From: Escherichia coli
Lineage (GTDB): Bacteria > Pseudomonadota > Gammaproteobacteria > Enterobacterales > Enterobacteriaceae
Length of the DNA stretch: 64,000 bases
Direction: 5' to 3' (one strand)
NCBI RefSeq assembly: GCF_044324785.1
Contig: NZ_CP172127.1
Shown: in pieces, positions 1-64,000 of the stretch
How positions within the stretch are numbered: position 1 is the stretch's first letter
Layout of the letters: each line of letters starts with the position of its first letter
Notes under the pieces: generated by a model
Databases searched by the model: none
What the model was told of the DNA's origin: nothing
What the model saw: the letters and a program-made list of their open reading frames with translations, nothing else
Position numbers and translations under genes: made by a program

Positions 1-953
1 AGGAAAGCCATTTCCAGACCATTAATCTGCGCCTGGCGGATTTGCTCGCGGGATAACCCAGCAGCCGGCGCGGCAACGGTATATTCGTGAATGATATCCA
101 CTCCCTGTACGCCGGGATCGTCAGTGTTAATGCTGGCACGAATGCCATGCTCAAGGAACGTTTTCAGCGGATGTGCCGCCAGCTCTGCCACGGTGCTGGT
201 CTGAATATTGGAGGTCAGACAGGATTCAATGCCAATTTGCTGCTCGGCGAGAAAATCCATCAGCGCCCGATCTTCAATGGCTTTTACGCCATGTCCAATA
301 CGTTCCGCCCCCAGTTCACGAATTGCCTGCCAGATGCTTTCCGGCCCGGCAGCTTCGCCTGCATGGACGGTAATATGCCAGCCCGCATCACGCGCGCGGT
401 TGAAGTGAGAAAGAAACAGACTTCCCGGGAAACCAAGTTCATCACCGGCTAAATCAAGTGCGGTAATCTGGTCACGGTGGGCTAAAAAGGCCTCCAGCTC
501 TTGCTGACAGGCGGCTTCACCGAAGGTCCGGCTCATAATGCCGATTAGCTTCGCCTGGACACCAAAGGTACGGCAACCTTCACATACGCCATCGATCACC
601 GCTTCGACAACACCCGCTACAGGCAGCTGATGAGCCATTGCCATGTAGCCCGGTGAAAAACGCAGCTCGACATAGTGCAGGCCGTTACGGGCTGCATCTT
701 CAATGTTTTCAAATGCTACGCGGCGGCAGGCATCAAGAGAGGCGAGAACTTTAACACCCCAGTCAAGTTTGGTCAGAAAGCTCACCAGATCGGGTTCGTT
801 GGCAATGACCTGAACGTGGGGAATCAGTGTTTCCAGGGATTGTGCAGGAAGCGAGATATTATACTGGCGGCCAAGTTCAAGAATGGTCTGGGGACGAATG
901 TTGCCATCAAGGTGGCGATGGATATCAGTTAATGGCAGGGTGGTATCAATCAT
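1..953 (-). CDS. add: adenosine deaminase, 3' end cut by window edge
   Basis: Minus-strand ATG at 953-951 opens [18 protein letters not shown]..., recognised Add N-terminus; frame stays open to position 1; expected position next to malY. Confidence 0.85.
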
Positions 954-1056
954 GGTCGCACTCTTTTTCTGGATATAAAAGTGCGCACCATTATAAAAAC
1001 AAAGCAGGGTAAAAATCCACGATTGCGCAACGATTTTTTACGTTGCGCAATTGGGG

Positions 1057-2229
1057 TTAACAAACAGCGCGGATGGCGTTAATTAATCCAGCCACACCTT
1101 TTTCCAGTTTCGAACGCGGGCACCCGGCATTGAGACGGACAAAACCACGACCTTCTTCACCGTAGGTATACCCCGGCATGATCGCGACCTTCTCTTGCTC
1201 GATAAGCGCTTTTTGCAACGCGTTGTCGTCAATATTCAACGGACGTAGATCAATCCAGGCCAGATAAGTGGATTGCGGGATCTGCCAGTTGAGTTCAGGG
1301 AACGCGGAGTTCATTTTATCTGCGATATACGTCAGGTTATCTTTCAGATAGACGCGTAAGGCATCCAGCCACGGCGCGCCTTGCTGATAGGCGGCGATAT
1401 GGGCAGTTAACGCCAGTACTGAAGGGGAAGAAAGGCCATCACGTCCTTTCAGTGCCGATAAATAGGCATCACGGCTGCTGCTATTTTCTATAATCCCGTA
1501 AGCACCGGTCAGGGCGGGAATATTGAAACTTTTCGATCCCGACGTTAGCAATGCCCAGTCTCCGCGCGCCACATTACTCCAGGGAATATGCGGCTGCTCG
1601 CCCCAAACCATATCCATATGGATTTCATCGGAAATAACCCGCACACCATGACGCTCGCACAGGTCAGCCATGATCTCCAGTTCATCGCACGTCCACACTT
1701 TCCCGGTAGGATTCTGTGGGCTACACAGGAGCATAATTTTACATTCTGGTTTCGCCAACACGGCTTCCAGCTTGCCCATATCGCAAAACCAGCCGTCAGC
1801 CCGCTTCTCTAAAGCGACGGGCATTACTGTGCGCTGGTTACCTTCAATGGCCTTGTAAAATGCGTCATAGGCGGGTGTGTGGATCACCACGCCTTCACCT
1901 TTTTCAGACCACTGACGAATCAGTTCCGAGACCATATAGATAACAGAAGGGCCATACACCACCGACTGCATATCAATTGCGGTGTAATGCTGGGTGGAAA
2001 ACCAGTGGGCAATAGCCGCGAGAAACTCATCGTTTTTCCAGCGGCTGTAGCCAAACACGCCGTGCATCAGGCGCTGATTCAGCGCCTCGATAATGCAGGG
2101 GGCAGTGGCAAAATCCATGTCTGAAATCGTGAACGGTAACAGGTCAGCAGTGCCGAAACGGTCAGCGACATAATCCCACTGCGTACACCATGTGCCATGA
2201 CGATCCACGACCTTTGAAAAATCGAACAT
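1057..2229 (-). CDS. malY: MalY, PLP-dependent C-S lyase and maltose regulon modulator
   Basis: ORF of 390 aa (MFDFSKVVDRHGTWCTQWDY...), recognised sequence, expected length, downstream of malX. Confidence 0.93.
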   Translation of the reverse strand: MFDFSKVVDRHGTWCTQWDYVADRFGTADLLPFTISDMDFATAPCIIEALNQRLMHGVFGYSRWKNDEFLAAIAHWFSTQHYTAIDMQSVVYGPSVIYMVSELIRQWSEKGEGVVIHTPAYDAFYKAIEGNQRTVMPVALEKRADGWFCDMGKLEAVLAKPECKIMLLCSPQNPTGKVWTCDELEIMADLCERHGVRVISDEIHMDMVWGEQPHIPWSNVARGDWALLTSGSKSFNIPALTGAYGIIENSSSRDAYLSALKGRDGLSSPSVLALTAHIAAYQQGAPWLDALRVYLKDNLTYIADKMNSAFPELNWQIPQSTYLAWIDLRPLNIDDNALQKALIEQEKVAIMPGYTYGEEGRGFVRLNAGCPRSKLEKGVAGLINAIRAVC

Positions 2230-2238
2230 ATCTTATCC

Positions 2239-5034
<2,796 letters not shown>

Positions 5035-5145
5035 TCCTCTCTTTATCTGCTATACCTGGTAGTGTCCTTTCCTCAAGGTTAATGATAAAAAATGTGGCAC
5101 ACAGGCGGTGCCTTTTATTTTTACTGAAGTTCACAGGAGGTTTAT

Positions 5146-5913
5146 GTGTTTAATTCTGACAACCTGAGACTCGACGGAAAATGCGCCATCATCACAGGTG
5201 CGGGTGCAGGTATTGGTAAAGAAATTGCCATTACATTCGCGACAGCTGGCGCATCTGTGGTGGTCAGTGATATTAACGCCGACGCAGCCAACCATGTTGT
5301 AGACGAAATTCAACAACTGGGTGGTCAGGCATTTGCCTGCCGTTGTGATATTACTTCCGAACAGGAACTCTCTGCACTGGCAGACTTTGCCGTCAGTAAG
5401 CTGGGTAAAGTTGATATCCTGGTTAACAACGCCGGTGGCGGTGGTCCTAAACCGTTTGATATGCCAATGGCAGATTTTCGCCGTGCTTATGAACTGAATG
5501 TGTTTTCTTTTTTCCATCTGTCACAACTTGTTGCGCCAGAAATGGAAAAAAATGGCGGTGGCGTTATTCTGACCATCACTTCTATGGCGGCAGAAAATAA
5601 AAATATAAACATGACTTCCTATGCATCATCTAAAGCTGCGGCCAGTCATCTGGTCAGAAATATGGCATTTGACCTGGGTGAAAAAAATATTCGGGTAAAT
5701 GGCATTGCGCCGGGGGCAATATTAACCGATGCCCTGAAATCCGTTATTACACCAGAAATTGAACAAAAAATGTTACAGCACACGCCGATCAGACGTCTGG
5801 GCCAACCGCAAGATATTGCTAACGCGGCGCTATTCCTTTGCTCGCCTGCAGCCAGCTGGGTAAGCGGACAAATCCTCACGGTCTCCGGTGGGGGGGTACA
5901 GGAGCTCAATTAA
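5146..5913 (+). CDS. hdhA: 7-alpha-hydroxysteroid dehydrogenase (SDR family), GTG start
   Basis: ORF 255 aa, Rossmann motif TGAGAGIG, recognised HdhA; first codon is GTG. Confidence 0.92.
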   Translation: MFNSDNLRLDGKCAIITGAGAGIGKEIAITFATAGASVVVSDINADAANHVVDEIQQLGGQAFACRCDITSEQELSALADFAVSKLGKVDILVNNAGGGGPKPFDMPMADFRRAYELNVFSFFHLSQLVAPEMEKNGGGVILTITSMAAENKNINMTSYASSKAAASHLVRNMAFDLGEKNIRVNGIAPGAILTDALKSVITPEIEQKMLQHTPIRRLGQPQDIANAALFLCSPAASWVSGQILTVSGGGVQELN

Positions 5914-5925
5914 TACACTAACGGA

Positions 5926-5956
5926 CCGGTAAACAACCGTGCGTGTTGTTTACCGG
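5926..5956 (+). other. Perfect 12-bp stem hairpin downstream of hdhA (CCGGTAAACAAC / GTTGTTTACCGG), no T-run
   Basis: Inverted repeat read directly; lacks a U tract so may be a weak terminator or protein-binding palindrome. Confidence 0.4.
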
Positions 5957-6133
5957 GATAAACTCATCAAAGTCTCTGCTAAATAACTGGCAGCCAAATC
6001 ACGGCTATTGGTTAACCAATTTCAGAGTGAAAAGTATACGAATAGAGTGTGCCTTCGCACTATTCAATAGCAATGATAGGCGCTCACCTGACAACGCGGT
6101 AAACTAGTTATTCACGCTAACTATAATGGTTTA

Positions 6134-6724
6134 ATGATGGATAACATGCAGACTGAAGCACAACCGACACGGACCCGGATCCTCAATGCTGCCAGAGAGA
6201 TTTTTTCAGAAAATGGATTTCACAGTGCCTCGATGAAAGCCATCTGTAAATCTTGCGCCATTAGTCCCGGGACGCTCTATCACCATTTCATCTCCAAAGA
6301 AGCCTTGATTCAGGCGATTATCCTACAGGACCAGGAGAGGGCGCTGGCCCGTTTCCGGGAACCGATTGAAGGGATTCATTTCGTTGACTACATGGTCGAG
6401 TCCATTGTCTCTCTCACCCATGAAGCCTTTGGACAACGGGCGCTGGTGGTTGAAATTATGGCGGAAGGGATGCGTAACCCACAGGTCGCCGCCATGCTTA
6501 AAAATAAGCATATGACGATTACGGAATTTGTTGCCCAGCGGATGCGTGATGCCCAGCAAAAAGGCGAGATAAGCCCAGACATCAACACGGCAATGACTTC
6601 ACGTTTACTGCTGGATCTGACCTACGGTGTACTGGCCGATATCGAAGCGGAAGACCTGGCGCGTGAAGCGTCGTTTGCTCAGGGATTACGCGCGATGATT
6701 GGCGGTATCTTAACCGCATCCTGA
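6134..6724 (+). CDS. uidR: TetR-family repressor of the glucuronide operon
   Basis: ORF 196 aa (MMDNMQTEAQPTRTRILNAAREIF...), directly upstream of uidA. Confidence 0.92.
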   Translation: MMDNMQTEAQPTRTRILNAAREIFSENGFHSASMKAICKSCAISPGTLYHHFISKEALIQAIILQDQERALARFREPIEGIHFVDYMVESIVSLTHEAFGQRALVVEIMAEGMRNPQVAAMLKNKHMTITEFVAQRMRDAQQKGEISPDINTAMTSRLLLDLTYGVLADIEAEDLAREASFAQGLRAMIGGILTAS

Positions 6725-7063
6725 TCCTCTCTCTCTTTCCGCGGGCTGGTGACAACTGAGCCCGCGTTTCATATCGTAATTTCTCTGTGCAAAAATCATC
6801 CTCCCCGGGAGCGGAGAATTCCCCCCCAAATATTCACCGTAGTCATATGTCATGAGAGTTTATCGTTCCCAATATGCTCGAACGAACGTTCGATTGCTTA
6901 TTTTGTGTCTTATGTCAACGCTGTTTTAAAGATTAATGCGATCTATATCACGCTGTGGGTATTGCAGTTTTTGGTTTTTTGATCGCGGTGTCAGTTCTTT
7001 TTATTTCCATTTCTCTTCCATGGGTTTCTCACAGATAACTGTGTGCAACACAGAATTGGTTAA

Positions 7064-10296
<3,233 letters not shown>

Positions 10297-10334
10297 TATT
10301 CAATAAAAATAATCAGAACATCAAAGGTGCAACT

Positions 10335-11600
10335 ATGAGAAAAATAGTGGCCATGGCCGTTATTTGCCTGACGGCTGCCTCTGGCCTTACCTCTGCTTAC
10401 GCGGCGCAACTGGCTGACGATGAAGCGGGACTACGCATCAGACTGAAAAATGAATTACGCAGGGCTGATAAGCCCAGTGCTGGCGCGGGAAGAGATATTT
10501 ACGCATGGGTACAGGGAGGATTGCTCGATTTCAATAGTGGTTATTATTCCAATATTATTGGCGTTGAAGGCGGGGCGTATTATGTTTATAAATTAGGTGC
10601 TCGTGCTGATATGAGTACCCGGTGGTATCTTGATGGTGATAAAAGTTTTGGTTTTGCCCTCGGTGCAGTAAAAATAAAACCCAGTGAAAATAGCCTGCTT
10701 AAATTAGGTCGCTTCGGGACGGATTATAGTTATGGTAGCTTACCTTATCGTATTCCGTTAATTGCTGGCAGTTCGCAACGTACATTACCGACAGTTTCTG
10801 AAGGAGCATTAGGTTACTGGGCTTTAACGCCAAATATTGATCTGTGGGGAATGTGGCGGTCACGAGTATTTTTATGGACCGATTCAACAACCGGTATTCG
10901 TGATGAAGGGGTGTATAACAGCCTGACGGGAAAATACGATAAACATCGCGCACGTTCTTTTTTAGCCGCCAGTTGGCATGATGATACCAGTCGCTATTCT
11001 CTGGGGGCATCGGTACAGAAAGATGTATCCAATCAGATACAAAGTATTCTCGAGAAAAGCATACCGCTTGACCCGAATTATACGTTGAAAGGGGAGTTGC
11101 TCGGCTTTTACGCGCAACTCGAAGGTTTAAGTCGTAATACCAGCCAGCCCAATGAAACGGCGTTGGTTAGTGGACAATTGACCTGGAATGCGCCGTGGGG
11201 AAGCGTATTTGGCAGTGGTGGTTATTTGCGCCATGCAATGAATGGTGCCGTGGTGGATACCGACATTGGCTATCCCTTTTCATTAAGTCTTGATCGTAAC
11301 CGTGAAGGAATGCAGTCCTGGCAATTGGGCGTCAACTATCGTTTAACGCCGCAATTTACACTGACATTTGCACCGATTGTGACTCGCGGCTATGAATCCA
11401 GTAAACGAGATGTGCGTATTGAAGGCGCGGGTATCTTAGGTGGTATGAACTATCGGGTCAGCGAAGGGCCGTTACAAGGGATGAATTTCTTTCTTGCTGC
11501 CGATAAAGGGCGGGAAAAGCGAGATGGCAGTACACTGGGCGATCACCTGAATTACTGGGATGTGAAAATGAGTATTCAGTATGACTTTATGCTGAAGTAA
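10335..11600 (+). CDS. uidC: outer-membrane glucuronide porin
   Basis: ORF 421 aa with signal peptide (MRKIVAMAVICLTAASGLTSAYA), third gene of uid operon. Confidence 0.9.
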   Translation: MRKIVAMAVICLTAASGLTSAYAAQLADDEAGLRIRLKNELRRADKPSAGAGRDIYAWVQGGLLDFNSGYYSNIIGVEGGAYYVYKLGARADMSTRWYLDGDKSFGFALGAVKIKPSENSLLKLGRFGTDYSYGSLPYRIPLIAGSSQRTLPTVSEGALGYWALTPNIDLWGMWRSRVFLWTDSTTGIRDEGVYNSLTGKYDKHRARSFLAASWHDDTSRYSLGASVQKDVSNQIQSILEKSIPLDPNYTLKGELLGFYAQLEGLSRNTSQPNETALVSGQLTWNAPWGSVFGSGGYLRHAMNGAVVDTDIGYPFSLSLDRNREGMQSWQLGVNYRLTPQFTLTFAPIVTRGYESSKRDVRIEGAGILGGMNYRVSEGPLQGMNFFLAADKGREKRDGSTLGDHLNYWDVKMSIQYDFMLK

Positions 11601-11609
11601 GAAAAAAAT

Positions 11610-11636
11610 GCCGGAGAGAAAAATCTCCGGCGTTTT
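11610..11636. terminator. Bidirectional rho-independent terminator between uidC and ydgA
   Basis: Hairpin GCCGGAGAG-aaaaa-TCTCCGGC followed by GTTTT; A-run on the other side. Confidence 0.75.
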
Positions 11637-11645
11637 GGCTGTGAA

Positions 11646-13154
11646 TTACTGCTGCGGAATAGCGGGTACAGCCGGAACGTTTAATGCCGGCATCGCAAAC
11701 ATCCCAACAAAATCTTCCAGTGGCATTTTCTGCCCGTTTAACGTGATCTGACCGTTAGCATATTGCAGGCTGGTGGTGATGGTATTGTCCTGCAAGGTGG
11801 TCAGACGGAACATCTGCCCCATTGCTGATGCACCTTCAACTTGCTGTTTCGCCAGTTTTTTCGCTTGATCTTCCTGATAACCTTCCAGCTTCGCTACCTG
11901 AGTCATAAACTCAGTTGCCATATCCACCGGAATGGTCAGTTTCGCATCCAGAGATTTAACCGAACGATCTACTTCCTGCGCCAGCGTTTGCGGCGCTTCT
12001 TTAGTCGTTGCCGGATCTTTCACGAACAGCGACAGATTCAGCGCACTTTCACCCTGACTGTTTTTCCAGCTTAGCGGCGCGATAGTAATCACCGGATCGC
12101 CTTTCAACATCAGCGGCAGGGCGCTAAAGAAGGCTTCCGTCACTTTTTCCTGATAAAGTTCGGGATTGTTGGCAATTTCTGGCTGTGCCAGCAGCGCCTG
12201 AGTTTGCGCGTTATATTGCTGGCTAAACTGATGCCAGGCTTCGCCATCAATTTGGCCGACTTTTAAAGTCAGCTTGCCGCTGCCCAGATCCTGATTCTGT
12301 ACCTTCAGGCTGTTTAGCGAGTAATCCAGTTGGCTATTGATCGTTTTACCGTCATTGACCAGATCCGATTTACCGCTGATCTCCATGCCTTCCAGCAGTG
12401 CCAGTTCTTTGCTTTCCACTGAAATGGTCATTTTTTCCAGTGACAGTTTTTGATTTCCTACGCGCTCACCAAAACTTGCCAGCGTGCTGGAACCGTCGGT
12501 TTTCAGATTATTAAAGGTCAACTGTACTTTCTGGTTGTATTCGTTAACCGCGTCTATCCGACCACTTTGCGCCTCCCCGGAAAGGGAGATAGCTTTGCCG
12601 TCTCTGTCTGCATTTAACTGGAACTCGCCGCCGCTAAAGGCGACTTTTTCATCCTTTTGCTCGTAATTCAGTGGCTTGAGCGAAATATCGGAACTGGAAT
12701 CTCCGCTGTAACCAATGCGGGAGTTAATCTCAAAAGGCGTTTCACCTTTTGCCATATCAAACAGTGGCTTGCTAACTTCGTTATTAACCAGCGTGGTTTG
12801 AATTGATGCCATCGACGGGATCAGGTTCAGTTTTTTTAGCTGGGCAAGGGGGAAGGGACCATGATCAACCGATTCGTTGAAGATGACGCTCTGACCGCTT
12901 TTAATCCACGGATTTTCTTTCCCGGCAATGGGTTTCACCAATAGTTGCAGCTGACTGCTGAATACGCCGCGATGATAGTTTTGATAACTCACTTCCAGGT
13001 TGGATTCAGGAGCGGTCAGTTTGAGTTGCGCGTTCGCCTGCGCGACCATGTCTTCGAGATGGGTTTCAATCTTCTTGCCTGTATACCATGCGCCGCCTGT
13101 CCAGACTACGCCTAGCGCAACAATGACGCCTACCGCTACCAGCGATTTATTCAT
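11646..13154 (-). CDS. ydgA: YdgA, DUF945 periplasmic/membrane-anchored protein
   Basis: ORF 502 aa with N-terminal anchor (MNKSLVAVGVIVALGVVWTGGAWY...), expected position. Confidence 0.88.
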   Translation of the reverse strand: MNKSLVAVGVIVALGVVWTGGAWYTGKKIETHLEDMVAQANAQLKLTAPESNLEVSYQNYHRGVFSSQLQLLVKPIAGKENPWIKSGQSVIFNESVDHGPFPLAQLKKLNLIPSMASIQTTLVNNEVSKPLFDMAKGETPFEINSRIGYSGDSSSDISLKPLNYEQKDEKVAFSGGEFQLNADRDGKAISLSGEAQSGRIDAVNEYNQKVQLTFNNLKTDGSSTLASFGERVGNQKLSLEKMTISVESKELALLEGMEISGKSDLVNDGKTINSQLDYSLNSLKVQNQDLGSGKLTLKVGQIDGEAWHQFSQQYNAQTQALLAQPEIANNPELYQEKVTEAFFSALPLMLKGDPVITIAPLSWKNSQGESALNLSLFVKDPATTKEAPQTLAQEVDRSVKSLDAKLTIPVDMATEFMTQVAKLEGYQEDQAKKLAKQQVEGASAMGQMFRLTTLQDNTITTSLQYANGQITLNGQKMPLEDFVGMFAMPALNVPAVPAIPQQ

Positions 13155-13254
13155 AATGATTATCCATAAAATGAAATCAGGCGGACTGGCCGCCTGAAGG
13201 TGTTATAAGCCTTTAATAAGCTTAGCAAGAGATGTTAATTTTTTCAGTAAGCTC

Positions 13255-14430
13255 TTACAGCTTGTTGTAAACACGCGCTAAACGGCCGTGGCCTTTGACA
13301 GTCACCGGTGATTCGTTGGCGGCAATAAACGCTGATTCACCCGGTTTAAGCTGTAACTGCTGAGAACCTTTACACAGAGTTGCATCGCCTTCGACGCAGA
13401 ACAAAATGGCGGCACTCTGCTGGCTGATGGTGGTTTCTTTATCACTAAGGTCATGCAGCGAGAAGGCAAAATCATCAACAGGAATCGGGAAGTCCAGTTC
13501 TGCACCTTGTTTCACCGGCTGGGTCAACAACTGGTTAGCCGGTTTGGCTTCGAACTTCACATTGGCAACCAGTTCCGGAATATCAATGTATTTAGGCGTC
13601 AGACCCGCACGCAGCACGTTATCGGAGTTCGCCATCACTTCCAGCGCCACGCCTTGCAGGTAAGCGTGCGGTGTTTCAGCGAACAGGAACATCGCTTCGC
13701 CAGGGTTCAATTTCACCACATTCAGCAATAGCGGGGAGAACAGACCGCTGTCTTCCGGGTAAAATTCAGAAATTAAACGAATCGTTTGCCACGGTTCACC
13801 CTGCTGGCTGTCAAGGGCCGATTTTAAAATCGCCAGCGCGCGGGATTTTTCTTCACCCTGCATATTCAACAGGCTGGCGAACAGTTCGCTTAAACGTTCG
13901 GCATCAGGCTGTTGTAAAAAGTGAGCAATCGCCGGATGTGCACCTGCGACCGGCTGGAGCAGGGAGACAATCTCGGAAAACTCACGAAACGCGTTCATCG
14001 CAAGGAAAGGCGTCAGCGCAAAAACCAGCTCCGGCTTGTGGTTAGGATCTTTATAGTTACGCTCGGCGGCATCCATCGGAATACCTGCGGCATTTTCTTT
14101 GGCAAAACCGATTTCAGAATTGCGTTTGTTTGGATGAACCTGAATGGAGAGCGGCTGTGCTGCGCATAATACTTTGAACAGGAAAGGCAGTTCGCCAAAG
14201 CGTTTGGCAACGGCCTCTCCGAGCAGAGTCGATTTATCACTCTCAATCACATCACGCAGTGAAACGATATCTCCGGCGGCATTCTGCACCCGTGAACTGC
14301 TTTTCGGATGTGCGCCCATCCACAGCTCGGCCATCGGCTGGCTGGACGGATTTTCCATACCATAAAGTTCAGTCAACGCCGTTTTGCTGCCCCAGGCATA
14401 GTTTTGCACTGAGTTAATGAGTTTTTGCAT
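13255..14430 (-). CDS. manA: mannose-6-phosphate isomerase
   Basis: Start placed at internal Met MQKLINSVQNYAWGSKTALTELYG... giving 391 aa; recognised ManA. Confidence 0.93.
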   Translation of the reverse strand: MQKLINSVQNYAWGSKTALTELYGMENPSSQPMAELWMGAHPKSSSRVQNAAGDIVSLRDVIESDKSTLLGEAVAKRFGELPFLFKVLCAAQPLSIQVHPNKRNSEIGFAKENAAGIPMDAAERNYKDPNHKPELVFALTPFLAMNAFREFSEIVSLLQPVAGAHPAIAHFLQQPDAERLSELFASLLNMQGEEKSRALAILKSALDSQQGEPWQTIRLISEFYPEDSGLFSPLLLNVVKLNPGEAMFLFAETPHAYLQGVALEVMANSDNVLRAGLTPKYIDIPELVANVKFEAKPANQLLTQPVKQGAELDFPIPVDDFAFSLHDLSDKETTISQQSAAILFCVEGDATLCKGSQQLQLKPGESAFIAANESPVTVKGHGRLARVYNKL

Positions 14431-14628
14431 GATCAATCCCTGTTTAAATGTGGAAATTAATCCCGCTATTAAAGCAAGAATCCTACGGGAAGTAACCTGG
14501 AGCCGCAAAAAGTCGTACTAGTCTCAGTTTTTGTTAAAAAACTGTGTAGGATATTGTTACTCGCTTTTAACAGGGCAACGGAACACCCGCCCAGAGCATA
14601 ACCAAACCAGGCAGTAAGTGAGAGAACA

Positions 14629-16275
14629 ATGTCAAACAAACCCTTTCATTATCAGGCTCCTTTTCCACTCAAAAAAGATGATACTGAGTATTACCTGCTA
14701 ACCAGCGAACACGTTAGCGTATCTGAATTTGAAGGGCAGGAGATTTTGAAAGTCGCACCCGAAGCGTTAACTTTGTTGGCGCGTCAAGCGTTTCATGATG
14801 CGTCATTTATGCTGCGTCCGGCTCACCAACAACAGGTGGCCGACATTCTGCGTGACCCGGAAGCCAGCGAAAATGATAAATATGTGGCGCTGCAATTCCT
14901 GCGTAACTCCGACATCGCCGCAAAAGGCGTTCTGCCAACCTGTCAGGATACCGGCACCGCGATTATTGTTGGTAAAAAAGGGCAGCGTGTATGGACCGGT
15001 GGTGGTGATGAAGCGGCGCTGGCGCGCGGTGTTTATAACACTTATATCGAAGATAATCTGCGCTACTCGCAAAACGCGCCGCTGGATATGTATAAAGAGG
15101 TGAATACCGGTACCAACTTGCCGGCGCAGATCGATCTTTATGCCGTTGATGGCGACGAGTACAAATTCCTCTGTATCGCCAAAGGTGGCGGTTCGGCAAA
15201 CAAGACGTATCTGTATCAGGAAACCAAAGCGTTACTGACGCCGGGAAAACTGAAAAATTACCTGGTTGAGAAAATGCGCACGCTGGGTACGGCAGCCTGT
15301 CCTCCCTATCATATTGCATTTGTGATTGGTGGAACTTCTGCGGAAACGAACCTTAAAACGGTGAAACTGGCTTCCGCTAAATACTATGATGAACTGCCAA
15401 CGGAAGGGAATGAGCACGGTCAGGCGTTCCGCGATGTGGAACTGGAAAAAGAATTGCTGATCGAAGCGCAAAATCTTGGTCTGGGTGCGCAGTTTGGTGG
15501 TAAATACTTCGCTCACGACATCCGCGTGATTCGCCTGCCACGTCACGGCGCATCCTGCCCAGTCGGAATGGGCGTCTCCTGTTCTGCTGACCGTAATATC
15601 AAAGCGAAGATCAACCGTCAGGGGATCTGGATCGAAAAACTGGAACATAATCCAGGCAAATACATTCCGGAAGAGCTGCGCAAAGCGGGAGAAGGCGAAG
15701 CGGTGCGCGTTGATCTTAACCGTCCGATGAAAGAGATCCTCGCACAGTTGTCGCAGTATCCCGTTTCTACACGCTTATCGCTGAATGGCACGATTATCGT
15801 TGGTCGTGATATTGCTCACGCCAAACTGAAAGAGCGGATGGATAACGGCGAAGGGCTGCCGCAGTATATTAAAGATCATCCGATTTACTACGCGGGTCCG
15901 GCCAAAACGCCGGAAGGTTATGCCTCCGGTTCTCTTGGCCCAACGACCGCCGGACGGATGGATTCTTATGTCGATCAACTGCAAGCGCAGGGCGGAAGTA
16001 TGATCATGCTGGCGAAAGGCAACCGCAGCCAGCAGGTGACGGATGCCTGTAAAAAACACGGCGGCTTCTACCTTGGCAGTATCGGTGGTCCGGCCGCTGT
16101 ATTGGCGCAGGGAAGTATTAAGAGCCTGGAATGTGTTGAATATCCGGAACTGGGAATGGAAGCCATCTGGAAAATTGAAGTGGAAGATTTCCCGGCGTTT
16201 ATCCTTGTGGATGATAAAGGAAATGACTTCTTCCAGCAGATACAACTCACACAATGCACCCGCTGTGTGAAATAA
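14629..16275 (+). CDS. fumA: class I fumarate hydratase (Fe-S)
   Basis: ORF 548 aa ([29 protein letters not shown]...), recognised FumA. Confidence 0.95.
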
Positions 16276-16280
16276 ACAGA

Positions 16281-16304
16281 GCCGCCCTTCGGGGCGGTTT
16301 TTTT
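16281..16304 (+). terminator. Rho-independent terminator after fumA
   Basis: GCCGCCC-ttc-GGGGCGG hairpin followed by TTTTTTT. Confidence 0.85.
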
Positions 16305-16417
16305 ACATGGCACGAAAGACCAAACATTTGTTATCAAATAGTAAATAATGAGTGAGCTAAAAGTTGCTTAACGAAAGCAAAACAGAAAGAAAAAATTAAT
16401 CAGGTGAGGAGCAGGCC

Positions 16418-20125
<3,708 letters not shown>

Positions 20126-20128
20126 CGC

Positions 20129-20848
20129 TTATTCCCATGCATGAGGCGCAAAAAGATAGCCTTTGTTACGCACAGTTTTAATGCGATAAGGTTCTGCGGC
20201 GTTATCGAGCAGTTTTTTTCTTAACCGCGAAATAGCCACGTCCACGCTACGATCCAGTCCGTCATAACTGACGCCACGTAAATTTTTCAGCAATGCATCG
20301 CGGTCCATGATTTGCCCAGCATGGGTAGCTAATTCCCACAATAATTCGAAATCAGCTGTCGAGAGCGAGATTTCAGTGTTAGCCAGGGTGACTACGCGGT
20401 TGATAGGATCGATGGTCAACGTGCCGAAATGCAGGGCTTTGTAGGGAGTCAGAGACGTTTCCTGAAGACCTTTGCTCAGTGTGGCTTGCTCATTTTGACG
20501 CAAATGCAAACGTAAGCGCGCTAACAATACAGCAGGGGGCGTCGTTTTGAGAATATAGTCGCAGGCACCCATTTCCAGTGCCAGGATGTGGTTCATATCG
20601 CTATCGAGAGAGGTTAGAAGAACAATCGGTCCGGACCACTTTGCGCGTAAATCACGACAAATGGTCATGCCGTCCTTGCCTGGTAGCATGATATCGAGTA
20701 ACACCAAATCCGGATTTTCTCGCAGAATAGTTTCTTCGGCCTGGTCGCCGCGCGGCTCTACGGTAACCTGCATATCATGTTTTGCCAGGTACGCGGCAAT
20801 CAGTGAACCGACTTCCGCATCATCTTCAACAAATACGATAGTGTTCAT
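20129..20848 (-). CDS. rstA: OmpR-family response regulator RstA
   Basis: Start at internal Met MNTIVFVEDDAEV... giving 239 aa; receiver plus winged-helix. Confidence 0.9.
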   Translation of the reverse strand: MNTIVFVEDDAEVGSLIAAYLAKHDMQVTVEPRGDQAEETILRENPDLVLLDIMLPGKDGMTICRDLRAKWSGPIVLLTSLDSDMNHILALEMGACDYILKTTPPAVLLARLRLHLRQNEQATLSKGLQETSLTPYKALHFGTLTIDPINRVVTLANTEISLSTADFELLWELATHAGQIMDRDALLKNLRGVSYDGLDRSVDVAISRLRKKLLDNAAEPYRIKTVRNKGYLFAPHAWE

Positions 20849-20976
20849 ATTATTCACGGTAGATATAAAAACGTCACAATACACCGCGCTGTTTTTACTT
20901 ACTATCAATCGTTTCTAAACAAGTTTTCATCAGGTATTCTACTGATGACTTGTTATGGAAGTGTTAAGGTAAAAAG

Positions 20977-21312
20977 ATGGGGCTGGTAATCAAAGCCGCG
21001 CTCGGTGCGCTGGTAGTGCTGTTGATTGGTGTTTTAGCAAAAACGAAAAATTATTATATCGCCGGGCTGATTCCACTTTTCCCGACCTTTGCGCTTATCG
21101 CGCATTATATTGTTGCCAGCGAACGCGGCATTGAAGCCTTACGCGCAACCATCATTTTTAGCATGTGGTCGATTATTCCCTATTTTGTTTACCTGGCGTC
21201 GCTGTGGTATTTCACCGGAATGATGCGCTTGCCCGCCGCTTTTGTTGGTTCTGTTGCGTGTTGGGGGATAAGCGCATGGGTGTTGATTATATGCTGGATA
21301 AAGCTGCATTAA
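20977..21312 (+). CDS. ydgC: GlpM-family inner membrane protein
   Basis: ORF 111 aa, hydrophobic, expected position divergent from rstA. Confidence 0.85.
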   Translation: MGLVIKAALGALVVLLIGVLAKTKNYYIAGLIPLFPTFALIAHYIVASERGIEALRATIIFSMWSIIPYFVYLASLWYFTGMMRLPAAFVGSVACWGISAWVLIICWIKLH

Positions 21313-22031
21313 CGCAGATGACGACCGCCATCAAGTGGGAAACTGCGTCCGGTGACAAAGCAGCTGGTAAGTAAGTAATCGACCAGGTCGATCACTTCTT
21401 TCTCGCCAGGCGCGGTTTTCATCAGTGATTTATTCAGCGCCTGTTGTCGATATTCGGCATCATCATGTTCATTAAACAGGATCAGCGATGGCGCAATAGA
21501 ATTCACTTTCACTTCCGGTGCCAGCTTGCGGGCAAACGAGCGAGTCATATTATCCAGTGCCGCTTTGCTTGCAGCATAGGCAATATGTTTGTCGCTACCG
21601 CGCTCCACCACATAATCGGTAAAGTGAATGATATCGCTGGCGGCGTGTCCGTGCCCACGCAGTAATCTTTCCAGGGCATGGTTGAGTAGATATGGGGTAT
21701 TAACGTGGATCTGCATCATGCAAGCCAGTACGTCGGACAGTGGCGCACCCGGTTTTTCCGCCATCCACGCGCTGGCGTTATGCAAAATAGCACGCAGACC
21801 ATGGGTACTTTTTAGTACTTCATCGGCAAACGCCATCACACCGTCGTTGGTCGAAAAATCAGCCTGAATACACTGCGCACCTGCCTTAATCAGTCCATCA
21901 ATGGCTGGATAGTGCGTCCGATAGCTGACAATCACCGGTTGCTTTTGATTAATGAAATGCCATGCGAGGGCGAGGCCGATGCGACGACCACCGCCAGTAA
22001 TTAATATTGGCAAGGGCTGGGCTTTACCCAT
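21309..22031 (-). CDS. folM: dihydromonapterin/dihydrofolate reductase (SDR)
   Basis: ORF 240 aa (MGKAQPLPILITGGGRRIGLALAW...), SDR motifs. Confidence 0.9.
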   Translation of the reverse strand: MGKAQPLPILITGGGRRIGLALAWHFINQKQPVIVSYRTHYPAIDGLIKAGAQCIQADFSTNDGVMAFADEVLKSTHGLRAILHNASAWMAEKPGAPLSDVLACMMQIHVNTPYLLNHALERLLRGHGHAASDIIHFTDYVVERGSDKHIAYAASKAALDNMTRSFARKLAPEVKVNSIAPSLILFNEHDDAEYRQQALNKSLMKTAPGEKEVIDLVDYLLTSCFVTGRSFPLDGGRHLR

Positions 22032-22067
22032 CGTTATCTCCTTTGCTATCCAACGATGGGATGAACG

Positions 22068-23450
22068 TTATCCCACCAGCATCCAGGTCGCCGGAACTGA
22101 GGCAATTAACAGCATGCCAATTAGCACCATTTCCTGACGGTTCAGTACGTTATCATTTGTATGCGTTTTACGCGCATAAAGGAAAACCAGCAGCCCCGGC
22201 GCATACAGAACAACGGATAACAGCAAGTGCATTGGACCAGAGGCGTACAATAACCATAAGCCATAAATGCAGGCACCGACACCTACCGCTTTATGCAGTG
22301 GACGGGTTGCGATTTTCAGCAAGAACGCGCCGACCAGGAAATAGGGCACCAGAATCATTTCTGAGGCGATGGTCAGCAATGTGTTGTAATCGGAACCGGT
22401 CAGCCAGATGAGTACCAGACAAATTTGCACGCAGATGTTGGTCAGCCACAGTGAAGCGGATGGCGCAGCTTGTGCGTTCTGGCGCGCAAAAATGCGCGGG
22501 AATGCTTTATGAGTGGCTGCCAGGAACGGAACTTCTGCCGCCATGATGGTCCAGCTTAAGTACGCGCCGCAAACGGAAACGATCAAACCGGCAGCGATGA
22601 TGATTTCGCCCCACGGTCCCATCATTTCCACCATCAGACCGGCCATTGACGGGTTACGAATTTCAGCCAGTTCAGGACGTGCCACCACGCCCAGCGAAAG
22701 CAGCGTTACCAGCAAGTAAACGCCCAGAGCGGAGAGAACCGCCAGCAGTGTCGCTTTGCCAACATCACGTTTATTACGCGCACGCGCAGAAACAACCACG
22801 GCACCTTCCACACCAATGAAAACCCACAGGGTGATCAGCATGGTGTTTTTCACCTGTTCCCACACGGGTACGCCAAGTGCAAGTCCGGTGAAGTCGAGCT
22901 TGAAGGTATCCAGTTTGAACATCATCATCGCCAGCACAACAAACAGACCCAGCGGCAACAATTTTGCCAGTGTCGCCACCAGGTTAATGCTGGCAGCGGT
23001 TTGCACTCCGCGCAGGATCAAAAAGTGAACAATCCACAATAAAGCCGATGCACCGAGGATCGATTGCCAGGTATTACCATCGCCAAACAGGCGCAATTCC
23101 GGCGTGTCCGTAAAAAAGCTTAACGCGGAAAAAACGATCACCAGATAGGAGACGTTGGCGATGACTGCGCACAGCCAGTATCCCCATGCGGAACAAAAGC
23201 CGATTAGCTCGCCAAACCCTTCGCGGGCATAGGTAAAGATACCGCCGTCAAGTTCGGGACGAATGCGCGTGAGGATCAACATGGCAAAGGCCAGCAATAA
23301 AATGCCAGCGCCAGTAATGCCCCAGCCGATGAGCAGTGCTGCCGGGCTGGCAACTGCTGCCATATTTTGCGGCAGACTGAAAACACCCGCGCCCAGCATT
23401 GAGCTTAATACCAGCGCGGTGAGTGCGCTCAGTCCCAGTTTCTTTTCCAT
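22068..23450 (-). CDS. ydgI: APC-family amino acid antiporter (putative arginine:ornithine)
   Basis: ORF 460 aa polytopic membrane protein, expected position. Confidence 0.88.
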   Translation of the reverse strand: MEKKLGLSALTALVLSSMLGAGVFSLPQNMAAVASPAALLIGWGITGAGILLLAFAMLILTRIRPELDGGIFTYAREGFGELIGFCSAWGYWLCAVIANVSYLVIVFSALSFFTDTPELRLFGDGNTWQSILGASALLWIVHFLILRGVQTAASINLVATLAKLLPLGLFVVLAMMMFKLDTFKLDFTGLALGVPVWEQVKNTMLITLWVFIGVEGAVVVSARARNKRDVGKATLLAVLSALGVYLLVTLLSLGVVARPELAEIRNPSMAGLMVEMMGPWGEIIIAAGLIVSVCGAYLSWTIMAAEVPFLAATHKAFPRIFARQNAQAAPSASLWLTNICVQICLVLIWLTGSDYNTLLTIASEMILVPYFLVGAFLLKIATRPLHKAVGVGACIYGLWLLYASGPMHLLLSVVLYAPGLLVFLYARKTHTNDNVLNRQEMVLIGMLLIASVPATWMLVG

Positions 23451-23635
23451 CGATATCCAGTGATTAAAACGTGATAAGAAGAATAAATATTAGGGCAAAA
23501 CGCATAAAAATGGAGTTTGCCACTGAAGCGCGGGATTTTACGAAGAGATGTGTCTGCATGCAATGGTCGCAGGGAAATTTGTGACTAAAAATGCGAAAGG
23601 CGGCATCAAGCCGCCTTATAGGAGTAACTGAATAG

Positions 23636-24580
23636 TTATTTATACAGATCTGCGCTGACGGTCAGGTTATTACCACGTTCCTGCCACTGGCGGGTGATGT
23701 GGTAATACTTAGCACCTTTCTTCGCGGCACGTTTCGCAACCTGATAGGAGACTTCGGTCATGTTGCCGTAGTTGCCAGAGAATTTGATGCTGTCGAACGG
23801 GACCATCATCGCTGCGGTCGCTTTGTTCAGTTCTTCGACTTTAGTGCCATCCGGGAGCGTGACGGTGTAACGCCCGCCTTTTGATGACTGGGTTTCAAAG
23901 AAGCGACCGACTTCAGAACTTGGTGATGCGGTAGTCGCAACACCCGGGATCTCAACTTTCTTCGCAGCTTCGCCACCGGCAGCCAGAGCTGCACGTCCTG
24001 CTTCGGAATCTGCCGGGATCACAGCCGGGCTCTGGACGATACGTTTCTTAGCATCTTTTTTATAGATGAATGCAGTAATACGCTGGTTGCCGCCCTGGTT
24101 GGCATCGATTTGACGAACGATGTAGAAAGAGTAGGCACCTTTCGCTTTTGCCGCTTTGGTGATGGCATCATTGACTTCTGGCTGGCTACGATAGAAGCCC
24201 TGGACGGTGACCGTGTCAAACGGTTCAATCAGAACAGCCTGATCTTTCGGCAGTTCGACAACTCCGTTAATTACGCGATTACTTGTTTCTTCTGCTTTTT
24301 CAGCATCGGCTTTATAGAGGTCAGCGACCACACGCCAGTTACCGCTGTTACCAAAATCAGAAGTGTCGACAACATAAAAAGAGGCGGCACCTTCTTTATC
24401 TGCGCGACGAGAAACGGCTTTCACCGCTTCGCCAATAGCATTAAAACGACCGGTAACCACTACACGGTCAAAAGGTTTAACCGCTGCCGCTTGCTCCGGT
24501 GTCAGTTCTGTTGCTGCGTTAACGGAGAATGCCGTAGCAGAAAGCAGTGCCGACGCCAGGAGGGTGTTCTTAAGCTTCAT
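23636..24580 (-). CDS. ydgH: YdgH, DUF1471-repeat periplasmic protein
   Basis: ORF 314 aa with signal peptide and three internal repeats. Confidence 0.88.
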   Translation of the reverse strand: MKLKNTLLASALLSATAFSVNAATELTPEQAAAVKPFDRVVVTGRFNAIGEAVKAVSRRADKEGAASFYVVDTSDFGNSGNWRVVADLYKADAEKAEETSNRVINGVVELPKDQAVLIEPFDTVTVQGFYRSQPEVNDAITKAAKAKGAYSFYIVRQIDANQGGNQRITAFIYKKDAKKRIVQSPAVIPADSEAGRAALAAGGEAAKKVEIPGVATTASPSSEVGRFFETQSSKGGRYTVTLPDGTKVEELNKATAAMMVPFDSIKFSGNYGNMTEVSYQVAKRAAKKGAKYYHITRQWQERGNNLTVSADLYK

Positions 24581-25040
24581 AAAAATAATCCTTCGCCTTG
24601 CGCAAACCAGGTACTGGTATTGTTATTAACGAGAAACGTGGCTGATTATTGCATTTAAACGGTGTAACTGTCTGCGTCATTTTTCATATCACATTCCTTA
24701 AGCCAATTTTAATCCTGCTCAAATGACCGTCTATGCTTAAAAAACAGCCGTATCAGCATCAATACTACTAAAACAACTGAATTGTATAAGTTAATTTAAT
24801 GTTAAGTAGTGATTCGTGCCGGGGCGATATCACGTTTTACCCGACCGTCGAAGACAATTATCAGTCTTTATCCGGCGTTCTAAGGTGTTTATCCCACTAT
24901 CACGGCTGAATCGTTAATATTTTGCGAGTTCACGCCGAAATACTGATTTTTGGCGCTAGATCACAGGCATAATTTTCAGTACGTTATAGGACGTTTGTTA
25001 CTAATTTATTTTAACGGAGTAACATTTAGCTCGTACATGA

Positions 25041-26636
<1,596 letters not shown>

Positions 26637-26643
26637 GGGGTAA

Positions 26644-28035
<1,392 letters not shown>

Positions 28036-28040
28036 ACTTG

Positions 28041-28060
28041 ACGGCCTCTGCGGAGGCCGT
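28041..28060. terminator. Bidirectional terminator hairpin between pntB and tqsA
   Basis: ACGGCCTC-tgcg-GAGGCCGT hairpin with flanking A/T runs; overlaps tqsA stop. Confidence 0.7.
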
Positions 28061-29094
28061 CACTCTTTATTGAGATCGCTTAACAGAACGGCGATGCTTT
28101 GACCTCCCGCTGTTTGTTCAAGCGCAATTTTGACAATAATTGTCAACGGCACGGAAAGCAGCATACCCACCGGTCCTAACAACCATCCCCAAAAAATCAA
28201 CGACAGAAATACCACCAATGTGGAAAGCCCCAGCCCACGCCCCATGATGCGCGGCTCCAGAATATTGCCGAAGACCAGATTAATCAGCAGATAACCCGCC
28301 AGCACCAGCAACGCTTCGTAGAAGCCATTAAACACCAGTACCTGAGCGATAGGGGGGATTGCCGCGAGAACTGAACCAATATTCGGGATGTAATTAAGCG
28401 CAAAGGCCAGCAATCCCCAGACAAAAGCGAAGCGAACATCGAGTGCGGCGAGCATCGCCCAGGCGACCAGGCCGGTGATGATGCTGATGGCTGTTTTCAG
28501 CACCAGATAATGAGAAACACTGTCAATCGCACGCTGAATCGCCGCCATCCCTTCAGCCGGACGCGCCATCATTTGCTGAAATTTTCCGGGCAATTGTGGC
28601 ACTTCGAGCAGCATAAACAGTACCGTCAGCAACAATAAAAATATTGATGACATGGCATTAGATAACTGCGTCAATAAGTTGGTGAGCAACGTCATCGCCG
28701 CGTTCGGATCAATGTAATGCGCCAGTTGGTCAACTGAGACGTCAATCCCTACGCGTTGCAACAACGGTTCAAGAGCTTGCAGCGGCGTCATAATAGAGTT
28801 GCGATATTGCGGTAACGTCCGCGTCAACTCGTTGAGCGCGGAACCCAGATAAGCTAACAGCAACACCATCGCCATCACGATGATGGTCATCAAAATCGAC
28901 ACCGCCAGTACACGCGGCACTCGCCAGCGCACCATGTGTTGCACCAGCGGGTTAAGAATAACAGCAATAAATAATGCGAGAATAAACGGCACGATGATCT
29001 CGGCGGCAAAACGGATACCGCAGAGAATAATGACCAGCATTCCCAACATAATGACGATTTTTAGGCCATTGAGCGTGATGATCGGCTTTGCCAT
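28060..29094 (-). CDS. tqsA: AI-2 exporter family membrane protein
   Basis: ORF 344 aa polytopic membrane protein, expected position. Confidence 0.88.
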
Positions 29095-29505
29095 GCTTGT
29101 CCCCGTTTTTTCTTCCTTTGCTAATAATAATGTCTTTTTCGCTCCGTCATCATAACGAAAATCAAACCGCTCAGGTAAAGAAGTGAAAATATTTTGAGTT
29201 AATTCTTAAGCTATGATACAAATCAGGCGTGTTCAACTACCGAGGACAATTATCATCCGCGATGACGAGAAGCAACACTGCGGATAATTGTAATATTATG
29301 GACAATTTGTTCAGGGCGTTATTTTCTACATTTACCCATCTTCGTACCTCATCCACTATCTTGCTCGTAGGTGAGCAGCACTGGCGCAACGCGCTTTAGT
29401 CCTTACTTCTGCCTAAGCTTGCGCCATGCGCGGAGCTTGACCACTTTACTTTGGTTTCGCTGAATTAAGCGAAAATTAAAATAATTCTCTTGCAGGAGAA
29501 GGACA

Positions 29506-29871
29506 ATGTATATTTATTGGATTTTATTAGGTCTGGCTATTGCTACAGAAATTACCGGTACGCTGTCCATGAAATGGGCGAGCGTCAGTGAGGGAAATGG
29601 CGGCTTTATTTTAATGCTGGTGATGATTTCTCTGTCGTATATATTTCTCTCTTTCGCCGTTAAAAAAATTGCCTTAGGCGTAGCTTATGCGCTGTGGGAA
29701 GGTATCGGTATTTTATTTATTACCTTGTTTAGCGTTTTGTTATTCGACGAAAGTTTATCGCTGATGAAAATTGCCGGGTTAACCACCCTGGTGGCCGGGA
29801 TTGTGTTGATCAAATCAGGTACCCGTAAAGCGTGTAAACCTGAACTGGAGGTGAACCATGGCGCAGTTTGA
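29506..29871 (+). CDS. mdtJ: SMR-family spermidine/multidrug exporter subunit
   Basis: ORF 121 aa, four TM helices. Confidence 0.9.
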
Positions 29872-30187
29872 ATGGGTTCACGCCGCCTGGCTGGCATTGG
29901 CAATCGTGCTGGAAATCGTTGCTAACGTCTTTTTGAAATTTTCTGACGGCTTTCGTCGCAAAATATTTGGCTTGCTCTCTCTGGCGGCGGTGCTGGCTGC
30001 CTTTAGTGCGCTTTCTCAGGCCGTTAAAGGGATCGACTTGTCTGTCGCTTATGCATTGTGGGGCGGATTTGGTATTGCCGCCACGTTAGCCGCAGGTTGG
30101 ATCTTGTTTGGTCAACGGTTAAATCGTAAAGGCTGGATTGGCCTGGTCTTGCTGTTGGCTGGAATGATCATGGTGAAACTTGCCTGA
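29858..30187 (+). CDS. mdtI: SMR-family spermidine/multidrug exporter subunit
   Basis: ORF 109 aa, overlaps mdtJ end by 14 nt. Confidence 0.9.
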
Positions 30188-30193
30188 TGAACA

Positions 30194-30220
30194 CGCTGCC
30201 CGCACTGTCGGGCAGCGTTT
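30194..30220. terminator. Bidirectional terminator between mdtI and ydgD
   Basis: CGCTGCCCG-cactgt-CGGGCAGCG hairpin followed by TTT...TTTTT. Confidence 0.7.
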
Positions 30221-30225
30221 GAACA

Positions 30226-31047
30226 TTATTTTTGCGACAGTTGATCCAGCTTGTCGCGAAAACCGGTAACAGAAATGGCCCGGTTATCGGCGCGCCAGCG
30301 ATCTTTCGCGGCAGGAGCCGAACTTTGCACCCCAATTAATTGCCAGCCGTCATCGGTATGCAACATCAGCGGCGAACCGCTGTCACCCGGCAAGGTATCG
30401 CACTGATGTGACATCACCGACGTTTGCGCCCAGCCAGTCACTTCACAGTTTTGATGACTGTACAACGTATCGAGATGATCTTCAGGGTATCCTGCCTGAG
30501 TCACTTTACGACCTGCCGCTTTTAATGCGGCGGTAAGCGCGGCTTTATCTCCCTCAAATAACGGCAACGGCGTAATGCCAGAAGGGGGATTACGTAGCAC
30601 AATCAAACCGAAGTCCCACGGCGCAGCTGCGGGAGGAACAATCCAACCATCCCCATCTGCTTTTAACCGCTTTCCCAGTGTCGGATCAACGCGGCCTTCT
30701 ATGTCGTGGATCTCATAGCGCCAAAGACCTTTATTTGACACGAAACGCAGCGCTACCGCTTTATCGGCTTTACCCTTTGGCGGCGTCAATAAACAGTGTC
30801 CTGCCGTTAATGCCAGATTGGGTGCAATCAGCGTCGCCGTACATAAATTGCCGCTGGCCGTTTCCAGTTGGCCAACCGCATCCCACGGTGATTGGGTCGT
30901 GTCATTCACTGGCACACGATCATCATGACCAAAAAACAGGGTGCTGACCTCATCGTTTGCCGATTTGGCAACGTCTGGTTTATCTGCAAACACAAAAGCA
31001 GACGTCAAACTAATTGCACCCAACACTACAGCAATGGTTGTACGCAT
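30226..31047 (-). CDS. ydgD: trypsin-like secreted serine peptidase
   Basis: ORF 273 aa with signal peptide; TAGHC and GDSGSPL catalytic motifs. Confidence 0.88.
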
Positions 31048-31146
31048 ATCACACTCTGGTGGGTAATTATGATTATTAAAAGCAAACCCTCATAAATACT
31101 ATAGACGGGACGGGATGAAAGTGGGAGTAAAATCAGATAACTACGA

Positions 31147-31230
31147 TCAGGAAAGATAAAAACGGGCGGCAATCAGTGCGCATAAAATAAGGATGATAAG
31201 AATGAACTCAAAGCGATAACGGCCCACCAT
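31147..31230 (-). CDS. ydgU: 27-aa hydrophobic small protein (MVGRYRFEFILIILILCALIAARFYLS)
   Basis: Not in ORF track (too short); ATG preceded by GGAGGG Shine-Dalgarno 4 nt upstream; single TM helix; recalled small gene in this interval. Confidence 0.6.
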   Translation of the reverse strand: MVGRYRFEFILIILILCALIAARFYLS

Positions 31231-31322
31231 ACTACCCTCCGCTAAAGGCGGTGCTAAACGTTACCCGCTTAGCACCGTAATTTTCAGGCGCGAGGGGGCG
31301 CGCCAGCATTACTGTTGAAAAC

Positions 31323-31631
31323 TTACGCTGCGGGTTGTGCAGCAGGTTTTGCCGGTTGCTGATGGCTGTGTTTCTTGGCGTGTTTCTTCGCTGCCTGCGC
31401 TTTTTGTTCAGGGGCTTTCTGTTCAGCTTTGGCATTTTTATGATGCTTTTTAGCCGCCTGCGCTTTCTGGGCAGGTGCTGCTTTATGCTGTTTTTTATGA
31501 TGTGTGGTTTTCGCAGGCGCTGCTTTGGTGGTCGTCGCAGTCGGAGCAGGTGTGGTCGCAGTCTCTGCAGCAAAGGCAGCAGAAGACAGACCCATAGCAG
31601 CGGCAACAACCAGAGCTAATACTTTTTTCAT
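31323..31631 (-). CDS. asr: acid shock protein, Lys/His/Ala-rich periplasmic
   Basis: Start at internal Met [21 protein letters not shown]... giving 102 aa; low-complexity repeats. Confidence 0.92.
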
Positions 31632-31734
31632 TGTCATACCCTCAATTTGTTTTTTCATTTAACCCCACTGCGGGGCCGTTGAAATAACTATATCCCTGGG
31701 AATGGCAGACTTCCGTGAGTGGTTGGTTTCAGCG

Positions 31735-31750
31735 TGTAACGATATGTACA
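31735..31750 (-). promoter_or_regulatory. RstA-box-like site upstream of asr (TGTACATATCGTTACA)
   Basis: Minus strand matches the RstA box pattern TACA-N4-GTTACA about 105-120 bp upstream of asr start. Confidence 0.4.
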
Positions 31751-32014
31751 AACGCTGAATAAATTACAGCATTGATAATAACGTATTGTGACTTAAGGAA
31801 AATTTAGCTACCAATAATAGTAGTCTTGATCGTGTTAACTATTTTACTACTTACAAAGCGGTAGAATAACTGCGCATCAGTAATAAATGACACACAGCAA
31901 AATGAATCCGTTTATTTGGGTACTTTTAATCCTGATGACACTAGATGCGCTGCGGGAATTGGCTGGCGCTTCGTCTATTTTAGGATGGCTATTAACGTTG
32001 GTTTGAGCAGGCAA

Positions 32015-32050
32015 TAAGTCCGGACGGGTATTTACCGCAGTCCGGACTTA
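32015..32050 (-). terminator. Terminator hairpin immediately after ynfM stop
   Basis: 11-bp stem TAAGTCCGGAC / GTCCGGACTTA with 14-nt loop; U-rich stretch follows on minus strand. Confidence 0.6.
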
Positions 32051-32054
32051 TTTT

Positions 32055-33308
32055 TCAGGCGTGCAGACGACGATGCAAACGCGTCCCGACCAGCAGAGCA
32101 ATGACCAGCATCAGAGCAATAAATGCGCCGACGCCGTTCCAGCCATAGTTATGCCAGAAAACACCACCCAGCGTCCCGGCAATACTCGACCCCAGATAGT
32201 AACTGAACAGATAGAGCGAGGAGGCCTGGCCTTTAGCGCGTTTTGCGCGGGGGCCGATCCAGCTGCTGGCTACTGAGTGGGCTGCGAAGAATCCGGCTGA
32301 GAAGAGTAACATTCCGGCAAAGATCAGCCACAGCGAGCTGAATAAGGTCATCAGTAAACCAAACAGCATAACCCCCGTCGAAAACAACATCACCGGACCG
32401 CGTCCATAGCGGGTGGTCATGGTTCCGGCTTTGGGTGAGCTCCATGTACCGGTCAAATAAGCCAGCGATAATAAGCCAACCACGGCCTGACTGACATGCC
32501 AGGGGGAGAGCATCAACCGATAGCCGATGTAATTAAACAGCGTGACGAACGACCCCATCAGCAAAAAGCCTTCTGCGAACAATAACGGTAATCCCCGGTC
32601 ACGCCAGTGCAGACGAAAGTTGATAAATAACGTCTTTGGTCGCAGGGAAGTCGGGCGAAAATGGCGTGATTCCGGGAGGATTTTCCAGAACATCAACGCC
32701 GAGGCCAGCGCGAAACAGCCGATAGCCGCCAGAGCAATTCGCCAGTTGAAAAAGTCCGTGAAGACACCGCTAATTAAGCGTCCGCTCATGCCGCCAATTG
32801 AGTTGCCGCTGATATACAACCCCATCGAAAAGGCCACGAAACTGGGGTGGATTTCCTCGCTAAGATAAGTCATGCCAACAGCTGCCACGCCACTTAACGA
32901 AAGCCCAATCAAGGCGCGCATAATCAAAATGCCGTGCCAGCTGGTCATCATTGTCGAAAGTAACGTACAAATGGAGGCCAACAGTAGCGCCGTGACCATC
33001 ACTGGTTTGCGACCAATGGCATCGGATAGCGGGCCAGTAAACAGCAAACCGATAGCCAACATCGCCGTGGAAATGGACAGTGAAATACTACTGTTCGCGG
33101 GCGTTAAGCCAAACTCTTGTGAAAGCACCGGAAGGATAGGTTGCACACAATAGAGAAGTGCGAAGGTTGCCAGTCCGGCAGAGAACAGCGCCAGGGTGAC
33201 GCGCATAAATTGCGGCGTACCGCGTTTAATAAATTGATTTGGCTGAGAAATGCTTTGCTTGTCAGTGTCGCTTGCCGGAGCGCCATCAACAGTTGTAGTA
33301 CGGCTCAC
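32055..33308 (-). CDS. ynfM: MFS transporter
   Basis: ORF 417 aa, 12-TM MFS pattern. Confidence 0.9.
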   Translation of the reverse strand: MSRTTTVDGAPASDTDKQSISQPNQFIKRGTPQFMRVTLALFSAGLATFALLYCVQPILPVLSQEFGLTPANSSISLSISTAMLAIGLLFTGPLSDAIGRKPVMVTALLLASICTLLSTMMTSWHGILIMRALIGLSLSGVAAVGMTYLSEEIHPSFVAFSMGLYISGNSIGGMSGRLISGVFTDFFNWRIALAAIGCFALASALMFWKILPESRHFRPTSLRPKTLFINFRLHWRDRGLPLLFAEGFLLMGSFVTLFNYIGYRLMLSPWHVSQAVVGLLSLAYLTGTWSSPKAGTMTTRYGRGPVMLFSTGVMLFGLLMTLFSSLWLIFAGMLLFSAGFFAAHSVASSWIGPRAKRAKGQASSLYLFSYYLGSSIAGTLGGVFWHNYGWNGVGAFIALMLVIALLVGTRLHRRLHA

Positions 33309-33414
33309 TTGAAATCCTTGCTAAATATGCCTGTGGATCAGGCTTATACATAGGGTAGGAAAATCGAATTGTTCTGTCTAATATATTAATAATCTCAAAT
33401 AAGATGTTTTAAAT

Positions 33415-34308
33415 ATGAATATTGAACTTCGTCATCTGCGTTACTTTGTTGCTGTTGCGGAAGAGCTGCATTTCGGGCGCGCCGCTGCCCGCCTGAATAT
33501 TTCGCAACCGCCGCTAAGTCAGCAGATTCAGGCGCTGGAGCAACAAATTGGTGCCCGACTGCTGGCACGAACCAATCGCAGTGTATTGCTGACGGCAGCA
33601 GGAAAACAGTTTCTTGCAGATAGTCGGCAAATCCTGTCTATGGTGGATGACGCTGCCGCTCGCGCTGAAAGACTGCATCAGGGTGAAGCGGGGGAGTTGC
33701 GTATTGGTTTTACTTCGTCCGCTCCTTTTATTCGGGCGGTGTCCGATACGTTATCGCTGTTTCGCCGTGATTATCCTGATGTCCATTTACAAACCCGCGA
33801 AATGAACACTCGCGAGCAAATCGCTCCGCTCATTGAAGGAACGCTGGATATGGGATTGCTGCGTAACACAGCGTTACCGGAGACGCTTGAACACGCAGTC
33901 ATCGTCCATGAACCGCTTATGGCGATGATCCCGCACGATCATCCCCTGGCAAATAACCCGAATGTAACGCTGGCTGAACTGGCGAAAGAACCCTTTGTCT
34001 TTTTTGATCCGCACGTCGGGACAGGGCTGTATGACGATATTCTCGGACTGATGCGACGTTACCATTTGACGCCCGTCATCACTCAGGAGGTGGGCGAGGC
34101 AATGACCATCATCGGTCTGGTTTCCGCCGGTCTGGGTGTTTCAATTTTGCCTGCGTCATTTAAACGTGTTCAGCTCAACGAAATGCGCTGGGTGCCGATT
34201 GCTGAAGAGGATGCGGTTTCTGAAATGTGGTTGGTCTGGCCGAAACATCATGAACAAAGTCCGGCTGCGCGTAACTTTCGTATTCATCTGCTGAATGCTC
34301 TCAGGTGA
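33415..34308 (+). CDS. ynfL: LysR-family transcriptional regulator
   Basis: ORF 297 aa, N-terminal HTH (MNIELRHLRYFVAVAEELHFGRAA...), divergent from ynfM. Confidence 0.9.
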   Translation: MNIELRHLRYFVAVAEELHFGRAAARLNISQPPLSQQIQALEQQIGARLLARTNRSVLLTAAGKQFLADSRQILSMVDDAAARAERLHQGEAGELRIGFTSSAPFIRAVSDTLSLFRRDYPDVHLQTREMNTREQIAPLIEGTLDMGLLRNTALPETLEHAVIVHEPLMAMIPHDHPLANNPNVTLAELAKEPFVFFDPHVGTGLYDDILGLMRRYHLTPVITQEVGEAMTIIGLVSAGLGVSILPASFKRVQLNEMRWVPIAEEDAVSEMWLVWPKHHEQSPAARNFRIHLLNALR

Positions 34309-34442
34309 GGGAAATTTCAGCGAAAAAGCCCGAAAAATGTGCTGTTAATCACATGCCTAAGTAAAAATTTGACGACACGTATTGAAGTGCTTCACCATAG
34401 CCTACAGATTATTTCGGAGCGCGAAAATATAGGGAGTATGCG

Positions 34443-35663
34443 GTGGTTGCTGAAAACCAGCCTGGGCACATTGATCAAATAAAGCAGACCAACGCGGGCG
34501 CGGTTTATCGCCTGATTGATCAGCTTGGTCCAGTCTCGCGTATCGATCTTTCCCGTCTGGCGCAACTGGCTCCTGCCAGTATCACCAAAATTGTCCGTGA
34601 GATGCTCGAAGCACACTTGGTGCAAGAGCTGGAAATCAAAGAAGCGGGGAACCGTGGCCGTCCGGCGGTGGGGCTGGTGGTTGAAACTGAAGCCTGGCAC
34701 TATCTTTCTCTGCGCATTAGTCGCGGGGAGATTTTCCTTGCTTTGCGCGATCTGAGCAGCAAACTGGTGGTGGAAGAGTCGCAGGAACTGGCGTTAAAAG
34801 ATGACTTGCCATTGCTGGATCGTATTATTTCCCATATCGATCAGTTTTTTATCCGCCATCAGAAAAAACTTGAGCGTCTGACTTCGATTGCCATTACCTT
34901 GCCGGGAATTATTGATACGGAAAATGGTATTGTACATCGCATGCCGTTCTACGAGGATGTAAAAGAGATGCCGCTCGGCGAGGCGCTGGAGCAGCATACC
35001 GGCGTACCGGTTTATATTCAGCATGATATCAGCGCATGGACGATGGCTGAGGCCTTGTTTGGTGCCTCACGCGGGGCGCGCGATGTGATTCAGGTGGTTA
35101 TCGATCACAACGTGGGGGCGGGCGTCATTACCGATGGTCATCTGCTACACGCAGGCAGCAGTAGCCTCGTGGAAATAGGTCACACGCAGGTCGACCCGTA
35201 TGGGAAACGCTGTTATTGCGGGAATCACGGCTGCCTCGAAACCATCGCCAGTGTGGACAGTATTCTTGAGCTGGCACAGCTGCGTCTTAATCAATCCATG
35301 AGCTCGATGTTACATGGACAGCCGTTAACCGTGGACTCATTGTGTCAGGCGGCATTGCGCGGCGATCTACTGGCAAAAGACATCATTACCGGGGTGGGCG
35401 CGCATGTCGGGCGCATTCTTGCCATCATGGTGAATTTATTTAACCCACAAAAAATACTGATTGGCTCACCGTTAAGTAAAGCGGCAGAAATCCTCTTCCC
35501 GGTCATCTCGGACAGCATCCGTCAGCAGGCCCTTCCTGCGTATAGTCAGCACATTAGCGTTGAGAGTACTCAGTTTTCTAACCAGGGCACGATGGCAGGC
35601 GCTGCGCTGGTAAAAGACGCGATGTATAACGGTTCTTTGTTGATTCGTCTGTTGCAGGGTTAA
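34443..35663 (+). CDS. mlc: ROK-family global repressor Mlc (DgsA), GTG start
   Basis: ORF 406 aa (MVAENQPGHIDQIKQTNAGAVYRLIDQ...), recognised Mlc; first codon GTG. Confidence 0.93.
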   Translation: MVAENQPGHIDQIKQTNAGAVYRLIDQLGPVSRIDLSRLAQLAPASITKIVREMLEAHLVQELEIKEAGNRGRPAVGLVVETEAWHYLSLRISRGEIFLALRDLSSKLVVEESQELALKDDLPLLDRIISHIDQFFIRHQKKLERLTSIAITLPGIIDTENGIVHRMPFYEDVKEMPLGEALEQHTGVPVYIQHDISAWTMAEALFGASRGARDVIQVVIDHNVGAGVITDGHLLHAGSSSLVEIGHTQVDPYGKRCYCGNHGCLETIASVDSILELAQLRLNQSMSSMLHGQPLTVDSLCQAALRGDLLAKDIITGVGAHVGRILAIMVNLFNPQKILIGSPLSKAAEILFPVISDSIRQQALPAYSQHISVESTQFSNQGTMAGAALVKDAMYNGSLLIRLLQG

Positions 35664-35787
35664 CATTTTTTAACTGTTCTACCAAAATTTGCGCTATCTC
35701 AATTTGGGCCAGGAAAGCATAACTTAGACTTTCAAGGTTAATTATTTTCCTGGTTTATATTTGTGAAGCATAACGGTGGAGTTAGTG

Positions 35788-36483
35788 ATGCTGAAGCGTT
35801 TCTTTATTACCGGTACAGACACTTCTGTAGGGAAAACGGTGGTTTCCCGCGCATTGCTACAAGCGTTAGCCTCCCAGGGAAAAACGGTTGCGGGATATAA
35901 ACCCGTAGCGAAGGGGAGCAAAGAGACACCCGAAGGGCTGCGTAATAAAGATGCCCTGGTGTTGCAGAGTGTTTCAACCATCGAACTGCCTTATGAAGCA
36001 GTTAATCCTATCGCGTTAAGCGAAGAAGAAAGTAGCGTGGCGCACAGTTGCCCAATCAATTACACCCTCATTTCAAACGGCCTGGCAAACCTGACCGATA
36101 AAGTCGATCATGTCGTGGTAGAAGGGACTGGCGGCTGGCGCAGTCTGATGAATGATTTGCGTCCGCTCTCTGAATGGGTGGTGCAGGAACAACTGCCGGT
36201 ATTGATGGTTGTCGGTATTCAGGAAGGTTGCATTAACCATGCACTACTAACAGCTCAGGCGATTGCCAACGACGGGCTGCCGCTCATTGGCTGGGTGGCT
36301 AACCGAATCAATCCAGGACTGGCGCATTATGCGGAAATCATTGATGTGCTGGGTAAAAAACTTCCGGCACCGCTCATTGGTGAACTGCCTTATCTGCCGC
36401 GCGCCGAACAGCGTGAACTGGGGCAATACATCCGCTTAGCTATGCTTCGCAGTGTGCTGGCGGTAGATAGAGTCACGGTGTAA
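35788..36483 (+). CDS. ynfK: dethiobiotin synthetase paralog
   Basis: Start at internal Met [24 protein letters not shown]... giving 231 aa; P-loop. Confidence 0.9.
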
Positions 36484-37692
36484 CGTCCGCGAAATTACCG
36501 ACGCAATTACGCAGGCAATCAATAAACCGGGGAGTAGCTGATACTCCCCGGTCATTTCACATATCATCAACGTCGACATAATCGGCGCGTGCGTGGTTGC
36601 CGCCAACAGTGTCGCCATCCCGGTCAATCCTAGTAAAAGCGTAATTTCTTCCCCGTCAGGGAACCATAATCCCAGGCTACGACCATACAACATGCCAATG
36701 GCAAGACCGATAAATAGTGTCGGTGTAAAGACACCACCGGGCGCGCCAGAACCACTACTCGCCAGCACGGCAAACAGTTTACAGAGGAAGATCCCGGCAA
36801 TGATCATTAACAGTGGCGGGGCGGTTAAAAAGGATTGTACGGTGCTATAGCCGTTGCCCCACACTGCAGGTGTGACCAGGGAAAGCTGACCCACGATTAA
36901 GCCGCCCAGTGCCAGTTGCCAGGGCGGCGCAAGTTTGAGACTTACAAATCCACGATGACAGGCGTTCATTAACGTTAACAACAGTGGTCCGCACAGACCT
37001 GCCAGCACACCTGTACTGATAATCAGCGCATAGTCACGAGCCTGAACCGTCACTGAGAGTTGTACGCTGTAGAGTAACGCGTCGCTATGATTAATCAGAT
37101 TGCTAACCAGCAACGCCACGACGGCGGAAATAATCACCGGGCCGAGAGAGGCCAACATCATAGTGCCAAACAGCACTTCGGCTATAAATAAACTGCCAGC
37201 AAGCGGGGCGCGATAGGCCGCAGCCATTCCCGCCGCAGCTCCACAGGCGATCCATAATTTACACTCCTGGCGTGGCGTAAAACGTTGGGCAAAACAGGAG
37301 GCGGCAAGGGCAGCTAAAAGAATCATCGCACCTTCGCGACCAATTGCACTGCCGCTGGTTACTACCAGCAGCGAGGCAAGGGATTTAACCAGGCTTGCTG
37401 CGTAATCAAACTGCCCATCGGTTTGCAACGCTTCCATGTAATCGGTCGGCGCATGAGGGCGTTGCTGGGTAAATTTCTGCCAGCCCATCAACAACAAACC
37501 CGCCGCCAGTCCGCCGAGCGCCGGAGTTAGCAGCCGTCGCCACGGGGAAAGATTTGTCGCTGCATTGACCAGACTGCCGGAGTCATTATTGAGGAACAAC
37601 CACTCCAGTAGCAGCATTGCATGACGAAACCCGGCAACGGCAAAGGCCGCAAGAATACCGACGACTGTTGCGATAAGCAGACGGCGGAACAT
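36436..37692 (-). CDS. clcB: ClC-family voltage-gated chloride channel
   Basis: Start at internal Met [17 protein letters not shown]... giving 418 aa; 3' end overlaps ynfK convergently. Confidence 0.9.
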
Positions 37693-37886
37693 AGTGCGCA
37701 GATCCGGATAGATGTGTAGATGATGCATGAGCAGAAATGGGCAATGAAACACGGGCGACTATTTTGCGGCAAAAGAGGCCAGCCGCAAAAGCAGTGCGTG
37801 CTTTAAGAGATAAAAAAACGTGACACTGTAACCTATTATTGCCGAATTGCGCGTAATCGTCACCATCCGGCAATAATAAGGTGATC

Positions 37887-38501
37887 CTATCGAAAGAGTG
37901 GTTTAACCGCGACAGGAATTAACAGTTGTGATTGCCATTGCGCCAGCGTTAAGCGAGCCAGTTCACCCAGTGCACGGTAGAAAGGGTGTTCTGCTTTTTC
38001 GATAAAAACGTCAAGAAAACGTGTTGACCACGGAAAAAGGTGCCATGCCAGCAATTCTTCGCATTCTGTCTGGCGACCATTCTCCGCCAACCACGCAGCC
38101 ATCAACAGCAGTGAACCAAAATGATCTTCCGGTTCGTTTTGCTTCATTTCAAACTGAATGCCTTTCTCGCGCATCCACTGACGAAGTGCCAATGTTGAAT
38201 CGCCAAACAGCACAGATTCGCGATCCAGCCAGACCGATCCCCACGGCGGTGACGGCAGTGCCCACGGGCCGACAAACAAACGCTGCCAGGCCTGGGCGTG
38301 AGTCTCTTCACTCTGTGTCTGAAAAGCCGTCACCAGCGGCGCTAATGACGCTTCTGGTAGAGGCCACTGAGTTTCCCAGCCGTCACGGGTGAGTACCGCA
38401 ACCAGGGGGGCGGCTTCCGCACTCTCTGGAGCGTAATAAAACAGCGCGCCCAACACGCGCGCCGCGACAGAAAAATTATCTTGCTGTGAAAAATGGGTCA
38501 T
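37887..38501 (-). CDS. dmsD: Tat proofreading chaperone DmsD
   Basis: Start at internal Met MTHFSQQDNFSVAARVLGALFYYAPESAE... giving 204 aa. Confidence 0.92.
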   Translation of the reverse strand: MTHFSQQDNFSVAARVLGALFYYAPESAEAAPLVAVLTRDGWETQWPLPEASLAPLVTAFQTQSEETHAQAWQRLFVGPWALPSPPWGSVWLDRESVLFGDSTLALRQWMREKGIQFEMKQNEPEDHFGSLLLMAAWLAENGRQTECEELLAWHLFPWSTRFLDVFIEKAEHPFYRALGELARLTLAQWQSQLLIPVAVKPLFR

Positions 38502-38543
38502 TCCTAACATCCTGAAATGTGCGGGTTGCCCCGCACCAATTTG

Positions 38544-39398
38544 TTAACCTGCAATAGCCATTCCTACCGTCATGTGCAGGCCATAAAAGAGCACACGCCC
38601 GATCATCTCACCGCCAAGTATGAGGATTAGCCCCAGAACAAGTCCGGCAACGTGAGGTTCACGGCGACGAATGAGCGGACAAAGCCAGCATCCTAGACCT
38701 GCGCATAACAATACCACACGCCAGACCTGTAAGGAGGCGTAATCTGGTACCAGTGCGCTGGCTTGTTGTACGGATGAGTGAATAGACGCCAGAGACAAAC
38801 CTTGCAGCACAATCACCCCGGCACAAGCGATCAGCGCCAGAACGCTAATGATGGCAAATGGTGTGGTATTAAATGTAACGCGGGCTGCCCGCAGAATTGC
38901 GGCAGCAAGTATTGGACCACTCAATAATACTGTCAGGAAGAAAGCCAGCGTAGTGTAACCGTTATGCCAGGTTGGCACAGTGTCGATTTGATACACGCCG
39001 GTCATCATCCAGACGAAAATGACGCCGAGCGCCATGCTGACAAGTAACCAGAGTTTCCCCAACGCTTGCGGCATTTTACCGATGACCGCCACCAGCCACC
39101 ATAATCCGCCAACGGCAAAAAATATTGAACCGGCAGCAATCTCGTTACTCAGACCAGAAGCACCGATTCGATTCAGCGAGTTAAACGCTCGCAGTGGCGA
39201 TCCCAGGTGCATGACAGAGGCAATAAACCCGATGCCCATCAACAGCCAGAGGAAAAACATGCCACGAACAATGTGCTGACGGTCTGCGTCATTTTTGGCG
39301 GCGAACCAGCCAATTCCGCTAACAATCAGCGCGCCTACTACGCATTGACCCAATACGGTAAAGATAACCAGTGGCCATTCATGCCATCCATTTCCAAT
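38544..39398 (-). CDS. ynfH: DmsC-like membrane anchor subunit; homology-supported N-terminus begins at an ATT codon
   Basis: 284 codons counted from the codon encoding I in ...KCKIGNGWHEWPLVIF...; this ATT lies 1 nt after the ynfG stop; no in-frame ATG/GTG/TTG in the preceding 18 codons. Confidence 0.8.
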   Translation of the reverse strand: MGNGWHEWPLVIFTVLGQCVVGALIVSGIGWFAAKNDADRQHIVRGMFFLWLLMGIGFIASVMHLGSPLRAFNSLNRIGASGLSNEIAAGSIFFAVGGLWWLVAVIGKMPQALGKLWLLVSMALGVIFVWMMTGVYQIDTVPTWHNGYTTLAFFLTVLLSGPILAAAILRAARVTFNTTPFAIISVLALIACAGVIVLQGLSLASIHSSVQQASALVPDYASLQVWRVVLLCAGLGCWLCPLIRRREPHVAGLVLGLILILGGEMIGRVLFYGLHMTVGMAIAG

Positions 39399-39399
39399 T

Positions 39400-40017
39400 T
39401 TACACTTCCTCCGGATTAGCCAGATAACCAGTGGTATCGCCGGTCGGGCGGCTGTTGGCGTTAGGTTTGATAACGATATTGGGTTTTGTGAAATGCGCGC
39501 GCGGCAGTGGCGCGACGGCAGCCAGAGTGCCGTACTTCTGGCGCAGCTCTTCAATTGGACCGAACTCAAGTGCACGCAGCGGGCAGGATTCGACACATAT
39601 GGGTTGTTTCCCCTCGGCGACGCGCGAATAACAACCATCGCACTTCGTCATGTGCCCTTTTTCAGCATTGTACTGTGGCGCGCCGTACGGACAAGCCATG
39701 TGGCAGTAGCGGCAGCCGATACAAACATCTTCATCAACCACCACAAAGCCATCTTCACGCTTATGCATTGCGCCGCTGGGGCAGACTTTTGTACATGCGG
39801 GGTCATCGCAATGGTTACAGGAGATGGAGAGATAATAAGCGAACACGTTCTGGTGCCAGACGCCATTATCTTCCTGCCAGTCGCCGCCAGCATATTCATA
39901 AATACGGCGGAAACTGACTTCCGGGCCAAGATCTTTAAAATCTTTGCACGCCAGTTCGCAGGTTTTACAGCCAGTACAGCGGCTGGAATCGATAAAAAAT
40001 CCATATTGTGTGGTCAT
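39400..40017 (-). CDS. ynfG: 4Fe-4S ferredoxin subunit (DmsB paralog)
   Basis: ORF 205 aa with four Cys clusters (CTGCKTCELAC, CIGCRYCHMACP). Confidence 0.93.
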   Translation of the reverse strand: MTTQYGFFIDSSRCTGCKTCELACKDFKDLGPEVSFRRIYEYAGGDWQEDNGVWHQNVFAYYLSISCNHCDDPACTKVCPSGAMHKREDGFVVVDEDVCIGCRYCHMACPYGAPQYNAEKGHMTKCDGCYSRVAEGKQPICVESCPLRALEFGPIEELRQKYGTLAAVAPLPRAHFTKPNIVIKPNANSRPTGDTTGYLANPEEV

Positions 40018-40027
40018 GGGCTACTCC

Positions 40028-42451
40028 TTAAACCTTTTCGATCTGGACAAGATTGCTGTGCGACGGGTTTCCCTTTGCCAGCGGTGAAGGGCGGTGAGAG
40101 GTCAGAATATTAATACTGCCGCCGTGATCGACCCGGTCACCAAACATATCCGCTTTAAGCCACGCACCTTGCCCGATGGCGGTAACGCCAGGCAGAATAC
40201 GCGGAGTCACTTTTGCGGCAATCAGCATTTCTCCATTATTGTTAAATACCCGCACGGTATCGCCATGACGGATACCGCGTGCCTGAGCATCAATAGGGTT
40301 GATCCACACCTCTTGTGGGCAGGCCTGCTGTAACACATCAATATTGCCGTAGCTGGAGTGGGTACGCGCTTTGTAGTGGAAGCCCGTTAACTGCAGTGGA
40401 TAGGTTTTCCGCAGGGGATCGTCCCAGCCATCAAAACCTGGGGTATACGCAGGAAGGGGATGAATAATTTCATCTTTTTTCAATTCCCAGGTATCCGCAA
40501 TCGTCGCCAGTCGTTCAGAATAAATTTCGATTTTCCCCGAAGGTGTTTTCAACGGGTTTGCCTGTGGATCTTCACGGAATGCGCGGAAAGCGACGTAGTG
40601 TTCTTCCGGGCATTTTTTCTTAAAGATCCCGGTCGTTTTCATCTCCTCGTAGTCGGGCATCTCAGGGTTACGTTCCTTCGTTTTCGCATGGAGATATTTG
40701 ATCCATTCGTGCTGACTGCGGTCTTCAGTAAAGGTTTGATAAACGTCTGGTCCTAAGCGTTTGGCGACTTCGCTCAGCATCCAGTAGATGGGTTTGCGTT
40801 CAAATTTTGCTGAGGTTGCGGGTTGGGCGAGGATCACATAGCCCATATTCCCGGCAGATTCGTGAGAGATAAGGTCTTCTTGCTCTGTTGGCATCAGGTC
40901 GGGCAACAGGATATCGCAATACTTAGCCGAGGCAGTCATGAAGTGGTCAATGCCAACAATCATCTCGCACTTGCTGTCATCCTGAAGCACCTCATGGGTG
41001 TGATTGATGTCGCCATGTTGATTGATCAATGTGTTACTGGCGTAGCACCATAAAAACTTGATGGGGACATCCAGTTTTTCTTTTCCACGAACACCATCAC
41101 GGGTCGCGGTCATTTCCGTACCGTGGTCGATGGCATCTGTCCATGTAAAGACGGAAATCTGCGTTTTAACAGGATTCTCGAGCATCGGGAACCATTCTAC
41201 CCCCAGATCCCAGCTACCTTCGCGTACACCTGAGTTGCCGCCGTTTATGCCGACGTTACCGGTGAGAACGGAAAGCATGGCAATAGCGCGGGACGTTTGC
41301 TCGCCGTTGGAGTGTCGTTGTGGCCCCCAACCCTGACAAATATAAGCAGGTTTTGCTGAACCGATCTCTCGTGCCAACTGGATAATTTTTTCTGCCGGTA
41401 TGCTGGTGATTTTTGCTGCCCATTCCGGCGTTTTAGCTATGCCGTCAGGCCCTTCGCCCAGAATATAGGCTTTATAATGCGCGTTACGTGGTGCGTTGGC
41501 GGGCAGCGTTTTTTCATCGTAACCAACACAATATTTGTCGAGAAATGGCTGATCGACCATGTTTTCAGTAATCAGTACCCAGGCAATCGCACAGGCCAGT
41601 GCGCCATCGGTGCCTGGGCGAATTGGCAGCCATTCATCTTCACGCCCGGCAGCAGTGTCGTTATAACGTGGATCGATGACGATCATGCGTGCGTTTGAAC
41701 GTTCTCGGGCTTGCTCGACGTAGTAAGTGACACCACCGCCGCTCATCCGGGTTTCTGCCGGGTTATTTCCGAACATAACGACCAGTTTCGTATTGGCGAT
41801 ATCATCCGGGCTGTTGCCATCATTGGCACCGAACATATAACTCATTGCGGCACTGATCTGTGCGGTACTGTAGCTACCATAGCGACTGAGAAAACCACCG
41901 CAAGAGTTCATCAGACGGTACGGGACGTTTGAGTTGGTGATGTTTCCGCCATCTACGCCTGTTCCGTACAGGACATGTACAGCCTCATTGCCGTAATCTT
42001 TTAGGATCCGCCGAAGATTATCACTGATGGTATCCAGGGCTTCGTCCCAACTTATCCGTTCAAATTTACCTTCACCGCGCTTGCCGACGCGCTTCATGGG
42101 ATATTTCAGCCGATCAGGATGATTCATCCGTCGGCGGATAGAGCGCCCGCGTAAACACGCCCGAACCTGATGATTACCGTAAACGTCGTCACCTGTCGTA
42201 TCAGACTCCACCCAGTACACAGTGTCATCTTTCACATGCAAACGTAACAGACAGCGGCTCCCGCAGTTAACGGTGCAGGAACTCCAGACCGCTTTCTCTT
42301 CTACCGGTGCCTCTGCCGCTCGGACCATTTGGGAAAATGGCAGAGTGAAAGCACTGCTTGCCAGCGCGAGACTGCCAAGTGCGGAGGTTTTCATCAGACT
42401 TCTACGGCTGATTTCAGCCTTCATGAGCGCCTCTGTGGTATGGAATTTCAT
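40028..42451 (-). CDS. ynfF: Tat-exported molybdopterin oxidoreductase (DmsA paralog)
   Basis: ORF of 808 aa with twin-arginine signal SRRSLMK; start placed at second Met giving 807 aa. Confidence 0.9.
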   Translation of the reverse strand: MKFHTTEALMKAEISRRSLMKTSALGSLALASSAFTLPFSQMVRAAEAPVEEKAVWSSCTVNCGSRCLLRLHVKDDTVYWVESDTTGDDVYGNHQVRACLRGRSIRRRMNHPDRLKYPMKRVGKRGEGKFERISWDEALDTISDNLRRILKDYGNEAVHVLYGTGVDGGNITNSNVPYRLMNSCGGFLSRYGSYSTAQISAAMSYMFGANDGNSPDDIANTKLVVMFGNNPAETRMSGGGVTYYVEQARERSNARMIVIDPRYNDTAAGREDEWLPIRPGTDGALACAIAWVLITENMVDQPFLDKYCVGYDEKTLPANAPRNAHYKAYILGEGPDGIAKTPEWAAKITSIPAEKIIQLAREIGSAKPAYICQGWGPQRHSNGEQTSRAIAMLSVLTGNVGINGGNSGVREGSWDLGVEWFPMLENPVKTQISVFTWTDAIDHGTEMTATRDGVRGKEKLDVPIKFLWCYASNTLINQHGDINHTHEVLQDDSKCEMIVGIDHFMTASAKYCDILLPDLMPTEQEDLISHESAGNMGYVILAQPATSAKFERKPIYWMLSEVAKRLGPDVYQTFTEDRSQHEWIKYLHAKTKERNPEMPDYEEMKTTGIFKKKCPEEHYVAFRAFREDPQANPLKTPSGKIEIYSERLATIADTWELKKDEIIHPLPAYTPGFDGWDDPLRKTYPLQLTGFHYKARTHSSYGNIDVLQQACPQEVWINPIDAQARGIRHGDTVRVFNNNGEMLIAAKVTPRILPGVTAIGQGAWLKADMFGDRVDHGGSINILTSHRPSPLAKGNPSHSNLVQIEKV

Positions 42452-42511
42452 CATTACTCACTTATTGCTTTTCAAACAAAATGTCATGCCAGAATTTATG
42501 GTTGTAGTGGG

Positions 42512-44938
42512 TTATATTTTTTCGATCTCGACCAGATTAGTGTGCTGCGGGTTTCCCTTCGCCAGTGGTGAAGGGCGCAGAGTGGTTAGCGTATTCACAC
42601 AGCCGCCGTGGTCGATTTTATCGCCAGACATATTGGCCTCGTGCCAGGCTCCCTGACCCATAGCGCTAACTCCAGGAAGAATGCGTGGTGTCACTTTGGC
42701 TGGTAGCCGAACTTCGCCACGATGGTTAAACACCCGCACCATATCGCCGTTGGCAATCCCACGTTTCTGTGCATCTATAGGGTTGATCCACACTTCCTGA
42801 CGGCAGGCTGCCTTCAGGACATCAATGTTGCCGTAGGTCGAGTGAGTACGGGATTTGTAATGGAAACCAAACAGTTGCAGTGGGAAGGTACTACGTTCAG
42901 GGGAGTCCCAGCCTTCAAAGGTTGAGGCATAAACCGGCAGTGGGCTTATCACTTCATCTTTTTCCAGTTCCCAGGTACGGGCAATTTCCGCCAGCTTGCT
43001 GGAATAAATTTCAATCTTACCGGAAGGCGTTTTAAGTGGATTTGCCTCGGGGTCGTCACGAAATGCTTTGTAGGCGACAAAATGACCATTGGGATCTTTA
43101 CGCTTATAGATACCCATTTTTTTCAGTTCGTCGTAAGACGGTAACGCCGGATCTTTGGCAAGCATTTTGGCGTACAGATGTTGTAACCATTGTTCCTGCG
43201 TGCGACCTTCAGTGAACTTTTGATAGACGTCAGGTCCAAGACGTTTCGCGACTTCACTCAGGATCCAGTAAATCGGTTTGCGTTCGAATTTTTCGCTGGT
43301 GACAGGCTGGAGGAAAATGAGATATCCCATGTTACCGGTGTAGTCGTTAGGAATAATATCTTCCTGCTCAACGGTCATCAGGTCTGGCAGCAGAATGTCG
43401 GCATATTTTGCCGATGAGGTCATAAAGTTTTCGATGACCACAATCATTTCGCATTTCGATTCGTCCTGCAGAATTTCATGCGTTTTGTTGATGTCAGAAT
43501 GCTGATTAACCAGGGTATTTCCCGCGTAGTTCCAGATGAACTTAATGGGCACATCCAGTTTATCTTTGCCCCGGACGCCGTCGCGGATTGCCGTCATTTG
43601 CGGGCCATGATCGATAGCATCCGTCCAGCTGAAGCAGGAGATTGACGTTTTGACCGGATTATCAAGCACCGGCAGGCGTTCTATGGTAATGGTATAGGTC
43701 GATTCACGCGCGCCACTATTCCCGCCGCTGATGCCGACATTGCCCGTCAGAATAGGCAACATCGCAATAGCGCGTGCAGTCAGCTCGCCGTTTGCCTGGC
43801 GTTGCGGTCCCCAGCCCTGGCAGATATAAGCGGGTTTTGCTGTGCCAATTTCACGCGCCAGTTTGATGATACGGTCCACCGGGATACCGGTAATTTGCGA
43901 AGCCCACTGCGGCGTTTTCGCTGTTTTATCGTCACCTTCACCAAGAATATAGGCTTTATAGTGACCATTTTTTGGTGCATCTGCGGGTAAGGTTTTTTCG
44001 TCATAGCCGACGCAGTATTTATCGAGAAAAGGTTGATCAACGAGATTTTCGTTAATCAATACCCAGGCAATACCCGCAACCAGCGCGGCATCGGTGCCCG
44101 GGCGAATAGGAAGCCATTCGTCTTCACGACCGGCAGCCGTATCGGTATATCGCGGATCGATAACAATCATTTTTGCGTTCGATTTCTCGCGCGCTTTTTC
44201 AAGAAGATAAGTGATGCCACCGCCGCTCATGCGGGTTTCTGCCGGGTTGTTACCAAACATCACGACCAGCTTGCTGTTTTCAATATCCGTGGTGCTGTTG
44301 CCATCATTACTGCCGTAGGTGTAGGGCATGGCACAGGAAATTTGCGCGGTGCTGTAGGAGCCATACTGATTGAGTGAACCGCCGTAGCAGTTCATCAGGC
44401 GTTTGACCGCCGAGGCTGATGGTGAAGAGCGGGTCATATTGCCGCCAACAATCCCCGAAGAGTACTGAATATATACAGCCTCATTGCCATATTGTTCGAC
44501 GGTTTTTTTCAGGCTACTGGCGATAGTATCCAGGGCTTCATCCCAGCTAATCCGTTCGAATTTGCCTTCGCCGCGTTTGCCCACGCGTTTCATTGGGTAA
44601 TTCAAGCGATCGGGATGATTAATACGCCGACGGATGGAGCGACCGCGCAAACAGGCACGTACTTGATGATTGCCATACTCGTCGTTGCCGGTGTTGTCAG
44701 TTTCCACCCAGGTCACTTCATTATCTTTAACATGCAGACGAAGTGCACAGCGGCTACCACAGTTGACGGAACAGGCACCCCAGACCACTTTCTCGCTGGC
44801 CTGTTGTACCGCTGCCGCTGCACTGCGCAGGGTGAACGGTAAAGAAAAACCGCCTGCAGCCAGCGCCAGAGAACCTATCGCGGTAGATTTAACGAGTGTT
44901 CTGCGGCTGATGCCCACCATTTGTTCATTTTTGGACAT
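42512..44938 (-). CDS. ynfE: Tat-exported molybdopterin oxidoreductase (DmsA paralog)
   Basis: ORF 808 aa with twin-arginine signal SRRTLVK; long collinear similarity to ynfF. Confidence 0.92.
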   Translation of the reverse strand: MSKNEQMVGISRRTLVKSTAIGSLALAAGGFSLPFTLRSAAAAVQQASEKVVWGACSVNCGSRCALRLHVKDNEVTWVETDNTGNDEYGNHQVRACLRGRSIRRRINHPDRLNYPMKRVGKRGEGKFERISWDEALDTIASSLKKTVEQYGNEAVYIQYSSGIVGGNMTRSSPSASAVKRLMNCYGGSLNQYGSYSTAQISCAMPYTYGSNDGNSTTDIENSKLVVMFGNNPAETRMSGGGITYLLEKAREKSNAKMIVIDPRYTDTAAGREDEWLPIRPGTDAALVAGIAWVLINENLVDQPFLDKYCVGYDEKTLPADAPKNGHYKAYILGEGDDKTAKTPQWASQITGIPVDRIIKLAREIGTAKPAYICQGWGPQRQANGELTARAIAMLPILTGNVGISGGNSGARESTYTITIERLPVLDNPVKTSISCFSWTDAIDHGPQMTAIRDGVRGKDKLDVPIKFIWNYAGNTLVNQHSDINKTHEILQDESKCEMIVVIENFMTSSAKYADILLPDLMTVEQEDIIPNDYTGNMGYLIFLQPVTSEKFERKPIYWILSEVAKRLGPDVYQKFTEGRTQEQWLQHLYAKMLAKDPALPSYDELKKMGIYKRKDPNGHFVAYKAFRDDPEANPLKTPSGKIEIYSSKLAEIARTWELEKDEVISPLPVYASTFEGWDSPERSTFPLQLFGFHYKSRTHSTYGNIDVLKAACRQEVWINPIDAQKRGIANGDMVRVFNHRGEVRLPAKVTPRILPGVSAMGQGAWHEANMSGDKIDHGGCVNTLTTLRPSPLAKGNPQHTNLVEIEKI

Positions 44939-45037
44939 AACTCACTCCCTGTTCTTTATCGTTATATAAAAGTTTATATATTGAATATTTAGCGCGCTAA
45001 CAATAGAGGGAGTCTACCTATTTTGGGTTAAGAATTA

Positions 45038-45051
45038 TTAATCCATATCAA
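45038..45051. promoter_or_regulatory. FNR-box-like site TTAAT-N4-ATCAA upstream of ynfE
   Basis: Near-consensus FNR half-sites about 100 bp upstream of ynfE start; operon encodes anaerobic reductase paralogs. Confidence 0.35.
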
Positions 45052-45097
45052 TAGAAGGGTATGAGTAATAAGGTGGGATTATGTTGTATGTTCAAAT

Positions 45098-45120
45098 CGC
45101 CGGATGTGTCGTATCCGGCG
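45098..45120. repeat. REP-like GC-rich hairpin after ynfD
   Basis: CGCCGGAT-gtgtcgt-ATCCGGCG inverted repeat between ynfD stop and ynfE upstream region. Confidence 0.5.
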
Positions 45121-45136
45121 TTCAGTCGATAATGTG

Positions 45137-45442
45137 TTACTGCGGTTCGGCAGGCGCGCCATCCTGGGTAGACTGCGCGGGAGCAGAGACGTTACCGCTG
45201 GTGGTACGGGTGTAGAGAATTTTATGCGTATCATTAGCGCAATGCCCGACGACCTGGGAATCAGGCTGATCAACCTGGTCATTGGGTACAATACTTAACG
45301 TGAAGCTGCTTTCGGGTACGCCATTATTGATAATGCGCTGTGATATATCGCTCTGTATGCGCTCACAGGATCCCGGCGCGGCGAGTACCGCGGGTGAGGC
45401 GAGGGCGAGCAGAAGCGCGGCACAGCAGGTTGAGAGTTTCAT
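45137..45442 (-). CDS. ynfD: DUF1161 secreted small protein
   Basis: Start at internal Met MKLSTCCAALLLALASPAVLA... giving 101 aa. Confidence 0.85.
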   Translation of the reverse strand: MKLSTCCAALLLALASPAVLAAPGSCERIQSDISQRIINNGVPESSFTLSIVPNDQVDQPDSQVVGHCANDTHKILYTRTTSGNVSAPAQSTQDGAPAEPQ

Positions 45443-45549
45443 CATAAGCTCCTTACGCGAAGATAACTTCTTTAAGCATAGCATTTAACGTGTAAAGTAC
45501 TGTATTTGCTACTATGATTGAGAATCATCTCTACTCTCTGGTGACTGTT

Positions 45550-46260
45550 GTGAAATACAAATTACTGCCATGCTTACTCGCGATATTCCTCACAGGATGT
45601 GACCGCACAGAGGTAACACTTTCATTTACCCCTGAGATGGCCAGTTTCTCTAATGAATTCGATTTTGATCCGCTGCGTGGTCCGGTAAAAGATTTCACTC
45701 AGACATTAATGGATGAGCAAGGTGAAGTGACGAAACGTGTTTCTGGGACTTTGTCGGAAGAAGGCTGTTTTGATTCACTCGAATTACTGGATCTGGAAAA
45801 TAATACCGTGGTCGCTCTGGTACTGGACGCCAATTATTACCGTGATGCCGAGACGCTGGAGAAGAGAGTACGTTTACAGGGAAAATGCCAGCTAGCGGAA
45901 TTACCTTCTGCCGGGGTGAGCTGGGAAACCGATGATAATGGCTTCGTGATTAAAGCCAGCAGCAAACAGATGCAGATGGAATATCGCTATGATGATCAGG
46001 GTTATCCACTGGGTAAAACCACGAAAAGTAACGACAAAACATTATCTGTCAGCGCCACGCCATCAACGGACCCGATCAAAAAATTAGATTACACAGCGGT
46101 TACTTTACTGAATAATCAAAGGGTTGGTAATGTAAAACAGAGCTGTGAATATGACAGTCACGCCAATCCGGTGGACTGTCAGCTAATCATTGTTGATGAA
46201 GGAGTAAAACCCGCCGTCGAACGGGTTTACACCATCAAAAATACTATCGATTATTATTAA
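45550..46260 (+). CDS. ynfC: UPF0257 lipoprotein, GTG start
   Basis: Start at GTG so product begins (M)KYKLLPCLLAIFLTGCDRTE... with lipobox LTGC; 236 aa. Confidence 0.82.
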   Translation: MKYKLLPCLLAIFLTGCDRTEVTLSFTPEMASFSNEFDFDPLRGPVKDFTQTLMDEQGEVTKRVSGTLSEEGCFDSLELLDLENNTVVALVLDANYYRDAETLEKRVRLQGKCQLAELPSAGVSWETDDNGFVIKASSKQMQMEYRYDDQGYPLGKTTKSNDKTLSVSATPSTDPIKKLDYTAVTLLNNQRVGNVKQSCEYDSHANPVDCQLIIVDEGVKPAVERVYTIKNTIDYY

Positions 46261-46262
46261 TG

Positions 46263-46823
46263 CTATTGTGCGGTCGGCTTCAGGAGAGTCTGACCCGGTA
46301 TTTTGTGCTCTGCCAGATACTGATGCTGGAATATGCACATGCGAATGGCATTCCGATATTGACCATTAATAAAGAACTCATGCATCAATTCACCTTCAAC
46401 CGTAAAGCCAAGCTTGCGGTAAATGTGAATCGCTTTTTCATTCTCTTTATCGACGATCAGATACAGCTTATAGAGATTGAGAACGGTGAAGCCATAGTCC
46501 ATTGCTAATTTTGCGGCACGCGTTGCCAGACCTTTCCCCTGATATTCCGGGGAGATAATTATCTGAAATTCTGCGCGGCGATGAACATGGTTAATTTCCA
46601 CCAGCTCCACCAGACCGGCTTTTTCGCCGTCACATTCCACCACAAAGCGCCGTTCGCTCTGATCGTGAATATGCTTATCGTACAGATCAGAGAGTTCAAC
46701 AAAGGCTTCGTAGGGTTCCTCAAACCAGTAACGCATCACACTGGCGTTATTGTCGAGTTGATGTACATAGCGTAAATCTTCACGCTCCAGCGGGCGTAGC
46801 TTAACACTGTGGGCGCTTGGCAT
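46263..46823 (-). CDS. speG: spermidine N1-acetyltransferase
   Basis: ORF 186 aa ([26 protein letters not shown]...), GNAT fold. Confidence 0.95.
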
Positions 46824-46857
46824 AACGTGTCCTTACATTCCTTAAATCAATAACAGG

Positions 46858-47199
46858 TTAGGGGGTAATAACGCGGCCAGTTCGACGGTCCAGGCAGCGC
46901 AAAGTATTTGGCTCCCAGTAGGCATTGATGTTGGCGCTTTGCTCACATTTATCGCGGTTATCAAAAGCGGCGTCGGCTTTATCCCACTCTTTTTCAGTGC
47001 GTTTATTCACTTTCTGGCGCAGATTGCGCGTGTCATTCCATTGCTCTTTTTCCATAGCGGCGTGCTGGCGGCTTTGTGCACTGTCGCCAGACTCAATCAC
47101 CAGTTTGTTAGTTTCGGCATGAACAGTTGTGCTCAATGCCAGTGTGCAAGGCAGCAGAAAAGCGAGCAGGCCAATTCGTTTGCTGAGAGTAATTTTCAT
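46858..47199 (-). CDS. ynfB: UPF0482 secreted protein
   Basis: ORF 113 aa with signal peptide, expected position. Confidence 0.88.
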
Positions 47200-47333
47200 A
47201 ATTCATTCCCTGTATGAATGATTAAAGGTGATTCTACACCATCCACTGCGAACGCAAAACGTACCAGGAGGATGTTTATATTGATGATATTATGTCGTCC
47301 TATAACTATACATGATGTCAATAAGTGACAAAG

Positions 47334-47660
47334 ATGATTAAAACAACGTTACTATTTTTTGCTACTGCGCTGTGTGAAATTATTGGATGCTTTCTGCCCT
47401 GGTTGTGGTTAAAACGAAACGCCAGTATCTGGCTGTTGCTTCCGGCGGGGATTTCTCTGGCACTGTTTGTCTGGTTGTTAACGTTGCATCCTGCGGCGAG
47501 TGGGCGTGTTTACGCGGCTTATGGTGGCGTTTATGTCTGCACGGCGTTGATTTGGCTGCGCGTTGTGGATGGCGTGAAACTGAGTCTTTATGACTGGACG
47601 GGGGCGTTGATTGCGCTTTGCGGCATGTTGATCATTGTTGCGGGCTGGGGGCGCGCGTAA
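47334..47660 (+). CDS. ynfA: UPF0060 small membrane protein
   Basis: Start at internal Met [23 protein letters not shown]... giving 108 aa. Confidence 0.88.
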
Positions 47661-47865
47661 GGACATAAATCCATTTTATCAATAAGATACAAGGAAGTGT
47701 CAGCTGACAAAAGGTATTCTATTTCATCTTTTGTCAACCATTCACGGCGCAAATATACGCCTTTTTTTGTGATCACTCCGGCTTTTTTCGATTTTCATAC
47801 TTGTATGGTAGTAGCTCAGTTGCGTAGATTTCATGCATCACGACAAGCGATGCAAGGAATCGAAC

Positions 47866-49080
47866 ATGAAGATCGTAAAGGCTGAAGTTTTTGTTACCTG
47901 TCCGGGGCGTAATTTCGTCACATTAAAAATCACCACTGAGGACGGTATTACGGGCCTTGGGGATGCCACCCTCAATGGACGTGAGCTTTCCGTGGCCTCT
48001 TATTTGCAGGATCACCTTTGTCCGCAGCTTATTGGTCGCGATGCACACCGTATCGAAGATATCTGGCAGTTTTTCTATAAAGGAGCTTACTGGCGTCGCG
48101 GCCCGGTGACGATGTCGGCCATTTCAGCGGTTGATATGGCGCTGTGGGATATTAAAGCCAAAGCTGCCAACATGCCGCTTTACCAGTTACTCGGCGGCGC
48201 GTCTCGTGAAGGGGTGATGGTTTATTGCCATACCACCGGTCACAGTATTGATGAAGCTCTGGATGATTATGCCCGTCATCAGGAGCTGGGATTCAAAGCC
48301 ATCCGCGTGCAGTGCGGAATCCCTGGTATGAAAACCACCTACGGCATGTCGAAAGGTAAAGGTCTGGCTTATGAACCCGCAACCAAAGGACAGTGGCCGG
48401 AAGAGCAGCTGTGGTCGACGGAGAAATACCTCGATTTCATGCCGAAATTGTTTGACGCGGTACGTAACAAGTTTGGTTTTAATGAACATTTGCTGCATGA
48501 CATGCACCATCGCTTAACGCCTATTGAAGCGGCGCGCTTTGGTAAAAGCATTGAAGATTATCGCATGTTCTGGATGGAAGACCCGACGCCTGCGGAAAAC
48601 CAGGAATGCTTCCGTCTCATTCGCCAACATACCGTCACACCCATCGCGGTGGGTGAAGTCTTCAACAGCATCTGGGACTGCAAGCAACTGATTGAAGAGC
48701 AACTTATCGATTATATCCGCACCACGCTGACCCATGCAGGCGGAATTACCGGTATGCGCCGGATTGCCGATTTTGCTTCGTTGTATCAGGTACGTACTGG
48801 CTCACACGGTCCTTCCGATTTGTCACCAGTCTGCATGGCTGCGGCGCTGCACTTTGATCTGTGGGTCCCCAATTTCGGTGTCCAGGAATACATGGGTTAT
48901 TCCGAACAAATGCTTGAAGTCTTCCCGCACAACTGGACTTTCGATAACGGCTATATGCATCCGGGAGACAAACCGGGTCTTGGCATCGAATTCGATGAAA
49001 AGCTGGCGGCGAAATATCCCTATGAACCTGCTTATCTGCCAGTCGCACGGCTGGAAGATGGCACGCTGTGGAACTGGTAA
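47866..49080 (+). CDS. rspA: enolase-superfamily starvation-sensing protein / mannonate dehydratase
   Basis: Start at internal Met [27 protein letters not shown]... giving 404 aa. Confidence 0.93.
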
Positions 49081-49091
49081 GGAGTAAGATA

Positions 49092-50111
49092 ATGAAAAGC
49101 ATTTTAATTGAAAAACCGAATCAACTGGCAATTATCGAACGCGAAATACCCACCCCGTCAGCGGGTGAAGTACGAGTAAAAGTGAAACTTGCCGGAATTT
49201 GTGGTTCAGATAGCCATATTTATCGTGGGCATAATCCTTTTGCGAAATATCCGCGCGTCATTGGTCATGAATTCTTTGGCGTCATTGATGCAGTGGGTGA
49301 AGGCGTGGAAAGCGACAGAGTCGGTGAACGCGTTGCTGTCGATCCGGTGGTCAGCTGTGGGCATTGCTATCCGTGCTCTATAGGTAAGCCGAACGTTTGT
49401 ACGACACTGGCTGTATTAGGTGTGCACGCTGACGGTGGTTTCAGTGAATATGCCGTGGTGCCGGCAAAAAATGCGTGGAAAATTCCTGAAGCAGTGGCCG
49501 ATCAATATGCGGTGATGATCGAACCTTTTACCATTGCGGCTAACGTTACCGGTCATGGTCAACCGACTGAAAATGATACCGTTCTGGTTTACGGCGCAGG
49601 TCCAATCGGCCTGACGATCGTTCAGGTATTAAAAGGCGTCTATAACGTTAAGAATGTGATTGTTGCCGATCGCATTGATGAACGACTGGAAAAAGCGAAA
49701 GAGAGCGGGGCAGACTGGGCGATTAATAACAGCCAGACACCGCTTGGCGAGATTTTCGCTGAAAAAGGCATAAAGCCGACATTAATTATCGATGCGGCTT
49801 GTCATCCTTCAATCCTGAAAGAAGCCGTAACGCTGGCTTCTCCAGCGGCACGTATTGTATTGATGGGCTTCTCCAGTGAACCGTCTGAAGTGATTCAGCA
49901 AGGAATTACCGGAAAAGAACTCTCTATTTTCTCTTCACGCTTAAATGCAAATAAATTCCCGGTCGTTATCGACTGGTTAAGTAAAGGGTTAATTAAACCA
50001 GAAAAACTAATTACCCATACGTTTGATTTCCAGCATGTTGCTGATGCCATTAGTTTATTTGAACAGGATCAAAAGCATTGCTGCAAAGTCTTACTCACTT
50101 TTTCTGAATAA
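49092..50111 (+). CDS. rspB: zinc-dependent medium-chain dehydrogenase
   Basis: Start at internal Met MKSILIEKPNQLAII... giving 339 aa; Zn-binding GHE and CGHC motifs. Confidence 0.93.
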   Translation: MKSILIEKPNQLAIIEREIPTPSAGEVRVKVKLAGICGSDSHIYRGHNPFAKYPRVIGHEFFGVIDAVGEGVESDRVGERVAVDPVVSCGHCYPCSIGKPNVCTTLAVLGVHADGGFSEYAVVPAKNAWKIPEAVADQYAVMIEPFTIAANVTGHGQPTENDTVLVYGAGPIGLTIVQVLKGVYNVKNVIVADRIDERLEKAKESGADWAINNSQTPLGEIFAEKGIKPTLIIDAACHPSILKEAVTLASPAARIVLMGFSSEPSEVIQQGITGKELSIFSSRLNANKFPVVIDWLSKGLIKPEKLITHTFDFQHVADAISLFEQDQKHCCKVLLTFSE

Positions 50112-50168
50112 TACCAATAACGGCGAGTAAGTAGTACGCATCTTACCTCTTTTTTAGAGATAACCATT

Positions 50169-50297
50169 ATGACAATAGAAAAACACGAAAGAAGCACTAA
50201 GGATTTGGTGAAAGCAGCAGTATCGGGATGGCTGGGCACTGCGCTTGAATTTATGGATTTCAAGAGTCATACGTGTCAACTATTTGATAAATATTAA
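50169..50297 (+). pseudogene. ydfJ: 5' fragment of an MHS-family transporter gene interrupted by prophage insertion
   Basis: 42-codon ORF MTIEKHERSTKDLVKAAVSGWLGTALEFMDF... resembles MHS/ProP-type N-termini, then reads into unrelated sequence and stops 1 nt before the integrase gene. Confidence 0.6.
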
Positions 50298-50298
50298 A

Positions 50299-51594
50299 TT
50301 AATTTTTCATTGCTTCGTTATGGGGCATGGTTGGGGCAAACTCGCTTAACTGTGTATTTAACAAAGCTACCTGTGCATTATTGTTTTCAGACATCCATTT
50401 TCCGTATACCTGAAATACCATTTGCGCATCTGCATGGCCCATCTGGTTTGCTATAAATGCCGGATTAGCACCAGCTGTCAGCGACCAGCAGGCATAAGTA
50501 TGTCTCGACTGATATGATTTTCGATGGCGGAGTCCGGCACGTTTTATCGCTGCGTCCCACATCTGCCTTATTGAGTCAACGGTAAAATGGTCACCATAAT
50601 TTTTTACTCTCGCTGACACTTCAGGTTGAAAAACAAAGGTGCATTTATGTTTTTCTGTTCTGCCATACTCTCTGAGGTGAACATCAATGATATGCTCTTT
50701 GCTCAGTCTCGTTAATGTCATCTGACTCCGGAGAGCGTCGATTGCTGGCTTAATAAGATGAATGACCCGATTGGTTCCCGCCTGTGTTTTTGGTACCGTG
50801 AAACGGTCTTTTGCTAAATTTCTCCTGATCATCATTGTTCCATTTTTCAGATCTATGTCCTCCCATCCAAGTGCACACAGCTCACCAGGGCGAACGCCAG
50901 TATAAACAGAAACACACCATAAATTTTTGGCTTGCTGATTTCTGCACGCATCGATAAGACGGATGAATTCCTCCCGCGAAAGAGGATCCGGAATGGTTCT
51001 TGATTCCTTTAATGGCGAGATCCCCTTAAACGGGTTATCTGCCAGGTAACCGTTATCAACACCAAACTGGAACACGGCGTTAAGATTTGTCATGTAATTA
51101 TTTACAGTTACAGCCGATCTCCCTGGTTGTGTAACAATATAGTTACTTTTGGGGATCTGGTATCCAGTCAGTAGCTCTTTACGAACCTCCAGTAATTTTT
51201 CTTTATTAATCGATGAGGCAAGATTTTTTTCACCGATTATGCTCAGGATATTTTTGATGACGGCACGGTATGTGTTGAGTGATGTTTTTGCGACTTCAGT
51301 TTCTTTCAGTGCCAGAAATTTTTCAGCCAGTTCTTTTATGGTTAAATCTTGTCGAGTCTCACCAAATTTTTCCAGATTGCGTGAGGAGGGAAACTGTTTT
51401 GCATAGTCGAAAACACCAGTTTTTATTGCGTAACAAACAGAGGCGCGTAGCTCACCTGCAACGCGCCTGTTTTTTGCTGTGTCAGGAACCCCCAGGTTTT
51501 CCCTGACTCTTACGCCTTTATAAACAAACCAGATACGTAATTTCCCTCCATGGTTTTCCACGCCTGTCGGATATTTCATTTCAACTTCTCTCAT
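50299..51594 (-). CDS. int: prophage tyrosine-recombinase integrase
   Basis: ORF 431 aa with C-terminal catalytic region (…SRHTYACWSLTAGANPAFIANQMGHADAQMVFQVYGKWM); true start may be the Met 5 codons in (51579). Confidence 0.85.
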   Translation of the reverse strand: MREVEMKYPTGVENHGGKLRIWFVYKGVRVRENLGVPDTAKNRRVAGELRASVCYAIKTGVFDYAKQFPSSRNLEKFGETRQDLTIKELAEKFLALKETEVAKTSLNTYRAVIKNILSIIGEKNLASSINKEKLLEVRKELLTGYQIPKSNYIVTQPGRSAVTVNNYMTNLNAVFQFGVDNGYLADNPFKGISPLKESRTIPDPLSREEFIRLIDACRNQQAKNLWCVSVYTGVRPGELCALGWEDIDLKNGTMMIRRNLAKDRFTVPKTQAGTNRVIHLIKPAIDALRSQMTLTRLSKEHIIDVHLREYGRTEKHKCTFVFQPEVSARVKNYGDHFTVDSIRQMWDAAIKRAGLRHRKSYQSRHTYACWSLTAGANPAFIANQMGHADAQMVFQVYGKWMSENNNAQVALLNTQLSEFAPTMPHNEAMKN

Positions 51595-51613
51595 TAGTTA
51601 GTGTGGCTTTTAG

Positions 51614-51865
51614 TCAAGTAAGATGACGTCTTGGTCTTGCTGATGCCTGGCGCTCAATCCAGCGATCAATTTCTTCCAGGTTGTAAAAGCATGGACTGTT
51701 ATCCCATGGCATACCGTCATGAGCGACATGCTTATATTCCCTTCCTTCCATAAACGATTTTTCCCGGGCCTTTTTTAACGTACCTTTTTTTATTCCTTTC
51801 AGCGCAATTAACTGCTCTTCGGATACCCATTTGCCGGGAGAGACAATCATGATTACTTCGCTCAT
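51614..51865 (-). CDS. xis: putative excisionase-like small protein
   Basis: 83-aa ORF immediately upstream of and co-oriented with int; assignment by position and size. Confidence 0.55.
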   Translation of the reverse strand: MSEVIMIVSPGKWVSEEQLIALKGIKKGTLKKAREKSFMEGREYKHVAHDGMPWDNSPCFYNLEEIDRWIERQASARPRRHLT

Positions 51866-51937
51866 CGATTTCTTTATCTCTTACATCAGACGAGCGCCGG
51901 TTGCAGAATACCAGTCACAACCGGCGACAGTTGAACA

Positions 51938-54411
51938 TTAAGAATCAGCCTGACTCGGGATCAGTTTTTGCCAGATAACTGAAACGTATTTTGCCTGGTA
52001 ACGGGCGTCATCAAGTGCATTATGGCGCTCACCTTCGAATGGAATAGCCGTTCTGGCATCGAAGTCTATGGCTTTCCCCAGCTCAACGATTGTGCGTACA
52101 TCGCGATCGTTGTAGTAACGCCACGGGCAGGGGATCCCCTGCCGTTCGTATGAACGGCGCAAAATCGTGTTGTCGAAGTTGGCTCCATTTCCCCAAACCT
52201 GAACAAAAAATTCACCGGAGTTTTCGTCGATAAATTCCCGCAATTGTAACAGTGCATCATCTAACGGGATTTCATCGGTCATAATGGCCGATTGCGCTTC
52301 GCGTGATTGCTCTTAAGCCACCATTTAATGGTGTCCCGATCAATGACTCCGCCAGCAGTTTCCAGATCGATAGTCTTACTAAATTCCGGTCCCATATCTC
52401 CGGTTTGCGGATCGAAAAATATTGCACCTATTGAGATGATCGGGGCATCAGGATTTTTTCCCATGGTTTCAAGGTCGATCATTAGATGGTCACACGTCCT
52501 GCTGGTGGATGTGATTTCGTGATGACCGTTCACCTTAATTGAGTGATCTGCCGTCTCGCCAGTTTCATTATCGCTATCGTGATGCTGATTGCCGCCAGCG
52601 TTCTCCTTGTGTGGATGTTCAGCGCCTTCCATTTCCTCCGGATCATCTTCCTGAACTTCAACCTGATACTCTTCATCGAATGTTTCTTGGTATGTTGCGT
52701 CGCCCATCACCGCGCCACAATCAGGGCAGTTGCCGCCGCCGGTCTGACCGCAAGCGGTGCAGACTTTTTCCACTTCCTGTTGCGCCACTGATTCAGGCTG
52801 TTTCGTTTCTGGCTCGTTTTGTAACGCATTTGGGCTGTTTTGTTCCGCTTTTTGGTAGTTCCGTTCCGATTCATGCTGGTTCTGGTTCACAGAATCGCGG
52901 GTCTGGATCCCCTTAACCCATTTCGGATCATTCGGGTCACTAATCCCTTCAACAAATTCACCACGTGATGCAGCAAGCAACTTATCGGCGTCAGGCTGGC
53001 TGATATTGGCTGCCTGCATAATTTTGTTTACTTCGTCAGCGGTAACTTTTATCGGCTCTGGTTGTTCTGAATCTTCAGCGGTATCTACATTTTGCGGTAA
53101 GCCCGTGTATGTGCCATTTTTTCGGGCAAAATATTCTTCTTTTGTGATTTCAGTGGCGCCAGCAGCCAGTGCCTTATCCAGACCAGAAAGTTTGTTTGCG
53201 CGACCGTATTTTTCTCCGTCCTTATCTGCGAAGAGGAAATAGAACGGCCCCTCACGCTCTACAGATGGTTCAGCTTCCGGTGCGGTTTCATTTTTTGGGA
53301 TATCAGATACCTCAGTTTCCACTGCATCAGTTTGTGTTTCTGATGACTTGAGAACATCAACAGTGCCCAGGTCTGTTTCTTCATTCTCAAACACGCCCTT
53401 TGTCGTCAGGTATTCGCAGATATATTTGTTCAGTGCTACGGGATCTTTGTGAATGTCGATCGGACGCTCACGGACAAGGCCAAAAATAGTTTGGCGGTCG
53501 TAGCGAAGGGCATCAGGCTGTTTGCGTATTGATGCCGAGATACGCTTCCAGTCTTCGCGGTCGTTGTCGATAACTTCATTTTTTGCCCAGCGATGGATGC
53601 TGCCGTCAATGTTTCCGGCATCCACATCACCAGGCCAGAGAGCGTAGGCCAGTTCGTCATCCAGTGTTTTCCATGTCTGCTTGTATTCGCGATGAATGGC
53701 AGCAATGACCGGGCTGATTTTTCCTGTTGAATTTTCAGTGTACTGTTGATTGGCTCTGGCGCGGGCGAGATCAACAACAGACGTGTATTTTCCGGTTTCC
53801 TTGCGTTCACCTTCGCGACGTTTTTTCCAGATGCGCATCTCTGCCTGAATTTCGGGCCATTTAGCACCAGGAATACATTTATGCTTAACCCACCCAATGG
53901 CGTGCAACTTAAGCTCCGGATACATGGCGTTAACTTCTGGCATTTTCATCAACGCTTCAACGATATGTCCGTTGAATGTTGCCATGTCTTCCTGCAACAA
54001 TTCCTGTGCGCTAATAACCATATCAACGGTGATGTTTTCACATGTGTCGAACTTAACCATGACAGCGTTCTGTACTTCAGGGGCCAGCTTGTCAAAAGTG
54101 ACGTTCATCGGATCGGATTCAGTCTCAACCGGGACAAAAGAAGCAGACTCCTCATCCCAGCGGTTTTCCTGCATATATTCAGCATCCCATGAATCGAGGG
54201 CAGGGCGGGGTATACCAGGTTTATCCTCGCAGACAATAAATTTATAAGCGCAGTCCTGAGCAGCCGGATAATGTTCCAGGAATTGCCAGTGAAATTTTGC
54301 TCGAGCACGGCGTTCGTCGCCAGCTTCAATGGCTGTGGCTACAGCCACAGCGCCTTCTTCCCTTGTTGCCAGTTCGTCAGGAATAGCGGCGCAAATAAAG
54401 ACTTTACTCAT
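51938..54411 (-). pseudogene. RecE-family (exodeoxyribonuclease VIII-like) gene with C-terminal DEDDh exonuclease domain, split by a frameshift
   Basis: ORFs 52279..54411 (710 aa) and 51938..52282 (114 aa) overlap by ATGA; Exo I motif (HLMIDLETMG) is in the upstream ORF, Exo II/III (FGNGANFDNT, HNALDDARYQAKY) in the downstream ORF; frames differ by 2 nt around 52310-52311. Confidence 0.75.
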
Positions 54412-54534
54412 TTTGTTTTAACCTCATGACAGATTTAAGGATGAACAAATCCCTGCCATTGCTGGCATATAAGAATGAAACCGGATATTTATTACGGAAC
54501 TGTTTTAAAGACCTGCCGGGATTTCGATATTATC

Positions 54535-54696
54535 CTAGTGAATAACTTTATCGACCGGGTAACAGTTACCGGGAATTTTCTGTTCGGTTGCTGCAGTCAT
54601 ACACTCCTGCATTGTCCTGTGAACACTGACTGCAATATCAACTGGCACTCCGGAAACAAGAAAAACTGTCAGAACAAGCGCAAATGCTGAATTCAT
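54535..54696 (-). CDS. ydfD: small membrane protein, YdfD-like (prophage lysis protein family)
   Basis: 53-aa product MNSAFALVLTVFLVSGVPVDIAVSVHRTMQECM...; ATG overlaps dicB stop (ATGA); assignment by position and partial recall. Confidence 0.6.
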   Translation of the reverse strand: MNSAFALVLTVFLVSGVPVDIAVSVHRTMQECMTAATEQKIPGNCYPVDKVIH

Positions 54697-54881
54697 TGTG
54701 CACATCCTTTTGGCATCAGACGTAAACGAGCCAGCATTGAAACAATGCATATTTTATTTAATAGCTCCCGTTCTTGTTTTCTCTTGTTAATGGCATCTTC
54801 AGTAAATACAGGGTTACTGATAGTGACACCAATTTCAAAACAACCTTCAGACGTATTAACGTTTGGTAATAACGTTTTCAT
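54693..54881 (-). CDS. dicB: cell division inhibitor DicB
   Basis: 62-aa product MKTLLPNVNTSEGCFEIGVTISNPVFTEDAINKRKQERELLNKICIVSMLARLRLMPKGCAQ, recognised DicB. Confidence 0.9.
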   Translation of the reverse strand: MKTLLPNVNTSEGCFEIGVTISNPVFTEDAINKRKQERELLNKICIVSMLARLRLMPKGCAQ

Positions 54882-55055
54882 TATCGCGCCCTCAACAATG
54901 AGTTTTGTGATGCGGTGCCTGGTGCCTCCAGGTGACGTTAACCAGTTAACAATTAACGCCGGATACAGAGAATCCACCCATAACACTGTTTTTGGTTTTA
55001 ACTGTTCCGCGTGCGCTCAGCCGCATTCACCACATCACAAAATTCACTTTAAAAA

Positions 55056-55108
55056 GGGCGGCAGAGCAGTCACGGAGTAAAACTGATACCGCCAAACGTC
55101 ACCAGAAA
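55056..55108 (-). ncRNA. dicF: DicF small regulatory RNA
   Basis: Minus strand reads TTTCTGGTGACGTTTGGCGGTATCAGTTTTACTCCGTGACTGCTCTGCCGCCC followed by TTTTT; recognised DicF with 3' GC hairpin. Confidence 0.88.
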
Positions 55109-55448
55109 ATTGATAACAGAGGGCGTTGCAGCGGGGTTGTCACTTAAGCGTATGGTCAACCTGACAACCCGGTGTCCTCAACGGGGAAGGAATAACCCCG
55201 CCATACTTACCGCCGCGCCATTTCGCGGGTTGCCACAACCGGAAGCGCACGGTCGACGAAAATTTAACGACAGGCTATCTATGAACCAGCTACCTCGCCG
55301 TGCGCTTTCGCGTTATGGTCTGACTTTTCAGGGAAATATCCTTTCAGTAAACTGTCAGTGCCGGATGCTCACCCGTGTCCGGCGCACGCACTCCACCTCA
55401 CCCGTGGAGAACTCCTTAATTACCAACCTTAGCTTCGTTGGTTAGCTA

Positions 55449-55667
55449 TTAACGCGGGTATGTAATCATTCTGGCAATGCTTAATGCCGCTGCTTTTTCC
55501 AGATTGGTGATATCCTGCTCCAGAGAGAACAGATTTTCAGCCTGCTTAGCCCTGGCTTCATTAGCCCATTTCAGATCCTGCGCTGCATTAATTTTCTGGT
55601 GCATCCACTCATAAAGTTCATCATCGGTATAGTCTGGCGCGATGATAACGGGTTCTCGTTTCTGCAT
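55449..55667 (-). CDS. ydfC: prophage small protein, YdfC-like
   Basis: 72-aa ORF between ydfB and dicF; assigned by size and position in the dicB operon. Confidence 0.6.
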   Translation of the reverse strand: MQKREPVIIAPDYTDDELYEWMHQKINAAQDLKWANEARAKQAENLFSLEQDITNLEKAAALSIARMITYPR

Positions 55668-55697
55668 ACTGATTCCTTGCGGTGCTGTTTCGCTTAT

Positions 55698-55826
55698 CAG
55701 CCGTTAGATTTTGCCGAACTGGAAAGCGCCTGTTTAAATTCGCTGAAGCTGAGAGCTTCTTCGCCTTCGGCAAGGCCTTCGAAGTATTCTTCGTAAGCCT
55801 TTTCCATGATTGTGTCGAAATCCATA
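55698..55826 (-). CDS. ydfB: prophage small protein YdfB
   Basis: Not in ORF track (42 aa): MDFDTIMEKAYEEYFEGLAEGEEALSFSEFKQALSSSAKSNG; starts right after ydfA stop. Confidence 0.7.
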
Positions 55827-55982
55827 TCACCCACCTGAATTTCTTTCCAGCCAGCGACGCGCTCCAGATTCGGTTTTAAACGTTTTGCTTTTGGTATACG
55901 TCATTGCGGTGAACGTGCCGTCCTGGTTTGGAAACACGCCGTACACCAGAGATTCGTTGTTGCCAAGATCGATAGTATCCAT
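55827..55982 (-). CDS. ydfA: prophage small protein YdfA (DUF1391)
   Basis: Start at internal Met MDTIDLGNNESLVYGVFPNQDGTFTAMTYTK... giving 51 aa; first gene after dicA. Confidence 0.75.
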   Translation of the reverse strand: MDTIDLGNNESLVYGVFPNQDGTFTAMTYTKSKTFKTESGARRWLERNSGG

Positions 55983-56095
55983 GCTGACCTCATTTCCCCT
56001 TAACGCCGGGGTAGCGGAACTGTTTGCTGAGAACACCGTGCGGTGTCTTGATGGAAAATAATTTAGAATAACCTAACATGAGAGGCAAGTGTTTT

Positions 56096-56113
56096 TGTTA
56101 GATTGATCTAACA
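56096..56113. promoter_or_regulatory. Operator-like palindrome TGTTAG-N6-CTAACA in the dicB-operon promoter region
   Basis: TGTTAGATTGATCTAACA with flanking T5/A5, between dicA stop and ydfA start. Confidence 0.6.
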
Positions 56114-56149
56114 AAAAGGGTGGGCGCAACTAATCACTTGAAAAGAATG

Positions 56150-56557
56150 TTATTTTATTGATTTATTTTTACGCGCTTTAAGCATTTCTTCGAAGAGTTT
56201 GTTGAAGTTTTCTACTCTTGCGCGCATTTCAGACAGCAAGGCTTCCTGCTCGGAAGATGGAAGAGCATCGAATAATTCGATCAATTCTTTGTGGTTGGGA
56301 GTTAGCTCTGTTTCCACATGAAGTTCTTGTGCAGGCACTGGTGCCTTGTCTTCGTCACCAAACATTAGCCATGTAGGTGAGCACTTCAGAGCATCCGCTA
56401 AAGCAAACAATCGTTTTCCGACTGGCTGGGTTTCGTCTCTTTCCCATTGTGAAATTGTGACGTGAGCAACTCCAGCGAGGCGCGCGGCTTCTCGTTGTGT
56501 TAAGCGTAATTCTTTTCGTCGCGCCAGAACTCGCTGGCCCAGGGTTCTTGTATCCAT
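56150..56557 (-). CDS. dicA: HTH-XRE repressor, DicA-like (cI-type)
   Basis: 135-aa ORF with N-terminal HTH (LRLTQREAARLAGVAHVTISQWERD); same length and architecture as DicA but diverged from the K-12 sequence as I recall it. Confidence 0.8.
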   Translation of the reverse strand: MDTRTLGQRVLARRKELRLTQREAARLAGVAHVTISQWERDETQPVGKRLFALADALKCSPTWLMFGDEDKAPVPAQELHVETELTPNHKELIELFDALPSSEQEALLSEMRARVENFNKLFEEMLKARKNKSIK

Positions 56558-56579
56558 AGTTAGGTAATTCTAATTTTTC

Positions 56580-56624
56580 TTGACTTAGGTATCCCGCGCA
56601 CAATAATGTTAGAAAAGTCTAACA
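56580..56624 (+). promoter_or_regulatory. Putative dicC promoter (-35 TTGACT, 16-17 bp, -10 AATAAT) overlapped by operator TGTTAG-N6-CTAACA
   Basis: Hexamers and the palindrome TGTTAGAAAAGTCTAACA at 56607-56624 read directly; a weaker third site GTTAG-N6-CTAAT at 56559-56576 overlaps dicA start. Confidence 0.55.
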
Positions 56625-56634
56625 AGAGGGGGAT

Positions 56635-56865
56635 TTGATGCTTAAAGTTGACGCAATTACTTTTTTTGGCAGCAAAACAAAGCTTGCCAATGCCGCAGGA
56701 GTGAGGCTGGCAAGTGTTGCTGCTTGGGGGATACTGGTTCCTGAAGGTCGCGCGATGCGTCTACAGGAGGCATCTGGCGGGGAGCTTCAGTATGATCCCA
56801 AAGTTTATGATGAATATCGTAAGACGAAGCGGGCGGGGCGGTTGAACAATGAAAATCACTCCTGA
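56635..56865 (+). CDS. dicC: Cro-like regulator DicC
   Basis: 76-aa ORF divergent from dicA (MMLKVDAITFFGSKTKLANAAGVRLASVAAWG...). Confidence 0.75.
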   Translation: MMLKVDAITFFGSKTKLANAAGVRLASVAAWGILVPEGRAMRLQEASGGELQYDPKVYDEYRKTKRAGRLNNENHS

Positions 56866-57370
56866 ACAGGCTCGTGAGGCTCTGGATGCCTGGATATGTC
56901 GACCAGGAATGACACAGGAGCAGGCGACGATATTAATCACTGAAGCATTCTGGGCTTTGAAAGAGCGCCCGAACATCGATGTTCAGCGTGTCACAGATGA
57001 AGGTGGCGCGGTTGATCAGCGAGCGCTTGGTGTTAATCGAGTGAAGATATTCGAACGCTGGAAGGCTATCGACACCAGGGATAAGCGTGAAAAGTTCACG
57101 GCGCTAGTGCCTGCGATTATGGAGGCTATCCGGATTAGTGATTTCAGGTTGTATCGTGAAATTACTGACGGAAAAAGCATCACGTGCATGATCGCCGGGT
57201 TAAACAAAGAATATGGCGATGTGGTGGAGTCCGGACTGCTTTTTGCTGATCCTGCCGTAGTGGATCGTGAAACTGACGAACTTATAGAAAAAGCAATTGC
57301 TTTCAAGCTTGCGTATCGACAGCAATACCAACAAAAAGCTGGATGGAATTATGAGCCTTCTTTTTGCTGA
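56849..57370 (+). CDS. hypothetical prophage protein at the cII-equivalent position (possibly YdaT-like)
   Basis: 173-aa ORF whose ATG overlaps the dicC 3' end; no recognisable motifs. Confidence 0.5.
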   Translation: MKITPEQAREALDAWICRPGMTQEQATILITEAFWALKERPNIDVQRVTDEGGAVDQRALGVNRVKIFERWKAIDTRDKREKFTALVPAIMEAIRISDFRLYREITDGKSITCMIAGLNKEYGDVVESGLLFADPAVVDRETDELIEKAIAFKLAYRQQYQQKAGWNYEPSFC

Positions 57371-58316
57371 ACGCCCACTGGTTATAAACACGCAGCTGGC
57401 AATGAAAATTGGCTTAAACGAAGCCATTGTTTTGCAACAACTGCACTACTGGTTGAGAGATACCAACTCCGGCATGGAATGTGATGGTGTTCGCTGGATT
57501 TATAACACAACGGAACAATGGCTGGAACAGTTCCCATTCTGGTCAGAGTCAACGTTAAAGCGCGCGTTTGCAAGTCTGAAAACGCTGGGGCTTTTGCGTT
57601 GTGAAAAGCTCAATAAATCAAAGCGCGATATGACCAATTTCTACACGATCAACTATGGGAGCGAGCTTTTAGATGGTGGCAAATTGAGCGAATCCATCGG
57701 TTCAAAATGCGCCGCTCCATCAGGTCAAAATGACACGATGGAAGAGGTCAAAATGAAACGCTCCATTGATTCAAAACGACCCAATGTCATCGGGTCAAAA
57801 TGGCCTGATGATCTTACAGAGAATACAACAGAGATTACTACAGAGAATAAAAACACTTTTCGTCCGGAAGCTTCGCAACCGGACCCGCAGACGACTGAAC
57901 AGGATTTTTTAACCCGGAACTCCGACGCGGTTGTGTTTAGTGCGAAAAAACGCCAGTGGGGTAGCAGGGAGGATTTGGCGTGTGCGCAGTGGATCTGGGG
58001 GCGGATCGTGGGTCTCTACGAACAGGCAGCCAGTGATGATGGCGAGATCATGCGACCAAAAGAGCCTAACTGGACTGCCTGGGCCAATGACGTGCGCACA
58101 ATGCGGATGCTGGATGGCAGAAGCCACAGACAAATTTGCGAAATGTTTGGTCGGGTTCAGCGAGATCCATTCTGGGTAAAAAACATCATGAGCCCGTCAA
58201 AGCTCCGCGAAAAATGGGACGAACTGGTCATCCGCCTGGGACGTTCACCTGTACAGCGTTGTGTTAATCATATTTCTGAACCGGATACAGAAATTCCGCC
58301 TGGTTTCAGAGGATAA
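57351..58316 (+). CDS. phage replication initiation / replisome organizer protein (lambda O-like) containing the origin iterons
   Basis: ORF track frame 57297..58316; likely start at MSLLFAERPLVINTQLAMKIGLNEAIVLQQLHYWL...; iterons and AT-rich tract lie inside the coding sequence. Confidence 0.7.
   Translation: MSLLFAERPLVINTQLAMKIGLNEAIVLQQLHYWLRDTNSGMECDGVRWIYNTTEQWLEQFPFWSESTLKRAFASLKTLGLLRCEKLNKSKRDMTNFYTINYGSELLDGGKLSESIGSKCAAPSGQNDTMEEVKMKRSIDSKRPNVIGSKWPDDLTENTTEITTENKNTFRPEASQPDPQTTEQDFLTRNSDAVVFSAKKRQWGSREDLACAQWIWGRIVGLYEQAASDDGEIMRPKEPNWTAWANDVRTMRMLDGRSHRQICEMFGRVQRDPFWVKNIMSPSKLREKWDELVIRLGRSPVQRCVNHISEPDTEIPPGFRG
57699..57802 (+). repeat. Replication origin iterons: five direct repeats of GGT(T)CAAAATG at 22-25 bp spacing, followed by AT-rich tract 57810-57855
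   Basis: Repeats at 57699, 57723, 57746, 57768 and 57793, then ACAGAGAATACAACAGAGATTACTACAGAGAATAAAAACACTTTT. Confidence 0.7.
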
Positions 58317-58356
58317 GTGTTGATTTCAGGTCATGAGGTAATTTTAAGGGGGACTT

Positions 58357-58779
58357 GTGGCAAAAGTTTTTACACAAGAAGAGCGGGAAAAAATTAAATG
58401 GCAGGTGGTGGAACTCGTGCGCCAGAGCGGCCGTGAGACGTTACGGCAACTGGAAGCTAAAACAGGTGCGACTAGATATCTGATGAGCGTTCTTGCCAGA
58501 GAGCTGGTAGCCAGTGGCGATGTATACAACTCCGGCTACGGGTTATTCCCCTCTGAACAGGCGCGTAAGGACTGGCAAAACGCCCGCAAAAAACTCTCGA
58601 GGGCAAAGGTGAAGAAACCTGCTGTGGTTGATCCGGACCTTATCTGGTCATCACCTGACGGAGAAATACGTCGCTACGACAGTCGCCTAAACATAATCTG
58701 TCGCGAGTGCCGGAAGAGCGAAGTTATGCAGCGCATACTGGCTTTCTATCAGGGTAATTTTCAGGACGTGGCGCAGTGA
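58357..58779 (+). CDS. hypothetical prophage protein
   Basis: 140-aa ORF, basic, Cys pair CRECRK near C-terminus; no family recognised. Confidence 0.5.
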   Translation: MAKVFTQEEREKIKWQVVELVRQSGRETLRQLEAKTGATRYLMSVLARELVASGDVYNSGYGLFPSEQARKDWQNARKKLSRAKVKKPAVVDPDLIWSSPDGEIRRYDSRLNIICRECRKSEVMQRILAFYQGNFQDVAQ

Positions 58780-59222
58780 GTGCACCGGCAACCATTCTTG
58801 ATATGTGCTGTGGCAGCCGCATGTTCTGGTTCGATAAGTCTGACGAACGGGCGATATTTAGCGATATCAGAAAAGAAGGATACACATTACGCAATGGGAG
58901 ACGCTTGATTATCAGCCCTGACATTATCGCAGATTTTCGTGCATTATCATTTGCAGACGCATCTTTTTCGATGGTTGTATTAGACCCTCCGCATCTTGAG
59001 CGTGTTGGTGATAACGCCTGGATGGGAAAGAAATATGGACGGCTGAATAAAGATGCCTGGCGTGATGATTTGCGACAGAGATTTAAAGAAGCTTTTCGGG
59101 TGTTGAGGCCGCACGGCGTTCTGATTTTTTAATGGAATGAAACGCAAATACCGGTAAGCCAGATTCTGGCACTGACAGATAGAAAGCCTGTTATCTGTCA
59201 ACGAACAGGGAAAAAACGATAA
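58776..59222 (+). pseudogene. putative SAM-dependent DNA methyltransferase interrupted by an in-frame TAA
   Basis: Motifs ILDMCCGSR and VVLDPPH; TAA at 59130-59132 after ...VLIF, then 29 more in-frame codons (WNETQIPVSQILALTDRKPVICQRTGKKR) before a second stop. Confidence 0.5.
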
Positions 59223-59394
59223 AACCCACTGGATTATTTTTATGAAAGAGGCATCCAGTGAGTAGATTCGTAAGGTTACAGATACGTATATCTGAATAAT
59301 TAAATTCAGTTCTGTAAATAAAACTTAATCCTTAACCGGATGGATTTCTGCACCCTCAGAACATCAGGAGGCCGCCCGAAAGGGCGGTAGTGAA

Positions 59395-60030
59395 ATGCGA
59401 AAGTTCAAAATTATTATTGAAACGGGAATAGCTGGTGGAGATTTTGAGGATGTATTCGAAGTGGACGATGACGCAACACCTGATGAAATTCATGACGGAG
59501 CATAAGAAATTTTCTTTAACTACTGCAATTACTCATACCACGAAATAAAAGACGATGAGGAAGAACAAAGTGGCTGATTTTTGTTCAGCTAAATATAACA
59601 TCAGTTTTGAAGAGCGGGATGAACTATTAATGGACTATGGTGAGTTACGCGGTGGAAGTGCTGCTGATGTCGAATCCTAGCGTGATGACTATGAAGCGGG
59701 AAAAACTCCGGTCGAAGCATATTGTGAGGAGTGGGGCGATGAATGAGCGAGATTAATTATCAGGAAGGGCATGAAACGGCGGGGCAAGCAAAACCAGTGA
59801 CATGGCGATATCGCTACGTGAAAAAAGGCGTTACGGACTTTCAGGGGAAGTAGTGGTCTGGTGACTGGAAATATGTACCGAAAAAAGAGGATTGTAACGA
59901 CAGGCCGAACTATCAAATTCAGGCCTTATTCACTGCCTCACCAGTCCCGGTTACATCAGAAGAATTGGTTAAAGCTGTGCACTTTTATGAACAACTAAAA
60001 CGCGAAAATCCACCAACATCCGGCAACTAG
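59395..60030 (+). pseudogene. cluster of short ORF fragments in shifting frames, likely decayed prophage gene(s)
   Basis: Successive 15-60 codon ORFs separated by stops and frame changes (MRKFKIIIETG..., MRKNKVADFCSAKYNISF..., MSEINYQEGHETAG..., ...KYVPKKEDCNDRPNYQIQALF...). Confidence 0.4.
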
Positions 60031-60284
60031 ATTAATGGGTTAACTATGTCGGTTAAACGACCAGCCAACTGAAAAAGCGGAAACCTGATTACAGGTTGCC
60101 AGATAAGGCAATGAGCTACCTGGCGCGGAACGGACTGATAAGTATGGGGAATGTTTTACGATGAACCTTTAGACTAAAGAGTTTGTAACGCTATGTAAGT
60201 GATTTTTTCTGGTTTAGATATTTATATGTCCGGCCAAATTGAGGTGTGTTTAAATGTAATTGCACATTGATTGTAGGAGGAATA

Positions 60285-60464
60285 ATGAAAAACGCATTGC
60301 AGTTTTTGTTTGTTGCGTTCTGGTTGTTCGCATCATGTATGCCCATCATCTTCACAGCAAGGTATATGGAAAAAGTTGATGTTTTGATATTAATATTTGG
60401 ATATATAAATGCCCTTTTTTTAGGGGTGTTCATGGCGGTCATGTGCATTGAATACTGGCGGTAA
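60285..60464 (+). CDS. unrecognised 59-aa two-helix membrane protein
   Basis: ATG preceded by consensus AGGAGG at 60275-60280 (4-nt spacer); product MKNALQFLFVAFWLFASCMPIIFTARYMEKVDVLILIFGYINALFLGVFMAVMCIEYWR; AT-rich context. Confidence 0.55.
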   Translation: MKNALQFLFVAFWLFASCMPIIFTARYMEKVDVLILIFGYINALFLGVFMAVMCIEYWR

Positions 60465-60798
60465 ATACAGCGAACTCCATTGGTTTAGTTGGATATTTAC
60501 TGTGCTGGACAAAAACGGTTTGCGGGGAAATCTTAGTTAAGTAGAATGACTGCGGGTGCTTGAGGCTATCTGCCTCGGGCACGAACACCAACGGCAGGTA
60601 GAGAAAAGCCCCAGTTAACATTACGCGTCCTGCAAGACGCTTAACATTAATCTGAGGCCAATTTCATGCCAGACACATGTAGGTTAGCCTCTTACGTGCC
60701 GAAAGGCAAGGAGAAGCAGGCTATTGTTAACACCAAGCTGTAATGTCCCCTTTGAACCATTCTAAAATGTCCCCAGACAATTCTCTGGGGGATTTTTC

Positions 60799-61764
60799 AT
60801 GACCAAAGAAACTGTTACGATGAGTCATAAGGAACTCCACCGACTTCAGATTATTCAGGAGTCAATTAATCGACATATTACTCAGGAACAAGCTGCGGCA
60901 CGCATTGGCATTTCTATTCGGCAGGTTAAACGTCTGGTGCAACGGTATAGAAATGAAGGGCCTTCTGGTCTGGTTTCCCACCGACGTGGAAAGCGTCCTA
61001 ATAATTCCTTTTCTACTGAATTCAGAGCAACAGTAATTTTACTCCTCAAAGGCCGTTACGCTGATTTTGGACCTACGTTTGCGTGCGAAAAATTGCGCGA
61101 GATACACGGTTTATCTTTATCCGTTGAAACTCTCAGAAAGTGGATGATAGAAGAGGGGGGTATGGCGTGAACGCCGTCGTAAAATTGCCCGTATATATCA
61201 ACGCCGCATGCGACGACCATCTTACGGTGAACTGATCCAGATTGATGGCTCACCTCATGACTGGTTTGAAAATCGAGGCCCCAGATGTACACTGATCGTT
61301 TTCATTGATGATGCCACCAGTGCGTTGATGGCGTTGCGTTTTGTGCCTGCTGAAACAACCCGGGCTTACATGGAAACCCTCCGGGGTTACCTTAATGATC
61401 ATGGCGTACCGCTCGCTCTCTACTCTGATAGACACAGTATATTCAGGGTAAATAACCCAGAGCGGGAAGGTGAGCTGACCCAGTTCACTCGTGCGATAAA
61501 GACACTGGGCATCGAGCCAATCCATGCCAACAGCCCGCAGGCAAAAGGGCGGGTAGAGCGCGCCAATCAGACACTACAGGACAGGCTGGTCAAAGAAATG
61601 CGGCTTCAGAATATCAGTGATATTGAAACAGCAAATGCATGGTTGCCGACCTTTATTGAAGCCTATAACAACCGGTTCGCTACGTCGCCTCGTACTACTG
61701 ATAATGCTCATCTTGATGTGCACCATTCTGAAGAGGAACTGGGTTATATCTTCAGCCTACAGGC
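60799..61764 (+). pseudogene. IS481/ISNCY-like DDE transposase gene (HTH plus rve core), frameshifted at a G6 run and interrupted by IS903
   Basis: ORF 60799..61170 (HTH) and frame-shifted ORF opening at 61151 (…IQIDGSPHDWFENRG…RVERANQTLQDRL); frames would fuse if the G6 run at 61155-61160 were G5; coding sequence broken at 61764. Confidence 0.7.
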
Positions 61765-62821
61765 GGCTTTGTTGAATAAATCAGATTTCGGGTAAGTCTC
61801 CCCCGTAGCGGGTTGTGTTTTCAGGCAATACGCACGCTTTCAGGCATACCTGCTTTCGTCATTTTGTTCAGCGCTCGTACCAGGGCCATAGCCTCCGCAA
61901 CCTGACCATCGTAGTCACGCAGCGTCAGTGAACCCCCGAACAGCTGTTTTACCCGGTACATCGCCGTTTCCGCTATCGAGCGACGGTTGTAATCTGTTGT
62001 CCATTTCCACCGCGCATTACTCCCGGTCATTCGCTGATTAGCCACTGCACGGTTACGGTCTGCATATTCACCGGGCCAGTAACCCGCACCTTTTCGGGGA
62101 GGGATAAGCGCGCTGATTTTCTTACGCCGCAGTTCATCGTGACATAGCCGGGTATCGTAAGCGCCATCGGCGGCGGCTGACCTGATTTTCCGGTGGGTTT
62201 GCCGGATTAACCCGGGGAAGGCCTCTGAGTCCGTAACGTTGTTCAGCGACAGGTCAGCGCAGATGATTTCATGTGTTTTACTGTCAACGGCGAGATGCAG
62301 CTTACGCCAGATACGGCGGCGTTCCTGGCCATGCTTTTTGACTTTCCACTCGCCTTCACCGAAGACCTTCAGCCCGGTGGAATCAATTACCAGGTGTGCG
62401 ATTTCACCCCGGGTGGGCGTTTTGAAACTGACATTAACCGACTTTGCCCGCCTGCTGACACAGCTGTAATCCGGGCAGCGTAGCGGAACGTTCATCAGAG
62501 AAAAAATGGAATCAATAAAGCCCTGCGCAGCCCGCAGGGTCAGCCTGAATACGCGTTTAATGACCAGCACAGTAGTGATGGCAAGGTCAGAATAGCGCTG
62601 AGGTCTGCCTCGTGAAGAAGGTGTTGCTGACTCATACCAGGCCTGAATAGCTTCATCATCCAGCCAGAAAGTTATGGAGCCACGGTTGATGAGGGCTTTA
62701 TTGTAGGTGGGCCAGTTGGTGATTTTGAACTTTTGCTTTGCCACGGAACGGTCTGCGTTGTCGGGAAGATACGTGATCTGATCCTTCAACTCAGCAAAAG
62801 TTCGATTTATTCAACAAAGCC
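61765..62821 (-). mobile_element. IS903-type insertion sequence (1057 bp) with 9-bp target site duplication CCTACAGGC
   Basis: Terminal inverted repeats GGCTTTGTTGAATAAATC at both ends; identical 9-bp direct repeats at 61756-61764 and 62822-62830. Confidence 0.9.
61821..62789 (-). CDS. IS903 transposase (IS5 family)
   Basis: ORF 322 aa (…AKQKFKITNWPTYNKALINRGSITFWLDDEAIQAWYESATPSSRGRPQRYSDLAITTVLV…), recognised IS903/IS102 transposase; true start may be a few codons in. Confidence 0.88.
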   Translation of the reverse strand: MKDQITYLPDNADRSVAKQKFKITNWPTYNKALINRGSITFWLDDEAIQAWYESATPSSRGRPQRYSDLAITTVLVIKRVFRLTLRAAQGFIDSIFSLMNVPLRCPDYSCVSRRAKSVNVSFKTPTRGEIAHLVIDSTGLKVFGEGEWKVKKHGQERRRIWRKLHLAVDSKTHEIICADLSLNNVTDSEAFPGLIRQTHRKIRSAAADGAYDTRLCHDELRRKKISALIPPRKGAGYWPGEYADRNRAVANQRMTGSNARWKWTTDYNRRSIAETAMYRVKQLFGGSLTLRDYDGQVAEAMALVRALNKMTKAGMPESVRIA

Positions 62822-62830
62822 CCTACAGGC

Positions 62831-63206
62831 GAAGCGCGTTCTGTCTAAAAATCTCACTTTCCAGTACAAAAGCAGTGCGTTTCAGGTACGCAGTGAGGGC
62901 CGGGGATATCGACTTAGGCATTCGGTTGTTACTGTATGCGAGAACTTTGACGGTGAAATTAACGTTCTGTATGACGGGAAAGCGCTGGGCTGGGAAAAGT
63001 ATGTTGATGGCCCGGAGCCTATACCACTGGATGATGAAAAGAGTGTCCATGAACGAGTGGATAATGCCCGTATTGATTTACGCTCAAAATACTATGTTAA
63101 ACCTAAAGCTGACCATCCCTGGCTTACGCGCCGAACGCAAAGTCATCAGCAAGTTAAGCCCCCGAAGTTACCTAAAAAGAAGCCTGATCCCGATAAAAAA
63201 GATTGA
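62831..63206 (+). pseudogene. 3' part of the IS481/ISNCY-like transposase gene displaced by the IS903 insertion
   Basis: After removing IS903 and one TSD copy the reading frame continues from 61764 into 62831 (…SLQ|AKRVLSKNLTFQYK…) to a stop at 63204-63206. Confidence 0.7.
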
Positions 63207-63601
63207 AACCAAGATCGATTCGGTTGAGTGCATATCCATTCATAGGGTAGATTCTTAAGTCGCGTTTCTGGTGTTCATTTTCGGGTGGTTTGTTACTTGT
63301 TTTACCGGGGATATGCCAGAAACGCGCTGAGTCAGTCTGGGCGGTGCGCGTAATGAGGCGTTATGGTAAATAGCCTATGCTAATGTCCGCTAAGAGCAAG
63401 AAGCGGAAGTTGGCAGTTTTGTGGACTGTCCCCACAAATGTGACTACAGAAATAGTTGCAATTCATAATTGATCATGGGTTGTCAGTTAAACTCGTGGCG
63501 ATTTAAATAGACTAATTGGGAGTGCGTCCATTACTTATATCTTGTAATGTTAACTATCAGAAATGATACAAAGATAATATGTCTTTAAAGAAAAGGCTGA
63601 T

Positions 63602-63628
63602 GGCGAAAAGTGGCCCGATGAGGGCCAC
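63602..63628 (-). terminator. Rho-independent terminator after flxA
   Basis: GTGGCCC-tcatc-GGGCCAC hairpin followed by TTTTCGCC on the minus strand. Confidence 0.7.
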
Positions 63629-63642
63629 AATACGGCTGTCAC

Positions 63643-63975
63643 TTAGACGTAAATATCAATGGTGCCAGCGGTATTTGTATCGTCTTTTTTCTCTTCTTTT
63701 TTATCAGGCTGAACTGTCGCGTCTTTATTCTTTTTCTCTGCCTGCTGCCTTAACAACTGCTCCAGTTGAGCCCTGAGGCTTTCAATTTGCTTCTGTACCA
63801 ATGCAGCCATTTCTTTTTTCTGCTGTGTCGTCATCCCCTCTTCCGATGAGATTTTCCCAAGCTTTTCAGTCAGCACCTGAATTTGTCTTGTGATTTTGGC
63901 TATTTCTGATGTTCCTTCCGGGGCGGAGTTGTTTGAAATAACGGTTGAGGTATTTCCCTGAATTGTGACAGACAT
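63643..63975 (-). CDS. flxA: Qin prophage protein FlxA
   Basis: ORF 110 aa (MSVTIQGNTSTVISNNSAPEGTSEIAKITRQIQVLTEKLGKISSEEG…), recognised FlxA. Confidence 0.88.
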   Translation of the reverse strand: MSVTIQGNTSTVISNNSAPEGTSEIAKITRQIQVLTEKLGKISSEEGMTTQQKKEMAALVQKQIESLRAQLEQLLRQQAEKKNKDATVQPDKKEEKKDDTNTAGTIDIYV

Positions 63976-64000
63976 AGATTTCTCCTTTTAAAAAAGCACT

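Follow-up and report, generated by a model that had tools for sequence, protein, structure and literature searches.

The ydgU locus

The window analyzed here, a stretch of 64,000 nucleotides of Escherichia coli DNA, carries on its minus strand at 31147-31230 a short ORF of 27 codons plus a TGA stop codon. The ORF begins with the ATG at 31230-31228 and ends with the TGA at 31149-31147, and its exact product is MVGRYRFEFILIILILCALIAARFYLS. Translation, a RefSeq coding sequence, NCBIfam matches and conservation all identify it as ydgU, also called samT. A Shine-Dalgarno (SD) sequence, GGAGGG (31235-31240, minus strand), precedes the start codon and is separated from it by the 4 nucleotides TAGT. 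The flanking genes lie on the same strand: asr upstream, across a gap of 92 nt, and ydgD downstream (30226-31047, minus strand), across a gap of 99 nt. An earlier note on this DNA, made from its letters, had described a 27-codon frame with this ATG and this peptide, GGAGGG at a spacing of 4 nt, and a position between ydgD and asr. Translation of the minus strand agrees exactly with the peptide, GGAGGG is seen at 31240-31235, and both flanking genes were confirmed, asr by NCBIfam and RefSeq, and ydgD, itself an ORF, by its RefSeq annotation.

The note's remark that an ORF list had passed over so short a gene is plausible, since such lists by default include nothing below 60 amino acids. A length of 27 codons is by itself of no significance, because 73 ORFs of at least 20 amino acids overlap the 4.5 kb around ydgU; it is the combination of features that is distinctive. 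The 64-kb window contains 578 ATG-started ORFs of 20-50 amino acids, 16 of which have GGAG or GAGG 4-14 nt upstream. ydgU is the only member of this class in which such a signal occurs together with a hydrophobic stretch, defined as 17 residues with a mean Kyte-Doolittle value of at least 2.5. The peptide as a whole has a GRAVY score of 1.6, and its most hydrophobic 15-mer, FEFILIILILCALIA (residues 7-21), has a mean Kyte-Doolittle value of 3.06. At 27 amino acids (family range 25-29) the protein consists of a basic N-terminus, with R4 and R6, followed by one hydrophobic helix. The predicted layout is thus a short basic cytoplasmic segment, MVGRYR, and one transmembrane helix at approximately F7-L26, which would leave almost no periplasmic tail.

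Identity and allelic variation

In strain B2.3, RefSeq annotates "ydgU: small membrane protein YdgU" (WP_000233090.1) at coordinates identical to 31147-31230; the annotation coordinates of B2.3 transfer to the window only between approximately 18.8 and 32 kb, where an ungapped comparison finds the two sequences collinear. Two NCBIfam equivalog profiles recognize the peptide above their thresholds and over its full length, residues 1-27 pairing with profile positions 1-27: small_YdgU (NF052476) scores it at 70.3 bits, where 24 are required, and NF011341 at 74.5 bits, where the cut-off is 66. A Pfam search with the peptide found no family. In K-12 MG1655, ydgU is b4601 and occupies the same position between asr and ydgD. 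The earlier note had proposed that the ORF is a small single-pass membrane protein gene annotated as ydgU in K-12, and had pointed to small-protein annotations as a check; the RefSeq entry at exactly these coordinates, the two family models and the synteny with b4601 bear this out. The ORF is therefore the known gene ydgU, renamed samT in 2026, and its identification, against which no observation made here speaks, is not new. Its first identification and annotation, in 2008, have been credited to Hemm et al. (PMC13425233).

A 601-bp query around the ORF found matches in 5,422 of 5,426 complete E. coli genomes, and the SD sequence and the ORF are present in the same number. Among the matches listed, the ORF is always annotated as a coding sequence, labeled either "hypothetical protein" or "ydgU: small membrane protein YdgU". 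The K-12 peptide, MVGRYRFEFILIILILCALITARFYLS, shares 26 of 27 residues with that of the window. They differ at residue 21, which is Ala here (GCC, 31170-31168, minus strand) and Thr in MG1655 (ACC), and the genes differ by one additional synonymous change. The K-12 locus otherwise resembles this one in its SD sequence, its upstream hairpins, its RstA-box promoter and its position relative to asr and ydgD. The window allele is the commoner of the two: the 94 nt comprising the SD sequence and ORF are identical in 3,585 of the 5,422 genomes.

Conservation of ydgU outside E. coli

We compared 80 loci from species-representative genomes, covering about 20 genera of Enterobacteriaceae and Erwiniaceae; these include Escherichia, Citrobacter, Kosakonia, Kluyvera, Buttiauxella, Cedecea, Franconibacter, Siccibacter, Mangrovibacter, Erwinia, Pantoea and Mixta, among others. 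The loci were collected by using ydgD as the anchor, which biases the sample in that linkage of ydgU to ydgD is partly built in; neither Salmonella nor Klebsiella is among the 80. A phmmer search of all stop-to-stop segments detected a YdgU-like frame on the ydgD strand in 78 of the 80 loci. In nearly all of these ydgD-anchored loci the orthologue ends about 100 nt before ydgD, the exception being Mangrovibacter, where a second asr intervenes. The orthologues are 25-29 amino acids long, and all but one start with ATG. Their start codons are preceded, at a distance of 2-9 nt, by an SD-like tetramer, almost always GGAG or GAGG. In public databases most of them are annotated as "hypothetical protein" or are unannotated.

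Among 72 distinct core coding sequences, nucleotide diversity at codon positions 1, 2 and 3 is 0.32, 0.15 and 0.57, respectively, and the uncorrected pN/pS ratio is 0.32 (0.23/0.72). Residues E8 and C17 are invariant, while R4, Y5, F7, L11 and F24 are each found in at least 69 of the 72 sequences; the window peptide has all seven of these family residues. Position 21, at which the window and K-12 alleles differ, is Ala in 50 and Thr in 22 of the 72 sequences. The substitution pattern, as read from these alignments, is that of a protein-coding and deeply conserved gene. The earlier note had suggested conservation of the ORF and its ribosome-binding site across species as a check, and would have had the gene doubted if the frame were confined to E. 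coli and evidence of translation were lacking. Neither holds: the frame occurs in 78 of 80 loci reaching beyond E. coli, and therefore is not confined to that species, its ATG and GGAG have been retained with very few exceptions, and translation has been observed by ribosome profiling (see below).

One locus appears to record the loss of the gene. In Intestinirhabdus alba (locus L010, approximately 2290-2400), asr, the hairpin and GGAGGGG are kept, but ydgU has lost its start codon and its frame is degraded, the remnant reading ...HRRFKVILIALFIVRS*. The loss seems specific to this lineage.

Promoter and operon context

The gene upstream of ydgU, asr (31323-31631, minus strand), encodes an acid-shock periplasmic protein, as identified by NCBIfam NF033636 (99.1 bits, cut-off 50) and by RefSeq. 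Of the 80 loci, 76 have an Asr-like ORF ahead of ydgU, and the order asr-ydgU-ydgD is likewise found in 76 of these ydgD-anchored loci. The stop-to-stop frames containing Asr range from about 88 to 222 codons among species (loci L002-L081), a variation consistent with expansion and contraction of basic repeats.

The promoter region of asr-ydgU contains the RstA box TACATATCGTTACA at 31735-31748 (minus strand), 117 nt upstream of the asr ATG. It is the sole exact match in the window to the consensus TACATNTNGTTACA, which reportedly goes back to Ogasawara et al. in 2007; at one mismatch or fewer, the number of matches expected by chance in the window is 0.27. A similar site, TACATAGCGTTACA at 60184-60197 (minus strand), has one mismatch to the consensus and is probably a chance occurrence, as 3 of 100 shuffled sequences give at least 2 matches. 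With up to one mismatch, an RstA box is present upstream and on the same strand in 41 of the 80 loci. The only other matches in these loci, on either strand, precede the second asr copy in the two Mangrovibacter loci. The box is thus conserved across loci and, apart from the Mangrovibacter asr2, specific to the asr-ydgU promoter. A sigma-70 promoter scan of 30900-31900 found no site. The genes of the cognate two-component system also lie inside the window, 11 kb from ydgU: the sensor kinase gene rstB (18824-20125, minus strand; NCBIfam NF007898, 832.9 bits, cut-off 478) and the response regulator gene rstA (20129-20848, minus strand; NF007977, 484.6 bits, cut-off 330), both also supported by annotation and rstB by its ORF.

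Two genera depart from the common arrangement. In Franconibacter (L021, 2190-2330; L022, 2200-2330) the asr ORF is absent and ydgU is kept, 131 nt (L021) or 114 nt (L022) downstream of an RstA-box promoter that is homologous to Pasr of E. coli. In this genus ydgU has therefore been retained under RstA-type control without asr, which suggests, on the basis of these comparisons, that SamT is still under selection where asr is absent. In Mangrovibacter (L064 and L065, approximately 1180-2500) asr has been duplicated, giving the order asr1, ydgU, RstA box, asr2, ydgD, with ydgU behind the first copy and the recognizable RstA box before the second.

RefSeq annotates two other small proteins nearby on the plus strand: a 23-amino-acid "hypothetical protein" (WP_211114082.1) at 31935-32006, in the asr-ynfM intergenic region, and YdgV, of 56 amino acids, at 29229-29399, upstream of mdtJ.

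Hairpins in the asr-ydgU spacer

The 92-nt spacer between asr and ydgU is predicted to fold into two hairpins, both on the minus strand. Shortly after the asr stop codon there is a short GC-rich hairpin, GGCGCG-CCCCCU-CGCGCC (31287-31304), which is found in Escherichia and in some Citrobacter loci. The second, at 31249-31277, is a stem-loop of 12 bp, CGGUGCUAAGCG / GGUAA / CGUUUAGCACCG, which appears in both the minimum free energy and the centroid folds. It is trailed by CCUUUAGC, which runs into the ydgU SD sequence. Of 76 distinct upstream sequences, 63 contain a perfect hairpin, 7 bp or longer, that ends 2-16 nt ahead of the SD sequence, versus 7% of shuffled sequences. Such a hairpin occurs in most of the approximately 20 genera compared, and the nucleotides between it and the SD sequence are T-rich. 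The stems themselves are clade-specific, examples being CGGTGCTAAGCG, CGGCGCT, CAGCGCCCG and AAACACCCGG. RNAalifold, applied to a MAFFT alignment of 24 upstream regions, found no structure; the clade-specific stems were misaligned.

To judge from its sequence, the hairpin resembles an intrinsic terminator placed directly against the ribosome-binding site of ydgU. A terminator scan did not call it, because the T-run, CCUUUAGC, is too weak in E. coli. We infer that it may act as a leaky terminator, or as a stabilizer of the 3' end, that would set the ratio of Asr to SamT. The main text of the paper describing SamT makes no mention of a terminator or hairpin in the asr-samT operon (PMC13425233).

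The ydgU-ydgD interval

Between ydgU and ydgD lies a block of 48 nt, GTAGnnnnCTGATTTTACTCCCACTTT...CCCGTCTATAGT (31097-31144, minus strand), that is conserved in nearly all 80 loci and includes TATAGT at 31103-31098. In Tenebrionibacter (L062) the block and ydgD are kept and both asr and ydgU are absent; the block persists before ydgD there without the other two genes and therefore goes with ydgD. It possibly serves as a promoter that includes a site for an activator. It contains no match to a sigma-70 -35 element and has no Rfam match. Two more specific assignments were rejected by eye: a sigma-E promoter, for which the spacing is wrong, and a CpxR box, which is not conserved in Erwiniaceae. 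The terminator scan called no intrinsic terminator between ydgU and ydgD in E. coli.

YdgD is a trypsin-like serine peptidase of the periplasm, and its gene neighbor Asr is a Lys-rich periplasmic protein that is said to be proteolytically processed (a report attributed to Seputiene, 2003). The invariant neighborhood, in which a protease gene stands beside that of a processed Lys-rich protein, hints that YdgD belongs to the same module as asr-ydgU. One paper that names both genes draws no connection between Asr and YdgD. At pH 4.4 the translation efficiency of ydgD rises by a log2 value of 2.16 (Table S4 of PMC10746267).

Expression and function of YdgU in K-12

Translation of ydgU, for which the earlier note had proposed a check against ribosome-profiling data, has been reported for K-12. 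At pH 4.4 it is the most strongly induced small ORF, with a log2 fold change of 9.22 by Ribo-seq and 12.39 by RNA (PMC10746267). It was also retrieved by ribosome profiling among the small proteins induced, in a PhoQ-dependent manner, by low Mg2+ (PMC11429745). In the same study promoter activity came from the region upstream of asr and was negligible immediately upstream of ydgU, GFP-YdgU was located at the cell periphery or membrane, and neither deletion nor overexpression of ydgU gave a growth phenotype under low Mg2+; epitope tagging of the genomic copy had been reported earlier (PMC11429745).

The 2026 paper in NAR that renamed the gene samT describes asr and samT as an RstA-dependent operon induced at pH 5 (PMC13425233). 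There, a Pasr reporter regains its negative feedback when samT alone is supplied in trans, and this feedback is abolished in rstA D52A and D52E mutants and in rstB mutants. In a two-hybrid assay with overproduced fusions, T18-SamT and T25-RstB gave a strong signal, and PhoQ and EnvZ gave weaker ones (PMC13425233). The evidence for translation, membrane localization, co-transcription with asr, interaction with RstB and feedback thus comes from the literature and concerns the T21 allele of K-12. We infer that the A21 allele of the window behaves in the same way.

Interpretation of the locus

The reading that we favor, with a probability of about nine in ten, is that ydgU (samT) is the second gene of the asr operon and encodes a membrane peptide that binds RstB and so gives negative feedback on RstBA. 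To this reading the present DNA contributes the ORF, its SD sequence, the hydrophobic helix, the family membership, an operon-like context with an RstA box, and coding conservation. Transcription would begin at the RstA-box promoter before asr and would be induced by acid, and also by low Mg2+ through PhoQP acting on rstAB. The transcript would then pass through the hairpins of the 92-nt spacer, and the strong SD sequence of ydgU itself would drive translation of the peptide. Once in the membrane, YdgU would bind the sensor kinase RstB and reduce phosphotransfer to RstA, so that RstBA would limit its own output at acid pH in a negative feedback of the MgrB type.

It could be argued instead that the peptide is real and that its main role concerns another partner in the envelope, such as the YdgD protease or the handling of Asr, the effect on RstB being secondary. 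This would fit the placement of ydgU, which in almost every locus sampled lies about 100 nt before ydgD, the increased translation efficiency of ydgD at pH 4.4 (PMC10746267), the two-hybrid signals with PhoQ and EnvZ (PMC13425233), and the lack of a growth phenotype in ydgU mutants (PMC11429745). The linkage to ydgD, however, is partly an artefact of the ydgD-anchored search, it is interrupted in Mangrovibacter by the second asr, and Tenebrionibacter has ydgD and the block upstream of it without ydgU. Moreover, samT alone suffices to restore feedback in trans, and the RstB-RstA phosphorylation pathway is needed for it (PMC13425233), so that we consider a main role with another partner improbable. 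YdgU may also have some role with partners other than RstB. A further suggestion, that ydgU is a leader peptide or uORF whose translation, and not its product, controls the downstream ydgD, draws on the same conserved spacing of about 100 nt and on the fact that no intrinsic terminator was called between the two genes in E. coli. Against it, the amino acids are under purifying selection, with E8 and C17 invariant, which is unexpected for a simple uORF, and Tenebrionibacter retains the block upstream of ydgD although it lacks ydgU. In addition, asr and ydgU rise about 500-fold or more at pH 4.4, whereas ydgD appears only in the translation-efficiency table (PMC10746267), and the product is found at the membrane (PMC11429745) and is active in trans (PMC13425233). 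A leader peptide thus has only a very slight chance of being the correct explanation.

Many small hydrophobic peptides of enterobacteria are type I toxins, and short ORFs are abundant, as the 73 frames in 4.5 kb illustrate; both facts could favor a chance frame or a toxin-like hydrophobic peptide with no regulatory role. Yet codon periodicity is conserved across two bacterial families, the peptide matches an NCBIfam equivalog, and ribosome profiling (PMC10746267) and epitope tagging (PMC11429745) support a stable product. Conservation excludes a chance ORF. As for membership in a type I toxin-antitoxin system, an Rfam search (E<=1) of 30000-32500 found no family, and thus no antisense or sRNA match, and overexpression is harmless, with a negligible impact on growth (PMC11429745). 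We assign next to no probability to an explanation of either sort.

Comparison with known systems

MgrB is a 47-amino-acid inner-membrane inhibitor of PhoQ. The small single-pass YdgU resembles it in binding the kinase of the two-component system that activates its own expression, a comparison also made in PMC13425233. The two differ in structure and in gene context. YdgU has essentially nothing in the periplasm, where MgrB carries a functional tail that contains cysteines; and mgrB is a monocistronic gene, whereas ydgU stands at the distal end of an operon that also encodes a periplasmic protein. BLASTP of YdgU against MgrB gave no alignment at E<=100, and there is thus no detectable similarity in sequence; what the two share is their mode of action. 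A second parallel is the UgtS-UgtL operon of Salmonella: there too, a two-component system drives an operon whose products modulate that same system, one positively and the other negatively (PMC13425233). The likeness to asr-samT is one of operon logic. UgtS antagonizes UgtL and both act on PhoQ, whereas Asr and SamT act independently of one another, on RstBA and at different pH (PMC13425233).

Implications

The SD sequence and the hydrophobicity of its product, both read from the letters alone, sufficed to recover a genuine gene of 27 codons. For the favored reading, in which SamT restrains RstBA, the comparative data lend modest support to the published model, through the deep conservation of the peptide with its invariant E8 and C17, the conservation of the RstA box, and a lineage in which samT is kept and asr is not. 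They also draw attention to two minor leads, the junction of hairpin and SD sequence and the block before ydgD. A broader proposal joins two claims, that the spacer between asr and ydgU works as a conserved regulatory device and that asr, ydgU and ydgD form a three-gene module of the acid-stressed envelope; we offer this combination tentatively and think it rather unlikely to hold in full. If the hairpin before ydgU is indeed leaky, it would allow a massive build-up of Asr and would hold production of SamT, the kinase inhibitor, at a lower and fixed ratio to it.

Follow-up and report, generated by a model that had tools for sequence, protein, structure and literature searches.

The 16-base element that reads TGTACATATCGTTACA on the minus strand at 31750..31735 of the window (the whole stretch of DNA that was analysed, 64,000 nucleotides in length) is almost certainly the operator for RstA in the asr-samT promoter of E. 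coli, which is acid-inducible and depends on sigma70. On the plus strand, positions 31735-31750 read TGTAACGATATGTACA. This RstA box of the asr promoter has already been published and is well characterised, and its identification brings no new biology; it is the same as the published E. coli box in sequence, strand, position and target gene, with no difference. What is added here is that the link between RstA and asr does not vary in position or orientation over about 26 genus-level groups of Enterobacterales, and that the DNA from the box to the -35 region is constrained as strongly as the box. The first-pass annotation, which was made from the letters alone, had pointed to an RstA-box-like site on the minus strand upstream of asr; the sequence is present there, and its recognition shows that a real operator can be recovered from raw sequence alone. 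The site is of some consequence, as it defines the RstA consensus, its Klebsiella counterpart was used for the RstA-DNA crystal structure, and the asr promoter is in wide use in synthetic biology to sense pH.

The site and the genes connected with it are the following:

31735..31750, minus strand: RstA box of the asr promoter; full site TGTACATATCGTTACA, core TACATATCGTTACA
31323..31631, minus strand: asr, 102 aa; NCBIfam acid_shock_Asr at 99.1 bits against a cut-off of 50, and the annotation of strain N3
31147..31230, minus strand: ydgU/samT, 27 aa; NCBIfam small_YdgU at 70.3 bits against a cut-off of 24
20129..20848, minus strand: rstA, which encodes the response regulator for the box; NCBIfam equivalog at 484.6 bits against a cut-off of 330
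18824..20125, minus strand: rstB, the cognate sensor kinase; NCBIfam equivalog at 832.9 bits against a cut-off of 478

The presence of rstAB in the same window, also claimed earlier, is borne out by these family models, both of which score above their cut-offs. The end of the rstAB locus lies about 10.9 kb from the box; as the regulator acts in trans, this proximity is mechanistically irrelevant and adds nothing to the identification. In strain N3 the gene order is ynfM, a tiny ORF, asr, ydgU, ydgD, mdtIJ, tqsA, pntBA, ydgH and ydgI, followed by folM, ydgC, rstA, rstB and tus. The 441-bp intergenic stretch between asr and ynfM is 100% identical to that of N3 and is present in 5422 of 5426 complete E. 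coli genomes.

The full site is situated 104-119 bp 5' of the asr ATG (31631, minus strand), which corresponds to -55 to -70 from the transcription start (+1, 31680). Its 14-base core TACATATCGTTACA occupies 31748..31735 (minus strand), or -68..-55, and is centred at -61.5. Within the core, the TACA half-sites at 31748..31745 and 31738..31735 (minus strand) form direct repeats 10 bp apart (TACA-N6-TACA). The published RstA consensus is TACATNTNGTTACA, in which the tandem TACA repeat is required, and E. coli asr is said to carry the canonical repeat (PMC4117788). The core agrees with this consensus at 12 of the 12 specified positions. The pattern TACA-N4-GTTACA, by which the site was first noticed, is a correct form of the RstA box; the published form is stricter, and the site fits it fully. 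With no mismatch allowed, TACATNTNGTTACA is found only at this site (31735-31748, minus strand) in the 64-kb window. TACA-N4-GTTACA has two matches in the window against 0.14 expected, a count that was reached in none of 100 dinucleotide-preserving shuffles, and with one mismatch to the consensus allowed two matches arise in 3 of 100 shuffles.

The position of the box agrees with the published organization of the promoter, in which the RstA box is placed at -77..-55 and a PhoB box at -39..-22 (PMC9026648). The range -77..-55 is taken from this secondary source, whose numbering is internally consistent with the sequence of the window. The window derives from a strain other than K-12; the 129-bp wild-type asr promoter given in Table S6 of PMC9026648 is nevertheless identical, at every base, to window positions 31632..31760 (minus strand). 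The same source describes a 9-bp spacer from the PhoB box to the -10 element and adenines at -17 and -13 in the wild type; this spacer length and these two adenines fit only the succession CTCACGGAAGTCTGCCAT / TCCCAGGGA / TATAGT, which sets +1 at the A of 31680 and the -10 element at 31692..31687. The elements of the promoter are thus as follows:

31735..31757, minus strand: published RstA box region, -77..-55 (PMC9026648, mapped via the 129-bp promoter)
31710..31734, minus strand: conserved block, -54..-30, CGCTGAAACCAACCACTCACGGAAG, delimited by information content in orthologues
31702..31719, minus strand: published PhoB (Pho) box, -39..-22, CTCACGGAAGTCTGCCAT (PMC9026648)
31687..31692, minus strand: -10 hexamer TATAGT, -12..-7, preceded by the PhoB box and the 9-bp spacer TCCCAGGGA
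31680, minus strand: start of asr transcription (+1, A), as it follows from the numbering in PMC9026648

The core, at -68..-55, therefore falls within the published RstA region (31757..31735), at the place given for it in the first-pass annotation, and the PhoB box is a separate element downstream (31719..31702). Judged by its sequence, the asr promoter has a near-consensus -10 hexamer (TATAGT) and no recognisable -35 hexamer. A scan of 31200-32100 with the two sigma70 hexamers found no promoter, in keeping with one that lacks a -35 element and depends on an activator. The spacing from the box to the -10 hexamer is constant in the orthologous promoters checked for spacing.

Conservation of the site was assessed in 80 asr loci, retrieved with an alignment of Asr homologues from contigs representing one genome per species. 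These loci belong to about 26 genus-level groups of Enterobacterales, among them Escherichia, Citrobacter, Salmonella, Klebsiella, Raoultella, Enterobacter, Leclercia, Siccibacter, Serratia, Yersinia, Pectobacterium, Brenneria, Rahnella, Edwardsiella and Izhakiella. TACA-N4-GTTAC is found in the orientation of asr in all 80 loci, with its 5' end 114-122 bp from the ATG (129 bp in one locus). Elsewhere in the 808 kb of these loci, both strands included, the motif does not occur, against about three matches expected by chance. A 16-bp weight matrix was built from 25 unique orthologous sites, those of Escherichia and Citrobacter and one identical Raoultella site being left out. On this matrix the window site scores 24.4 of a possible 27.7 bits and ranks first among about 128,000 positions; the runner-up, at 60184, reaches 15.4 bits, all others reach 8.5 bits at most, and the maxima of 200 shuffles have a mean of 12.4 bits (sd 3.2). 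In E. coli itself, a segment of 44 nt spanning the box is present in exactly one copy in 5421 of the 5426 complete genomes, with at least 99% identity in 5252 of them.

Information content was calculated for 27 genus representatives whose sequences were anchored on the box, with the following averages:

-128..-72, upstream of the box: 0.12 bits per position
-70..-55, RstA box: 1.61 bits per position
-54..-30, adjacent block: 1.58 bits per position
-29..-14, spacer: 0.32 bits per position
-12..-7, -10 hexamer: 1.39 bits per position

In these representatives the onset of conservation is abrupt, at the TG that precedes the box. This bears on a 7-bp inverted repeat around the box (TTCAGCG at 31758..31752 and CGCTGAA at 31734..31728, minus strand), which is perfect in the window and could be read as a hairpin or palindromic operator. 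The DNA of its upstream arm is unconserved, at about 0.1 bits per position, and in most genera the downstream arm is CGCCGA, so that the repeat is specific to E. coli. The inverted repeat was rejected as a functional element for the lack of conservation of its upstream arm; it is probably fortuitous as far as can be told from the sequences, and the probability that it forms the operator is negligible.

The second match to the RstA box in the window is the following:

60184-60197, minus strand: second RstA-box-like site, TACATAGCGTTACA; differs from the consensus at one position and scores 15.4 bits with the matrix of orthologous sites

This site is embedded in a degenerate Qin-like prophage region, identified via strain IAI1, with dicA/dicC, pseudogenes and an ISEsa1-like transposase fragment nearby. 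It has no intact gene directly downstream and is probably a chance match. The surrounding part of the window, about 58000-64000, is not collinear with N3, which has ydeE, eamA and the mar genes there; it consists of AT-rich prophage and IS remnants, as in strain IAI1.

[quoted passage not shown] The RstA box of asr goes back to the genomic SELEX study of Ogasawara et al. 2007, according to the papers that cite it (PMC4117788, PMC6824119, PMC9026648), and a genome-wide list for EHEC (Table S4) prints the asr motif as 'taca atcgt taca'. In AIEC strain LF82, an asr promoter fragment was shifted by RstA in EMSA, and binding was lost when the box was deleted or scrambled. The primers of the LF82 assay map to window positions 31699..31876 (-19..-196), and the mutagenic primer GTTTGGCGCTATCGTTACACGCTG changes exactly the upstream TACA to GCGC. 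RstA was also found to bind Pasr in a DRaCALA assay (PMC13425233, 2026 NAR). In the same study, purified RstA with sigma70 holoenzyme activated an asr template (-250..+50) in vitro, and expression of a Pasr fusion at pH 5 was shown to depend on RstB-RstA (PMC13425233). There, asr and the downstream samT (ydgU) are described as an operon whose products feed back on RstB-RstA, the samT peptide acting on RstB (PMC13425233). Transcription of rstAB itself is under the control of PhoQ-PhoP.

A match of a short motif by chance, with no regulatory role, was the simplest alternative to an operator. The motif is indeed short, and a near-perfect second copy with no obvious target gene sits in the prophage remnant (60184-60197). 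However, far fewer than one exact match to the consensus would arise by chance in the window, position and orientation are invariant in 80 of 80 loci while the DNA upstream is unconserved, and the published mutation of the box abolishes RstA binding. On the strength of these conservation data and of the published EMSA, mutagenesis and in vitro transcription, a chance match is excluded for practical purposes, its probability being minimal.

As an RstA operator, the site most likely operates in the following manner. At acid pH, once rstAB transcription has been raised by PhoQ-PhoP, a dimer of RstA, a regulator of the OmpR/PhoB family, would occupy the two TACA half-sites at -68..-55. The bound dimer would then activate RNA polymerase at a promoter with a good -10 element and no usable -35 element. 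A centre at -61.5 points to class I activation, which is probable as judged from position only and would proceed via the alpha C-terminal domain or via the conserved DNA that separates the box from the -35 region; this DNA would join the RstA-polymerase complex.

In the older phoBR model, PhoB rather than RstA is the main direct activator of asr, and the TACA repeat plays an accessory part or serves another regulator. RstA boxes and Pho boxes are both tandem direct-repeat operators of OmpR/PhoB-family regulators, and one of the latter is annotated at -39..-22 of asr; the Pho box differs from the RstA box in its CTGTCAT repeats, its 11-bp period and its overlap with the -35 region. This Pho-box-like element overlapping the -35 region, which in E. 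coli agrees with the Pho consensus at 12 of 18 positions (3 of 7 in the first half and 6 of 7 in the second half, CTGCCAT), speaks for the model, and dual control by PhoBR and RstBA is still described in papers. On the other hand, RstA alone with sigma70 holoenzyme suffices in vitro, expression at pH 5 needs RstB-RstA, and the second Pho half-site in genera other than Escherichia is close to random (a mean of 2.8 of 7 matches in the 27 genus representatives), whereas the RstA box is invariant. The conserved CTCACGG of the first half agrees with the Pho half-site at 3 of 7 positions, and conservation of both Pho half-sites in the orthologues was not found for the -39..-22 element. It is thus very unlikely that PhoB is the main direct activator. 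As the second half-site CTGCCAT is not kept outside Escherichia, comparison of the promoter sequences suggests that direct control of asr by PhoB may be lineage-specific.

Whether the site might serve mainly OmpR, or OmpR and RstA in common, was also considered, because the two regulators recognise similar GTTACA/TACA motifs. The conserved GAAAC adjacent to the box, which we take to resemble the OmpR half-sites of ompF/ompC, is counted in favour of OmpR. At the csgD promoter, a site with the same TACA-N6-TACA arrangement is bound by RstA, which regulates there at acid pH, and this DNA motif is reportedly common to RstA and OmpR in the regulation of csgD (PMC13425233); csgD is, however, another promoter. 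Against OmpR, the same in vitro system used asr as target for RstA and omrB as target for OmpR (PMC13425233), asr is presented as an established RstA target that requires RstB-RstA for its induction by acid, and the sources consulted contain no report of OmpR control of asr. An operator used mainly or jointly by OmpR is accordingly given very little probability, and the reading of the site as an RstA operator is retained.

The block at -54..-30, directly downstream of the box, is 25 bp long and has the consensus CGCCGA(A/T)ACCAA(T/A)(C/G)ACTCAC(G/T)GAA. It is as conserved as the RstA box and is unexplained by the published promoter annotation; as the conservation of the two is equal, the RstA box is not the sole constrained upstream element of asr. 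The published Pho box (-39..-22) overlaps just the last ten bases of the block and was rejected as its explanation, because the half-sites are poorly matched or not conserved. The sigmaE -35/-10 consensus and the proximal subsite of an UP element were compared with the block by eye, and neither fits. It is possible, though rather doubtful, that the block is a second operator, either a weak cooperative site for an RstA dimer or the site of another conserved factor; such an operator would bridge the box at -61.5 to RNA polymerase. A weak cooperative RstA dimer site is conceivable because the hexamers TGTACA, GTTACA, GAAACC and ACTCAC follow one another at intervals of roughly 10 bp. Independent binding of RstA at the block is disfavoured, since the EMSA fragment held the block and yet the change of the upstream TACA removed all binding.

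The closest characterised relative of the site in another genus is the asr box of K. pneumoniae, on which the DNA-binding domain of RstA was crystallised, with two protomers on the tandem repeat and sequential binding (4NHJ, PMC4117788). It is the orthologous operator, with half-sites 10 bp apart and at the same distance from asr. The site of the K. pneumoniae structure is reported as an imperfect TACA/TACT repeat, whereas the E. coli site is a perfect TACA/TACA. This description is fitted by one of the loci collected here, L066 (TACATTCCGTTACT). K. pneumoniae ATCC 13883 was found to possess two asr-plus-samT-like operons (L030 and L066), each with a box at the usual distance; that of L066 is the imperfect TACA/TACT, and that of L030 is the canonical TACATTCGGTTACA. 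The L030 box conflicts with the claim that K. pneumoniae asr has no classic TACA-N6-TACA box (PMC4117788).

Downstream of the promoter, the asr leader contains a predicted structure:

31661..31677, minus strand: 5'-terminal stem-loop of the asr mRNA, +4..+20, GGCCCCGCAGTGGGGTT; minimum free energy hairpin of -9.0 kcal/mol

The predicted stem is GGCCCC/GGGGTT. Of 47 unique orthologous leaders, each folded separately, 46 are predicted to form an equivalent hairpin at +3 to +5, with stems and loops that vary. RNAalifold returned no consensus structure for the leader alignment, since the loops are of unequal length and the alignment, being ungapped, is not in register, and no family was matched in an Rfam search of 31000-32100. 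The stem-loop may act as a stabiliser of the asr mRNA. Three in-frame ATGs (31658, 31637 and 31631, minus strand) lie ahead of the Asr signal peptide; the annotated start, 31631, is the ATG behind a GAGGG Shine-Dalgarno sequence, and the upstream ATGAAAAA motif is kept in many Enterobacteriaceae leaders.

On the other side of the box, about 185 bp beyond it and divergent from asr, there is an ORF of 23 aa (MTLDALRELAGASSILGWLLTLV) at 31935-32006 on the plus strand. It is named 'KPN_01571 family protein' in some E. coli annotations, and its score of 33.6 bits is just below the NCBIfam cut-off of 35. The ORF is followed by a hairpin that is common to the end of ynfM.

Two asr paralogues per genome are found in species of Enterobacter, Raoultella, Yersinia and Serratia (locus pairs L037/L046, L050/L051, L038/L042, L044/L045, L013/L081, L024/L028, L049/L078 and L067/L074), and each paralogue of these pairs has retained an RstA box, a conserved block and a leader hairpin of its own.

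Follow-up and report, generated by a model that had tools for sequence, protein, structure and literature searches.

In the 64,000-nt stretch of Escherichia coli DNA analyzed here (the window), the ynfH gene begins with ATT, very probably because a single recent G-to-T change at position 39396 removed the conserved ATG in one small clone of the species, making this an ordinary strain-specific start loss. The position is the true start of ynfH, and ATG is ancestral and invariant elsewhere. The gene and its mechanism are already known; only the allele is new. In the selenate reductase encoded by ynfEFGH-dmsD, YnfH is predicted to serve as the membrane anchor that oxidises quinol and connects YnfG and YnfE/F with the quinone pool (PMC5203670; PMC12724226). 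ATT at this codon is a single-base state, and the relevant comparison is with other genomes rather than the usual test against chance.

The ynfH reading frame, which encodes a DmsC-family membrane anchor, occupies positions 38544 to 39398 on the minus strand and has 284 codons plus a stop, without an internal stop or frameshift. Translation of 39398 to 38544 gives 284 sense codons, an N-terminus of IGNGWHEWPL, and a stop at 38546-38544 (the frame from ATT translates as IGNGWHEWPLVIFTVLGQ...), in agreement with a sequence-only reading of this DNA that had taken ATT (39398-39396, minus strand) as codon 1 of a 284-codon frame. The conserved N-terminus of YnfH thus begins in the window on a noncanonical codon, whose third position, 39396, is the variant base: T here and G (ATG) in all other genomes compared. 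Immediately upstream lies ynfG (39400 to 40017, minus strand), encoding the 205-aa 4Fe-4S subunit. Its TAA stop (39402-39400) is separated from the ynfH start codon by a single A at 39399 on the same strand, so the succession of ynfG stop, one base, and ATT had been read correctly. The minus-strand junction in the window is GCT AAT CCG GAG GAA GTG TAA A ATT GGA AAT GGA TGG CAT GAA TGG CCA CTG. A Shine-Dalgarno sequence, GGAGG (39408 to 39412, minus strand), falls within the last ynfG codons, 9 nt before the start codon. This is the geometry of a coupled pair, with the ribosome-binding sequence of the downstream gene inside the upstream one and stop, single base, and start in direct succession.

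Candidate starts (in-frame ATG, GTG, and TTG plus near-cognate codons) were listed from the upstream stop at 39650 through ynfH codon 80. The in-frame codon listing has no ATG, GTG, or TTG over the 51 codons 5' of ATT, as had been said of the preceding codons, and the nearest canonical in-frame start on that side is a TTG at 39554, which lies 52 codons away, well within ynfG and in another frame. On the 3' side, the first canonical in-frame start is a TTG at codon 16 (39351 to 39353, minus strand), which automatic gene callers use to produce a protein of 269 aa; the second is an ATG at codon 47 (39260-39258). Three further ATGs lie out of frame on the minus strand within 20 nt 3' of ATT, at 39391-39389, 39387-39385, and 39382-39380, and open frames of only 17, 2, and 17 codons, respectively; all three also occur in the ATG allele, the annotated comparison genomes having the same bases. 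The sequence-only reading had the nearby ATGs out of frame, which they are, but counted two of them.

Translation from a shifted start, either TTG16 or an in-frame TTG, GTG, or ATG within ynfG that would add 52 to 80 residues, would yield an altered protein, and we regard this as very unlikely. TTG16 is the first canonical in-frame start and the one that automatic annotation chooses, and the ynfH frame is open for 83 codons upstream of ATT. Against this, the 20 nt before TTG16 (CACTGGTTATCTTTACCGTA) contain no purine-rich Shine-Dalgarno sequence, and a start there drops residues 1 to 15, including the MG(N/S)GWHEW motif and the start of the first hydrophobic segment (residues ~8 to 30; transmembrane helix 1); the hydropathy maximum of YnfH falls in the 19-residue windows that start at residues 8 to 12. 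The upstream candidates sit in ynfG, out of its frame, and none of the annotations examined places a ynfH start there. No canonical ynfH start was plausibly missed, given that the upstream candidates are at least 52 codons inside ynfG and TTG16 is without a Shine-Dalgarno sequence. The suggestion that a mis-set start might be hiding something else at the site falls away: the start position is correct, and nothing else is hidden there.

Comparison with other E. coli genomes leads to the same codon. In the curated annotation of K-12 MG1655, ynfH starts with ATG at exactly the codon that is ATT in the window, 1 nt past the ynfG stop, and the PGAP annotations of three unrelated strains and of the best-matching strain use the same codon, ATG each time. 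The start site had thus been placed correctly from the sequence, and the rest of the frame is intact. For the population test, 33-mers centred on the variant base were compared with 5,426 complete E. coli genomes by megablast with a 28-base exact word; because of this word length, any 33-mer match contains the central base. The ATG 33-mer matched in 5,315 of the 5,426 genomes (5,245 of them exactly), and the ATT 33-mer had 0 matches among the complete E. coli genomes, even at E = 10. The ynfH locus is detectable in 5,328 of these genomes, leaving ~13 locus-bearing genomes unscored by the 33-mer test. An ATT 57-mer found no exact match in the complete E. coli genomes, an exact search with a 25-mer across the ATT junction found none in one genome per GTDB species, and a 25-mer made degenerate at the start codon (ATH, covering ATT, ATA, and ATC) found none in the JGI metagenomes.

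The window itself is ordinary E. coli chromosome (uidA ... pntAB ... ynfEFGH-dmsD ... rspAB, then prophage), collinear with complete genomes at identities of up to 98.9%. None of the 5,426 complete genomes is nearer to it than ~98.9% over 25-kb stretches, so that the lineage of the window seems to be without a close relative among them; draft assemblies identical to the window, or 1 to 2 nt different, over 6.6 kb do occur. Near-identical contigs of this kind were sought through a less common residue of YnfG, Tyr162. This tyrosine (39532-39534, minus strand) stands where the commonest E. coli protein, WP_000213028.1, has histidine; it is found in many ATG-bearing genomes (464 index blocks) and is therefore unrelated to the ynfH ATT.

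ATT proved to be present in GCA_958304815.1, which matches the window at every one of 6,618 nt, and in SRR31073010 (Logan assembly) and ERZ21846171 (ENA SPAdes contig), both also 100% identical to it; the window-identical stretches in the three data sets span 2.9 to 6.8 kb. The assembly GCA_020811775.1 has ATG, and its single mismatch to the window in 6,618 nt is the ynfH start base; a further contig (L007) shows two differences from the window. The exact 269-aa gene call of the ATT allele was found on 21 contigs (12 in the cluster table), those of SRR31073010 and ERZ21846171 among them, and the same YnfH protein haplotype with Met1 on 339 contigs.

The ATT is real and clonally inherited. That the T at 39396 is a sequencing or assembly error, with ATG as the true sequence, might be thought from its being a single base off a common haplotype and from the absence of ATT in complete genomes and JGI metagenomes, but this is highly improbable: ATT recurs in at least three separate data sets from different archives and assemblers (NCBI GCA, Logan of an SRA run, and ENA SPAdes) that are otherwise 100% identical to the window, the 269-aa gene call that it provokes is recorded on 12 to 21 contigs, and the sequence context is not of the homopolymer-length type. 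The contig comparisons likewise indicate that the G-to-T change at 39396 is recent and private to a small E. coli clone, because, over 6.6 kb, nothing else separates the window from a common ATG haplotype.

Beyond E. coli, a YnfH protein search with one genome per species gave 80 loci across Enterobacterales (in Escherichia, Citrobacter, Pseudocitrobacter, Kluyvera, Klebsiella, Raoultella, Kosakonia, Leclercia, Buttiauxella, Cedecea, Siccibacter, Mangrovibacter, Serratia, Rahnella, and others). Position 1 of ynfH is ATG in all 80 species representatives and ATT in none. A one-base gap separates the stop of the upstream Fe-S subunit gene from the ATG in 75 of 77 scorable junctions, GGAGG (rarely GGAGA) stands ~9 nt before the ATG in essentially all 80, and the N-terminal motif MG(N/S)GWHEW is kept in nearly all 80 species. 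Of the six peptide patterns by which the loci were retrieved, one, MGNGWHEW, itself demands an ATG and introduces a slight sampling bias; 28 of the 80 loci start with MGSGW, MGMGW, or MGTGW and were hence retrieved by other patterns, and all 28 have ATG. Prokaryotic AUG start codons are under purifying selection (PMC5622118), which normally clears start-codon substitutions such as this one.

The same layout is found in a paralogue. Comparison with the dmsB-dmsC junction, which the sequence-only reading had proposed, shows in K-12 the geometry of ynfG-ynfH with an ATG start (AAGGAGGTG TGA G ATG GGA AGT GGA TGG CAT GAA TGG). Both K-12 ynfG-ynfH (b1589/b1590) and dmsB-dmsC (b0895/b0896) share with the window the gene order, the GGAGG, the stop, one base, start layout, and the MG(N/S)GWHEW N-terminus; the window differs from both in having ATT in place of ATG, one base changed. 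The ynfG-ynfH junction belongs to a conserved type of Fe-S subunit/anchor junction, common to ynfGH and dmsBC and apparently coupled. As for the proposal that ATT initiation is coupled to ynfG, the junction architecture is real and conserved (75/77 species and dmsB-dmsC), but ATT is not its designed start.

These comparisons also bear on whether ynfH might be a genuinely evolved AUU gene like infC or pcnB, with ATT serving low or IF3-regulated expression through coupling to ynfG. The placement would suit such a gene, ATT being exactly at the start, 1 nt past the ynfG stop and 9 nt past GGAGG, and AUU can initiate in E. coli (10.1101/063800; PMC5499595). However, ATT is found neither in the 5,315 complete E. 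coli genomes nor in any of the 80 species, the haplotype identical except at the ynfH start base has ATG, and genuine AUU starts such as that of infC are conserved across species (PMC5499595), which the ynfH ATT is not. We give this reading almost no credence, and as a conserved feature an evolved AUU start of ynfH is already refuted by the sequence comparisons. The view that ATT is the normal way in which ynfH starts had been staked on orthologues having no conserved in-frame ATG; they do have one (5,315 E. coli genomes, 80/80 species, and K-12), and it is the very codon that is ATT here.

Two E. coli genes, infC and pcnB, have experimentally confirmed AUU starts. With them, ynfH in the window shares an AUU in start position behind a Shine-Dalgarno sequence, and this AUU, if used, would be read by fMet-tRNA and would be IF3-sensitive. 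A conserved noncanonical start, the mark of the infC/pcnB type, is found at ynfH in none of the 5,315 E. coli genomes and none of the 80 species; the AUU (or AUC) of infC is kept throughout bacteria and underlies autoregulation (PMC5499595), whereas the ynfH ATT occurs in one clone, replaces an invariant ATG, and has no regulatory logic behind it that would tie IF3 to selenate respiration. The ynfH ATT belongs with start-codon-loss alleles, or incipient pseudogenes, in which a single substitution removes the conserved AUG of an accessory respiratory gene. From these, ynfH differs in having no second lesion yet and in a favourable coupling context that may leave appreciable residual expression: the conserved start is lost, and further degenerative lesions are absent.

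The state of the gene and its surroundings agrees with a start loss of this kind. Compared with the best complete genome, ynfH has 13 nucleotide and 6 amino acid differences and the same length. Among the five ynfH alleles compared, codon 1 is the only difference unique to the window, each of the other amino acid states occurring in at least one ATG allele. A second lesion (frameshift or stop) was sought in the window ynfH and not found, and the ATT contigs are identical to the window; the lack of secondary decay is as expected for a young mutation. The family PF04976 (DmsC) is recorded both for the 284-aa product of the ATG allele and for the 269-aa call of the ATT allele. The operon is also complete. 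The catalytic-subunit genes ynfE (42512-44938) and ynfF (40028-42451), both on the minus strand, are intact, as is the last gene, dmsD (37887 to 38501, minus strand), which encodes the Tat proofreading chaperone, lies 42 nt 3' of ynfH, and has an ATG start. All five genes of the ynfE-ynfF-ynfG-ynfH-dmsD order are thus present and intact, and the region is collinear with annotated E. coli for 25 kb. Set against the best complete genome, none of the 27 genes in the surrounding 25 kb has changed in length, frame, or start, apart from the start of ynfH. Shigella-like decay or a poor assembly is ruled out by the 98.9% identity over 25 kb, the 27 intact genes, and differences that are mostly synonymous.

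What the allele does is a matter of how well AUU initiates at this junction. Under the start-loss explanation, ribosomes would still load at the strong GGAGG de novo or would arrive by terminating at the ynfG UAA 1 nt upstream; the pairing of fMet-tRNA with AUU would be discriminated against by IF3; and synthesis of YnfH, its sequence normal (fMet-Gly-Asn...), would fall to a small fraction of the wild-type rate. As is known from infC, a product started at AUU would carry fMet and hence be identical to the wild type. For the quinol-oxidising anchor of the YnfEFGH selenate reductase in the membrane, the allele would then be hypomorphic to near-null, and the loss would probably be tolerated, since there is a DmsC paralogue and the reductase can be dispensed with under some conditions. 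A hypomorphic to near-null allele is thus the most likely outcome, and some leaky initiation with fMet at AUU, favoured by the Shine-Dalgarno sequence and by coupling to ynfG, may persist as a residual rather than an evolved mechanism.

Reporters with AUU reach 1 to 2% of AUG in vivo (10.1101/063800), and AUU mRNAs in cell extracts reach 28 to 74% of AUG, varying with medium and growth phase, and added IF3 represses them more than any other class (PMC5499595). Residual YnfH from the ATT allele could lie at any level between practically none and tens of percent. Because the allele is too young for secondary decay, its sequence alone cannot separate a tolerated hypomorph from a dead gene. Re-initiation needs formylated initiator tRNA and is lowered by IF3 overexpression (PMC2268962), and coupling therefore would not bypass codon discrimination. 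Folding of the 83 nt around the ynfH start gave nearly equal energies for the two alleles (-24.3 versus -23.5 kcal/mol) and an equally open Shine-Dalgarno sequence (0.81 in both), with the start codon somewhat more paired in the ATT allele (0.08 versus 0.43 unpaired); the predicted effect of the change through mRNA structure is minor at most.

At one end of this range lies efficient translation of the ATT allele, on the grounds that a ribosome that terminates on the ynfG UAA is then 1 nt away from the AUU, which a strong Shine-Dalgarno sequence precedes. We consider this improbable. If true, it would be a natural case of termination-reinitiation rescuing a near-cognate start, and ynfH would become a third AUU-initiated gene of E. 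coli, its output now IF3-sensitive.

At the other end, the allele could be a complete null with no useful YnfH, in which case the 855-nt untranslated stretch might also cut dmsD expression by Rho-dependent polarity and impair the Ynf reductase and possibly the maturation of DmsA. We regard this as possible, though less likely than not. It would fit the in vivo AUU rate, the nearby ATGs that open merely 2- and 17-codon out-of-frame ORFs, and the C-rich, G-poor 78-nt windows at ynfH nt 417 to 690. It would also fit the position of dmsD 42 nt downstream with no convincing promoter-like site directly before it, the nearest 9/12 match being ~400 nt up inside ynfH; a scan for an internal dmsD promoter or a ynfH terminator gave weak consensus matches only, promoters at about the rate of shuffled sequence. 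The operon is, moreover, lost in other strains, for example by the ISEc52-associated deletion of ynfF-ynfG in strain 2EC1. On the other side, near-cognate initiation has its most favourable context where a strong Shine-Dalgarno sequence is combined with a start next to a stop, AUU mRNAs reach 28 to 74% of AUG in extracts (PMC5499595), and polarity on dmsD is pure inference.

The allele matters mainly for annotation. Genomes of the ATT clone will show ynfH either as a 269-aa protein from a spurious TTG start or as a pseudogene, and neither the truncated call nor the pseudogene reflects unusual gene biology. Since the normal start is ATG as annotated, the ATT allele tells nothing new about normal ynfH expression. 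It does offer a clean natural case for gauging how far a stop-adjacent, Shine-Dalgarno-driven junction rescues AUU on the chromosome.

Several minor observations concern the surroundings of the operon. In E. coli 2EC1 (NZ_CP047571.1), an ISEc52 with a frameshifted transposase, at 633-2513 of the locus, replaces the 3' part of ynfE together with ynfF and ynfG; the match to the window picks up again at the Shine-Dalgarno sequence of ynfH (~39411), leaving ynfH and dmsD intact and their operon partners gone. The deletion illustrates the natural dispensability of the operon. Over the 25 kb compared with the best complete genome, there is one intergenic 1-nt indel, a T missing at 32050/32051 between a small KPN_01571-family ORF and ynfM, next to the ynfM stop. 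The clcB gene (36436-37752, minus strand) and the convergent bioD-like ynfK overlap at their 3' ends by ~48 nt, as annotated in the matching genome (9438-9485 of its locus, L004). The program-made ORF for clcB starts at a GTG and has 438 aa, 8 codons beyond the PGAP call of 430 aa, and the curated K-12 protein has 418 aa. Next to rspB, at ~50300 to 64000 of the window, lies a lambdoid prophage (integrase, excisionase, exonuclease ...), which finds only piecewise matches to other genomes, with IS elements annotated in those genomes.

What the first reader, a model, noticed from the sequence alone, without database searches (positions are those of the whole stretch)
50169..64000. Prophage arm inserted in ydfJ next to rspB appears less decayed than the K-12 Qin remnant
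Core synteny ends at rspB. A 42-codon ORF resembling the N-terminus of an MHS-type transporter (ydfJ) then runs directly into a tyrosine integrase gene, putting the attachment junction at about 50255-50300. From memory, the MG1655 copy has an IS2-disrupted intQ, a short ydfE fragment and only ydfX/ydfW remnants between dicC and flxA. Here int and the excisionase-like gene are uninterrupted, the exonuclease is nearly full length, and a replication module with ori lies between dicC and flxA. This looks like an earlier stage of decay of a Qin/Kim-type prophage, or a related phage at the same site.
Basis: partly seen in the sequence, partly recalled or inferred. Interest (0 to 1): 0.45.

Follow-up and report, generated by a model that had tools for sequence, protein, structure and literature searches.

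The report
Fuller Qin-type prophage arm in ydfJ
This is the integrase-to-replication half of a common lambda-like prophage inserted in the E. coli ydfJ gene, a fuller relative of the K-12 "Qin" remnant; it is real but ordinary and already described.

Summary
Core synteny ends at rspB. The 42-codon ORF at 50169 starts at the true ydfJ ATG, and its first 31 codons are ydfJ. The att core TTATGGATTTC lies at 50251-50261.

Against MG1655 Qin the arm is collinear at 96-99.7% identity, but it keeps two blocks that K-12 lost:
- 51459-53644: the int 5' end, xis and the 3' part of the exonuclease gene. K-12 has an IS2 remnant here.
- 57129-63021: the rest of ydaT, an O-like initiator with five iterons, DUF977, pseudogenes, a hok/sok leader and an ISEsa1-type transposase. 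K-12 lost this block between 8/9-matching short repeats, which created ydfX and ydfW.

It is not a direct ancestor of K-12 Qin, because the immunity region differs (DicA 75/135 aa). It is also not intact. It carries a 2-bp frameshift in the exonuclease, a ydfD nonsense codon, pseudogenes, and an IS903-like element nested in the transposase.

The state is common. 257 complete E. coli genomes carry at least 80% of the 15-kb stretch. Strain G47-1 has the same arm at 99.94% inside a ~48-kb near-complete prophage. Phages HannyBb and PhiR42_1 share Int (427/431 aa) and Xis (83/83 aa). Qin at ydfJ is already published.

Side lead: flxA-ydfV-relBE appears to be cargo of an ISEsa1-type transposon that inserts at the hok start.

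The parts
49092..50111 (+). rspB, the last core gene before the prophage
   Evidence: Annotated rspB in G47-1 and MG1655 aligns here.
50169..50297 (+). ynfP-like ORF. It is the 5' fragment of ydfJ (31 codons, 50169-50261) fused to 11 phage-derived codons.
   Evidence: Same ATG as the intact 455-aa ydfJ in empty-site genomes. K-12 ynfP is the equivalent ORF.
50251..50261 (.). att core TTATGGATTTC, forming the rspB-side bacterial/phage junction
   Evidence: The same 11 nt occur at the ydfJ-side junction in MG1655 and G47-1, in the reconstructed attB, and in the joined attP of phage PhiR42_1.
50299..51594 (-). tyrosine integrase, uninterrupted
   Evidence: PHROG 1 integrase, E=3e-77. 427/431 aa identical to HannyBb and PhiR42_1 Int. 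K-12 intQ lacks the part beyond 51458.
51614..51865 (-). excisionase
   Evidence: PHROG 539 excisionase, E=1e-35. 83/83 aa identical to the phage Xis proteins. Absent from K-12.
51938..54411 (-). exonuclease gene (K-12 ydfE is its N-terminal fragment), frameshifted by a CT insertion at 52310-52311
   Evidence: PHROG 2082 is split over a 710-aa and a 114-aa ORF. The 2-bp insertion is seen relative to G47-1. With it removed, the protein is 815/823 aa identical to the HannyBb exonuclease.
54505..54696 (-). ydfD lysis gene with a premature stop (Q54*, stop codon at 54535-54537)
   Evidence: Translation compared with G47-1 and K-12. The SNP is at 54537.
54693..54881 (-). dicB cell-division inhibitor
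   Evidence: NF049927, 131 bits. Protein identical to K-12 DicB.
55056..55107 (-). DicF small RNA
   Evidence: Rfam RF00039, 76.7 bits against a gathering score of 48.
55449..55982 (-). ydfC, ydfB and ydfA
   Evidence: Positions transferred from the G47-1 annotation and checked by translation.
56150..56557 (-). DicA-like repressor, a different allele from K-12
   Evidence: HTH repressor PHROGs. 75/135 aa identical to K-12 DicA. There is no DNA-level match to K-12 over 56269-56544.
56638..56865 (+). DicC/Cro-like regulator
   Evidence: PHROG 409. 65/76 aa identical to K-12 DicC, with the differences in the N-terminal half.
56849..57370 (+). YdaT-family / cII-like gene. K-12 ydfX is its first 93 codons.
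   Evidence: PHROG 163. ydfX alignment and the left deletion endpoint at 57128.
57351..58316 (+). O-like replication initiator
   Evidence: PHROG 391, E=1e-91. 318-320/321 aa identical to the phage proteins.
57702..57856 (+). ori-like region: five TCAAAAYG iterons at 23-24 bp spacing, then an A-rich stretch
   Evidence: Function is inferred by analogy with lambda ori, which lies inside the O gene.
58357..58779 (+). DUF977 / Ren-like gene
   Evidence: PHROG 142, E=2e-47.
58776..60533 (+). decayed accessory region: truncated DNA methyltransferase, DUF7167 gene and a hypothetical pseudogene
   Evidence: The PHROG 954 match is partial. RefSeq pseudogene calls in G47-1 and E94.
60534..60724 (+). 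orphan hok/mok/sok leader, including the left 16-nt repeat AGGAGAAGCAGGCTAT at 60709-60724
   Evidence: Rfam sok RF01794, 99.8 bits. 97.9% identical to the intact hok locus of phage HannyBb, and the homology stops at 60724.
60725..64000 (+). left part of an ISEsa1-type transposon. The transposase module runs to 63411, then the flxA cargo follows. The unit continues beyond the window (ydfV, relB, relE in relatives).
   Evidence: Left end TGTTAACACC... at 60725. The unit is 99% identical on Enterobacter IncF plasmids. Complete copies carry 16-17-nt duplications.
60799..63206 (+). ISEsa1 (IS1202-family) transposase gene, inactivated by a 1-bp insertion near 61155 and by a nested IS. K-12 ydfW is its last 49 codons.
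   Evidence: NF033594 matches are spread over three ORFs. Comparison with the intact plasmid copy. ydfW identity.
61765..62821 (-). IS903-like element (IS5 family), 1057 bp, with the 9-bp duplication CCTACAGGC
   Evidence: Terminal inverted repeats GGCTTTGTTGAATAAATC. NF033579, 357 bits. Flanks. Absent at this site in G47-1.
63643..63975 (-). flxA
   Evidence: 99.7% DNA identity to K-12 over 63022-64000. Translation checked.

Best explanation
Positions 50251-64000 are the early (int-proximal) arm of a lambda-like temperate prophage of the Qin / mEp460 / HannyBb type.

How it got there. The phage integrated by tyrosine-integrase recombination between an attP and an attB that share the 11-bp core TTATGGATTTC. 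The attB core sits at codons 28-31 of ydfJ. Integration cut off the promoter and the first 28 codons of ydfJ, leaving the small ynfP-like ORF next to rspB.

What the arm holds, in order:
- int and xis;
- the exonuclease gene;
- the dicB operon (ydfD, dicB, DicF, ydfC, ydfB, ydfA);
- a divergent DicA-type repressor and DicC-type Cro pair;
- a cII/YdaT-like gene;
- an O-like initiator with an internal iteron origin;
- a DUF977 gene;
- a decayed accessory stretch;
- a hok/sok locus split by an ISEsa1-type transposon that carries flxA, ydfV and relBE.

Relation to K-12. Qin derives from a very similar phage through two further losses. One is an IS2-associated deletion that removed the int 5' end, xis and the exonuclease 3' part. 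The other is a deletion between short imperfect repeats, running from inside ydaT to inside the transposase gene.

State of this copy. It is less decayed than K-12 but not pristine, and it carries a different immunity allele. It is therefore a sister of K-12 Qin rather than its ancestor.

Shown versus inferred. Shown: sequence identity, junctions, deletion endpoints and lesions. Inferred: the recombination mechanism, origin function, and the order of decay events.
For: - Collinear matches to MG1655 with two K-12-specific gaps. K-12 annotation of intQ', IS2E, ydfE', ydfX and ydfW.
- Deletion endpoints and fragment identities.
- The att core at both junctions, in attB and in attP.
- Intact attB in 2010 of 5426 complete genomes, with the intact 455-aa ydfJ starting at the same ATG.
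- The same arm at 99.94% identity in a ~48-kb prophage with complete head and tail genes in G47-1.
- Isolated or deposited phages with near-identical Int, Xis, O and exonuclease.
- Family assignments and iterons.
- Published description of Qin at the 5' end of ydfJ with loss of 28 codons, 48% prevalence and sizes of 11-97 kb (PMC6379469).
Against: - Only one junction and one arm lie in the window. The late genes and the ydfJ-side junction of this particular genome are unseen.
- The immunity region is not the K-12 allele, so 'earlier stage of Qin' is not literally true.
- No complete E. coli genome matches the flanking core better than 99.0%, so the exact host lineage is unknown.
- Origin and integrase activity were not tested.
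Confidence: 0.9

Rival explanations
1. The element is still a fully functional, inducible temperate phage, not a decaying remnant.
For: - Int, Xis and the O-like protein are 99-100% identical to those of phages HannyBb and PhiR42_1.
- PhiR42_1 carries the same ISEsa1-relBE unit, yet its record contains a joined attP. That is consistent with excision.
- The G47-1 relative has complete head and tail genes.
- The lesions seen here (exonuclease, ydfD, IS903-like in a transposase) hit genes that are probably dispensable for lytic growth.
Against: - The late region of this genome is outside the window.
- Three of the eight differences from G47-1 (seven point or indel differences plus the IS insertion) are inactivating: a frameshift, a nonsense codon and the IS insertion. 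That hints at relaxed selection.
- Several accessory genes are pseudogenes.
Confidence: 0.3
2. It is an unrelated phage that merely uses the same ydfJ attachment site, so comparing it with Qin says nothing about decay.
For: The immunity cassette differs (DicA 56% aa identity). Lambdoid phages are mosaics.
Against: Every segment that K-12 retains is collinear and 96-99.7% identical. K-12's gene fragments map exactly onto whole genes here.
Confidence: 0.04
3. The region is the same as K-12 Qin, collinear with the same lesions.
For: Same site, same core and same gene order in the shared parts.
Against: 8.1 kb present here is absent from MG1655, and there is no IS2 here.
Confidence: 0.01

Closest known systems
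Cryptic prophage Qin (Kim) of E. coli K-12 MG1655, 1632277-1652745
   Same: Same insertion site and att core. Same order: int, exonuclease, ydfD, dicB, DicF, ydfC, ydfB, ydfA, dicA, dicC ... ydfW, flxA. 96-99.7% nucleotide identity in shared segments.
   Different: Here int is whole, and xis and the full exonuclease extent are present. The ydaT gene, the O-like gene with iterons, DUF977, the hok leader and the ISEsa1 transposase are also present. There is no IS2. The DicA/DicC alleles differ. This copy has private lesions: the exonuclease frameshift, ydfD Q54* and an IS903-like insertion.
Escherichia phages PhiR42_1 (PV340562), HannyBb (PP925841), mEp460_ev081 and Tritos
   Same: 61-95% of 50262-60750 is covered at 96-98% identity. 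Int, Xis, O-like protein and exonuclease are near-identical. PhiR42_1 also carries the ISEsa1-flxA-relBE unit and shows the attP junction.
   Different: These are free or excised phage genomes. The immunity regions differ. HannyBb has an uninterrupted mok/hok locus and no transposon.
Qin-type prophage of E. coli G47-1 (NZ_CP195164) and about 250 other complete genomes
   Same: The arm is 99.94% identical, with the same immunity allele and the same transposon.
   Different: G47-1 lacks the exonuclease frameshift, the ydfD stop codon and the IS903-like insertion. Its flanking rspB differs by 2%.
Lambda early region (int-xis-exo ... cI-cro-cII-O with ori inside O)
   Same: Same modular logic: a divergent repressor/cro pair, a cII-like gene, and an initiator gene containing iterons followed by an A/T-rich stretch. 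The lambda layout itself is from my own knowledge.
   Different: There is no lambda-level sequence identity. I identified no P-type helicase-loader gene. The dicB operon sits where lambda has its b-region and recombination genes.
ISEsa1, IS1202 family (Harmer & Hall 2023, PMC10132070)
   Same: The transposase is 99% identical to annotated ISEsa1 copies. The left end starts with TGT, and the imperfect terminal repeat is about 26 bp.
   Different: The literature lists ISEsa1 as 1609 bp with no target duplication and no known target. Here the unit that carries 16-17-nt duplications is larger and ends beyond relE.

Membership tests
Qin/Kim-type prophage at ydfJ | Inserted in the 5' end of ydfJ, next to rspB | tested here: met
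   The ydfJ start and 31 codons lie at 50169-50261, followed by phage DNA.
Qin/Kim-type prophage at ydfJ | Same att core at both junctions | tested here: inconclusive
   The rspB-side core is present at 50251-50261. The ydfJ-side junction of this genome lies outside the window. It is present in MG1655 and G47-1.
Qin/Kim-type prophage at ydfJ | Collinear early genes: int, exonuclease, ydfD, dicB, DicF, ydfC, ydfB, ydfA, dicA, dicC | tested here: met
Qin/Kim-type prophage at ydfJ | Same immunity (DicA/DicC) allele as K-12 | tested here: not met
   DicA is 75/135 aa identical. There is no DNA match over 56269-56544.
Lambdoid temperate phage | Tyrosine integrase plus excisionase next to att | tested here: met
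   PHROG 1 and PHROG 539. Near-identity to phage proteins.
Lambdoid temperate phage | Initiator gene with an internal iteron origin | tested here: met
   PHROG 391. Five iterons at 57702-57812. Origin activity was not tested.
Lambdoid temperate phage | Q antiterminator, lysis cassette, terminase, head and tail genes | not testable with these tools
   These lie outside the window. They are present in the G47-1 relative.
IS1202-family (ISEsa1-type) transposon | DDE transposase of the ISNCY/IS1202 type | tested here: met
   NF033594: 282.6 bits on the middle fragment (cut-off 250), with further matches on the flanking fragments. Only 5 differences from an intact copy across the transposase region.
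IS1202-family (ISEsa1-type) transposon | Imperfect ~24-26-bp terminal inverted repeats with TGT...ACA ends | tested here: inconclusive
   The left end is in the window at 60725. The right end lies outside it. In complete copies elsewhere the ends match at 19 of 26 positions by my own alignment. No statistical test was done.
IS1202-family (ISEsa1-type) transposon | Target-site duplication flanking the unit | tested here: inconclusive
   Only the left copy is in the window (60709-60724). Both copies are seen in G47-1, CP096189, CP032294 (16 nt) and CP104841 (17 nt).
[quoted passage not shown] | sok/mok leader RNA | tested here: met
   RF01794, 99.8 bits against a gathering score of 59.
[quoted passage not shown] | Hok reading frame directly downstream of the leader | tested here: not met
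   There is no Hok ORF after 60724. In relatives hokD lies 3.3 kb away, after relE.
IS903 group, IS5 family | About 1057 bp, terminal inverted repeats, 9-bp duplication, IS5-type transposase | tested here: met
   The name IS903 and its reference length are from my own knowledge.

The most novel reading that the evidence does not exclude
The well-studied K-12 relBE toxin-antitoxin genes, together with flxA and ydfV, may not be phage genes. They may be cargo of a transposon that has an ISEsa1-type (IS1202-family) transposase at one end and relBE at the other.

This transposon makes 16-17-nt target duplications and often inserts at the ribosome-binding site and start codon of hok genes. That would explain three things:
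- the 'relBEF' operon;
- the orphan hok leader in this window;
- why ISEsa1 was reported to have no target duplication, if its right boundary had been placed too early.

Evidence. Complete copies of 3.3, 4.6 and 12.8 kb carry different cargo: flxA-ydfV, cytochrome b plus a cation transporter, or nickel and chromate resistance. They were seen at three different target sequences, each duplicated on both sides. Left ends abut at least five different hok alleles.

I found no paper describing this in the searchable library. The probability covers both parts of the claim: that the unit is real and that it is undescribed.
Probability: 0.45. Interest if true: 0.45.

Novelty: already known. Interest (0 to 1): 0.2.

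Why it matters
For the finding as given, it matters little. It confirms with sequence evidence that K-12 Qin is a doubly deleted derivative of a widespread lambda-like phage group that uses ydfJ as its attachment site. It also gives exact origins for four K-12 orphan ORFs: ynfP, ydfE, ydfX and ydfW. That is useful for annotation but not surprising.

The side lead could matter more. If relBE, flxA and ydfV travel as transposon cargo that targets hok loci, the origin of a model toxin-antitoxin system would need reframing. It would also give an IS1202-family element a defined target and a revised boundary.

Tried and rejected
- I first read the element nested in the transposase as IS10/ISVsa5, because that name appeared in the best BLAST hit. 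Rejected. It is a 1057-bp IS5-family element with IS903-type ends. The ISVsa5 in strain E94 sits elsewhere.
- E94 and E92 covered 100% of the query. That is only because they carry an IS903-like copy at another position. They are not the source strain.
- No complete E. coli genome matches the flanking 22 kb better than 99.0%, so the source strain was not identified.
- I looked for a right inverted repeat or a duplication at the published ISEsa1 boundary (window ~63411) and found none. Sequence similarity among copies simply stops there, where the cargo changes.
- The single genome-contig scan with the left-end sequence returned only five loci, with flanks too short to reach the right ends.
- Rfam found nothing at gathering threshold in 1-49000.
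- The iteron pattern search used a pattern derived from the iterons themselves. Its chance estimate is therefore not independent evidence.
Full report
**Observation**

- rspB ends at 50111.
- A 42-codon ORF follows at 50169-50297.
- A tyrosine integrase (50299-51594) and an excisionase (51614-51865) come next, both on the minus strand and both uninterrupted (PHROG 1 and PHROG 539).

I joined the window sequence up to 50261 to the MG1655 ydfJ sequence after the shared core. This reconstructed site matched 2010 of 5426 complete E. coli genomes in one piece, the listed hits at 99.8% identity, annotated as rspB next to an intact ydfJ. In one such genome ydfJ is 455 codons and starts at the position equivalent to window 50169. 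So the short ORF is the true 5' end of ydfJ, an MHS-family MFS transporter by RefSeq naming. It runs for 31 codons and then enters phage DNA. It is the counterpart of K-12 ynfP.

**Attachment site**

I compared four sequences: the rspB-side junction here, both junctions in MG1655 and G47-1, the reconstructed attB, and the joined attP found inside the phage PhiR42_1 record. They share an exact core, TTATGGATTTC, at window 50251-50261. Around it is a looser 20-nt similarity. The annotated end of K-12 Qin maps to window 50262.

**Comparison with K-12 Qin**

BLAST of 49000-64000 against MG1655 gives four collinear blocks:

| Window | Content | Identity |
|---|---|---|
| 49000-51458 | rspB, ynfP, intQ | 98.3% |
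| 53645-56268 | ydfE to dicA | 96.0% |
| 56545-57128 | dicC, ydfX | 86.6% |
| 63022-64000 | ydfW, flxA | 99.7% |

Two blocks are missing from K-12.
- *51459-53644.* This is replaced in K-12 by the 706-bp IS2E remnant. The replacement removed the first ~45 codons of int, all of xis, and the 3' part of the exonuclease gene, leaving ydfE as an N-terminal fragment.
- *57129-63021.* This was lost between GGAGGCTA and GGAGCCTA, which match at 8 of 9 positions.

That second deletion created two K-12 ORFs. ydfX is the first 93 codons of the YdaT-family gene plus three foreign codons. ydfW is the last 49 codons of an ISEsa1 transposase.

The K-12 deletion junction occurs in 360 of 5426 complete genomes. 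A 400-bp probe across the undeleted ydaT point is covered in 2123 genomes, not necessarily all at this site. K-12 is therefore the derived state.

**What the extra DNA encodes**

- *Exonuclease.* The gene has its full extent (51938-54411). A CT insertion at 52310-52311, relative to G47-1, splits it into 710-aa and 114-aa ORFs. With the two bases removed, the protein is 815/823 aa identical to the phage HannyBb exonuclease.
- *Replication module.* Downstream of the DicC-like gene lie a cII/YdaT-like gene, an O-like initiator (PHROG 391, E=1e-91) and a DUF977/Ren-like gene. Inside the initiator gene are five TCAAAAYG repeats starting at 57702, 57725, 57748, 57771 and 57795, followed by an A-rich stretch. 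This is the arrangement known for lambda ori, which I state from my own knowledge. I found no separate helicase-loader gene.
- *Accessory region.* A decayed stretch follows, holding a truncated methyltransferase and pseudogenes.

**Not a strict ancestor, and not pristine**

The immunity region is a different allele. There is no DNA match to K-12 over 56269-56544. DicA is 75/135 aa identical and DicC 65/76. Phage PhiR42_1 also diverges from the window at exactly this cassette.

The prophage part is 99.94% identical to that of strain G47-1 (7 differences in 11.5 kb). The adjacent rspB segment differs by 2%. No complete genome matches the flanking 22 kb better than 99.0%. The arm is thus much more conserved than its chromosomal surroundings. 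That pattern fits recent spread by infection better than long vertical descent, though this is an inference.

Compared with G47-1, this copy has three inactivating changes of its own:
- the exonuclease frameshift;
- a nonsense codon in the lysis gene ydfD (Q54*);
- a 1057-bp IS903-like insertion (61765-62821, with the duplication CCTACAGGC) inside the transposase gene.

**How common and how well known**

- 257 complete genomes hold at least 80% of the 15-kb stretch in one place.
- In G47-1 the element is about 48 kb, with terminase, head, tail and lysis genes annotated.
- Deposited phages PhiR42_1, HannyBb, mEp460_ev081 and Tritos cover 61-95% of the arm at 96-98% identity.
- Int is 427/431 aa, Xis 83/83 aa and the O-like protein 318-320/321 aa identical to those of PhiR42_1 and HannyBb.
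[quoted passage not shown] It also reports presence in 48% of 638 strains, and sizes of 11-97 kb across the 189 strains compared.

The finding is therefore correct but already known.

**Side lead: a transposon carrying relBE**

Rfam finds a sok/hok leader at 60554-60725, but no Hok frame follows it. In phage HannyBb the mok/hok locus is continuous. Its 5' part matches window 60534-60724. Its 3' part matches hokD downstream of relE in G47-1 and K-12. The two matches overlap by 16 nt.

In G47-1 that 16-mer, AGGAGAAGCAGGCTAT, flanks a 3.3-kb block: ISEsa1 transposase, flxA, ydfV, relB and relE.

Other copies with the same ends:

| Record | Size | Cargo | Flanking duplication | Target |
|---|---|---|---|---|
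| G47-1 prophage | 3.3 kb | flxA, ydfV | AGGAGAAGCAGGCTAT | hokD start |
| CP096189 (Enterobacter IncF) | 3.3 kb, 99% identical | flxA, ydfV | AGGAGAAGAAGGCCAT | a different hok allele |
| CP032294 | 12,842 bp | nickel and chromate resistance | AGGAGAAGAAGGCCAT | same plasmid hok allele |
| CP104841 | 4.6 kb | cytochrome b, cation transporter | ACTATCAGGACAAACGT (17 nt) | not hok |

All copies share the ends TGTTAACACCAAGCTGTAATGTCCCC and GGTGACACTTCTGCTTTGCGTTGAC(A). By my own alignment these match at 19 of 26 positions as inverted repeats with TGT...ACA termini. Left ends also abut three further hok alleles, in Salmonella, Pseudocitrobacter and Kluyvera, and two targets that are not hok.

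Harmer and Hall list ISEsa1 as 1609 bp with no detectable duplication and no known target (PMC10132070). My reading is that the mobile unit is larger and ends beyond relE, and that it prefers the hok start region. I found no paper stating this, but I could not consult ISfinder or TnCentral.

The window holds only the left duplication copy, the left end, the disabled transposase and flxA. The rest lies beyond position 64000.

**Verdict**

This is a sister allele of K-12 Qin rather than its ancestor, and it carries its own lesions. Novelty: already known. Interest is low for the finding itself. The transposon lead is the only part that might be new.

Noticed in passing
window 60534-64000, continuing beyond the window; L001 29709-33041; L007, L010, L019: A block made of an ISEsa1-type transposase, flxA, ydfV, relB and relE splits a mok/hok/sok locus. 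It is flanked by a 16-nt duplication. Copies with the same ends but different cargo (3.3, 4.6 and 12.8 kb) sit on Enterobacter plasmids with 16-17-nt duplications. Left ends abut at least five different hok alleles. The literature lists ISEsa1 as having no duplication and no known target.
   Followed up: partly
window 63057-63206; MG1655 ydfW and ydfX: K-12 'protein YdfW' is the last 49 codons of the ISEsa1 transposase. 'YdfX' is the first 93 codons of a YdaT-family gene. The two were joined by a deletion between 8/9-matching short repeats.
   Followed up: yes
window 54535-54537: The lysis gene ydfD carries a premature stop (Q54*) that is absent from G47-1 and K-12. Three of the few differences from G47-1 are inactivating, which may mean relaxed selection or selection against a toxic gene.
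   Followed up: partly
window 61765-62821: A 1057-bp IS903-like (IS5-family) element with the 9-bp duplication CCTACAGGC is nested in the already frameshifted ISEsa1 transposase. This insertion site was not present in the two top-ranked genomes I checked (G47-1 and E94).
   Followed up: yes
window 49000-50250 versus 50262-61764: The prophage arm is 99.94% identical to that of strain G47-1, while the adjacent rspB differs by 2%. No complete E. coli genome matches the flanking 22 kb better than 99.0%. The host lineage therefore seems unrepresented among complete genomes, and the prophage looks recently spread.
   Followed up: partly
window 56231-56726: The immunity cassette (DicA N-terminal half, operator region, DicC N-terminal half) is swapped relative to both K-12 and phage PhiR42_1, but is identical in G47-1 and E94. 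This is classic lambdoid mosaicism.
   Followed up: partly
window 60246-60464: A 72-codon ORF predicts a hydrophobic small protein just upstream of the hok leader. It has no family match in NCBIfam.
   Followed up: no

Follow-up and report, generated by a model that had tools for sequence, protein, structure and literature searches.

The dicA–dicC/dicBF locus of the cryptic Qin prophage of Escherichia coli K-12, reportedly treated also by Bejar and Bouche in 1988 and by Faubladier in 1990, is the described system with which the present locus was compared. The sources used for the K-12 locus are Yun (2012; PMC3441716) and Ragunathan and Vanderpool (2023; PMC10448788). The K-12 operator Oc was shown to bind DicA, one change within CTAACA being enough to inactivate it, and the operators Om and Oa gave no DicA binding in vivo (PMC3441716). 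DicC was detected by ChIP on both sides of dicA (PMC11430063). The small RNA DicF is cut from the dicBp transcript by RNase E/RNase III and represses ftsZ (PMC10448788). For the repressor C2 of phage P22, DNA contacts by Val33 and Gln37 are cited in PMC5175364.

The DNA analysed here is a stretch of 64,000 nucleotides from E. coli (hereafter, the window). Its segment 54535–56865 contains ydfD, dicB, DicF, ydfC, ydfB, ydfA, dicA, and dicC in the same order as in K-12, with dicC alone on the plus strand and all the others on the minus strand. The prophage is of the Qin type, adjoins rspB, and agrees with K-12 Qin in chromosomal site and gene order. The lambdoid immunity layout, of presumed function, is present in the form of divergent repressor and cro genes and operators common to the PR-like and PL-like promoters. 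A sequence-only reading of this DNA had described a dic module under lambda-like control, in which dicA and dicC diverge and each of the two promoters has an operator, and all the elements that it named were found in their places, the switch being lambda/P22-like. The feature is an ordinary, already catalogued E. coli Qin division-inhibition cassette with a swapped-in repressor region, and no new system. We consider it probable, with good confidence, that the locus is part of a Qin-type lambdoid prophage beside rspB, namely its immunity and early-left region, in which the dicBF operon is standard and the dicA/dicC cassette is a common, alternative one acquired via recombination. Nothing at the locus alters the present understanding of the dic system, and its practical value is small.

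The dicBF operon

The upstream part of the operon, on the minus strand, is composed of ydfA (55827–55982; 51 aa, DUF1391; 49 of the 51 residues as in K-12), ydfB (55697–55825; 42 aa, 100% identical to K-12), and ydfC (55449–55667; 72 aa, annotated by RefSeq in strain WAT; 69 of the 72 residues as in K-12), the three proteins being 96–100% identical to those of K-12. The interval between ydfC and dicB, taken whole, is 99% identical to K-12. Within this interval, the untranslated segment between ydfC and DicF (55109–55448, minus strand) would belong to the polycistronic DicF precursor, its role in processing being taken from K-12 work (PMC10448788). The DicF RNA itself (from 55056 to 55107 or 55108, minus strand; 53 nt) matches Rfam RF00039 over model positions 1–52 of 52 with 76.7 bits (gathering score, 48; E = 3.6e-15), and the call of DicF made from the sequence alone is upheld by this match. 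The comparison with the K-12 copy showed 100% identity throughout the RNA, the terminator, and the flanks. In its fold, 15 unpaired bases at the 5' end are followed by the terminator hairpin and then by UUUUU.

The cell-division inhibitor gene dicB (54693–54881, minus strand) encodes a protein of 62 aa, as had been read, which is 100% identical to K-12 DicB and scores 132.8 bits against NCBIfam NF049927 (cut-off 100). The proposed coupling overlap was also found: in the ATGA at 54693–54696, the TGA stop of dicB overlaps the ATG of ydfD, as read from the sequence. The ydfD gene (54535–54696, minus strand) is a truncated lysis-protein allele, of which the product of 53 aa is identical to K-12 YdfD (63 aa) in 51 of 53 aligned residues and has lost the 10 C-terminal residues by a premature stop (CAG-to-TAG at 54537). 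This nonsense change is rare, the exact 61-mer being present in 10 of the 3,402 genomes that have that stretch. N- and C-terminal deletions of merely 1–5 residues are known to impair lysis by YdfD (PMC8835842), and the 53-aa YdfD, short of the intact 63 aa, is predicted to be attenuated. The earlier description of the cassette as intact is therefore correct for DicB and DicF, both identical to K-12, but not for ydfD, and since ydfD is truncated, the dic module is not fully wild type.

DicA, DicC, and their promoters and operators

The dicA gene (56150–56557, minus strand) is present as an alternative allele encoding 135 aa, identical to RefSeq WP_000381212.1, an accession annotated in strain WAT. 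The expectation of a DicA with the length and layout of the K-12 protein but substantially diverged in sequence was borne out, because only 75 residues are identical in 137 aligned columns (54.7%), and identity is as low as 47% in the N-terminal domain. The protein matches the NCBIfam DicA model NF007257 with 224.7 bits (cut-off 101), residues 1–134 being aligned on profile positions 1–134 of 135. In Pfam, HTH_3 alone was found (residues 12–64), with no peptidase or LexA/S24 autocleavage domain, and residues 1–71 align without gaps to the DNA-binding domain of P22 C2 (E = 1e-18). As judged from these matches, DicA belongs with the short HTH repressors of the P22 C2 kind and lacks a self-cleavage domain. 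An Ala-Gly dipeptide is located at residues 29–30, within the HTH, in this protein devoid of a peptidase domain. In RefSeq, DicA of the window type is named merely “helix-turn-helix domain-containing protein”, despite clearing the cut-off of the DicA family.

The divergent, Cro-like dicC (56638–56865, plus strand; 75 aa) matches NCBIfam NF007282 over the full length (165.8 bits; cut-off 130) and is 85.5% identical to K-12 DicC. Every difference is located within the first ~32 residues, including three positions of the recognition helix, and the remainder is identical. In front of dicC, a promoter-like site (56580–56607, plus strand; TTGACT, 16 nt, AATAAT; a match to 10 of 12 consensus positions) lies at the same position as the K-12 dicCp (TTGACT...TATCTT). 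The operator equivalent to Oc (56606–56625; ATGTTAG-AAAAGT-CTAACAA) begins on the final base of the -10 of dicC, and 13 of its 14 half-site positions are the same as in the verified K-12 Oc (TTGTTAG-N6-CTAACAA).

The putative promoter of the dicB operon, dicBp (56060–56088, minus strand), consists of a -35 TTGCCT (56083–56088), a 17-nt spacer, and a -10 TAAATT (56060–56065). It was placed by alignment with its position-equivalents in K-12 (TTGACC-17-TAATCT) and allele type 4 (TTGACG-17-TAAATT; see below). Its hexamers are weak and stayed under the threshold of a consensus promoter scan, which did not recover it. A distal operator (56095–56114), located 6 bp upstream of this -35, is perfect in the 20-bp palindrome frame (TTGTTAG-ATTGAT-CTAACAA), whereas its K-12 counterpart is imperfect (TTGTATG-CTATAG-CTAACAT). 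A promoter-proximal degenerate operator (56061–56078; ATTTAG-AATAAC-CTAACA, a match with two mismatches; K-12 counterpart, GATTAG-CCATGA-CTAACA) is situated between the two hexamers of dicBp, with overlap of the -10. Another degenerate site (56558–56575; AGTTAG-GTAATT-CTAATT) abuts the start codon of dicA. By position, it corresponds to the K-12 sites that are unbound by DicA in vivo, and by analogy with K-12 it may be a site for DicC.

The exact motif TGTTAG-N6-CTAACA is present only at 56096–56113 and 56607–56624 in the whole 64 kb, against 0.01 expected from shuffled sequences, none of which reached two. Three such sites had been claimed, but a third exact operator was sought and rejected for the 64 kb, the two degenerate sites making up the rest. 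Neither DicA nor the full operator sequences are identical to K-12, and identity of the operators is confined to the half-sites. Most positions of the spacers differ between the window and K-12 (AAAAGT vs TTATGA in Oc, and ATTGAT vs CTATAG in the distal dicBp operator).

By homology with K-12, for which the regulatory model is given in PMC10448788, a DicA dimer would bind to the TGTTAG-N6-CTAACA operators, of which one lies directly against the dicC promoter -10 and a pair brackets the -35 in front of ydfA, and upon this binding both dicC and the ydfABC–DicF–dicB–ydfD transcript would be shut off. Loss of DicA, or its inactivation by the antirepressor Rem, would allow the Cro-like DicC to lock the switch on. 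The long transcript would then be processed to the 53-nt DicF, blocking translation of ftsZ and manX, and DicB, also produced, would direct MinC against FtsZ rings.

The immunity cassette and its alleles

In a sliding-window comparison with K-12, the identity falls from 0.90–1.00 to 0.33–0.80 between ~56050 and ~56745, and is 1.00 again thereafter. The replaced immunity cassette, a mosaic segment of ~690 bp (~56055–56745), contains the operators of the dicB promoter, dicA, the dicA–dicC spacer, and the first ~36 codons (the 5' third) of dicC. Its edges are sharp, the change taking place within a few tens of bases, and the flanks are 95–100% identical to K-12. Among 5,426 complete E. coli genomes, the dicA allele of the window is carried by 516 at a nucleotide identity of at least 99%, and three other alleles are similarly common (726, 751, and 591 genomes, at an identity of at least 95%). 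Altogether at least four alleles, each of 135 aa and each highly uniform, occupy the dicA locus between identical flanks, and the K-12-based statements on “DicA” apply to just one of them.

The allele of the O157:H7/PPompW type and the type-4 allele of other E. coli prophages both resemble that of the window in the 135-aa DicA, the flanks, and the two-plus-two operator layout. The O157-type DicA is 66% identical and is accompanied by operators CCTTAG-N6-CTAAGG, while the type-4 DicA is 50% identical, carries Ser33/Leu37, and is accompanied by operators ATTGAG-N4-CTCAAT. Among isolated phages, the closest cassette is 88.9% identical and belongs to a partial “phage Rac” record annotated with dicA/dicC, the others being ~70% identical and of the O157/PPompW type. 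This allele series, with identical flanks and with co-varying operators and contact residues, is a handy system for the study of repressor–operator specificity, and could reveal whether the Rem antirepressor is allele-specific.

The divergence of DicA looks like a recombinational module swap between related immunity cassettes. Rapid divergence of dicA in place from the K-12 sequence, with no replacement of the cassette, would agree with the sameness of length, layout, and promoter/operator positions across all the alleles, but is hardly credible when the identity drops abruptly, over no more than a few tens of bases on either side, from ~97–100% to 33–80%, when four discrete and internally uniform alleles are joined to the same flanks, and when a related cassette is found in other prophage backgrounds. 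The diverged dicA could also be the non-functional relic of a decaying, cryptic prophage, in which the operon is silenced otherwise, for instance by nucleoid proteins. Lesions are indeed carried by the prophage, both in the window (a frameshifted exonuclease in addition to the truncated ydfD) and in strain WAT (pseudogenes and an IS fragment in the replication region), and PMC10448788 discusses Fis and Hfq as silencers of Qin. Such a relic is nevertheless highly improbable, given that the dicA reading frame is intact at 135 aa and matches the curated DicA model over its full length above the cut-off, that the allele is near-invariant (at least 99%) across the 516 genomes, and that perfect palindromic operators are kept at both promoters. 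DicB and DicF are intact as well, and because both are toxic upon derepression in K-12, selection for a working repressor is expected.

Operator specificity, the antirepressor, and related systems

Since the half-sites and the presumed base-contacting residues match those of K-12, the DicA of the window and that of K-12 most likely recognise one and the same operator sequence. Val33 and Gln37 (P22 C2 numbering) are common to the DicA of K-12, the window, and the O157 type, all with TTAG cores. In type 4, these residues are replaced by Ser and Leu and the operators read TGAG/CTCA, so that residues and half-sites are both changed. The recognition helix of the O157 type is the same as that of the window, yet the outer half-site bases differ (CCTTAG), indicating that residues outside the recognition helix matter. 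For the P22 and 434 repressors, central operator bases that are not contacted influence the affinity. With the N-terminal domain of DicA at 47% identity, the different spacers, and such effects of central bases, cross-recognition between the window and K-12 alleles is not guaranteed.

The suggestion in the sequence-only reading of a different immunity specificity amounts to a heteroimmune allele, in which the diverged DicA and the N-terminus of DicC would form a separate immunity, discriminating via the 6-bp spacer (indirect readout) or the flanking bases despite common half-sites. The low identity of the N-terminal domain, the three differences in the recognition helix of DicC, and the altered spacers speak for it, as do the O157-type operators, in showing that specificity can sit outside the recognition helix. 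In addition, the exchanged unit holds the repressor, the cro HTH, and all the operators, the pattern expected if co-variation is required. We regard such heteroimmunity as unlikely, though conceivable, because 13 of the 14 half-site positions equal those of the verified K-12 Oc, the site in front of ydfA matches perfectly, and the presumed contact residues, Val33 and Gln37, are identical to K-12. A true change of specificity at this locus is exemplified by type 4, with clearly different contact residues and half-sites.

The number of genomes with both the window and O157-type alleles was estimated as ~85 against ~78 expected for independence, on the assumption that every hit of 60–80% identity represents the O157 type, and is consistent with compatibility of the two alleles. 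Co-occurrence was rejected as a test of homo-immunity between the K-12 and window alleles, since both use one attachment site and would for that reason be mutually exclusive regardless of immunity.

No match to rem, relBE, or hokD was obtained in the window by tblastn, the window ending at flxA, before rem. In the near-identical prophage of strain WAT, Rem is 100% identical to K-12 Rem, and beside the type-4 allele it is 94% identical. By analogy with WAT, which in its core genome reaches only ~98% identity with the window, rem is presumed to be present also in the strain of the window. Identity of the window with strain WAT, for which a 2.5-kb match first looked 100%, was rejected by this ~98% of the core chromosome and by three differences in the prophage arm (an insertion of 2 bp, one T within a run of T, and a single SNP). 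A tentative proposal, to which we give a low probability, is that either a pair of DicA proteins 45% different from each other shares half-sites and antirepressor, or immunity, with the half-sites identical, is told apart by the spacer or indirect readout alone. If the former is true, the target of Rem would lie in the conserved C-terminal part of DicA (62–82% identical across the alleles), and prophages of the Qin type with several different immunities could be induced together by one signal.

The K-12 dicA–dicC/dicBF locus of Qin is like that of the window in the chromosomal site by rspB, the gene order, and the promoter and operator positions, and differs in its surroundings, where the window has a YdaT-family gene and a longer exonuclease reading frame in place of the K-12 remnants ydfX and ydfE. 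Divergent repressor and cro genes and palindromic operators with a TTA(A/G) core are common to the window and the immC region of P22 (c2, cro). The P22 immC operators are 18 bp long with a TTAA core, and the window half-site TGTTAG is unlike the P22 half-site, ATTTAAG. P22 C2 is longer than DicA (216 vs 135 aa; lengths from PMC10448788), and unlike C2, DicA is without a LexA-like self-cleavage domain (Pfam result; PMC10448788). In this respect DicA of the window resembles the Gifsy-type repressors (GfoR/GfoA; Lemire 2011, as cited in PMC10448788), which are short HTH proteins without an autocleavage domain, and the likeness extends to a gene for an antirepressor, Rem, which is located within the same prophage in strain WAT and of which the product may act on the window DicA.

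Gene content of the dic module

The dic genes in the region 54535-56865 are arranged in the same order as in K-12, with dicC alone on the plus strand and all the others on the minus strand. YdfA (51 aa, 55827-55982; 49/51 residues identical), YdfB (42 aa, 55697-55825; 100%), YdfC (72 aa, 55449-55667; 69/72), and DicB (62 aa, 54693-54881; 100%) are 96-100% identical to the K-12 proteins, whereas DicC (75 aa, 56638-56865) shows 85.5% and DicA (135 aa, 56150-56557) only 54.7% identity, bearing out the divergence of DicA suspected in the sequence-only reading. DicA, DicC, and DicB all cleared the curated NCBIfam cut-offs for their own names. The module itself is the already known dic module, and the immunity allele that it carries is a common one that has been catalogued.

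The DicF RNA (53 nt, 55056-55108) called in the same reading was recovered by Rfam model RF00039 over the full model, with 76.7 bits against a gathering score of 48 (E = 3.6e-15), and folds into a 15-nt unpaired 5' arm followed by a hairpin and a U-run. The 567-bp interval between ydfC and dicB is 99% identical to K-12, and since DicF and its terminator are 100% identical, the ftsZ-pairing region is the same as in K-12. The ydfA-ydfC segment is mosaic among strains: in other E. coli prophages (L005, 1340-2571; L004, 1285-1819), unrelated small open reading frames variously take the place of ydfA, ydfB, and ydfC or lie between them, one of these encoding a putative ECs_2282-family zinc-binding protein, while DicF and dicB are constant.

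The stop codon of dicB and the start codon of ydfD overlap in ATGA at 54693-54696. The description of the cassette as intact does not hold for ydfD (54535-54696), in which CAG of K-12 is changed at 54537 to the nonsense codon TAG, leaving 53 aa instead of 63 (51/53 identical to K-12, with the 10 C-terminal residues absent). The exact 61-mer spanning this change was found in 10 of the 3,402 genomes having that region. Cells survive the expression of YdfD lacking 1, 2, or 5 C-terminal residues (PMC8835842), and because these smaller deletions already permit survival, the window copy is probably lysis-attenuated.

Replacement of the immunity cassette and operator specificity

Sliding-window identity to K-12 was 0.90-1.00 up to about 56050, 0.33-0.80 up to about 56745, and 1.00 thereafter; every difference in DicC is confined to the first ~32 residues. 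Within the replaced ~690 bp lie both operators in front of ydfA, the whole dicA, the spacer separating it from dicC, and the third of dicC that encodes the HTH. Judging from this profile, the divergence of DicA is a module swap, with the ~690-bp unit corresponding to a classic lambdoid immunity cassette.

The exact sequence TGTTAG-N6-CTAACA occurs twice in the 64 kb (56096-56113 and 56607-56624), against 0.01 expected from shuffles, and two degenerate operator-like sites were identified at 56061-56078 and 56558-56575; this two-plus-two arrangement is common to all four dicA alleles compared. On the dicC side, a promoter-like TTGACT-16-AATAAT (56580-56607) is directly followed by ATGTTAG-AAAAGT-CTAACAA. 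On the ydfA side, a degenerate site lies between the -35 and -10 hexamers of a putative minus-strand promoter, TTGCCT-17-TAAATT (56060-56088), and the -35 is preceded, at a distance of 6 bp, by a perfect TTGTTAG-ATTGAT-CTAACAA. At 56091, the T-run between the -35 of this promoter (dicBp) and the distal operator consists of 5 T against 6 T in WAT, a strain with a near-identical prophage, shifting the operator-to-promoter spacing by 1 bp.

The verified operator Oc of K-12 (TTGTTAG-N6-CTAACAA) is bound by DicA in vivo, and binding is lost by a single change in its CTAACA arm (PMC3441716). Its half-site positions are matched at 13/14 in the window equivalent of Oc and at 14/14 in the ydfA-side site. 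Residues 1-71 of DicA align without gaps with the DNA-binding domain of P22 C2, of which Val33 and Gln37 participate in half-site recognition (PMC5175364). Both residues are kept in the K-12, window, and O157 (PPompW) type alleles, the operators of which all carry the TTAG/CTAA core. The fourth allele, type 4, has Ser33 and Leu37 together with operators of ATTGAG-N4-CTCAAT; because it alters both, a real specificity change at the dic locus is seen in protein and DNA alike. By this comparison, the window allele is without such a visible change relative to K-12, although the operator spacers differ and the N-terminal domain of DicA is only 47% identical to K-12. The different immunity specificity once considered for it finds no support when operators and contact residues are compared. 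The O157-type allele shares the recognition helix of the window allele, yet its half-sites are CCTTAG, indicating that residues outside this helix contribute; one candidate would be the start of helix 2, TQR in the window and K-12 alleles and SQA in the O157 type.

Frequency of dicA alleles and relation to Rem

Of 5,426 complete E. coli genomes, 516 carry the window dicA at a nucleotide identity of 99% or higher. RefSeq names its product (WP_000381212.1) only "helix-turn-helix domain-containing protein." Comparison of other loci with the same flanks gave at least four distinct 135-aa alleles. At 95% or higher identity, the K-12 type was present in 726 genomes (125 more at 80-90%), the window type in 522 (29 more at 90-95% and 14 at 80-90%), the O157/PPompW type in 751 (none at lower identity), and type 4 in 591 (176 more at 90-95% and 10 at 80-90%). 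Among the records of the phage collection, a partial "phage Rac" came closest (88.9% identity, annotated dicA/dicC); PPompW prophages were ~70% identical.

DicA of K-12 is without an autocleavage site and is antagonized by the Qin antirepressor Rem (PMC10448788). HTH_3 was the sole domain found in the window DicA. In WAT, rem is located ~1.5 kb past the right end of the window (L009, 31937-32188), and its product is 100% identical to K-12 Rem, whereas DicA is 55% identical; in the further loci L010 and L011, Rem identity is 94% beside a type-4 dicA and 69% beside the O157-type dicA. At 95% or higher identity, rem was present in 2,266 genomes, well above the count for any one dicA allele, and its linkage to a single allele is therefore not tight. 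Should Rem act on the window DicA, its target is probably the C-terminal part, which is better conserved across alleles (62-82% identity). The four-allele series with unlinked Rem offers a modest lead for specialists.

Prophage setting in comparison with WAT and K-12 Qin

Core E. coli chromosome, from add to rspAB, makes up the first ~50 kb of the window, and the prophage begins next to rspB with integrase, excisionase, and exonuclease genes. Its arm shares 99.7-99.95% identity with the WAT prophage arm, but the core genomes are only ~98% identical, and thus the window strain is not WAT. The large exonuclease gene downstream of ydfD (52279-54411, minus strand) encodes 710 aa against 823 aa in WAT; a 2-bp CT insertion relative to WAT, at 52310-52311, causes a near-3' frameshift that removes the C-terminal exonuclease domain. 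This frameshift could be genuine, or it could stem from a sequencing error. At 60554-60725 (plus strand), the hok/sok antitoxin RNA sok was matched by Rfam with 99.8 bits, and no intact hok-sized open reading frame follows it. An HTH open reading frame (60799-61170) lies 3' of the match, and in WAT a fragment of an ISEsa1 transposase comes after this frame. The hok/sok locus, left without annotation in WAT, may be an IS-disrupted remnant.

K-12 Qin occupies the same chromosomal site beside rspB. The YdaT-family gene overlapping the end of dicC is full-length in the window (56849-57370, plus strand; 173 aa), whereas K-12 retains no more than the 93 codons of its 5' end, in the form of the pseudogene ydfX (97.8% identical); the K-12 deletion begins at about window position 57128. 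The WAT prophage, with the YdaT-family gene, replication-region genes, relBE, hokD, rem, an antiterminator, lysis genes, terminase, and head and tail genes, is much more complete than K-12 Qin.

Follow-up and report, generated by a model that had tools for sequence, protein, structure and literature searches.

Lambda CII acts at P_RE, P_I and P_aQ. The YdaT protein of the cryptic prophage CP-933P is non-toxic and switches on a promoter that lies between ydaS and ydaT and is silent without it; YdaS and YdaT were described by the authors of that study as Cro and CII analogues, and not as a toxin-antitoxin pair (PMC8630535). Its crystal structure comprises a POU-like helix-turn-helix (HTH) domain with a conserved arginine, R60, and a long C-terminal helix through which the protein forms a tetramer (PMC9986795). 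The protein binds the inverted repeat TTGATT-N6-AATCAA at the ydaS/ydaT junction with 222-symmetric geometry, and the structural paper terms both YdaT and CII 'repressors' (PMC9986795).

The YdaT protein of the Rac prophage footprints over ATGATT-CATGAA-AATCAA, with the ydaT ATG lying within the spacer (PMC11879457). A 29-fold leftward activation and raised racR expression both depend on this box, and ydaT expression is little altered when the box is bound (PMC11879457). A further footprint of Rac YdaT covers the intergenic promoter P_ydaST, an H56A/R57A mutation abolishes binding, and the R-W pair of helix 3 was noted to be common to CII and YdaT (PMC11879457). The YdaT-dependent promoter PracR4 was placed approximately 190 bp from the box ('activation from a distance'); its definition came from promoter-prediction software and EcoCyc, and box-proximal DNA was included in the reporter construct as well (PMC11879457). 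Overexpression of Rac YdaT results in filamentation and death, a toxicity that was traced to activation of the host gene rcsA, and expression of the protein was reported not to induce excision (PMC11879457). For the YdaT family, 'toxin' is a legacy label and a historical misnomer.

In this study, we analyzed a YdaT-family gene in a 64-kb stretch of Escherichia coli DNA, referred to here as the window. The host element is a Qin-like lambdoid prophage inserted beside rspB, and its immunity region contains the following features.

56150-56557, minus strand: dicA-like repressor gene (CI analogue; NF007257 DicA, E 2.7e-67; HTH_3), the presumed beneficiary of a leftward promoter.
56559-56573 and 56609-56623: arms of an operator-like inverted repeat that flanks the P_R-like promoter (repeat search).
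56580-56607, plus strand: P_R-like promoter TTGACT-16-AATAAT (10/12 in a consensus scan), which drives dicC, the ydaT-family gene and the O-like gene.
56638-56865, plus strand: dicC (Cro analogue), first gene of the rightward early operon (RefSeq start; NCBIfam NF007282 DicC, E 1.9e-49; Pfam PF14549 P22_Cro, E 5e-12).
56849-57370, plus strand: ydaT-family gene for a putative CII-analogue transcription factor, ATG start, 173 aa plus stop.
57351-58316, plus strand: O-like replication initiator gene (phrog_391, E 8.6e-92; RefSeq 'phage replication protein O').

The 173-aa open reading frame (ORF) had been proposed in an earlier sequence-only reading, and both the ORF list and direct reading of the sequence bear out its extent, its strand and its ATG. 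The start at 56849 is also the one used in the RefSeq and phage annotations, and residues M1, I3, L12 and W15 are conserved across homologues. The tight embedding that had been described is likewise correct: the ORF overlaps the 3' end of dicC by 17 nt (56849-56865, with the RefSeq start of dicC) and the beginning of the O-like gene by 20 nt (57351-57370, with the RefSeq start of that gene at window position 57351). The gene does occupy the position equivalent to cII. The order of genes in the prophage is int, xis, exonuclease, ydfD, dicB, DicF, ydfC/B/A, the dicA-like gene, dicC, the ydaT-family gene, the O-like gene and a Ren-like DUF977 gene. This confirms that the Qin-like prophage keeps a complete lambdoid immunity module consisting of DicA, DicC and a YdaT-type CII analogue. 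Elsewhere the prophage shows decay: reference records list the methyltransferase, DUF7167 and other downstream genes as pseudogenes, an IS fragment is present, and the exonuclease gene is frameshifted in the window.

The sequence-only reading had left the protein without a family, which was a mistake, as Pfam, PHROGs and RefSeq all place it. RefSeq names the exact protein 'toxin YdaT family protein' (WP_000705355.1); the Pfam search that had been recommended gives a match to PF06254 (YdaT_toxin, 'Bacterial toxin ydaT') at 23.9 bits, just over the curated cut-off of 21 (E 5.6e-5); and residues 1-155 match phrog_163, 'CII-like transcriptional activator', with an E value of 2.6e-40. No NCBIfam model matches the protein, and it has no match to Pfam Phage_CII at E <= 0.01. 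When searched as a single sequence against the PDB, it shows a marginal link (E 0.04-0.07) to two solved YdaT structures, 8BT1 and 3C4R. A profile built from the query-recovered homologues alone, without Rac YdaT, reaches these structures at 6.9e-17 and 1.8e-16, respectively, and addition of a Rac YdaT row changes the values to 2e-19 and 2.8e-19. Among solved structures YdaT is the only sequence-profile match, and it is the top fold match as well. Residues R70-W71 are invariant in both homologue alignments, from which the frameshifted or chimeric gene calls P0036, P0047, P0052, P0091, P0100 and P0111 had been discarded, and align with R57-W58 of the recognition helix alpha3 in Rac YdaT. By sequence, fold and gene position, the 173-aa protein is almost certainly a divergent member of the YdaT family, and there is good reason to regard it as a DNA-binding regulator of that family acting as a CII analogue. 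The alternatives offered by the sequence-only reading, a CII-like regulator or a YdaT-type toxin, thus meet in one family; the CII-like and YdaT parts stand, and 'toxin' does not, since CP-933P YdaT is non-toxic. As a gene finding this is ordinary: the gene is already annotated and the family is already characterized.

Identity to the characterized YdaT proteins is low (21%–29%), and the architecture differs in several respects. Structure prediction, which had been proposed as a check, gives an HTH domain followed by C-terminal helices with YdaT as the top fold match. The modelled N-terminal domain is all-alpha and POU-like, with an unusually long alpha2-alpha3 loop (residues 36-56), and an insertion of about 19 residues gives the C-terminal part two helices (111-130, 135-164), which form a hairpin in the model. 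CP-933P YdaT (PDB 8BT1; close relative 3C4R) is approximately 29% identical and has 141 aa, compared with 173 aa here, and its alpha2-alpha3 loop is shorter. Where 8BT1 has a single 29-residue tetramerization helix, the present protein has the modelled two-helix hairpin, and its oligomer could differ. The half-site is TTGATT in CP-933P and TTGAAC here, and the repressor partner is PaaR2 there and DicA-like here. Rac YdaT (E. coli K-12, b1358) is 21% identical, and the residue preceding the conserved arginine is H56 in Rac and E69 in the window protein.

At least 80% of the 2.3-kb stretch surrounding the gene is present in approximately 524 complete E. coli genomes, and a 98%-identical protein occurs in three isolated temperate phages, PhiR42_1, HannyBb and mEp460, where it is annotated as 'cII', as 'CII-like transcriptional activator' and as uncharacterized, respectively. 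In Citrobacter, Raoultella and metagenomic prophages, the equivalent position is taken by homologues with 29%–44% identity. The order repressor (minus strand), Cro or YdaS (plus), YdaT (plus) and replication genes is retained in every locus examined, though the neighboring modules differ. The ORF is conserved well beyond chance, and the outcome that would have counted against the earlier reading, a lack of conservation in related prophages, is not what was found.

We also identified a candidate binding site over the start codon of the gene.

56842-56859: variant YdaT box TTGAAC-AATGAA-AATCAC, with the ATG in the 6-nt spacer (9/12 positions of TTGATT-N6-AATCAA).

As a sequence feature only, this box is in register with the one footprinted in Rac. 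The comparison with Rac that had been suggested shows the same gene order, the same R-W pair and an identical box register over the ydaT start codon, with the ATG in the spacer and ATCA in codons 3-4. Across 15 distinct loci, TGA at -6 to -4 and ATCA at +7 to +10 relative to the ATG are invariant (15/15), and with them the core TGA-N10-TCA of the candidate box (15/15); columns upstream of the box carry only about 0.2–0.6 bits in the same 15 loci. Codon 3 is always ATC. Codon 4 always starts with A though residue 4 varies (T, K, S or N), and because of this the pattern of codons 3 and 4 points to a constraint that would act on DNA and not on protein. Two classes of box can be distinguished: the Rac- and CP-933P-like loci have TGATT/ATCAA, whereas the subfamily of the window has TGAAC (or TGATC) with ATCAG or ATCAC. 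An inverted- and direct-repeat search of 56540-57100 missed the start-codon box because its halves are poorly self-complementary (only 3/6). The canonical sequence TTGATT-N6-AATCAA with up to three mismatches is not enriched in the 64-kb window (33 occurrences, 41 expected), and so our argument rests on the comparison between loci and on position and register. Rac YdaT has further binding sites in the racR-ydaS intergenic region and at the host rcsA promoter, whereas a search of the dicA-dicC intergenic region in the window for YdaT sites returned no box-like site.

Comparison of the DNA adjacent to the box suggests that it belongs to a promoter.

56816-56821, minus strand: putative -10 hexamer TACGAT of a leftward P_RE-like promoter (cross-locus comparison), with a predicted transcription start near 56809.

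On the minus strand, a TANNNT hexamer lies exactly 20-21 nt beyond the box in 14/14 sequences, and hexamers at other offsets are scattered. The 14 sequences are the xis-proximal box of the window, described below, and 13 ydaT junctions that differ in their upstream sequence. When each 60-mer was shuffled 5000 times, no offset pair ever exceeded 5/14, and in a conservative independent subset the hexamer is found at 20-21 nt in all eight sequences. The stretches between box and hexamer are the 3' ends of differing cro-like genes in differing reading frames, and protein coding is for this reason an unlikely cause of the fixed hexamer. Such spacing implies a leftward promoter with the box centered near -41.5 and without a -35 element. 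A transcript from about 56809 would be antisense through dicC and sense for the dicA-like repressor gene, following the logic of lambda P_RE. The window protein probably acts as a CII-like activator at a P_RE-like promoter; that the promoter has exactly this box-adjacent geometry appears slightly more likely than not.

The leftward -10 was recognized solely by the comparison between loci: a sigma-70 consensus scan returned the rightward P_R-like promoter alone and nothing in the leftward direction, and the putative -10 hexamers are weak, agreeing with consensus at 3-5 of 6 positions. In Rac, a -10-like hexamer also lies 20 nt beyond the box. The published Rac model has PracR4 about 190 bp from the box, whereas the promoter proposed here is box-adjacent. 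A box-adjacent start is nevertheless compatible with the published Rac data, because PracR4 is based on prediction and the reporter included box-proximal DNA.

A second box of the same type was located upstream of xis.

51614-51865, minus strand: excisionase gene, 83 aa (RefSeq 'excisionase family protein', WP_000005552.1; translation checked), with the integrase gene next leftward.
51897-51903 and 51918-51924: arms of a GC-rich inverted repeat that brackets the putative -10 TATTCT.
51905-51910, minus strand: putative -10 hexamer TATTCT, 20 nt beyond the second box.
51931-51948: second YdaT-type box, CTGATT-CTTAAT-GTTCAA on the minus strand, 65 nt upstream of the xis start codon; candidate P_I analogue.

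The generalized box TGAWY-N6-RWTCA occurs five times in the 64-kb window, with about one expected, and five was reached in 1 of 300 block shuffles. The complete genome of HannyBb holds exactly two generalized boxes, at the same two places as in the window; the HannyBb DNA at both boxes is identical to that of the window and hence is not independent evidence. A palindrome at 59292-59309 also fits the generalized box and was set aside, as neither strand has a -10-like hexamer at 20-21 nt. Boxes upstream of excisionase genes were found in three further elements, taken as independent cases; the xis/int modules of the four prophages differ.

Raoultella prophage (L022), lambda-type Exc and a different integrase: box 52 nt upstream of Exc, with TATTAT at 20 nt.
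L023, DUF1233-type xis: box 56 nt upstream of xis, with TATCAT at 19 nt.
K-12 Rac, xisR: box 50 nt upstream of xisR, TTGATTATTAATAATCAG, with TAACAT at 21 nt.

The Raoultella element has only two boxes in 20.5 kb, and the other one is at the ydaT ATG. The K-12 Rac box (NC_000913.3, 1413503-1413520) is the single box in the 7-kb left arm and is one mismatch from canonical, so that a second box upstream of xis is common to Rac and the window. Within one phage, the half-sites of the two boxes agree at 11/12 positions in the window, 12/12 in Raoultella, and 10/12 in both L023 and Rac. The promoter-proximal half at both sites is GTTCAA in the window and Raoultella phages, and AATCAx in L023 and Rac. 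This covariation is as expected if a single protein were to read both sites. Altogether, a box upstream of xis is present in 4/5 of the int-bearing prophage types examined, K-12 Rac included. The P_I-like site is not universal, since no box lies near int in the Klebsiella phage ST405-OXA48phi1.2, which bears int and also a YdaT gene. The regions upstream of xis share a short CATCG after the box and are possibly partly homologous, which would reduce their independence.

Judged from this pattern, the second box may be a P_I analogue with xis-int as the presumed target operon, a suggestion for and against which we find the case evenly balanced. Lambda P_I lies inside xis, whereas the promoter predicted here lies upstream of it, and it would consequently express Xis as well as Int; a further point against it is the report that Rac YdaT expression does not induce excision. 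Neither xisR nor an int promoter is mentioned in the Rac paper (PMC11879457), and one full-text literature query on YdaT with integrase and excisionase returned nothing on such a site. A P_aQ-like site antisense to a Q-like antiterminator is not claimed, being present in only one locus (L024).

It is possible that the protein is mainly a repressor or autoregulator, which would occupy its own start codon and ribosome-binding region and in this way block transcription in the rightward direction, or translation, of ydaT and the replication genes, with no leftward activation. The candidate box does cover the ATG and the region just past the Shine-Dalgarno sequence, Rac YdaT footprints over P_ydaST too, and 'repressors' is the term used in the structural paper (PMC9986795). 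However, box-dependent leftward activation was measured both in Rac (29-fold) and in CP-933P, Rac ydaT expression changed little with the box bound, and the dicA-dicC intergenic region of the window is without a box-like site. A repressor-only role also leaves unexplained both the fixed -10-like hexamer at 20-21 nt in unrelated upstream DNA and the box at xis. We consider it unlikely as the main function, although repressor and activator roles are not exclusive and may coexist. Far less credit is due to a true homologue of lambda CII (Pfam Phage_CII) that reads TTGC-N6-TTGC direct repeats, for which the chance is negligible. The position is the same as that of cII, PhiR42_1 carries the annotation 'cII', and the helix 3 R-W pair is common to CII and YdaT, but there is no Phage_CII match, the top fold match is YdaT, and TTGC-N6-TTGC is absent from 53992-57293 and not enriched in the window. 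True lambda CII homology is refuted on sequence, on fold and on the DNA site.

Database labels give a different impression of the gene: Pfam ('Bacterial toxin ydaT') and RefSeq would make it the toxin of a YdaS/YdaT-type toxin-antitoxin pair, and overexpressed Rac YdaT does cause filamentation and death. That toxicity was traced to rcsA activation, however, CP-933P YdaT is non-toxic, and ydaS/ydaT was shown not to be a toxin-antitoxin pair (PMC8630535). The modelled fold, moreover, is an HTH DNA-binding domain with putative oligomerization helices, and the gene is embedded in a phage early operon with overlapping frames and is not part of a stand-alone autoregulated bicistron. A toxin role is highly improbable. 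Only a little more plausible, and still very unlikely, is an inert relic of a decaying prophage that would be conserved by recent descent only. The pseudogenes, the IS fragment and the frameshifted exonuclease would suit such a relic, but the ORF is intact in hundreds of genomes and 98% identical in isolated temperate phages, homologues at 29%–44% identity retain its length, motifs and box, and the YdaT proteins of the cryptic prophages Rac and CP-933P are functional.

We prefer a CII-like activator, for which the following mechanism can be envisaged. After infection or derepression, the YdaT-family protein would be translated from the P_R transcript, as would DicC and the replication protein. 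It would oligomerize through its C-terminal helices and bind the box at 56842-56859, and from about -41.5 it may recruit RNA polymerase to the predicted leftward promoter, which has no -35 element (-10 TACGAT, 56816-56821). The resulting transcript would cross dicC in antisense, carry the dicA-like repressor gene in the sense orientation and establish repression as P_RE does in lambda. The box at 51931-51948, with the same half-sites, may give a P_I-like burst of integration functions.

Extended to the family, we hypothesize that YdaT-type CII analogues are class-II-like activators that bind an inverted-repeat box centered approximately 41.5–42.5 bp upstream of the transcription start and serve two promoters per phage, one P_RE-like and one P_I-like and previously unreported; that the published activation at Rac PracR4 reflects a box-adjacent start; and that the window protein is a variant reading GTTCAA. 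Taken as a whole, this is a tentative proposal that falls just short of being probable. If true, the published distant activation of Rac PracR4 would be initiation at a box-adjacent promoter with the -10 TATGAT, 20 nt from the box, and the window protein would be a variant in specificity, with GTTCAA as the proximal half-site that it reads at each of its two promoters. The new content is modest, namely the predicted promoter geometry across the family and the second box upstream of xis, including the unreported near-canonical box upstream of xisR in K-12 Rac, and it is testable in E. coli K-12. The proposed architecture of box, 20-21 nt, -10 and no -35 would apply to a widespread lysogeny activator of non-lambda type, which databases misleadingly label as a 'toxin'. 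If the integration genes are a second part of the regulon, the parallel with CII would reach beyond P_RE to P_I, and the Rac and CP-933P data would have to be read differently.

The comparison with lambda cII, which the sequence-only reading had also put forward, is upheld for position, as both genes lie between cro and O, and fails for sequence, fold and repeats. The YdaT family shares with CII the role shown in Rac and CP-933P, that of activating a leftward promoter for the repressor gene, and CII and YdaT (8BT1) are both tetrameric HTH proteins. The candidate second target at the integration genes would be a further likeness, as CII has one at P_I. However, the 173-aa protein has no sequence or fold relationship with lambda CII, and TTGC-N6-TTGC with up to one mismatch does not occur between 53992 and 57293 (99 in the whole window, 105 expected). 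Lambda CII reads TTGC-N6-TTGC direct repeats that straddle the -35, whereas YdaT reads an inverted repeat whose center is predicted to lie at about -41.5.

The ATCA half-site (window 56855-56858) lies inside the ydaT coding sequence and appears to constrain it. Codon 3 is ATC throughout the family, and ATT or ATA never occurs in the window or at the same positions of all related loci. Codon 4 begins with A throughout the family, and its encoded amino acid is variable. As codon 3 is thus fixed and codon 4 retains its first base, the invariant Ile3 of YdaT would seem to be imposed by the DNA half-site.

A near-canonical predicted YdaT box was also identified in the Rac prophage of E. coli K-12.

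L026 2004-2021 (NC_000913.3 1413503-1413520): predicted YdaT box, TTGATTATTAATAATCAG

The start codon of xisR, the Rac xis gene, is located 50 nt downstream of this box, and TAACAT occurs on the minus strand 21 nt past it. A 2025 study of Rac YdaT placed the sites within Rac only in the intergenic region and at the ydaT start, and the box upstream of xisR was not mentioned (PMC11879457).

In the window, a GC-rich inverted repeat flanks the -10 hexamer predicted upstream of xis.

51897-51903 and 51918-51924: arms CCGGTTG and CAACCGG

Analogous GC-rich inverted repeats likewise bracket the hexamer in the Raoultella prophage (L022) and in the prophage with a DUF1233-type xis (L023). The repeat might distinguish P_L read-through from locally initiated transcripts; alternatively, it might be a site bound by another protein.

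Three further matches to the generalised YdaT box are present in the window.

59292-59309: perfect palindrome CTGAAT-AATTAA-ATTCAG
810-827: host-chromosome match, CTGAACGTGGGGAATCAG
33925-33942: host-chromosome match, ATGATCCCGCACGATCAT

The palindrome occupies the gap between a methyltransferase pseudogene and a DUF7167 pseudogene, and neither strand has a -10-like hexamer at 20-21 nt. The same hexamer is absent at 20-21 nt from either host-chromosome box, and both may be chance matches. YdaT sites on the host chromosome are nonetheless conceivable, because rcsA is a host target of Rac YdaT (PMC11879457).

The prophage also encodes two RNA genes identified with Rfam.

55056-55107, minus strand: DicF sRNA (76.7 bits), between ydfC and dicB
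60554-60725, plus strand: sok antitoxin RNA (99.8 bits), in the prophage's downstream portion

Relative to NZ_CP027462.1, a 2-nt insertion (CT, 52310-52311) frameshifts the 823-aa exonuclease gene, and the ORF from 54411 therefore ends at 52279 (710 aa); the gene is a pseudogene here, or else the CT is a sequencing error. The window also carries approximately 1.06 kb of extra sequence (~61766-62821) near a partial ISEsa1 transposase and the ydfW region. The alignments on either side overlap by ~10 bp in NZ_CP027462.1, and the extra sequence looks like the product of an insertion-element-type event.

Finally, in another related prophage (L024), with no integrase nearby, a Q-like antiterminator gene (14048-14698) has a box directly past its stop codon.

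L024 14701-14718, minus strand: predicted box, with TAGGGT 20 nt beyond it

Transcription from this box would run antisense into the antiterminator gene, at this one locus only. The arrangement, a single case, is reminiscent of lambda P_aQ.

What the first reader, a model, noticed from the sequence alone, without database searches (positions are those of the whole stretch)
57690..57860. Lambda-type replication origin (iterons plus AT-rich tract) embedded inside the replication gene
Five direct repeats of GGT(T)CAAAATG at 22-25 bp spacing lie inside the O-like gene and are followed by an AT-rich tract. At protein level they create the repeated SIGSK.../SIDSK.../VIGSK... segments. This is the classic lambdoid ori-within-O layout and suggests the replication module was functional until recently; no intact helicase-loader gene follows.
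Basis: partly seen in the sequence, partly recalled or inferred. Interest (0 to 1): 0.45.

Follow-up and report, generated by a model that had tools for sequence, protein, structure and literature searches.

The report
Phage replication origin inside initiator gene
The repeats are very probably the replication origin of a lambda-like E. coli prophage, sitting inside the gene of the protein predicted to bind it; this layout is classic, but this phage type has no helicase-loader gene and its initiator ends in a copy of the tail of the host restart protein DnaT.

Summary
Window 57672-57810 holds six abutting 23-bp units. Five are good and one is degenerate. Each is an imperfect palindrome of the form CATCnGGTCA-AAA-TGnCnnGATG. 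They are followed by GATC and three 12-mers (ACAGAGAWTAMW, 57815-57850), which form the least stable 40 bp of the gene.

The array lies in the part of a 321-aa O-like initiator gene (57351-58316) that encodes a predicted disordered linker. This is the same position as ori-lambda in gene O, and the C-terminal domain is homologous to that of lambda O. The core motif is read in all three frames. Relatives from Klebsiella, Hafnia, Staphylococcus, Bacillus and Stenotrophomonas phages carry arrays at the same place, and the array sequence changes with the N-terminal domain. The reading as a lambda-type origin is therefore supported, by sequence comparison only; no experiment was done.

The missing helicase loader is not evidence of decay. 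Isolated phages (HannyBb, mEp460, LLS, SfV, ST64B) have the same O-only module. All the O-only initiators from enterobacterial phages that I checked carry the motif [IV]P[PAE]GFR[GSN] found at the end of DnaT; it is C-terminal in all but Hafnia yong2. A 70%-identical relative that has a lambda-type end instead is followed by a lambda P gene.

The origin is a new member of a known kind. The tail-for-P swap is the more interesting lead, and it can be tested.

The parts
56580..56607 (+). pR-like promoter candidate (TTGACT-16-AATAAT) upstream of cro. It would drive transcription through cro, the cII-like gene and the initiator gene, and so across the origin, as in lambda.
   Evidence: Consensus scan, 10 of 12 matches. 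This is only a consensus match. The total number of such sites in the region is no higher than in shuffles.
56635..56865 (+). cro / DicC-like regulator gene
   Evidence: Pfam P22_Cro, E=5e-12. Annotated as DicC in RefSeq genomes.
56849..57370 (+). cII-like (YdaT family) gene. It overlaps the initiator start codon by 20 nt.
   Evidence: PHROG 163 'CII-like transcriptional activator', E=2.6e-40; Pfam YdaT_toxin, E=5.6e-5.
57351..58316 (+). Initiator gene (321 aa, O-like). It has an N-terminal winged-helix-like domain (aa ~10-105), a disordered linker (aa ~110-180), a lambda-O-type C-terminal domain (aa ~183-297) and a DnaT-like tail.
   Evidence: PHROG 391, E=8.6e-92. 99.7% identical to the PhiR42_1 'DNA replication protein O'. 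AF2 domain map. Foldseek best hits are RepA_N-type initiator N-terminal domains and wHTH regulators, and they are weak (E 0.02).
57672..57694 (+). Iteron unit 0 (degenerate): GATGGTGGCA-AAT-TGAGCGAATC
   Evidence: In 23-bp register with the others. It is a good copy in mEp460_4F5 and the Klebsiella phage.
57695..57717 (+). Iteron unit 1: CATCGGTTCA-AAA-TGCGCCGCTC
57718..57740 (+). Iteron unit 2: CATCAGGTCA-AAA-TGACACGATG (8 of 10 dyad positions)
57741..57763 (+). Iteron unit 3: GAAGAGGTCA-AAA-TGAAACGCTC
57764..57786 (+). Iteron unit 4: CATTGATTCA-AAA-CGACCCAATG. It carries a G-to-A change (Gly to Asp in the protein) relative to PhiR42_1, HannyBb and mEp460_ev081.
   Evidence: The same allele occurs in 3 IMG/VR contigs.
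57788..57810 (+). Iteron unit 5: CATCGGGTCA-AAA-TGGCCTGATG (8 of 10 dyad positions)
57810..57853 (+). Putative DNA-unwinding element. A GATC site is followed by three tandem 12-mers (57815-57826, 57827-57838, 57839-57850). The top strand is A-rich.
   Evidence: Repeats. GC minimum 0.275. Least stable 40-mer of the gene. Nearly invariant (one A/G difference) down to the Klebsiella phage. Copy number is 3 or 5 among relatives. ACAGAGA-type repeats follow the iterons in Hafnia, Staphylococcus and Bacillus phages too.
57862..57884 (+). Short GC-rich dyad (GTCCGG-N11-CCGGAC) to the right of the A-rich tract. It includes the motif TCGTCCGG, which is shared with lambda (TTCGTCCGA) at the equivalent position.
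   Evidence: Read directly from the sequence. This is weak: the arms are 6 bp, and the conservation may reflect the protein.
58254..58313 (+). Codons 302-321, QRCVNHISEPDTEIPPGFRG: the DnaT-like C-terminal tail
   Evidence: 14 of 20 residues identical to E. coli K-12 DnaT 160-179, pairwise E=9e-8; the similarity is confined to the tail.
58357..58779 (+). DUF977 / LygF gene. It is next downstream and is not a loader substitute.
   Evidence: Pfam DUF977, E=5e-29; PHROG 142 'Ren-like exclusion protein'. In locus L097 it is present together with a lambda P gene.

Best explanation
Window 57672-57853 is the vegetative replication origin of a lambdoid prophage, of the type found next to rspB at the Qin locus in related E. 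coli genomes. It is embedded in the linker-coding part of its own initiator gene.

Proposed mechanism, by analogy with lambda. After induction, transcription from the pR-like promoter produces the 321-aa initiator. Dimers of its N-terminal winged-helix-like domain bind the six abutting 23-bp dyad-symmetric units and assemble an O-some-like complex. The strain this creates opens the adjacent low-stability tract of three 12-mers.

Unlike lambda, this module has no P protein. Instead, the initiator's C-terminal domain and its 20-residue DnaT-like tail are proposed to recruit the host helicase-loading machinery directly. That machinery would be DnaB-DnaC, or whichever primosome partner the tail of DnaT contacts.

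Shown here: the anatomy of the repeats; their DNA-level rather than peptide-level conservation; the homology to lambda O and the equivalent position in the gene; the change of array sequence with the N-domain; and the association of the tail with P-less modules.

Inferred, not shown: binding of the initiator to the units, unwinding at the 12-mers, the partner of the tail, and whether this particular prophage copy still fires.
For: Anatomy and significance.

The constraint acts on DNA, not on the peptide. The same core is read in three frames. Among 58 distinct gene variants, 57771-57830 is the least variable 60 nt of the gene, and the third-codon-position bias of substitutions seen in the rest of the gene is lost across the origin.

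Homologous position: the alignment to lambda O runs from the last iteron into the C-domain. The lambda iterons ATCCCTCAAAACGAGGGA share the central TCAAAAYG core and the ~20-24 bp spacing. The AF2 model has pLDDT below 50 over most of residues 113-179 (127-179 continuously), which is the part encoded by the origin.

Array sequence follows the N-domain (N-domain identities):
- N-domains 72-100% identical: GGTCAAAATG at 23 bp.
- Hafnia (52% identical in the alignment): GGACAAAnTGTCC at 23 bp.
- Staphylococcus phage (46%): GGACAAAATGGCCC at 22-23 bp.
- Bacillus phage (39%): GTGTCAAAATGA at 23 bp.
- Stenotrophomonas phage (37%): GGGTAGGGnCCCTACCC at 22-23 bp.
- Unrelated N-domains have other arrays: 689R6 and LLS, GTCAAAATCTGA at 15 bp, with 689R6 sharing this C-domain; SfV and ST64B, GTGCAGGAGATTCAC at 21-24 bp.

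The module occurs in phages deposited as isolated or induced: 96-99% identical in HannyBb, mEp460_ev081 and PhiR42_1.

Tail and P. All O-only initiators from enterobacterial phages that I checked carry [IV]P[PAE]GFR[GSN]; it is at the C-terminus in all except Hafnia yong2, where about 35 residues follow it. P0036 (70% identical, same neighbours, same origin) ends like lambda O and is followed by a Pfam Phage_lambda_P gene. Lambda-P homologues were found only in the two loci whose O lacks the tail (HK140 likewise).
Against: No experiment on this origin type was found in the searchable literature, so the case rests entirely on comparison.

The N-terminal domain has no Pfam match. Its fold assignment is weak (Foldseek E 0.02, target-normalised TM 0.49), and the model has a mean pLDDT of 66 from a 21-sequence alignment.

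The 12-mers have a period of 4 codons and encode TENT/TEIT/TENK, so a protein-level contribution to their conservation cannot be excluded.

This copy has a G-to-A change beside the core of unit 4 and lies in a prophage with pseudogenes and IS elements downstream.

The partner of the DnaT tail is not defined in the DnaT papers I read. The 80 IMG/VR loci are near-identical, so the independent lineages behind the tail/P association number about six P-less against three to four with a loader. O-only relatives from Bacillus, Stenotrophomonas and Vibrio phages do not carry the motif.
Confidence: 0.85

Rival explanations
1. The sequence is an origin by descent but is a dead relic here. On this view the prophage is defective and the origin or initiator no longer functions, which is the reader's 'functional until recently'.
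For: Downstream of DUF977 there is a frameshifted methyltransferase, other pseudogenes, IS fragments and an IS5. Unit 4 differs by G-to-A from the three phage copies.
Against: cI, cro, the cII-like gene, the initiator and DUF977 are all intact open reading frames. The initiator differs by one residue from PhiR42_1. The TCAAAACG core of unit 4 is untouched. Phage mEp460_ev081 itself carries a change inside the core of unit 1. PhiR42_1, deposited as a complete phage genome, has the same IS-bearing stretch downstream. The missing loader is normal for this module type.
Confidence: 0.25
2. The repeats are a peptide repeat or a low-complexity linker selected at the protein level, with no role as DNA.
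For: Three units encode SIGSK / SIDSK / VIGSK. The 12-mers keep the reading frame and encode TENT/TEIT/TENK.
Against: The six cores are translated in frames 0, 2, 1, 0, 2, 2, giving unrelated peptides. The spacing of 23 nt is not a multiple of 3. Each unit is dyad-symmetric as DNA. The same DNA core at 22-23 bp spacing recurs in Staphylococcus and Bacillus phages whose peptides differ. The third-position bias of substitutions is lost across the array.
Confidence: 0.03
3. The array binds a protein other than the initiator, for example a regulator, a partition or packaging protein, or DnaA, and the true origin lies elsewhere.
For: Binding has not been tested. Arrays of dyad-symmetric sites are also used by repressors and partition proteins.
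Against: The array is always inside the initiator gene at the domain boundary, and it changes with the N-domain of that gene and not with its neighbours. There is no DnaA box in or next to the array; the only match nearby is at 58368. The position is homologous to ori-lambda.
Confidence: 0.05

Closest known systems
ori-lambda in gene O of phage lambda (O-some, AT-rich tract, O-P-DnaB pathway)
   Same: An array of dyad-symmetric iterons at about 2-turn spacing lies inside the initiator gene at the boundary between the N- and C-domains, followed by an A-rich, easily melted tract. The central TCAAAAYG core is shared. The C-terminal domain is homologous (34% identity, E=1e-26). The operon order is the same: cI | cro - cII-like - O.
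   Different: There are six 23-bp abutting units rather than four 19-20 bp units. The A-rich tract is three 12-mers. The N-terminal domain is of another family (no Pfam Phage_rep_O hit). There is no P gene. The protein ends in a DnaT-like tail, not the lambda O end ...TNTDWIYGVDL.
O-only ('one-gene') replication modules of lambdoid phages, e.g. phage LLS (Genome Res 2025, PMC12315714)
   Same: A single O homologue with no helicase or loader. The LLS O protein also carries in-gene iterons and ends in ...KIPEGFRG.
   Different: LLS has another N-domain, another C-domain and 15-bp-spaced iterons. The paper reports no experimental study of the replication of such phages and says their mechanism is not yet understood.
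E. coli DnaT (primosomal protein I), C-terminal residues 160-179
   Same: 14 of 20 residues are identical, including SEPDxxIPPGFRG at the extreme C-terminus.
   Different: There is no similarity outside the tail. The protein scores 16 bits against the NCBIfam DnaT cut-off of 201. It is not a DnaT homologue; it carries a short motif shared with DnaT. A DnaT C-terminal motif in an O-like protein (DopC) was noted before (PMC5509034).
RepA_N-family plasmid initiators of staphylococci (PDB 4pql, 4pt7, 5kbj) and the SPP1 G38P/oriL type of 'replisome organizer'
   Same: The best structural matches of the N-domain are RepA_N N-terminal domains. From my own knowledge, not tested here: these systems also place the iterons inside the initiator gene, between two domains.
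   Different: The structural match is weak (E 0.02, TM 0.49), and there is no sequence-level match in Pfam.

Membership tests
Lambda-type phage origin (iterons plus AT-rich tract inside the initiator gene) | Array of four or more direct repeats at about two helical turns, inside the initiator ORF | tested here: met
   Six units at 23, 23, 23, 23 and 24 bp, at 57672-57810. 0 of 1000 codon shuffles gave a chain longer than 2, and the chain is unique in the 64 kb.
Lambda-type phage origin (iterons plus AT-rich tract inside the initiator gene) | Each iteron has internal dyad symmetry (a dimer binding site) | tested here: met
   5-8 of 10 symmetric positions per unit, against a background of 2.5 +/- 1.4.
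Lambda-type phage origin (iterons plus AT-rich tract inside the initiator gene) | AT-rich, low-stability tract directly on the promoter-distal side of the iterons | tested here: met
   GC 0.275 at 57820-57859. 57814-57853 is the least stable 40-mer of the gene.
Lambda-type phage origin (iterons plus AT-rich tract inside the initiator gene) | Located in the segment that encodes the inter-domain linker, homologous in position to ori-lambda | tested here: met
   pLDDT below 50 over most of residues 113-179. The BLASTP alignment to lambda O starts at the last iteron. Lambda iterons lie at O codons ~117-145 and these at codons ~108-153, counted from the coordinates.
Lambda-type phage origin (iterons plus AT-rich tract inside the initiator gene) | Iteron sequence specific to, and changing with, the initiator's DNA-binding domain | tested here: met
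   Twelve lineages were compared: the same array with N-domains 72% or more identical, graded change at 37-52% identity, and different arrays with unrelated N-domains even where the C-domain is shared.
Lambda-type phage origin (iterons plus AT-rich tract inside the initiator gene) | Initiator binds the iterons, and the segment supports initiator-dependent replication | not testable with these tools
   This needs EMSA or footprinting and an ori-plasmid assay.
Lambda O protein family (Pfam Phage_rep_O) | N-terminal origin-binding domain matches the Pfam family | tested here: not met
   No Pfam-A family at E<=0.01. No N-terminal similarity to lambda O by BLASTP.
Lambda O protein family (Pfam Phage_rep_O) | C-terminal domain homologous to that of lambda O | tested here: met
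   34% identity over 148 residues, E=1e-26. tblastn to lambda, 21, H-19B and Stx phages gives 36% identity, E=2e-16.
Lambda O protein family (Pfam Phage_rep_O) | Works with an adjacent P-type helicase loader | tested here: not met
   The next genes are DUF977 and a methyltransferase pseudogene. There is no tblastn hit to lambda P in the window region 55000-62000.
PHROG 391 'replication initiation O-like' | Full-length match to the family profile | tested here: met
   E=8.6e-92; residues 17-321 against profile positions 11-298 of 298.
O-only lambdoid replication modules (PMC12315714) | One O homologue and no helicase or loader in the early-right operon; the module type occurs in phages deposited as isolated or induced | tested here: met
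   The same gene order is found in HannyBb, mEp460_ev081 and PhiR42_1, and comparable order in 4F5, 689R6, the Klebsiella phage, Hafnia yong2, SfV, ST64B, WGPS2, the Citrobacter prophage and LLS.
DnaT (primosomal protein I) | Match to the DnaT family model over its whole length | tested here: not met
   NCBIfam NF002770 gives 16.3 bits against a cut-off of 201, and only profile positions 160-179 match. BLASTP similarity is confined to the last 20 residues.
RepA_N-type initiator N-terminal domain | Fold match of the N-domain to solved RepA N-terminal domains | tested here: inconclusive
   4pql, 5kbj and 4pt7 are the top Foldseek hits, but with E 0.02-0.07 and target-normalised TM ~0.49. Generic wHTH regulators score about the same.

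The most novel reading that the evidence does not exclude
The 20-residue C-terminal tail shared with host DnaT is a docking motif. On this reading it lets O-only lambdoid initiators recruit the host helicase-loading machinery directly, making a P-type loader unnecessary. The tail and the lambda-type C-end plus P gene would then be interchangeable cassettes.

The evidence does not exclude this and mildly favours it. The motif is present in every O-only initiator from an enterobacterial phage that I examined, across about six lineages with three different N-domains and two different C-domains, including LLS, which grows on K-12. It is absent from lambda, HK140 and a Staphylococcus phage initiator that are followed by loader or helicase genes. 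One 70%-identical relative (P0036, locus L097), in the same gene context and with the same origin, has a lambda-like end and a lambda P gene inserted before DUF977.

If true, this would also indicate what the uncharacterised tail of DnaT does in replication restart.
Probability: 0.5. Interest if true: 0.7.

Novelty: new member of a known kind. Interest (0 to 1): 0.45.

Why it matters
The origin itself is a textbook layout, so the main value is a better description: unit boundaries, dyad structure, a candidate unwinding element and a specificity family. That family runs from E. coli prophages to Staphylococcus and Bacillus phages. Its proteins have no Pfam model and are mostly labelled 'hypothetical protein'.

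The wider interest lies in helicase loading. A 2025 survey states that 34 of 314 lambdoid phages encode only an O homologue, that none of these has been studied experimentally, and that their replication is not understood (PMC12315714). The exclusive pairing seen here (DnaT-like tail with no P, lambda-like end with P) turns that open question into a concrete experiment of tail mutants, host dnaC/dnaT/priA/priB backgrounds and peptide pull-downs. It could also assign a function to the poorly characterised DnaT C-terminus.

A practical point follows. Absence of a loader gene should not be used to call such prophages replication-defective.

Tried and rejected
- First Pfam call used the wrong start coordinate and failed. 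The ATG is at 57351.
- Pfam and NCBIfam gave no family for the initiator. PDB sequence search gave only the DnaT tail.
- The search for related loci with an N-domain alignment returned only 97-100% identical IMG/VR relatives. These were useful for micro-variation but not for comparing distant N-domains. I got those from tblastn against phage genomes instead.
- Literature: 'initiator-solo' gave no hit for that term. The tail sequence (PPGFRG, PAGFRG) appears in no searchable paper on replication. No paper describing iterons of this family or of SfV, ST64B or mEp460 was found.
- The 2026 preprimosome paper and the 2014 DnaT crystal paper do not define what residues 154-179 of DnaT bind. The 2014 paper reports only a modest effect on cooperative ssDNA binding.
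- DnaA-box search found none in the origin.
- DUF977/LygF as a hidden loader analogue is rejected, because it co-occurs with lambda P in L097.
- Peptide repeat as the explanation is rejected, because the core is read in three frames.
- I did not try to fold an initiator-tail/DnaC or DnaB fusion. The tool predicts single chains only, and without a paired alignment the result would not be interpretable.
Full report
CONTEXT

The window region is the early-right operon of a lambdoid E. coli prophage. The same 3.1 kb is 100% identical in many E. coli chromosomes, where the prophage sits next to rspB (the Qin locus) with this gene order:
- int, xis, a RecE-like exonuclease, ydfD, dicB, ydfABC;
- a cI-like repressor (56150-56557, minus strand);
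- dicC/cro (56635-56865);
- a YdaT/cII-like gene (56849-57370);
- a 321-aa 'phage replication protein O' (57351-58316);
- DUF977 (58357-58779);
- then a frameshifted methyltransferase, pseudogenes and IS elements.

The module from cro to the methyltransferase is 96-99% identical in the phages PhiR42_1, HannyBb and mEp460_ev081.

THE OBSERVATION

The core TCAAAA(T/C)G starts at 57702, 57725, 57748, 57771 and 57795. A degenerate sixth copy (GCAAATTG) starts at 57679. That position holds a good copy in mEp460_4F5 and in a Klebsiella phage.

A chain of five 8-mers (at most 1 mismatch) at 22-24 nt spacing is found nowhere else in the 64 kb, and no chain longer than 2 appeared in 1000 codon shuffles of the gene.

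Each unit is a 23-bp imperfect palindrome, CATCnGGTCA-AAA-TGnCnnGATG. The units abut head to tail from 57672 to 57810. Dyad matches are 5-8 of 10 against a background of 2.5 +/- 1.4.

A GATC site overlaps the end of the last unit (57810-57813) and three tandem 12-mers follow (57815-57850). This tract has the lowest GC of the gene (0.275) and is its least stable 40-mer.

DNA OR PEPTIDE?

The six cores lie in reading frames 0, 2, 1, 0, 2, 2 and give GKL, GSK, GQN, VKM, DSK and GSK.

I compared 58 distinct variants of the gene. The stretch with units 4-5 and the first 12-mer is the least variable 60 nt. The strong third-codon-position bias of substitutions seen in the N-domain disappears across the origin.

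The AlphaFold2 model is only moderately confident (mean pLDDT 66). It has a folded N-domain (about residues 10-105), a folded helical C-domain (about 183-297), and pLDDT below 50 over most of residues 113-179, which is the part encoded by the array and the 12-mers. The repeats therefore sit where the protein tolerates almost any sequence.

WHAT THE PROTEIN IS

There is no Pfam family. It matches PHROG 391 'replication initiation O-like' at E=8.6e-92. Residues 147-294 align with lambda O 135-270 (34% identity, E=1e-26).

The alignment starts at the last iteron, so the array and the A-rich tract occupy the position of ori-lambda. The lambda iterons ATCCCTCAAAACGAGGGA (spacing 20, 24, 23) share the central TCAAAAYG core. 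In both phages the A-rich tract is followed by TTCGTCCG.

The N-domain is not the lambda type. Its relatives are initiators of Klebsiella (72%), Hafnia (48% by tblastn; 52% in the alignment), Staphylococcus (46%), Bacillus (39%), Stenotrophomonas (37%) and Vibrio (30-36%) phages. Its best structural matches are RepA_N-type plasmid initiator N-domains and generic winged-helix regulators, and these are weak.

COMPARATIVE TEST OF THE ORIGIN READING

Every relative I examined has an array at the same place in the gene, and the array tracks the N-domain.
- mEp460_4F5, the Klebsiella phage and locus L097: GGTCAAARTG, six copies at 23 bp, plus the same three 12-mers.
- Hafnia yong2: GGACAAAnTGTCC at 23 bp.
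- Staphylococcus phage StauST398-3: GGACAAAATGGCCC at 22-23 bp.
- Bacillus phage BMBtp2: GTGTCAAAATGA, five copies at 23 bp, followed by ACACAGAGAATACCAGAGACT, two copies.
- Stenotrophomonas StM171: GGGTAGGGnCCCTACCC at 22-23 bp.
- Vibrio 1.216.O: AGCCAAAnGGCT, two copies at 22 bp.

Initiators with unrelated N-domains carry different arrays. This holds for 689R6, which shares the window's C-domain, and for LLS, SfV and ST64B, whose C-domains differ:
- 689R6 and LLS: GTCAAAATCTGA at 15 bp.
- SfV and ST64B: GTGCAGGAGATTCAC at 21-24 bp, followed by AGAACCAGTCA, three copies.

ACAGAGA-type repeats of about 12 nt follow the last iteron throughout the window's N-domain family. Their copy number varies from 3 to 5 among close relatives. 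This pattern of array sequence following the DNA-binding domain is what an initiator and its own binding sites should show.

THE HELICASE LOADER

It is not a sign of decay. The module is the same in PhiR42_1, HannyBb and mEp460_ev081. One-gene modules are also found in 4F5, 689R6, the Klebsiella and Hafnia phages, SfV, ST64B, Stx2a_WGPS2, a Citrobacter prophage and LLS.

A 2025 survey reports that 34 of 314 lambdoid phages have only an O homologue, that none has been studied, and that their replication 'is not yet understood' (PMC12315714).

A LEAD ON HOW THESE MODULES LOAD THE HELICASE

The last 20 residues, QRCVNHISEPDTEIPPGFRG, are 14/20 identical to the C-terminus of E. coli DnaT ([20 protein letters not shown]). 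There is no similarity elsewhere in the two proteins.

The motif [IV]P[PAE]GFR[GSN] closes every O-only initiator from an enterobacterial phage that I checked, whatever its N- or C-domain. In Hafnia yong2 it is internal, with about 35 residues after it. It is missing from lambda and HK140 O, which have P, and from the Staphylococcus initiator, which is followed by a loader and a DnaB-like helicase. It is also missing from the Bacillus, Stenotrophomonas and Vibrio relatives, which also have no annotated loader gene after the initiator, so it is not universal outside Enterobacterales.

The sharpest case is P0036 in locus L097. It is 70% identical and has the same neighbours (cI, cro, ydaT, then DUF977) and the same six iterons and three 12-mers. 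But its C-end is lambda-like (...DWNSADGWEDVL), and a Pfam Phage_lambda_P gene, 40% identical to lambda P, is inserted between the initiator and DUF977.

Across the 98 sequences searched (97 fetched loci plus the window region), lambda-P homologues occur only in the two whose O lacks the tail. This also shows that DUF977 is not a loader substitute.

A DnaT C-terminal motif in an O-like protein (DopC) was noted in 2017 (PMC5509034). What the DnaT tail binds is not established in the structural papers I read. The partner (DnaB-DnaC, PriA, PriB or ssDNA) is therefore open.

STATE OF THIS COPY

The initiator ORF is intact. The only amino-acid difference from PhiR42_1 is Gly to Asp, caused by a G-to-A change next to the core of unit 4. 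The same allele occurs in three IMG/VR contigs. Phage mEp460_ev081 has a change inside the core of unit 1. A pR-like promoter candidate lies at 56580-56607. No DnaA box is in the origin. Sequence alone cannot say whether the origin still fires.

VERDICT

The interpretation as a lambda-type origin inside the initiator gene is supported by strong comparative evidence, though no experiment was done. The inference drawn from the missing loader should be dropped.

The origin is a new, apparently undescribed member of a well-known kind, and by itself it is ordinary. The exchange of the DnaT-like tail for a lambda-type end plus P is the part worth following up, because it makes a stated open question directly testable.

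Noticed in passing
window 58254-58313 (initiator residues 302-321): The C-terminal 20 residues are 14/20 identical to the C-terminus of host DnaT, with no other similarity between the proteins. The motif [IV]P[PAE]GFR[GSN] ends all the O-only initiators from enterobacterial phages that I checked (internal in Hafnia yong2) and is absent where a P or helicase gene follows.
   Followed up: yes
L097 4001-5697 (Logan contig ERR10093472_1047): A 70%-identical initiator with the same origin and the same neighbours has a lambda-O-like C-end in place of the DnaT-like tail. It is followed by a lambda P homologue inserted before DUF977, which makes it a natural cassette swap.
   Followed up: yes
window 57768 (unit 4 of the array): G-to-A relative to PhiR42_1, HannyBb and mEp460_ev081 (GGTTCAAAACG becomes GATTCAAAACG; Gly to Asp). 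It is the only amino-acid difference from the PhiR42_1 initiator. The same allele occurs in three IMG/VR contigs.
   Followed up: partly
window 57815-57850; IMG/VR loci among L010-L089: The 12-mer ACAGAGAWTAMW is present in 3 copies here and in 5 copies (329-aa proteins, TENTTENTTENTTEITTENK) in two relatives. One relative has a deletion inside the array that truncates the protein at 144 aa.
   Followed up: partly
L091 2921-2962 (Bacillus phage BMBtp2), L090 2895-2935 (Staphylococcus phage), L006 2963-3000 (Hafnia phage): ACAGAGA-type repeats follow the last iteron in Gram-positive and Gram-negative members of this N-domain family. The Bacillus copy shares the exact 11-mer ACAGAGAATAC with the E. 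coli prophage. They might be a sequence-specific element of the unwinding region and not merely AT-rich DNA.
   Followed up: partly
window 57858-57867; L009 1500-1510 (lambda); L100 ~34665-34676 (LLS); L007 ~2795-2806; L005 ~3010-3020: The motif T(C/T)(G/T)TCCG(G/A) lies just to the right of the A-rich tract in lambda, LLS, 689R6, the Klebsiella phage and the window, although the flanking protein domains differ. In the window it is part of a small dyad, GTCCGG-N11-CCGGAC (57862-57884).
   Followed up: no
L091 2492-3307 (Bacillus phage BMBtp2 gp32): This initiator, an N-domain relative with no loader gene after it, ends in ...SEDIVLPF, which resembles the acidic C-terminal tip of bacterial SSB. 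It may be a Gram-positive counterpart of borrowing a host docking tail.
   Followed up: no
window 58776-59132 and 60799-62789: Downstream of DUF977 the methyltransferase gene is truncated or frameshifted (RefSeq marks it as a pseudogene in identical genomes). Then come an HTH/IS fragment (60799-61795) and an IS5 transposase gene (61821-62789, minus strand). This part of the prophage is decaying even though the replication module is intact.
   Followed up: partly
window 57351-57370: The initiator ATG lies 20 nt inside the end of the cII-like/YdaT gene, in another frame, which suggests translational coupling. The ORF listing extends the initiator ORF to a TTG at 57297, but all annotated relatives start at the ATG.
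   Followed up: no
proteins P0001, P0002, P0004: Some database entries are 448-aa products that combine a YdaT (PF06254) part with the full initiator. They are either fusion variants or gene-calling artefacts at the overlap.
   Followed up: no
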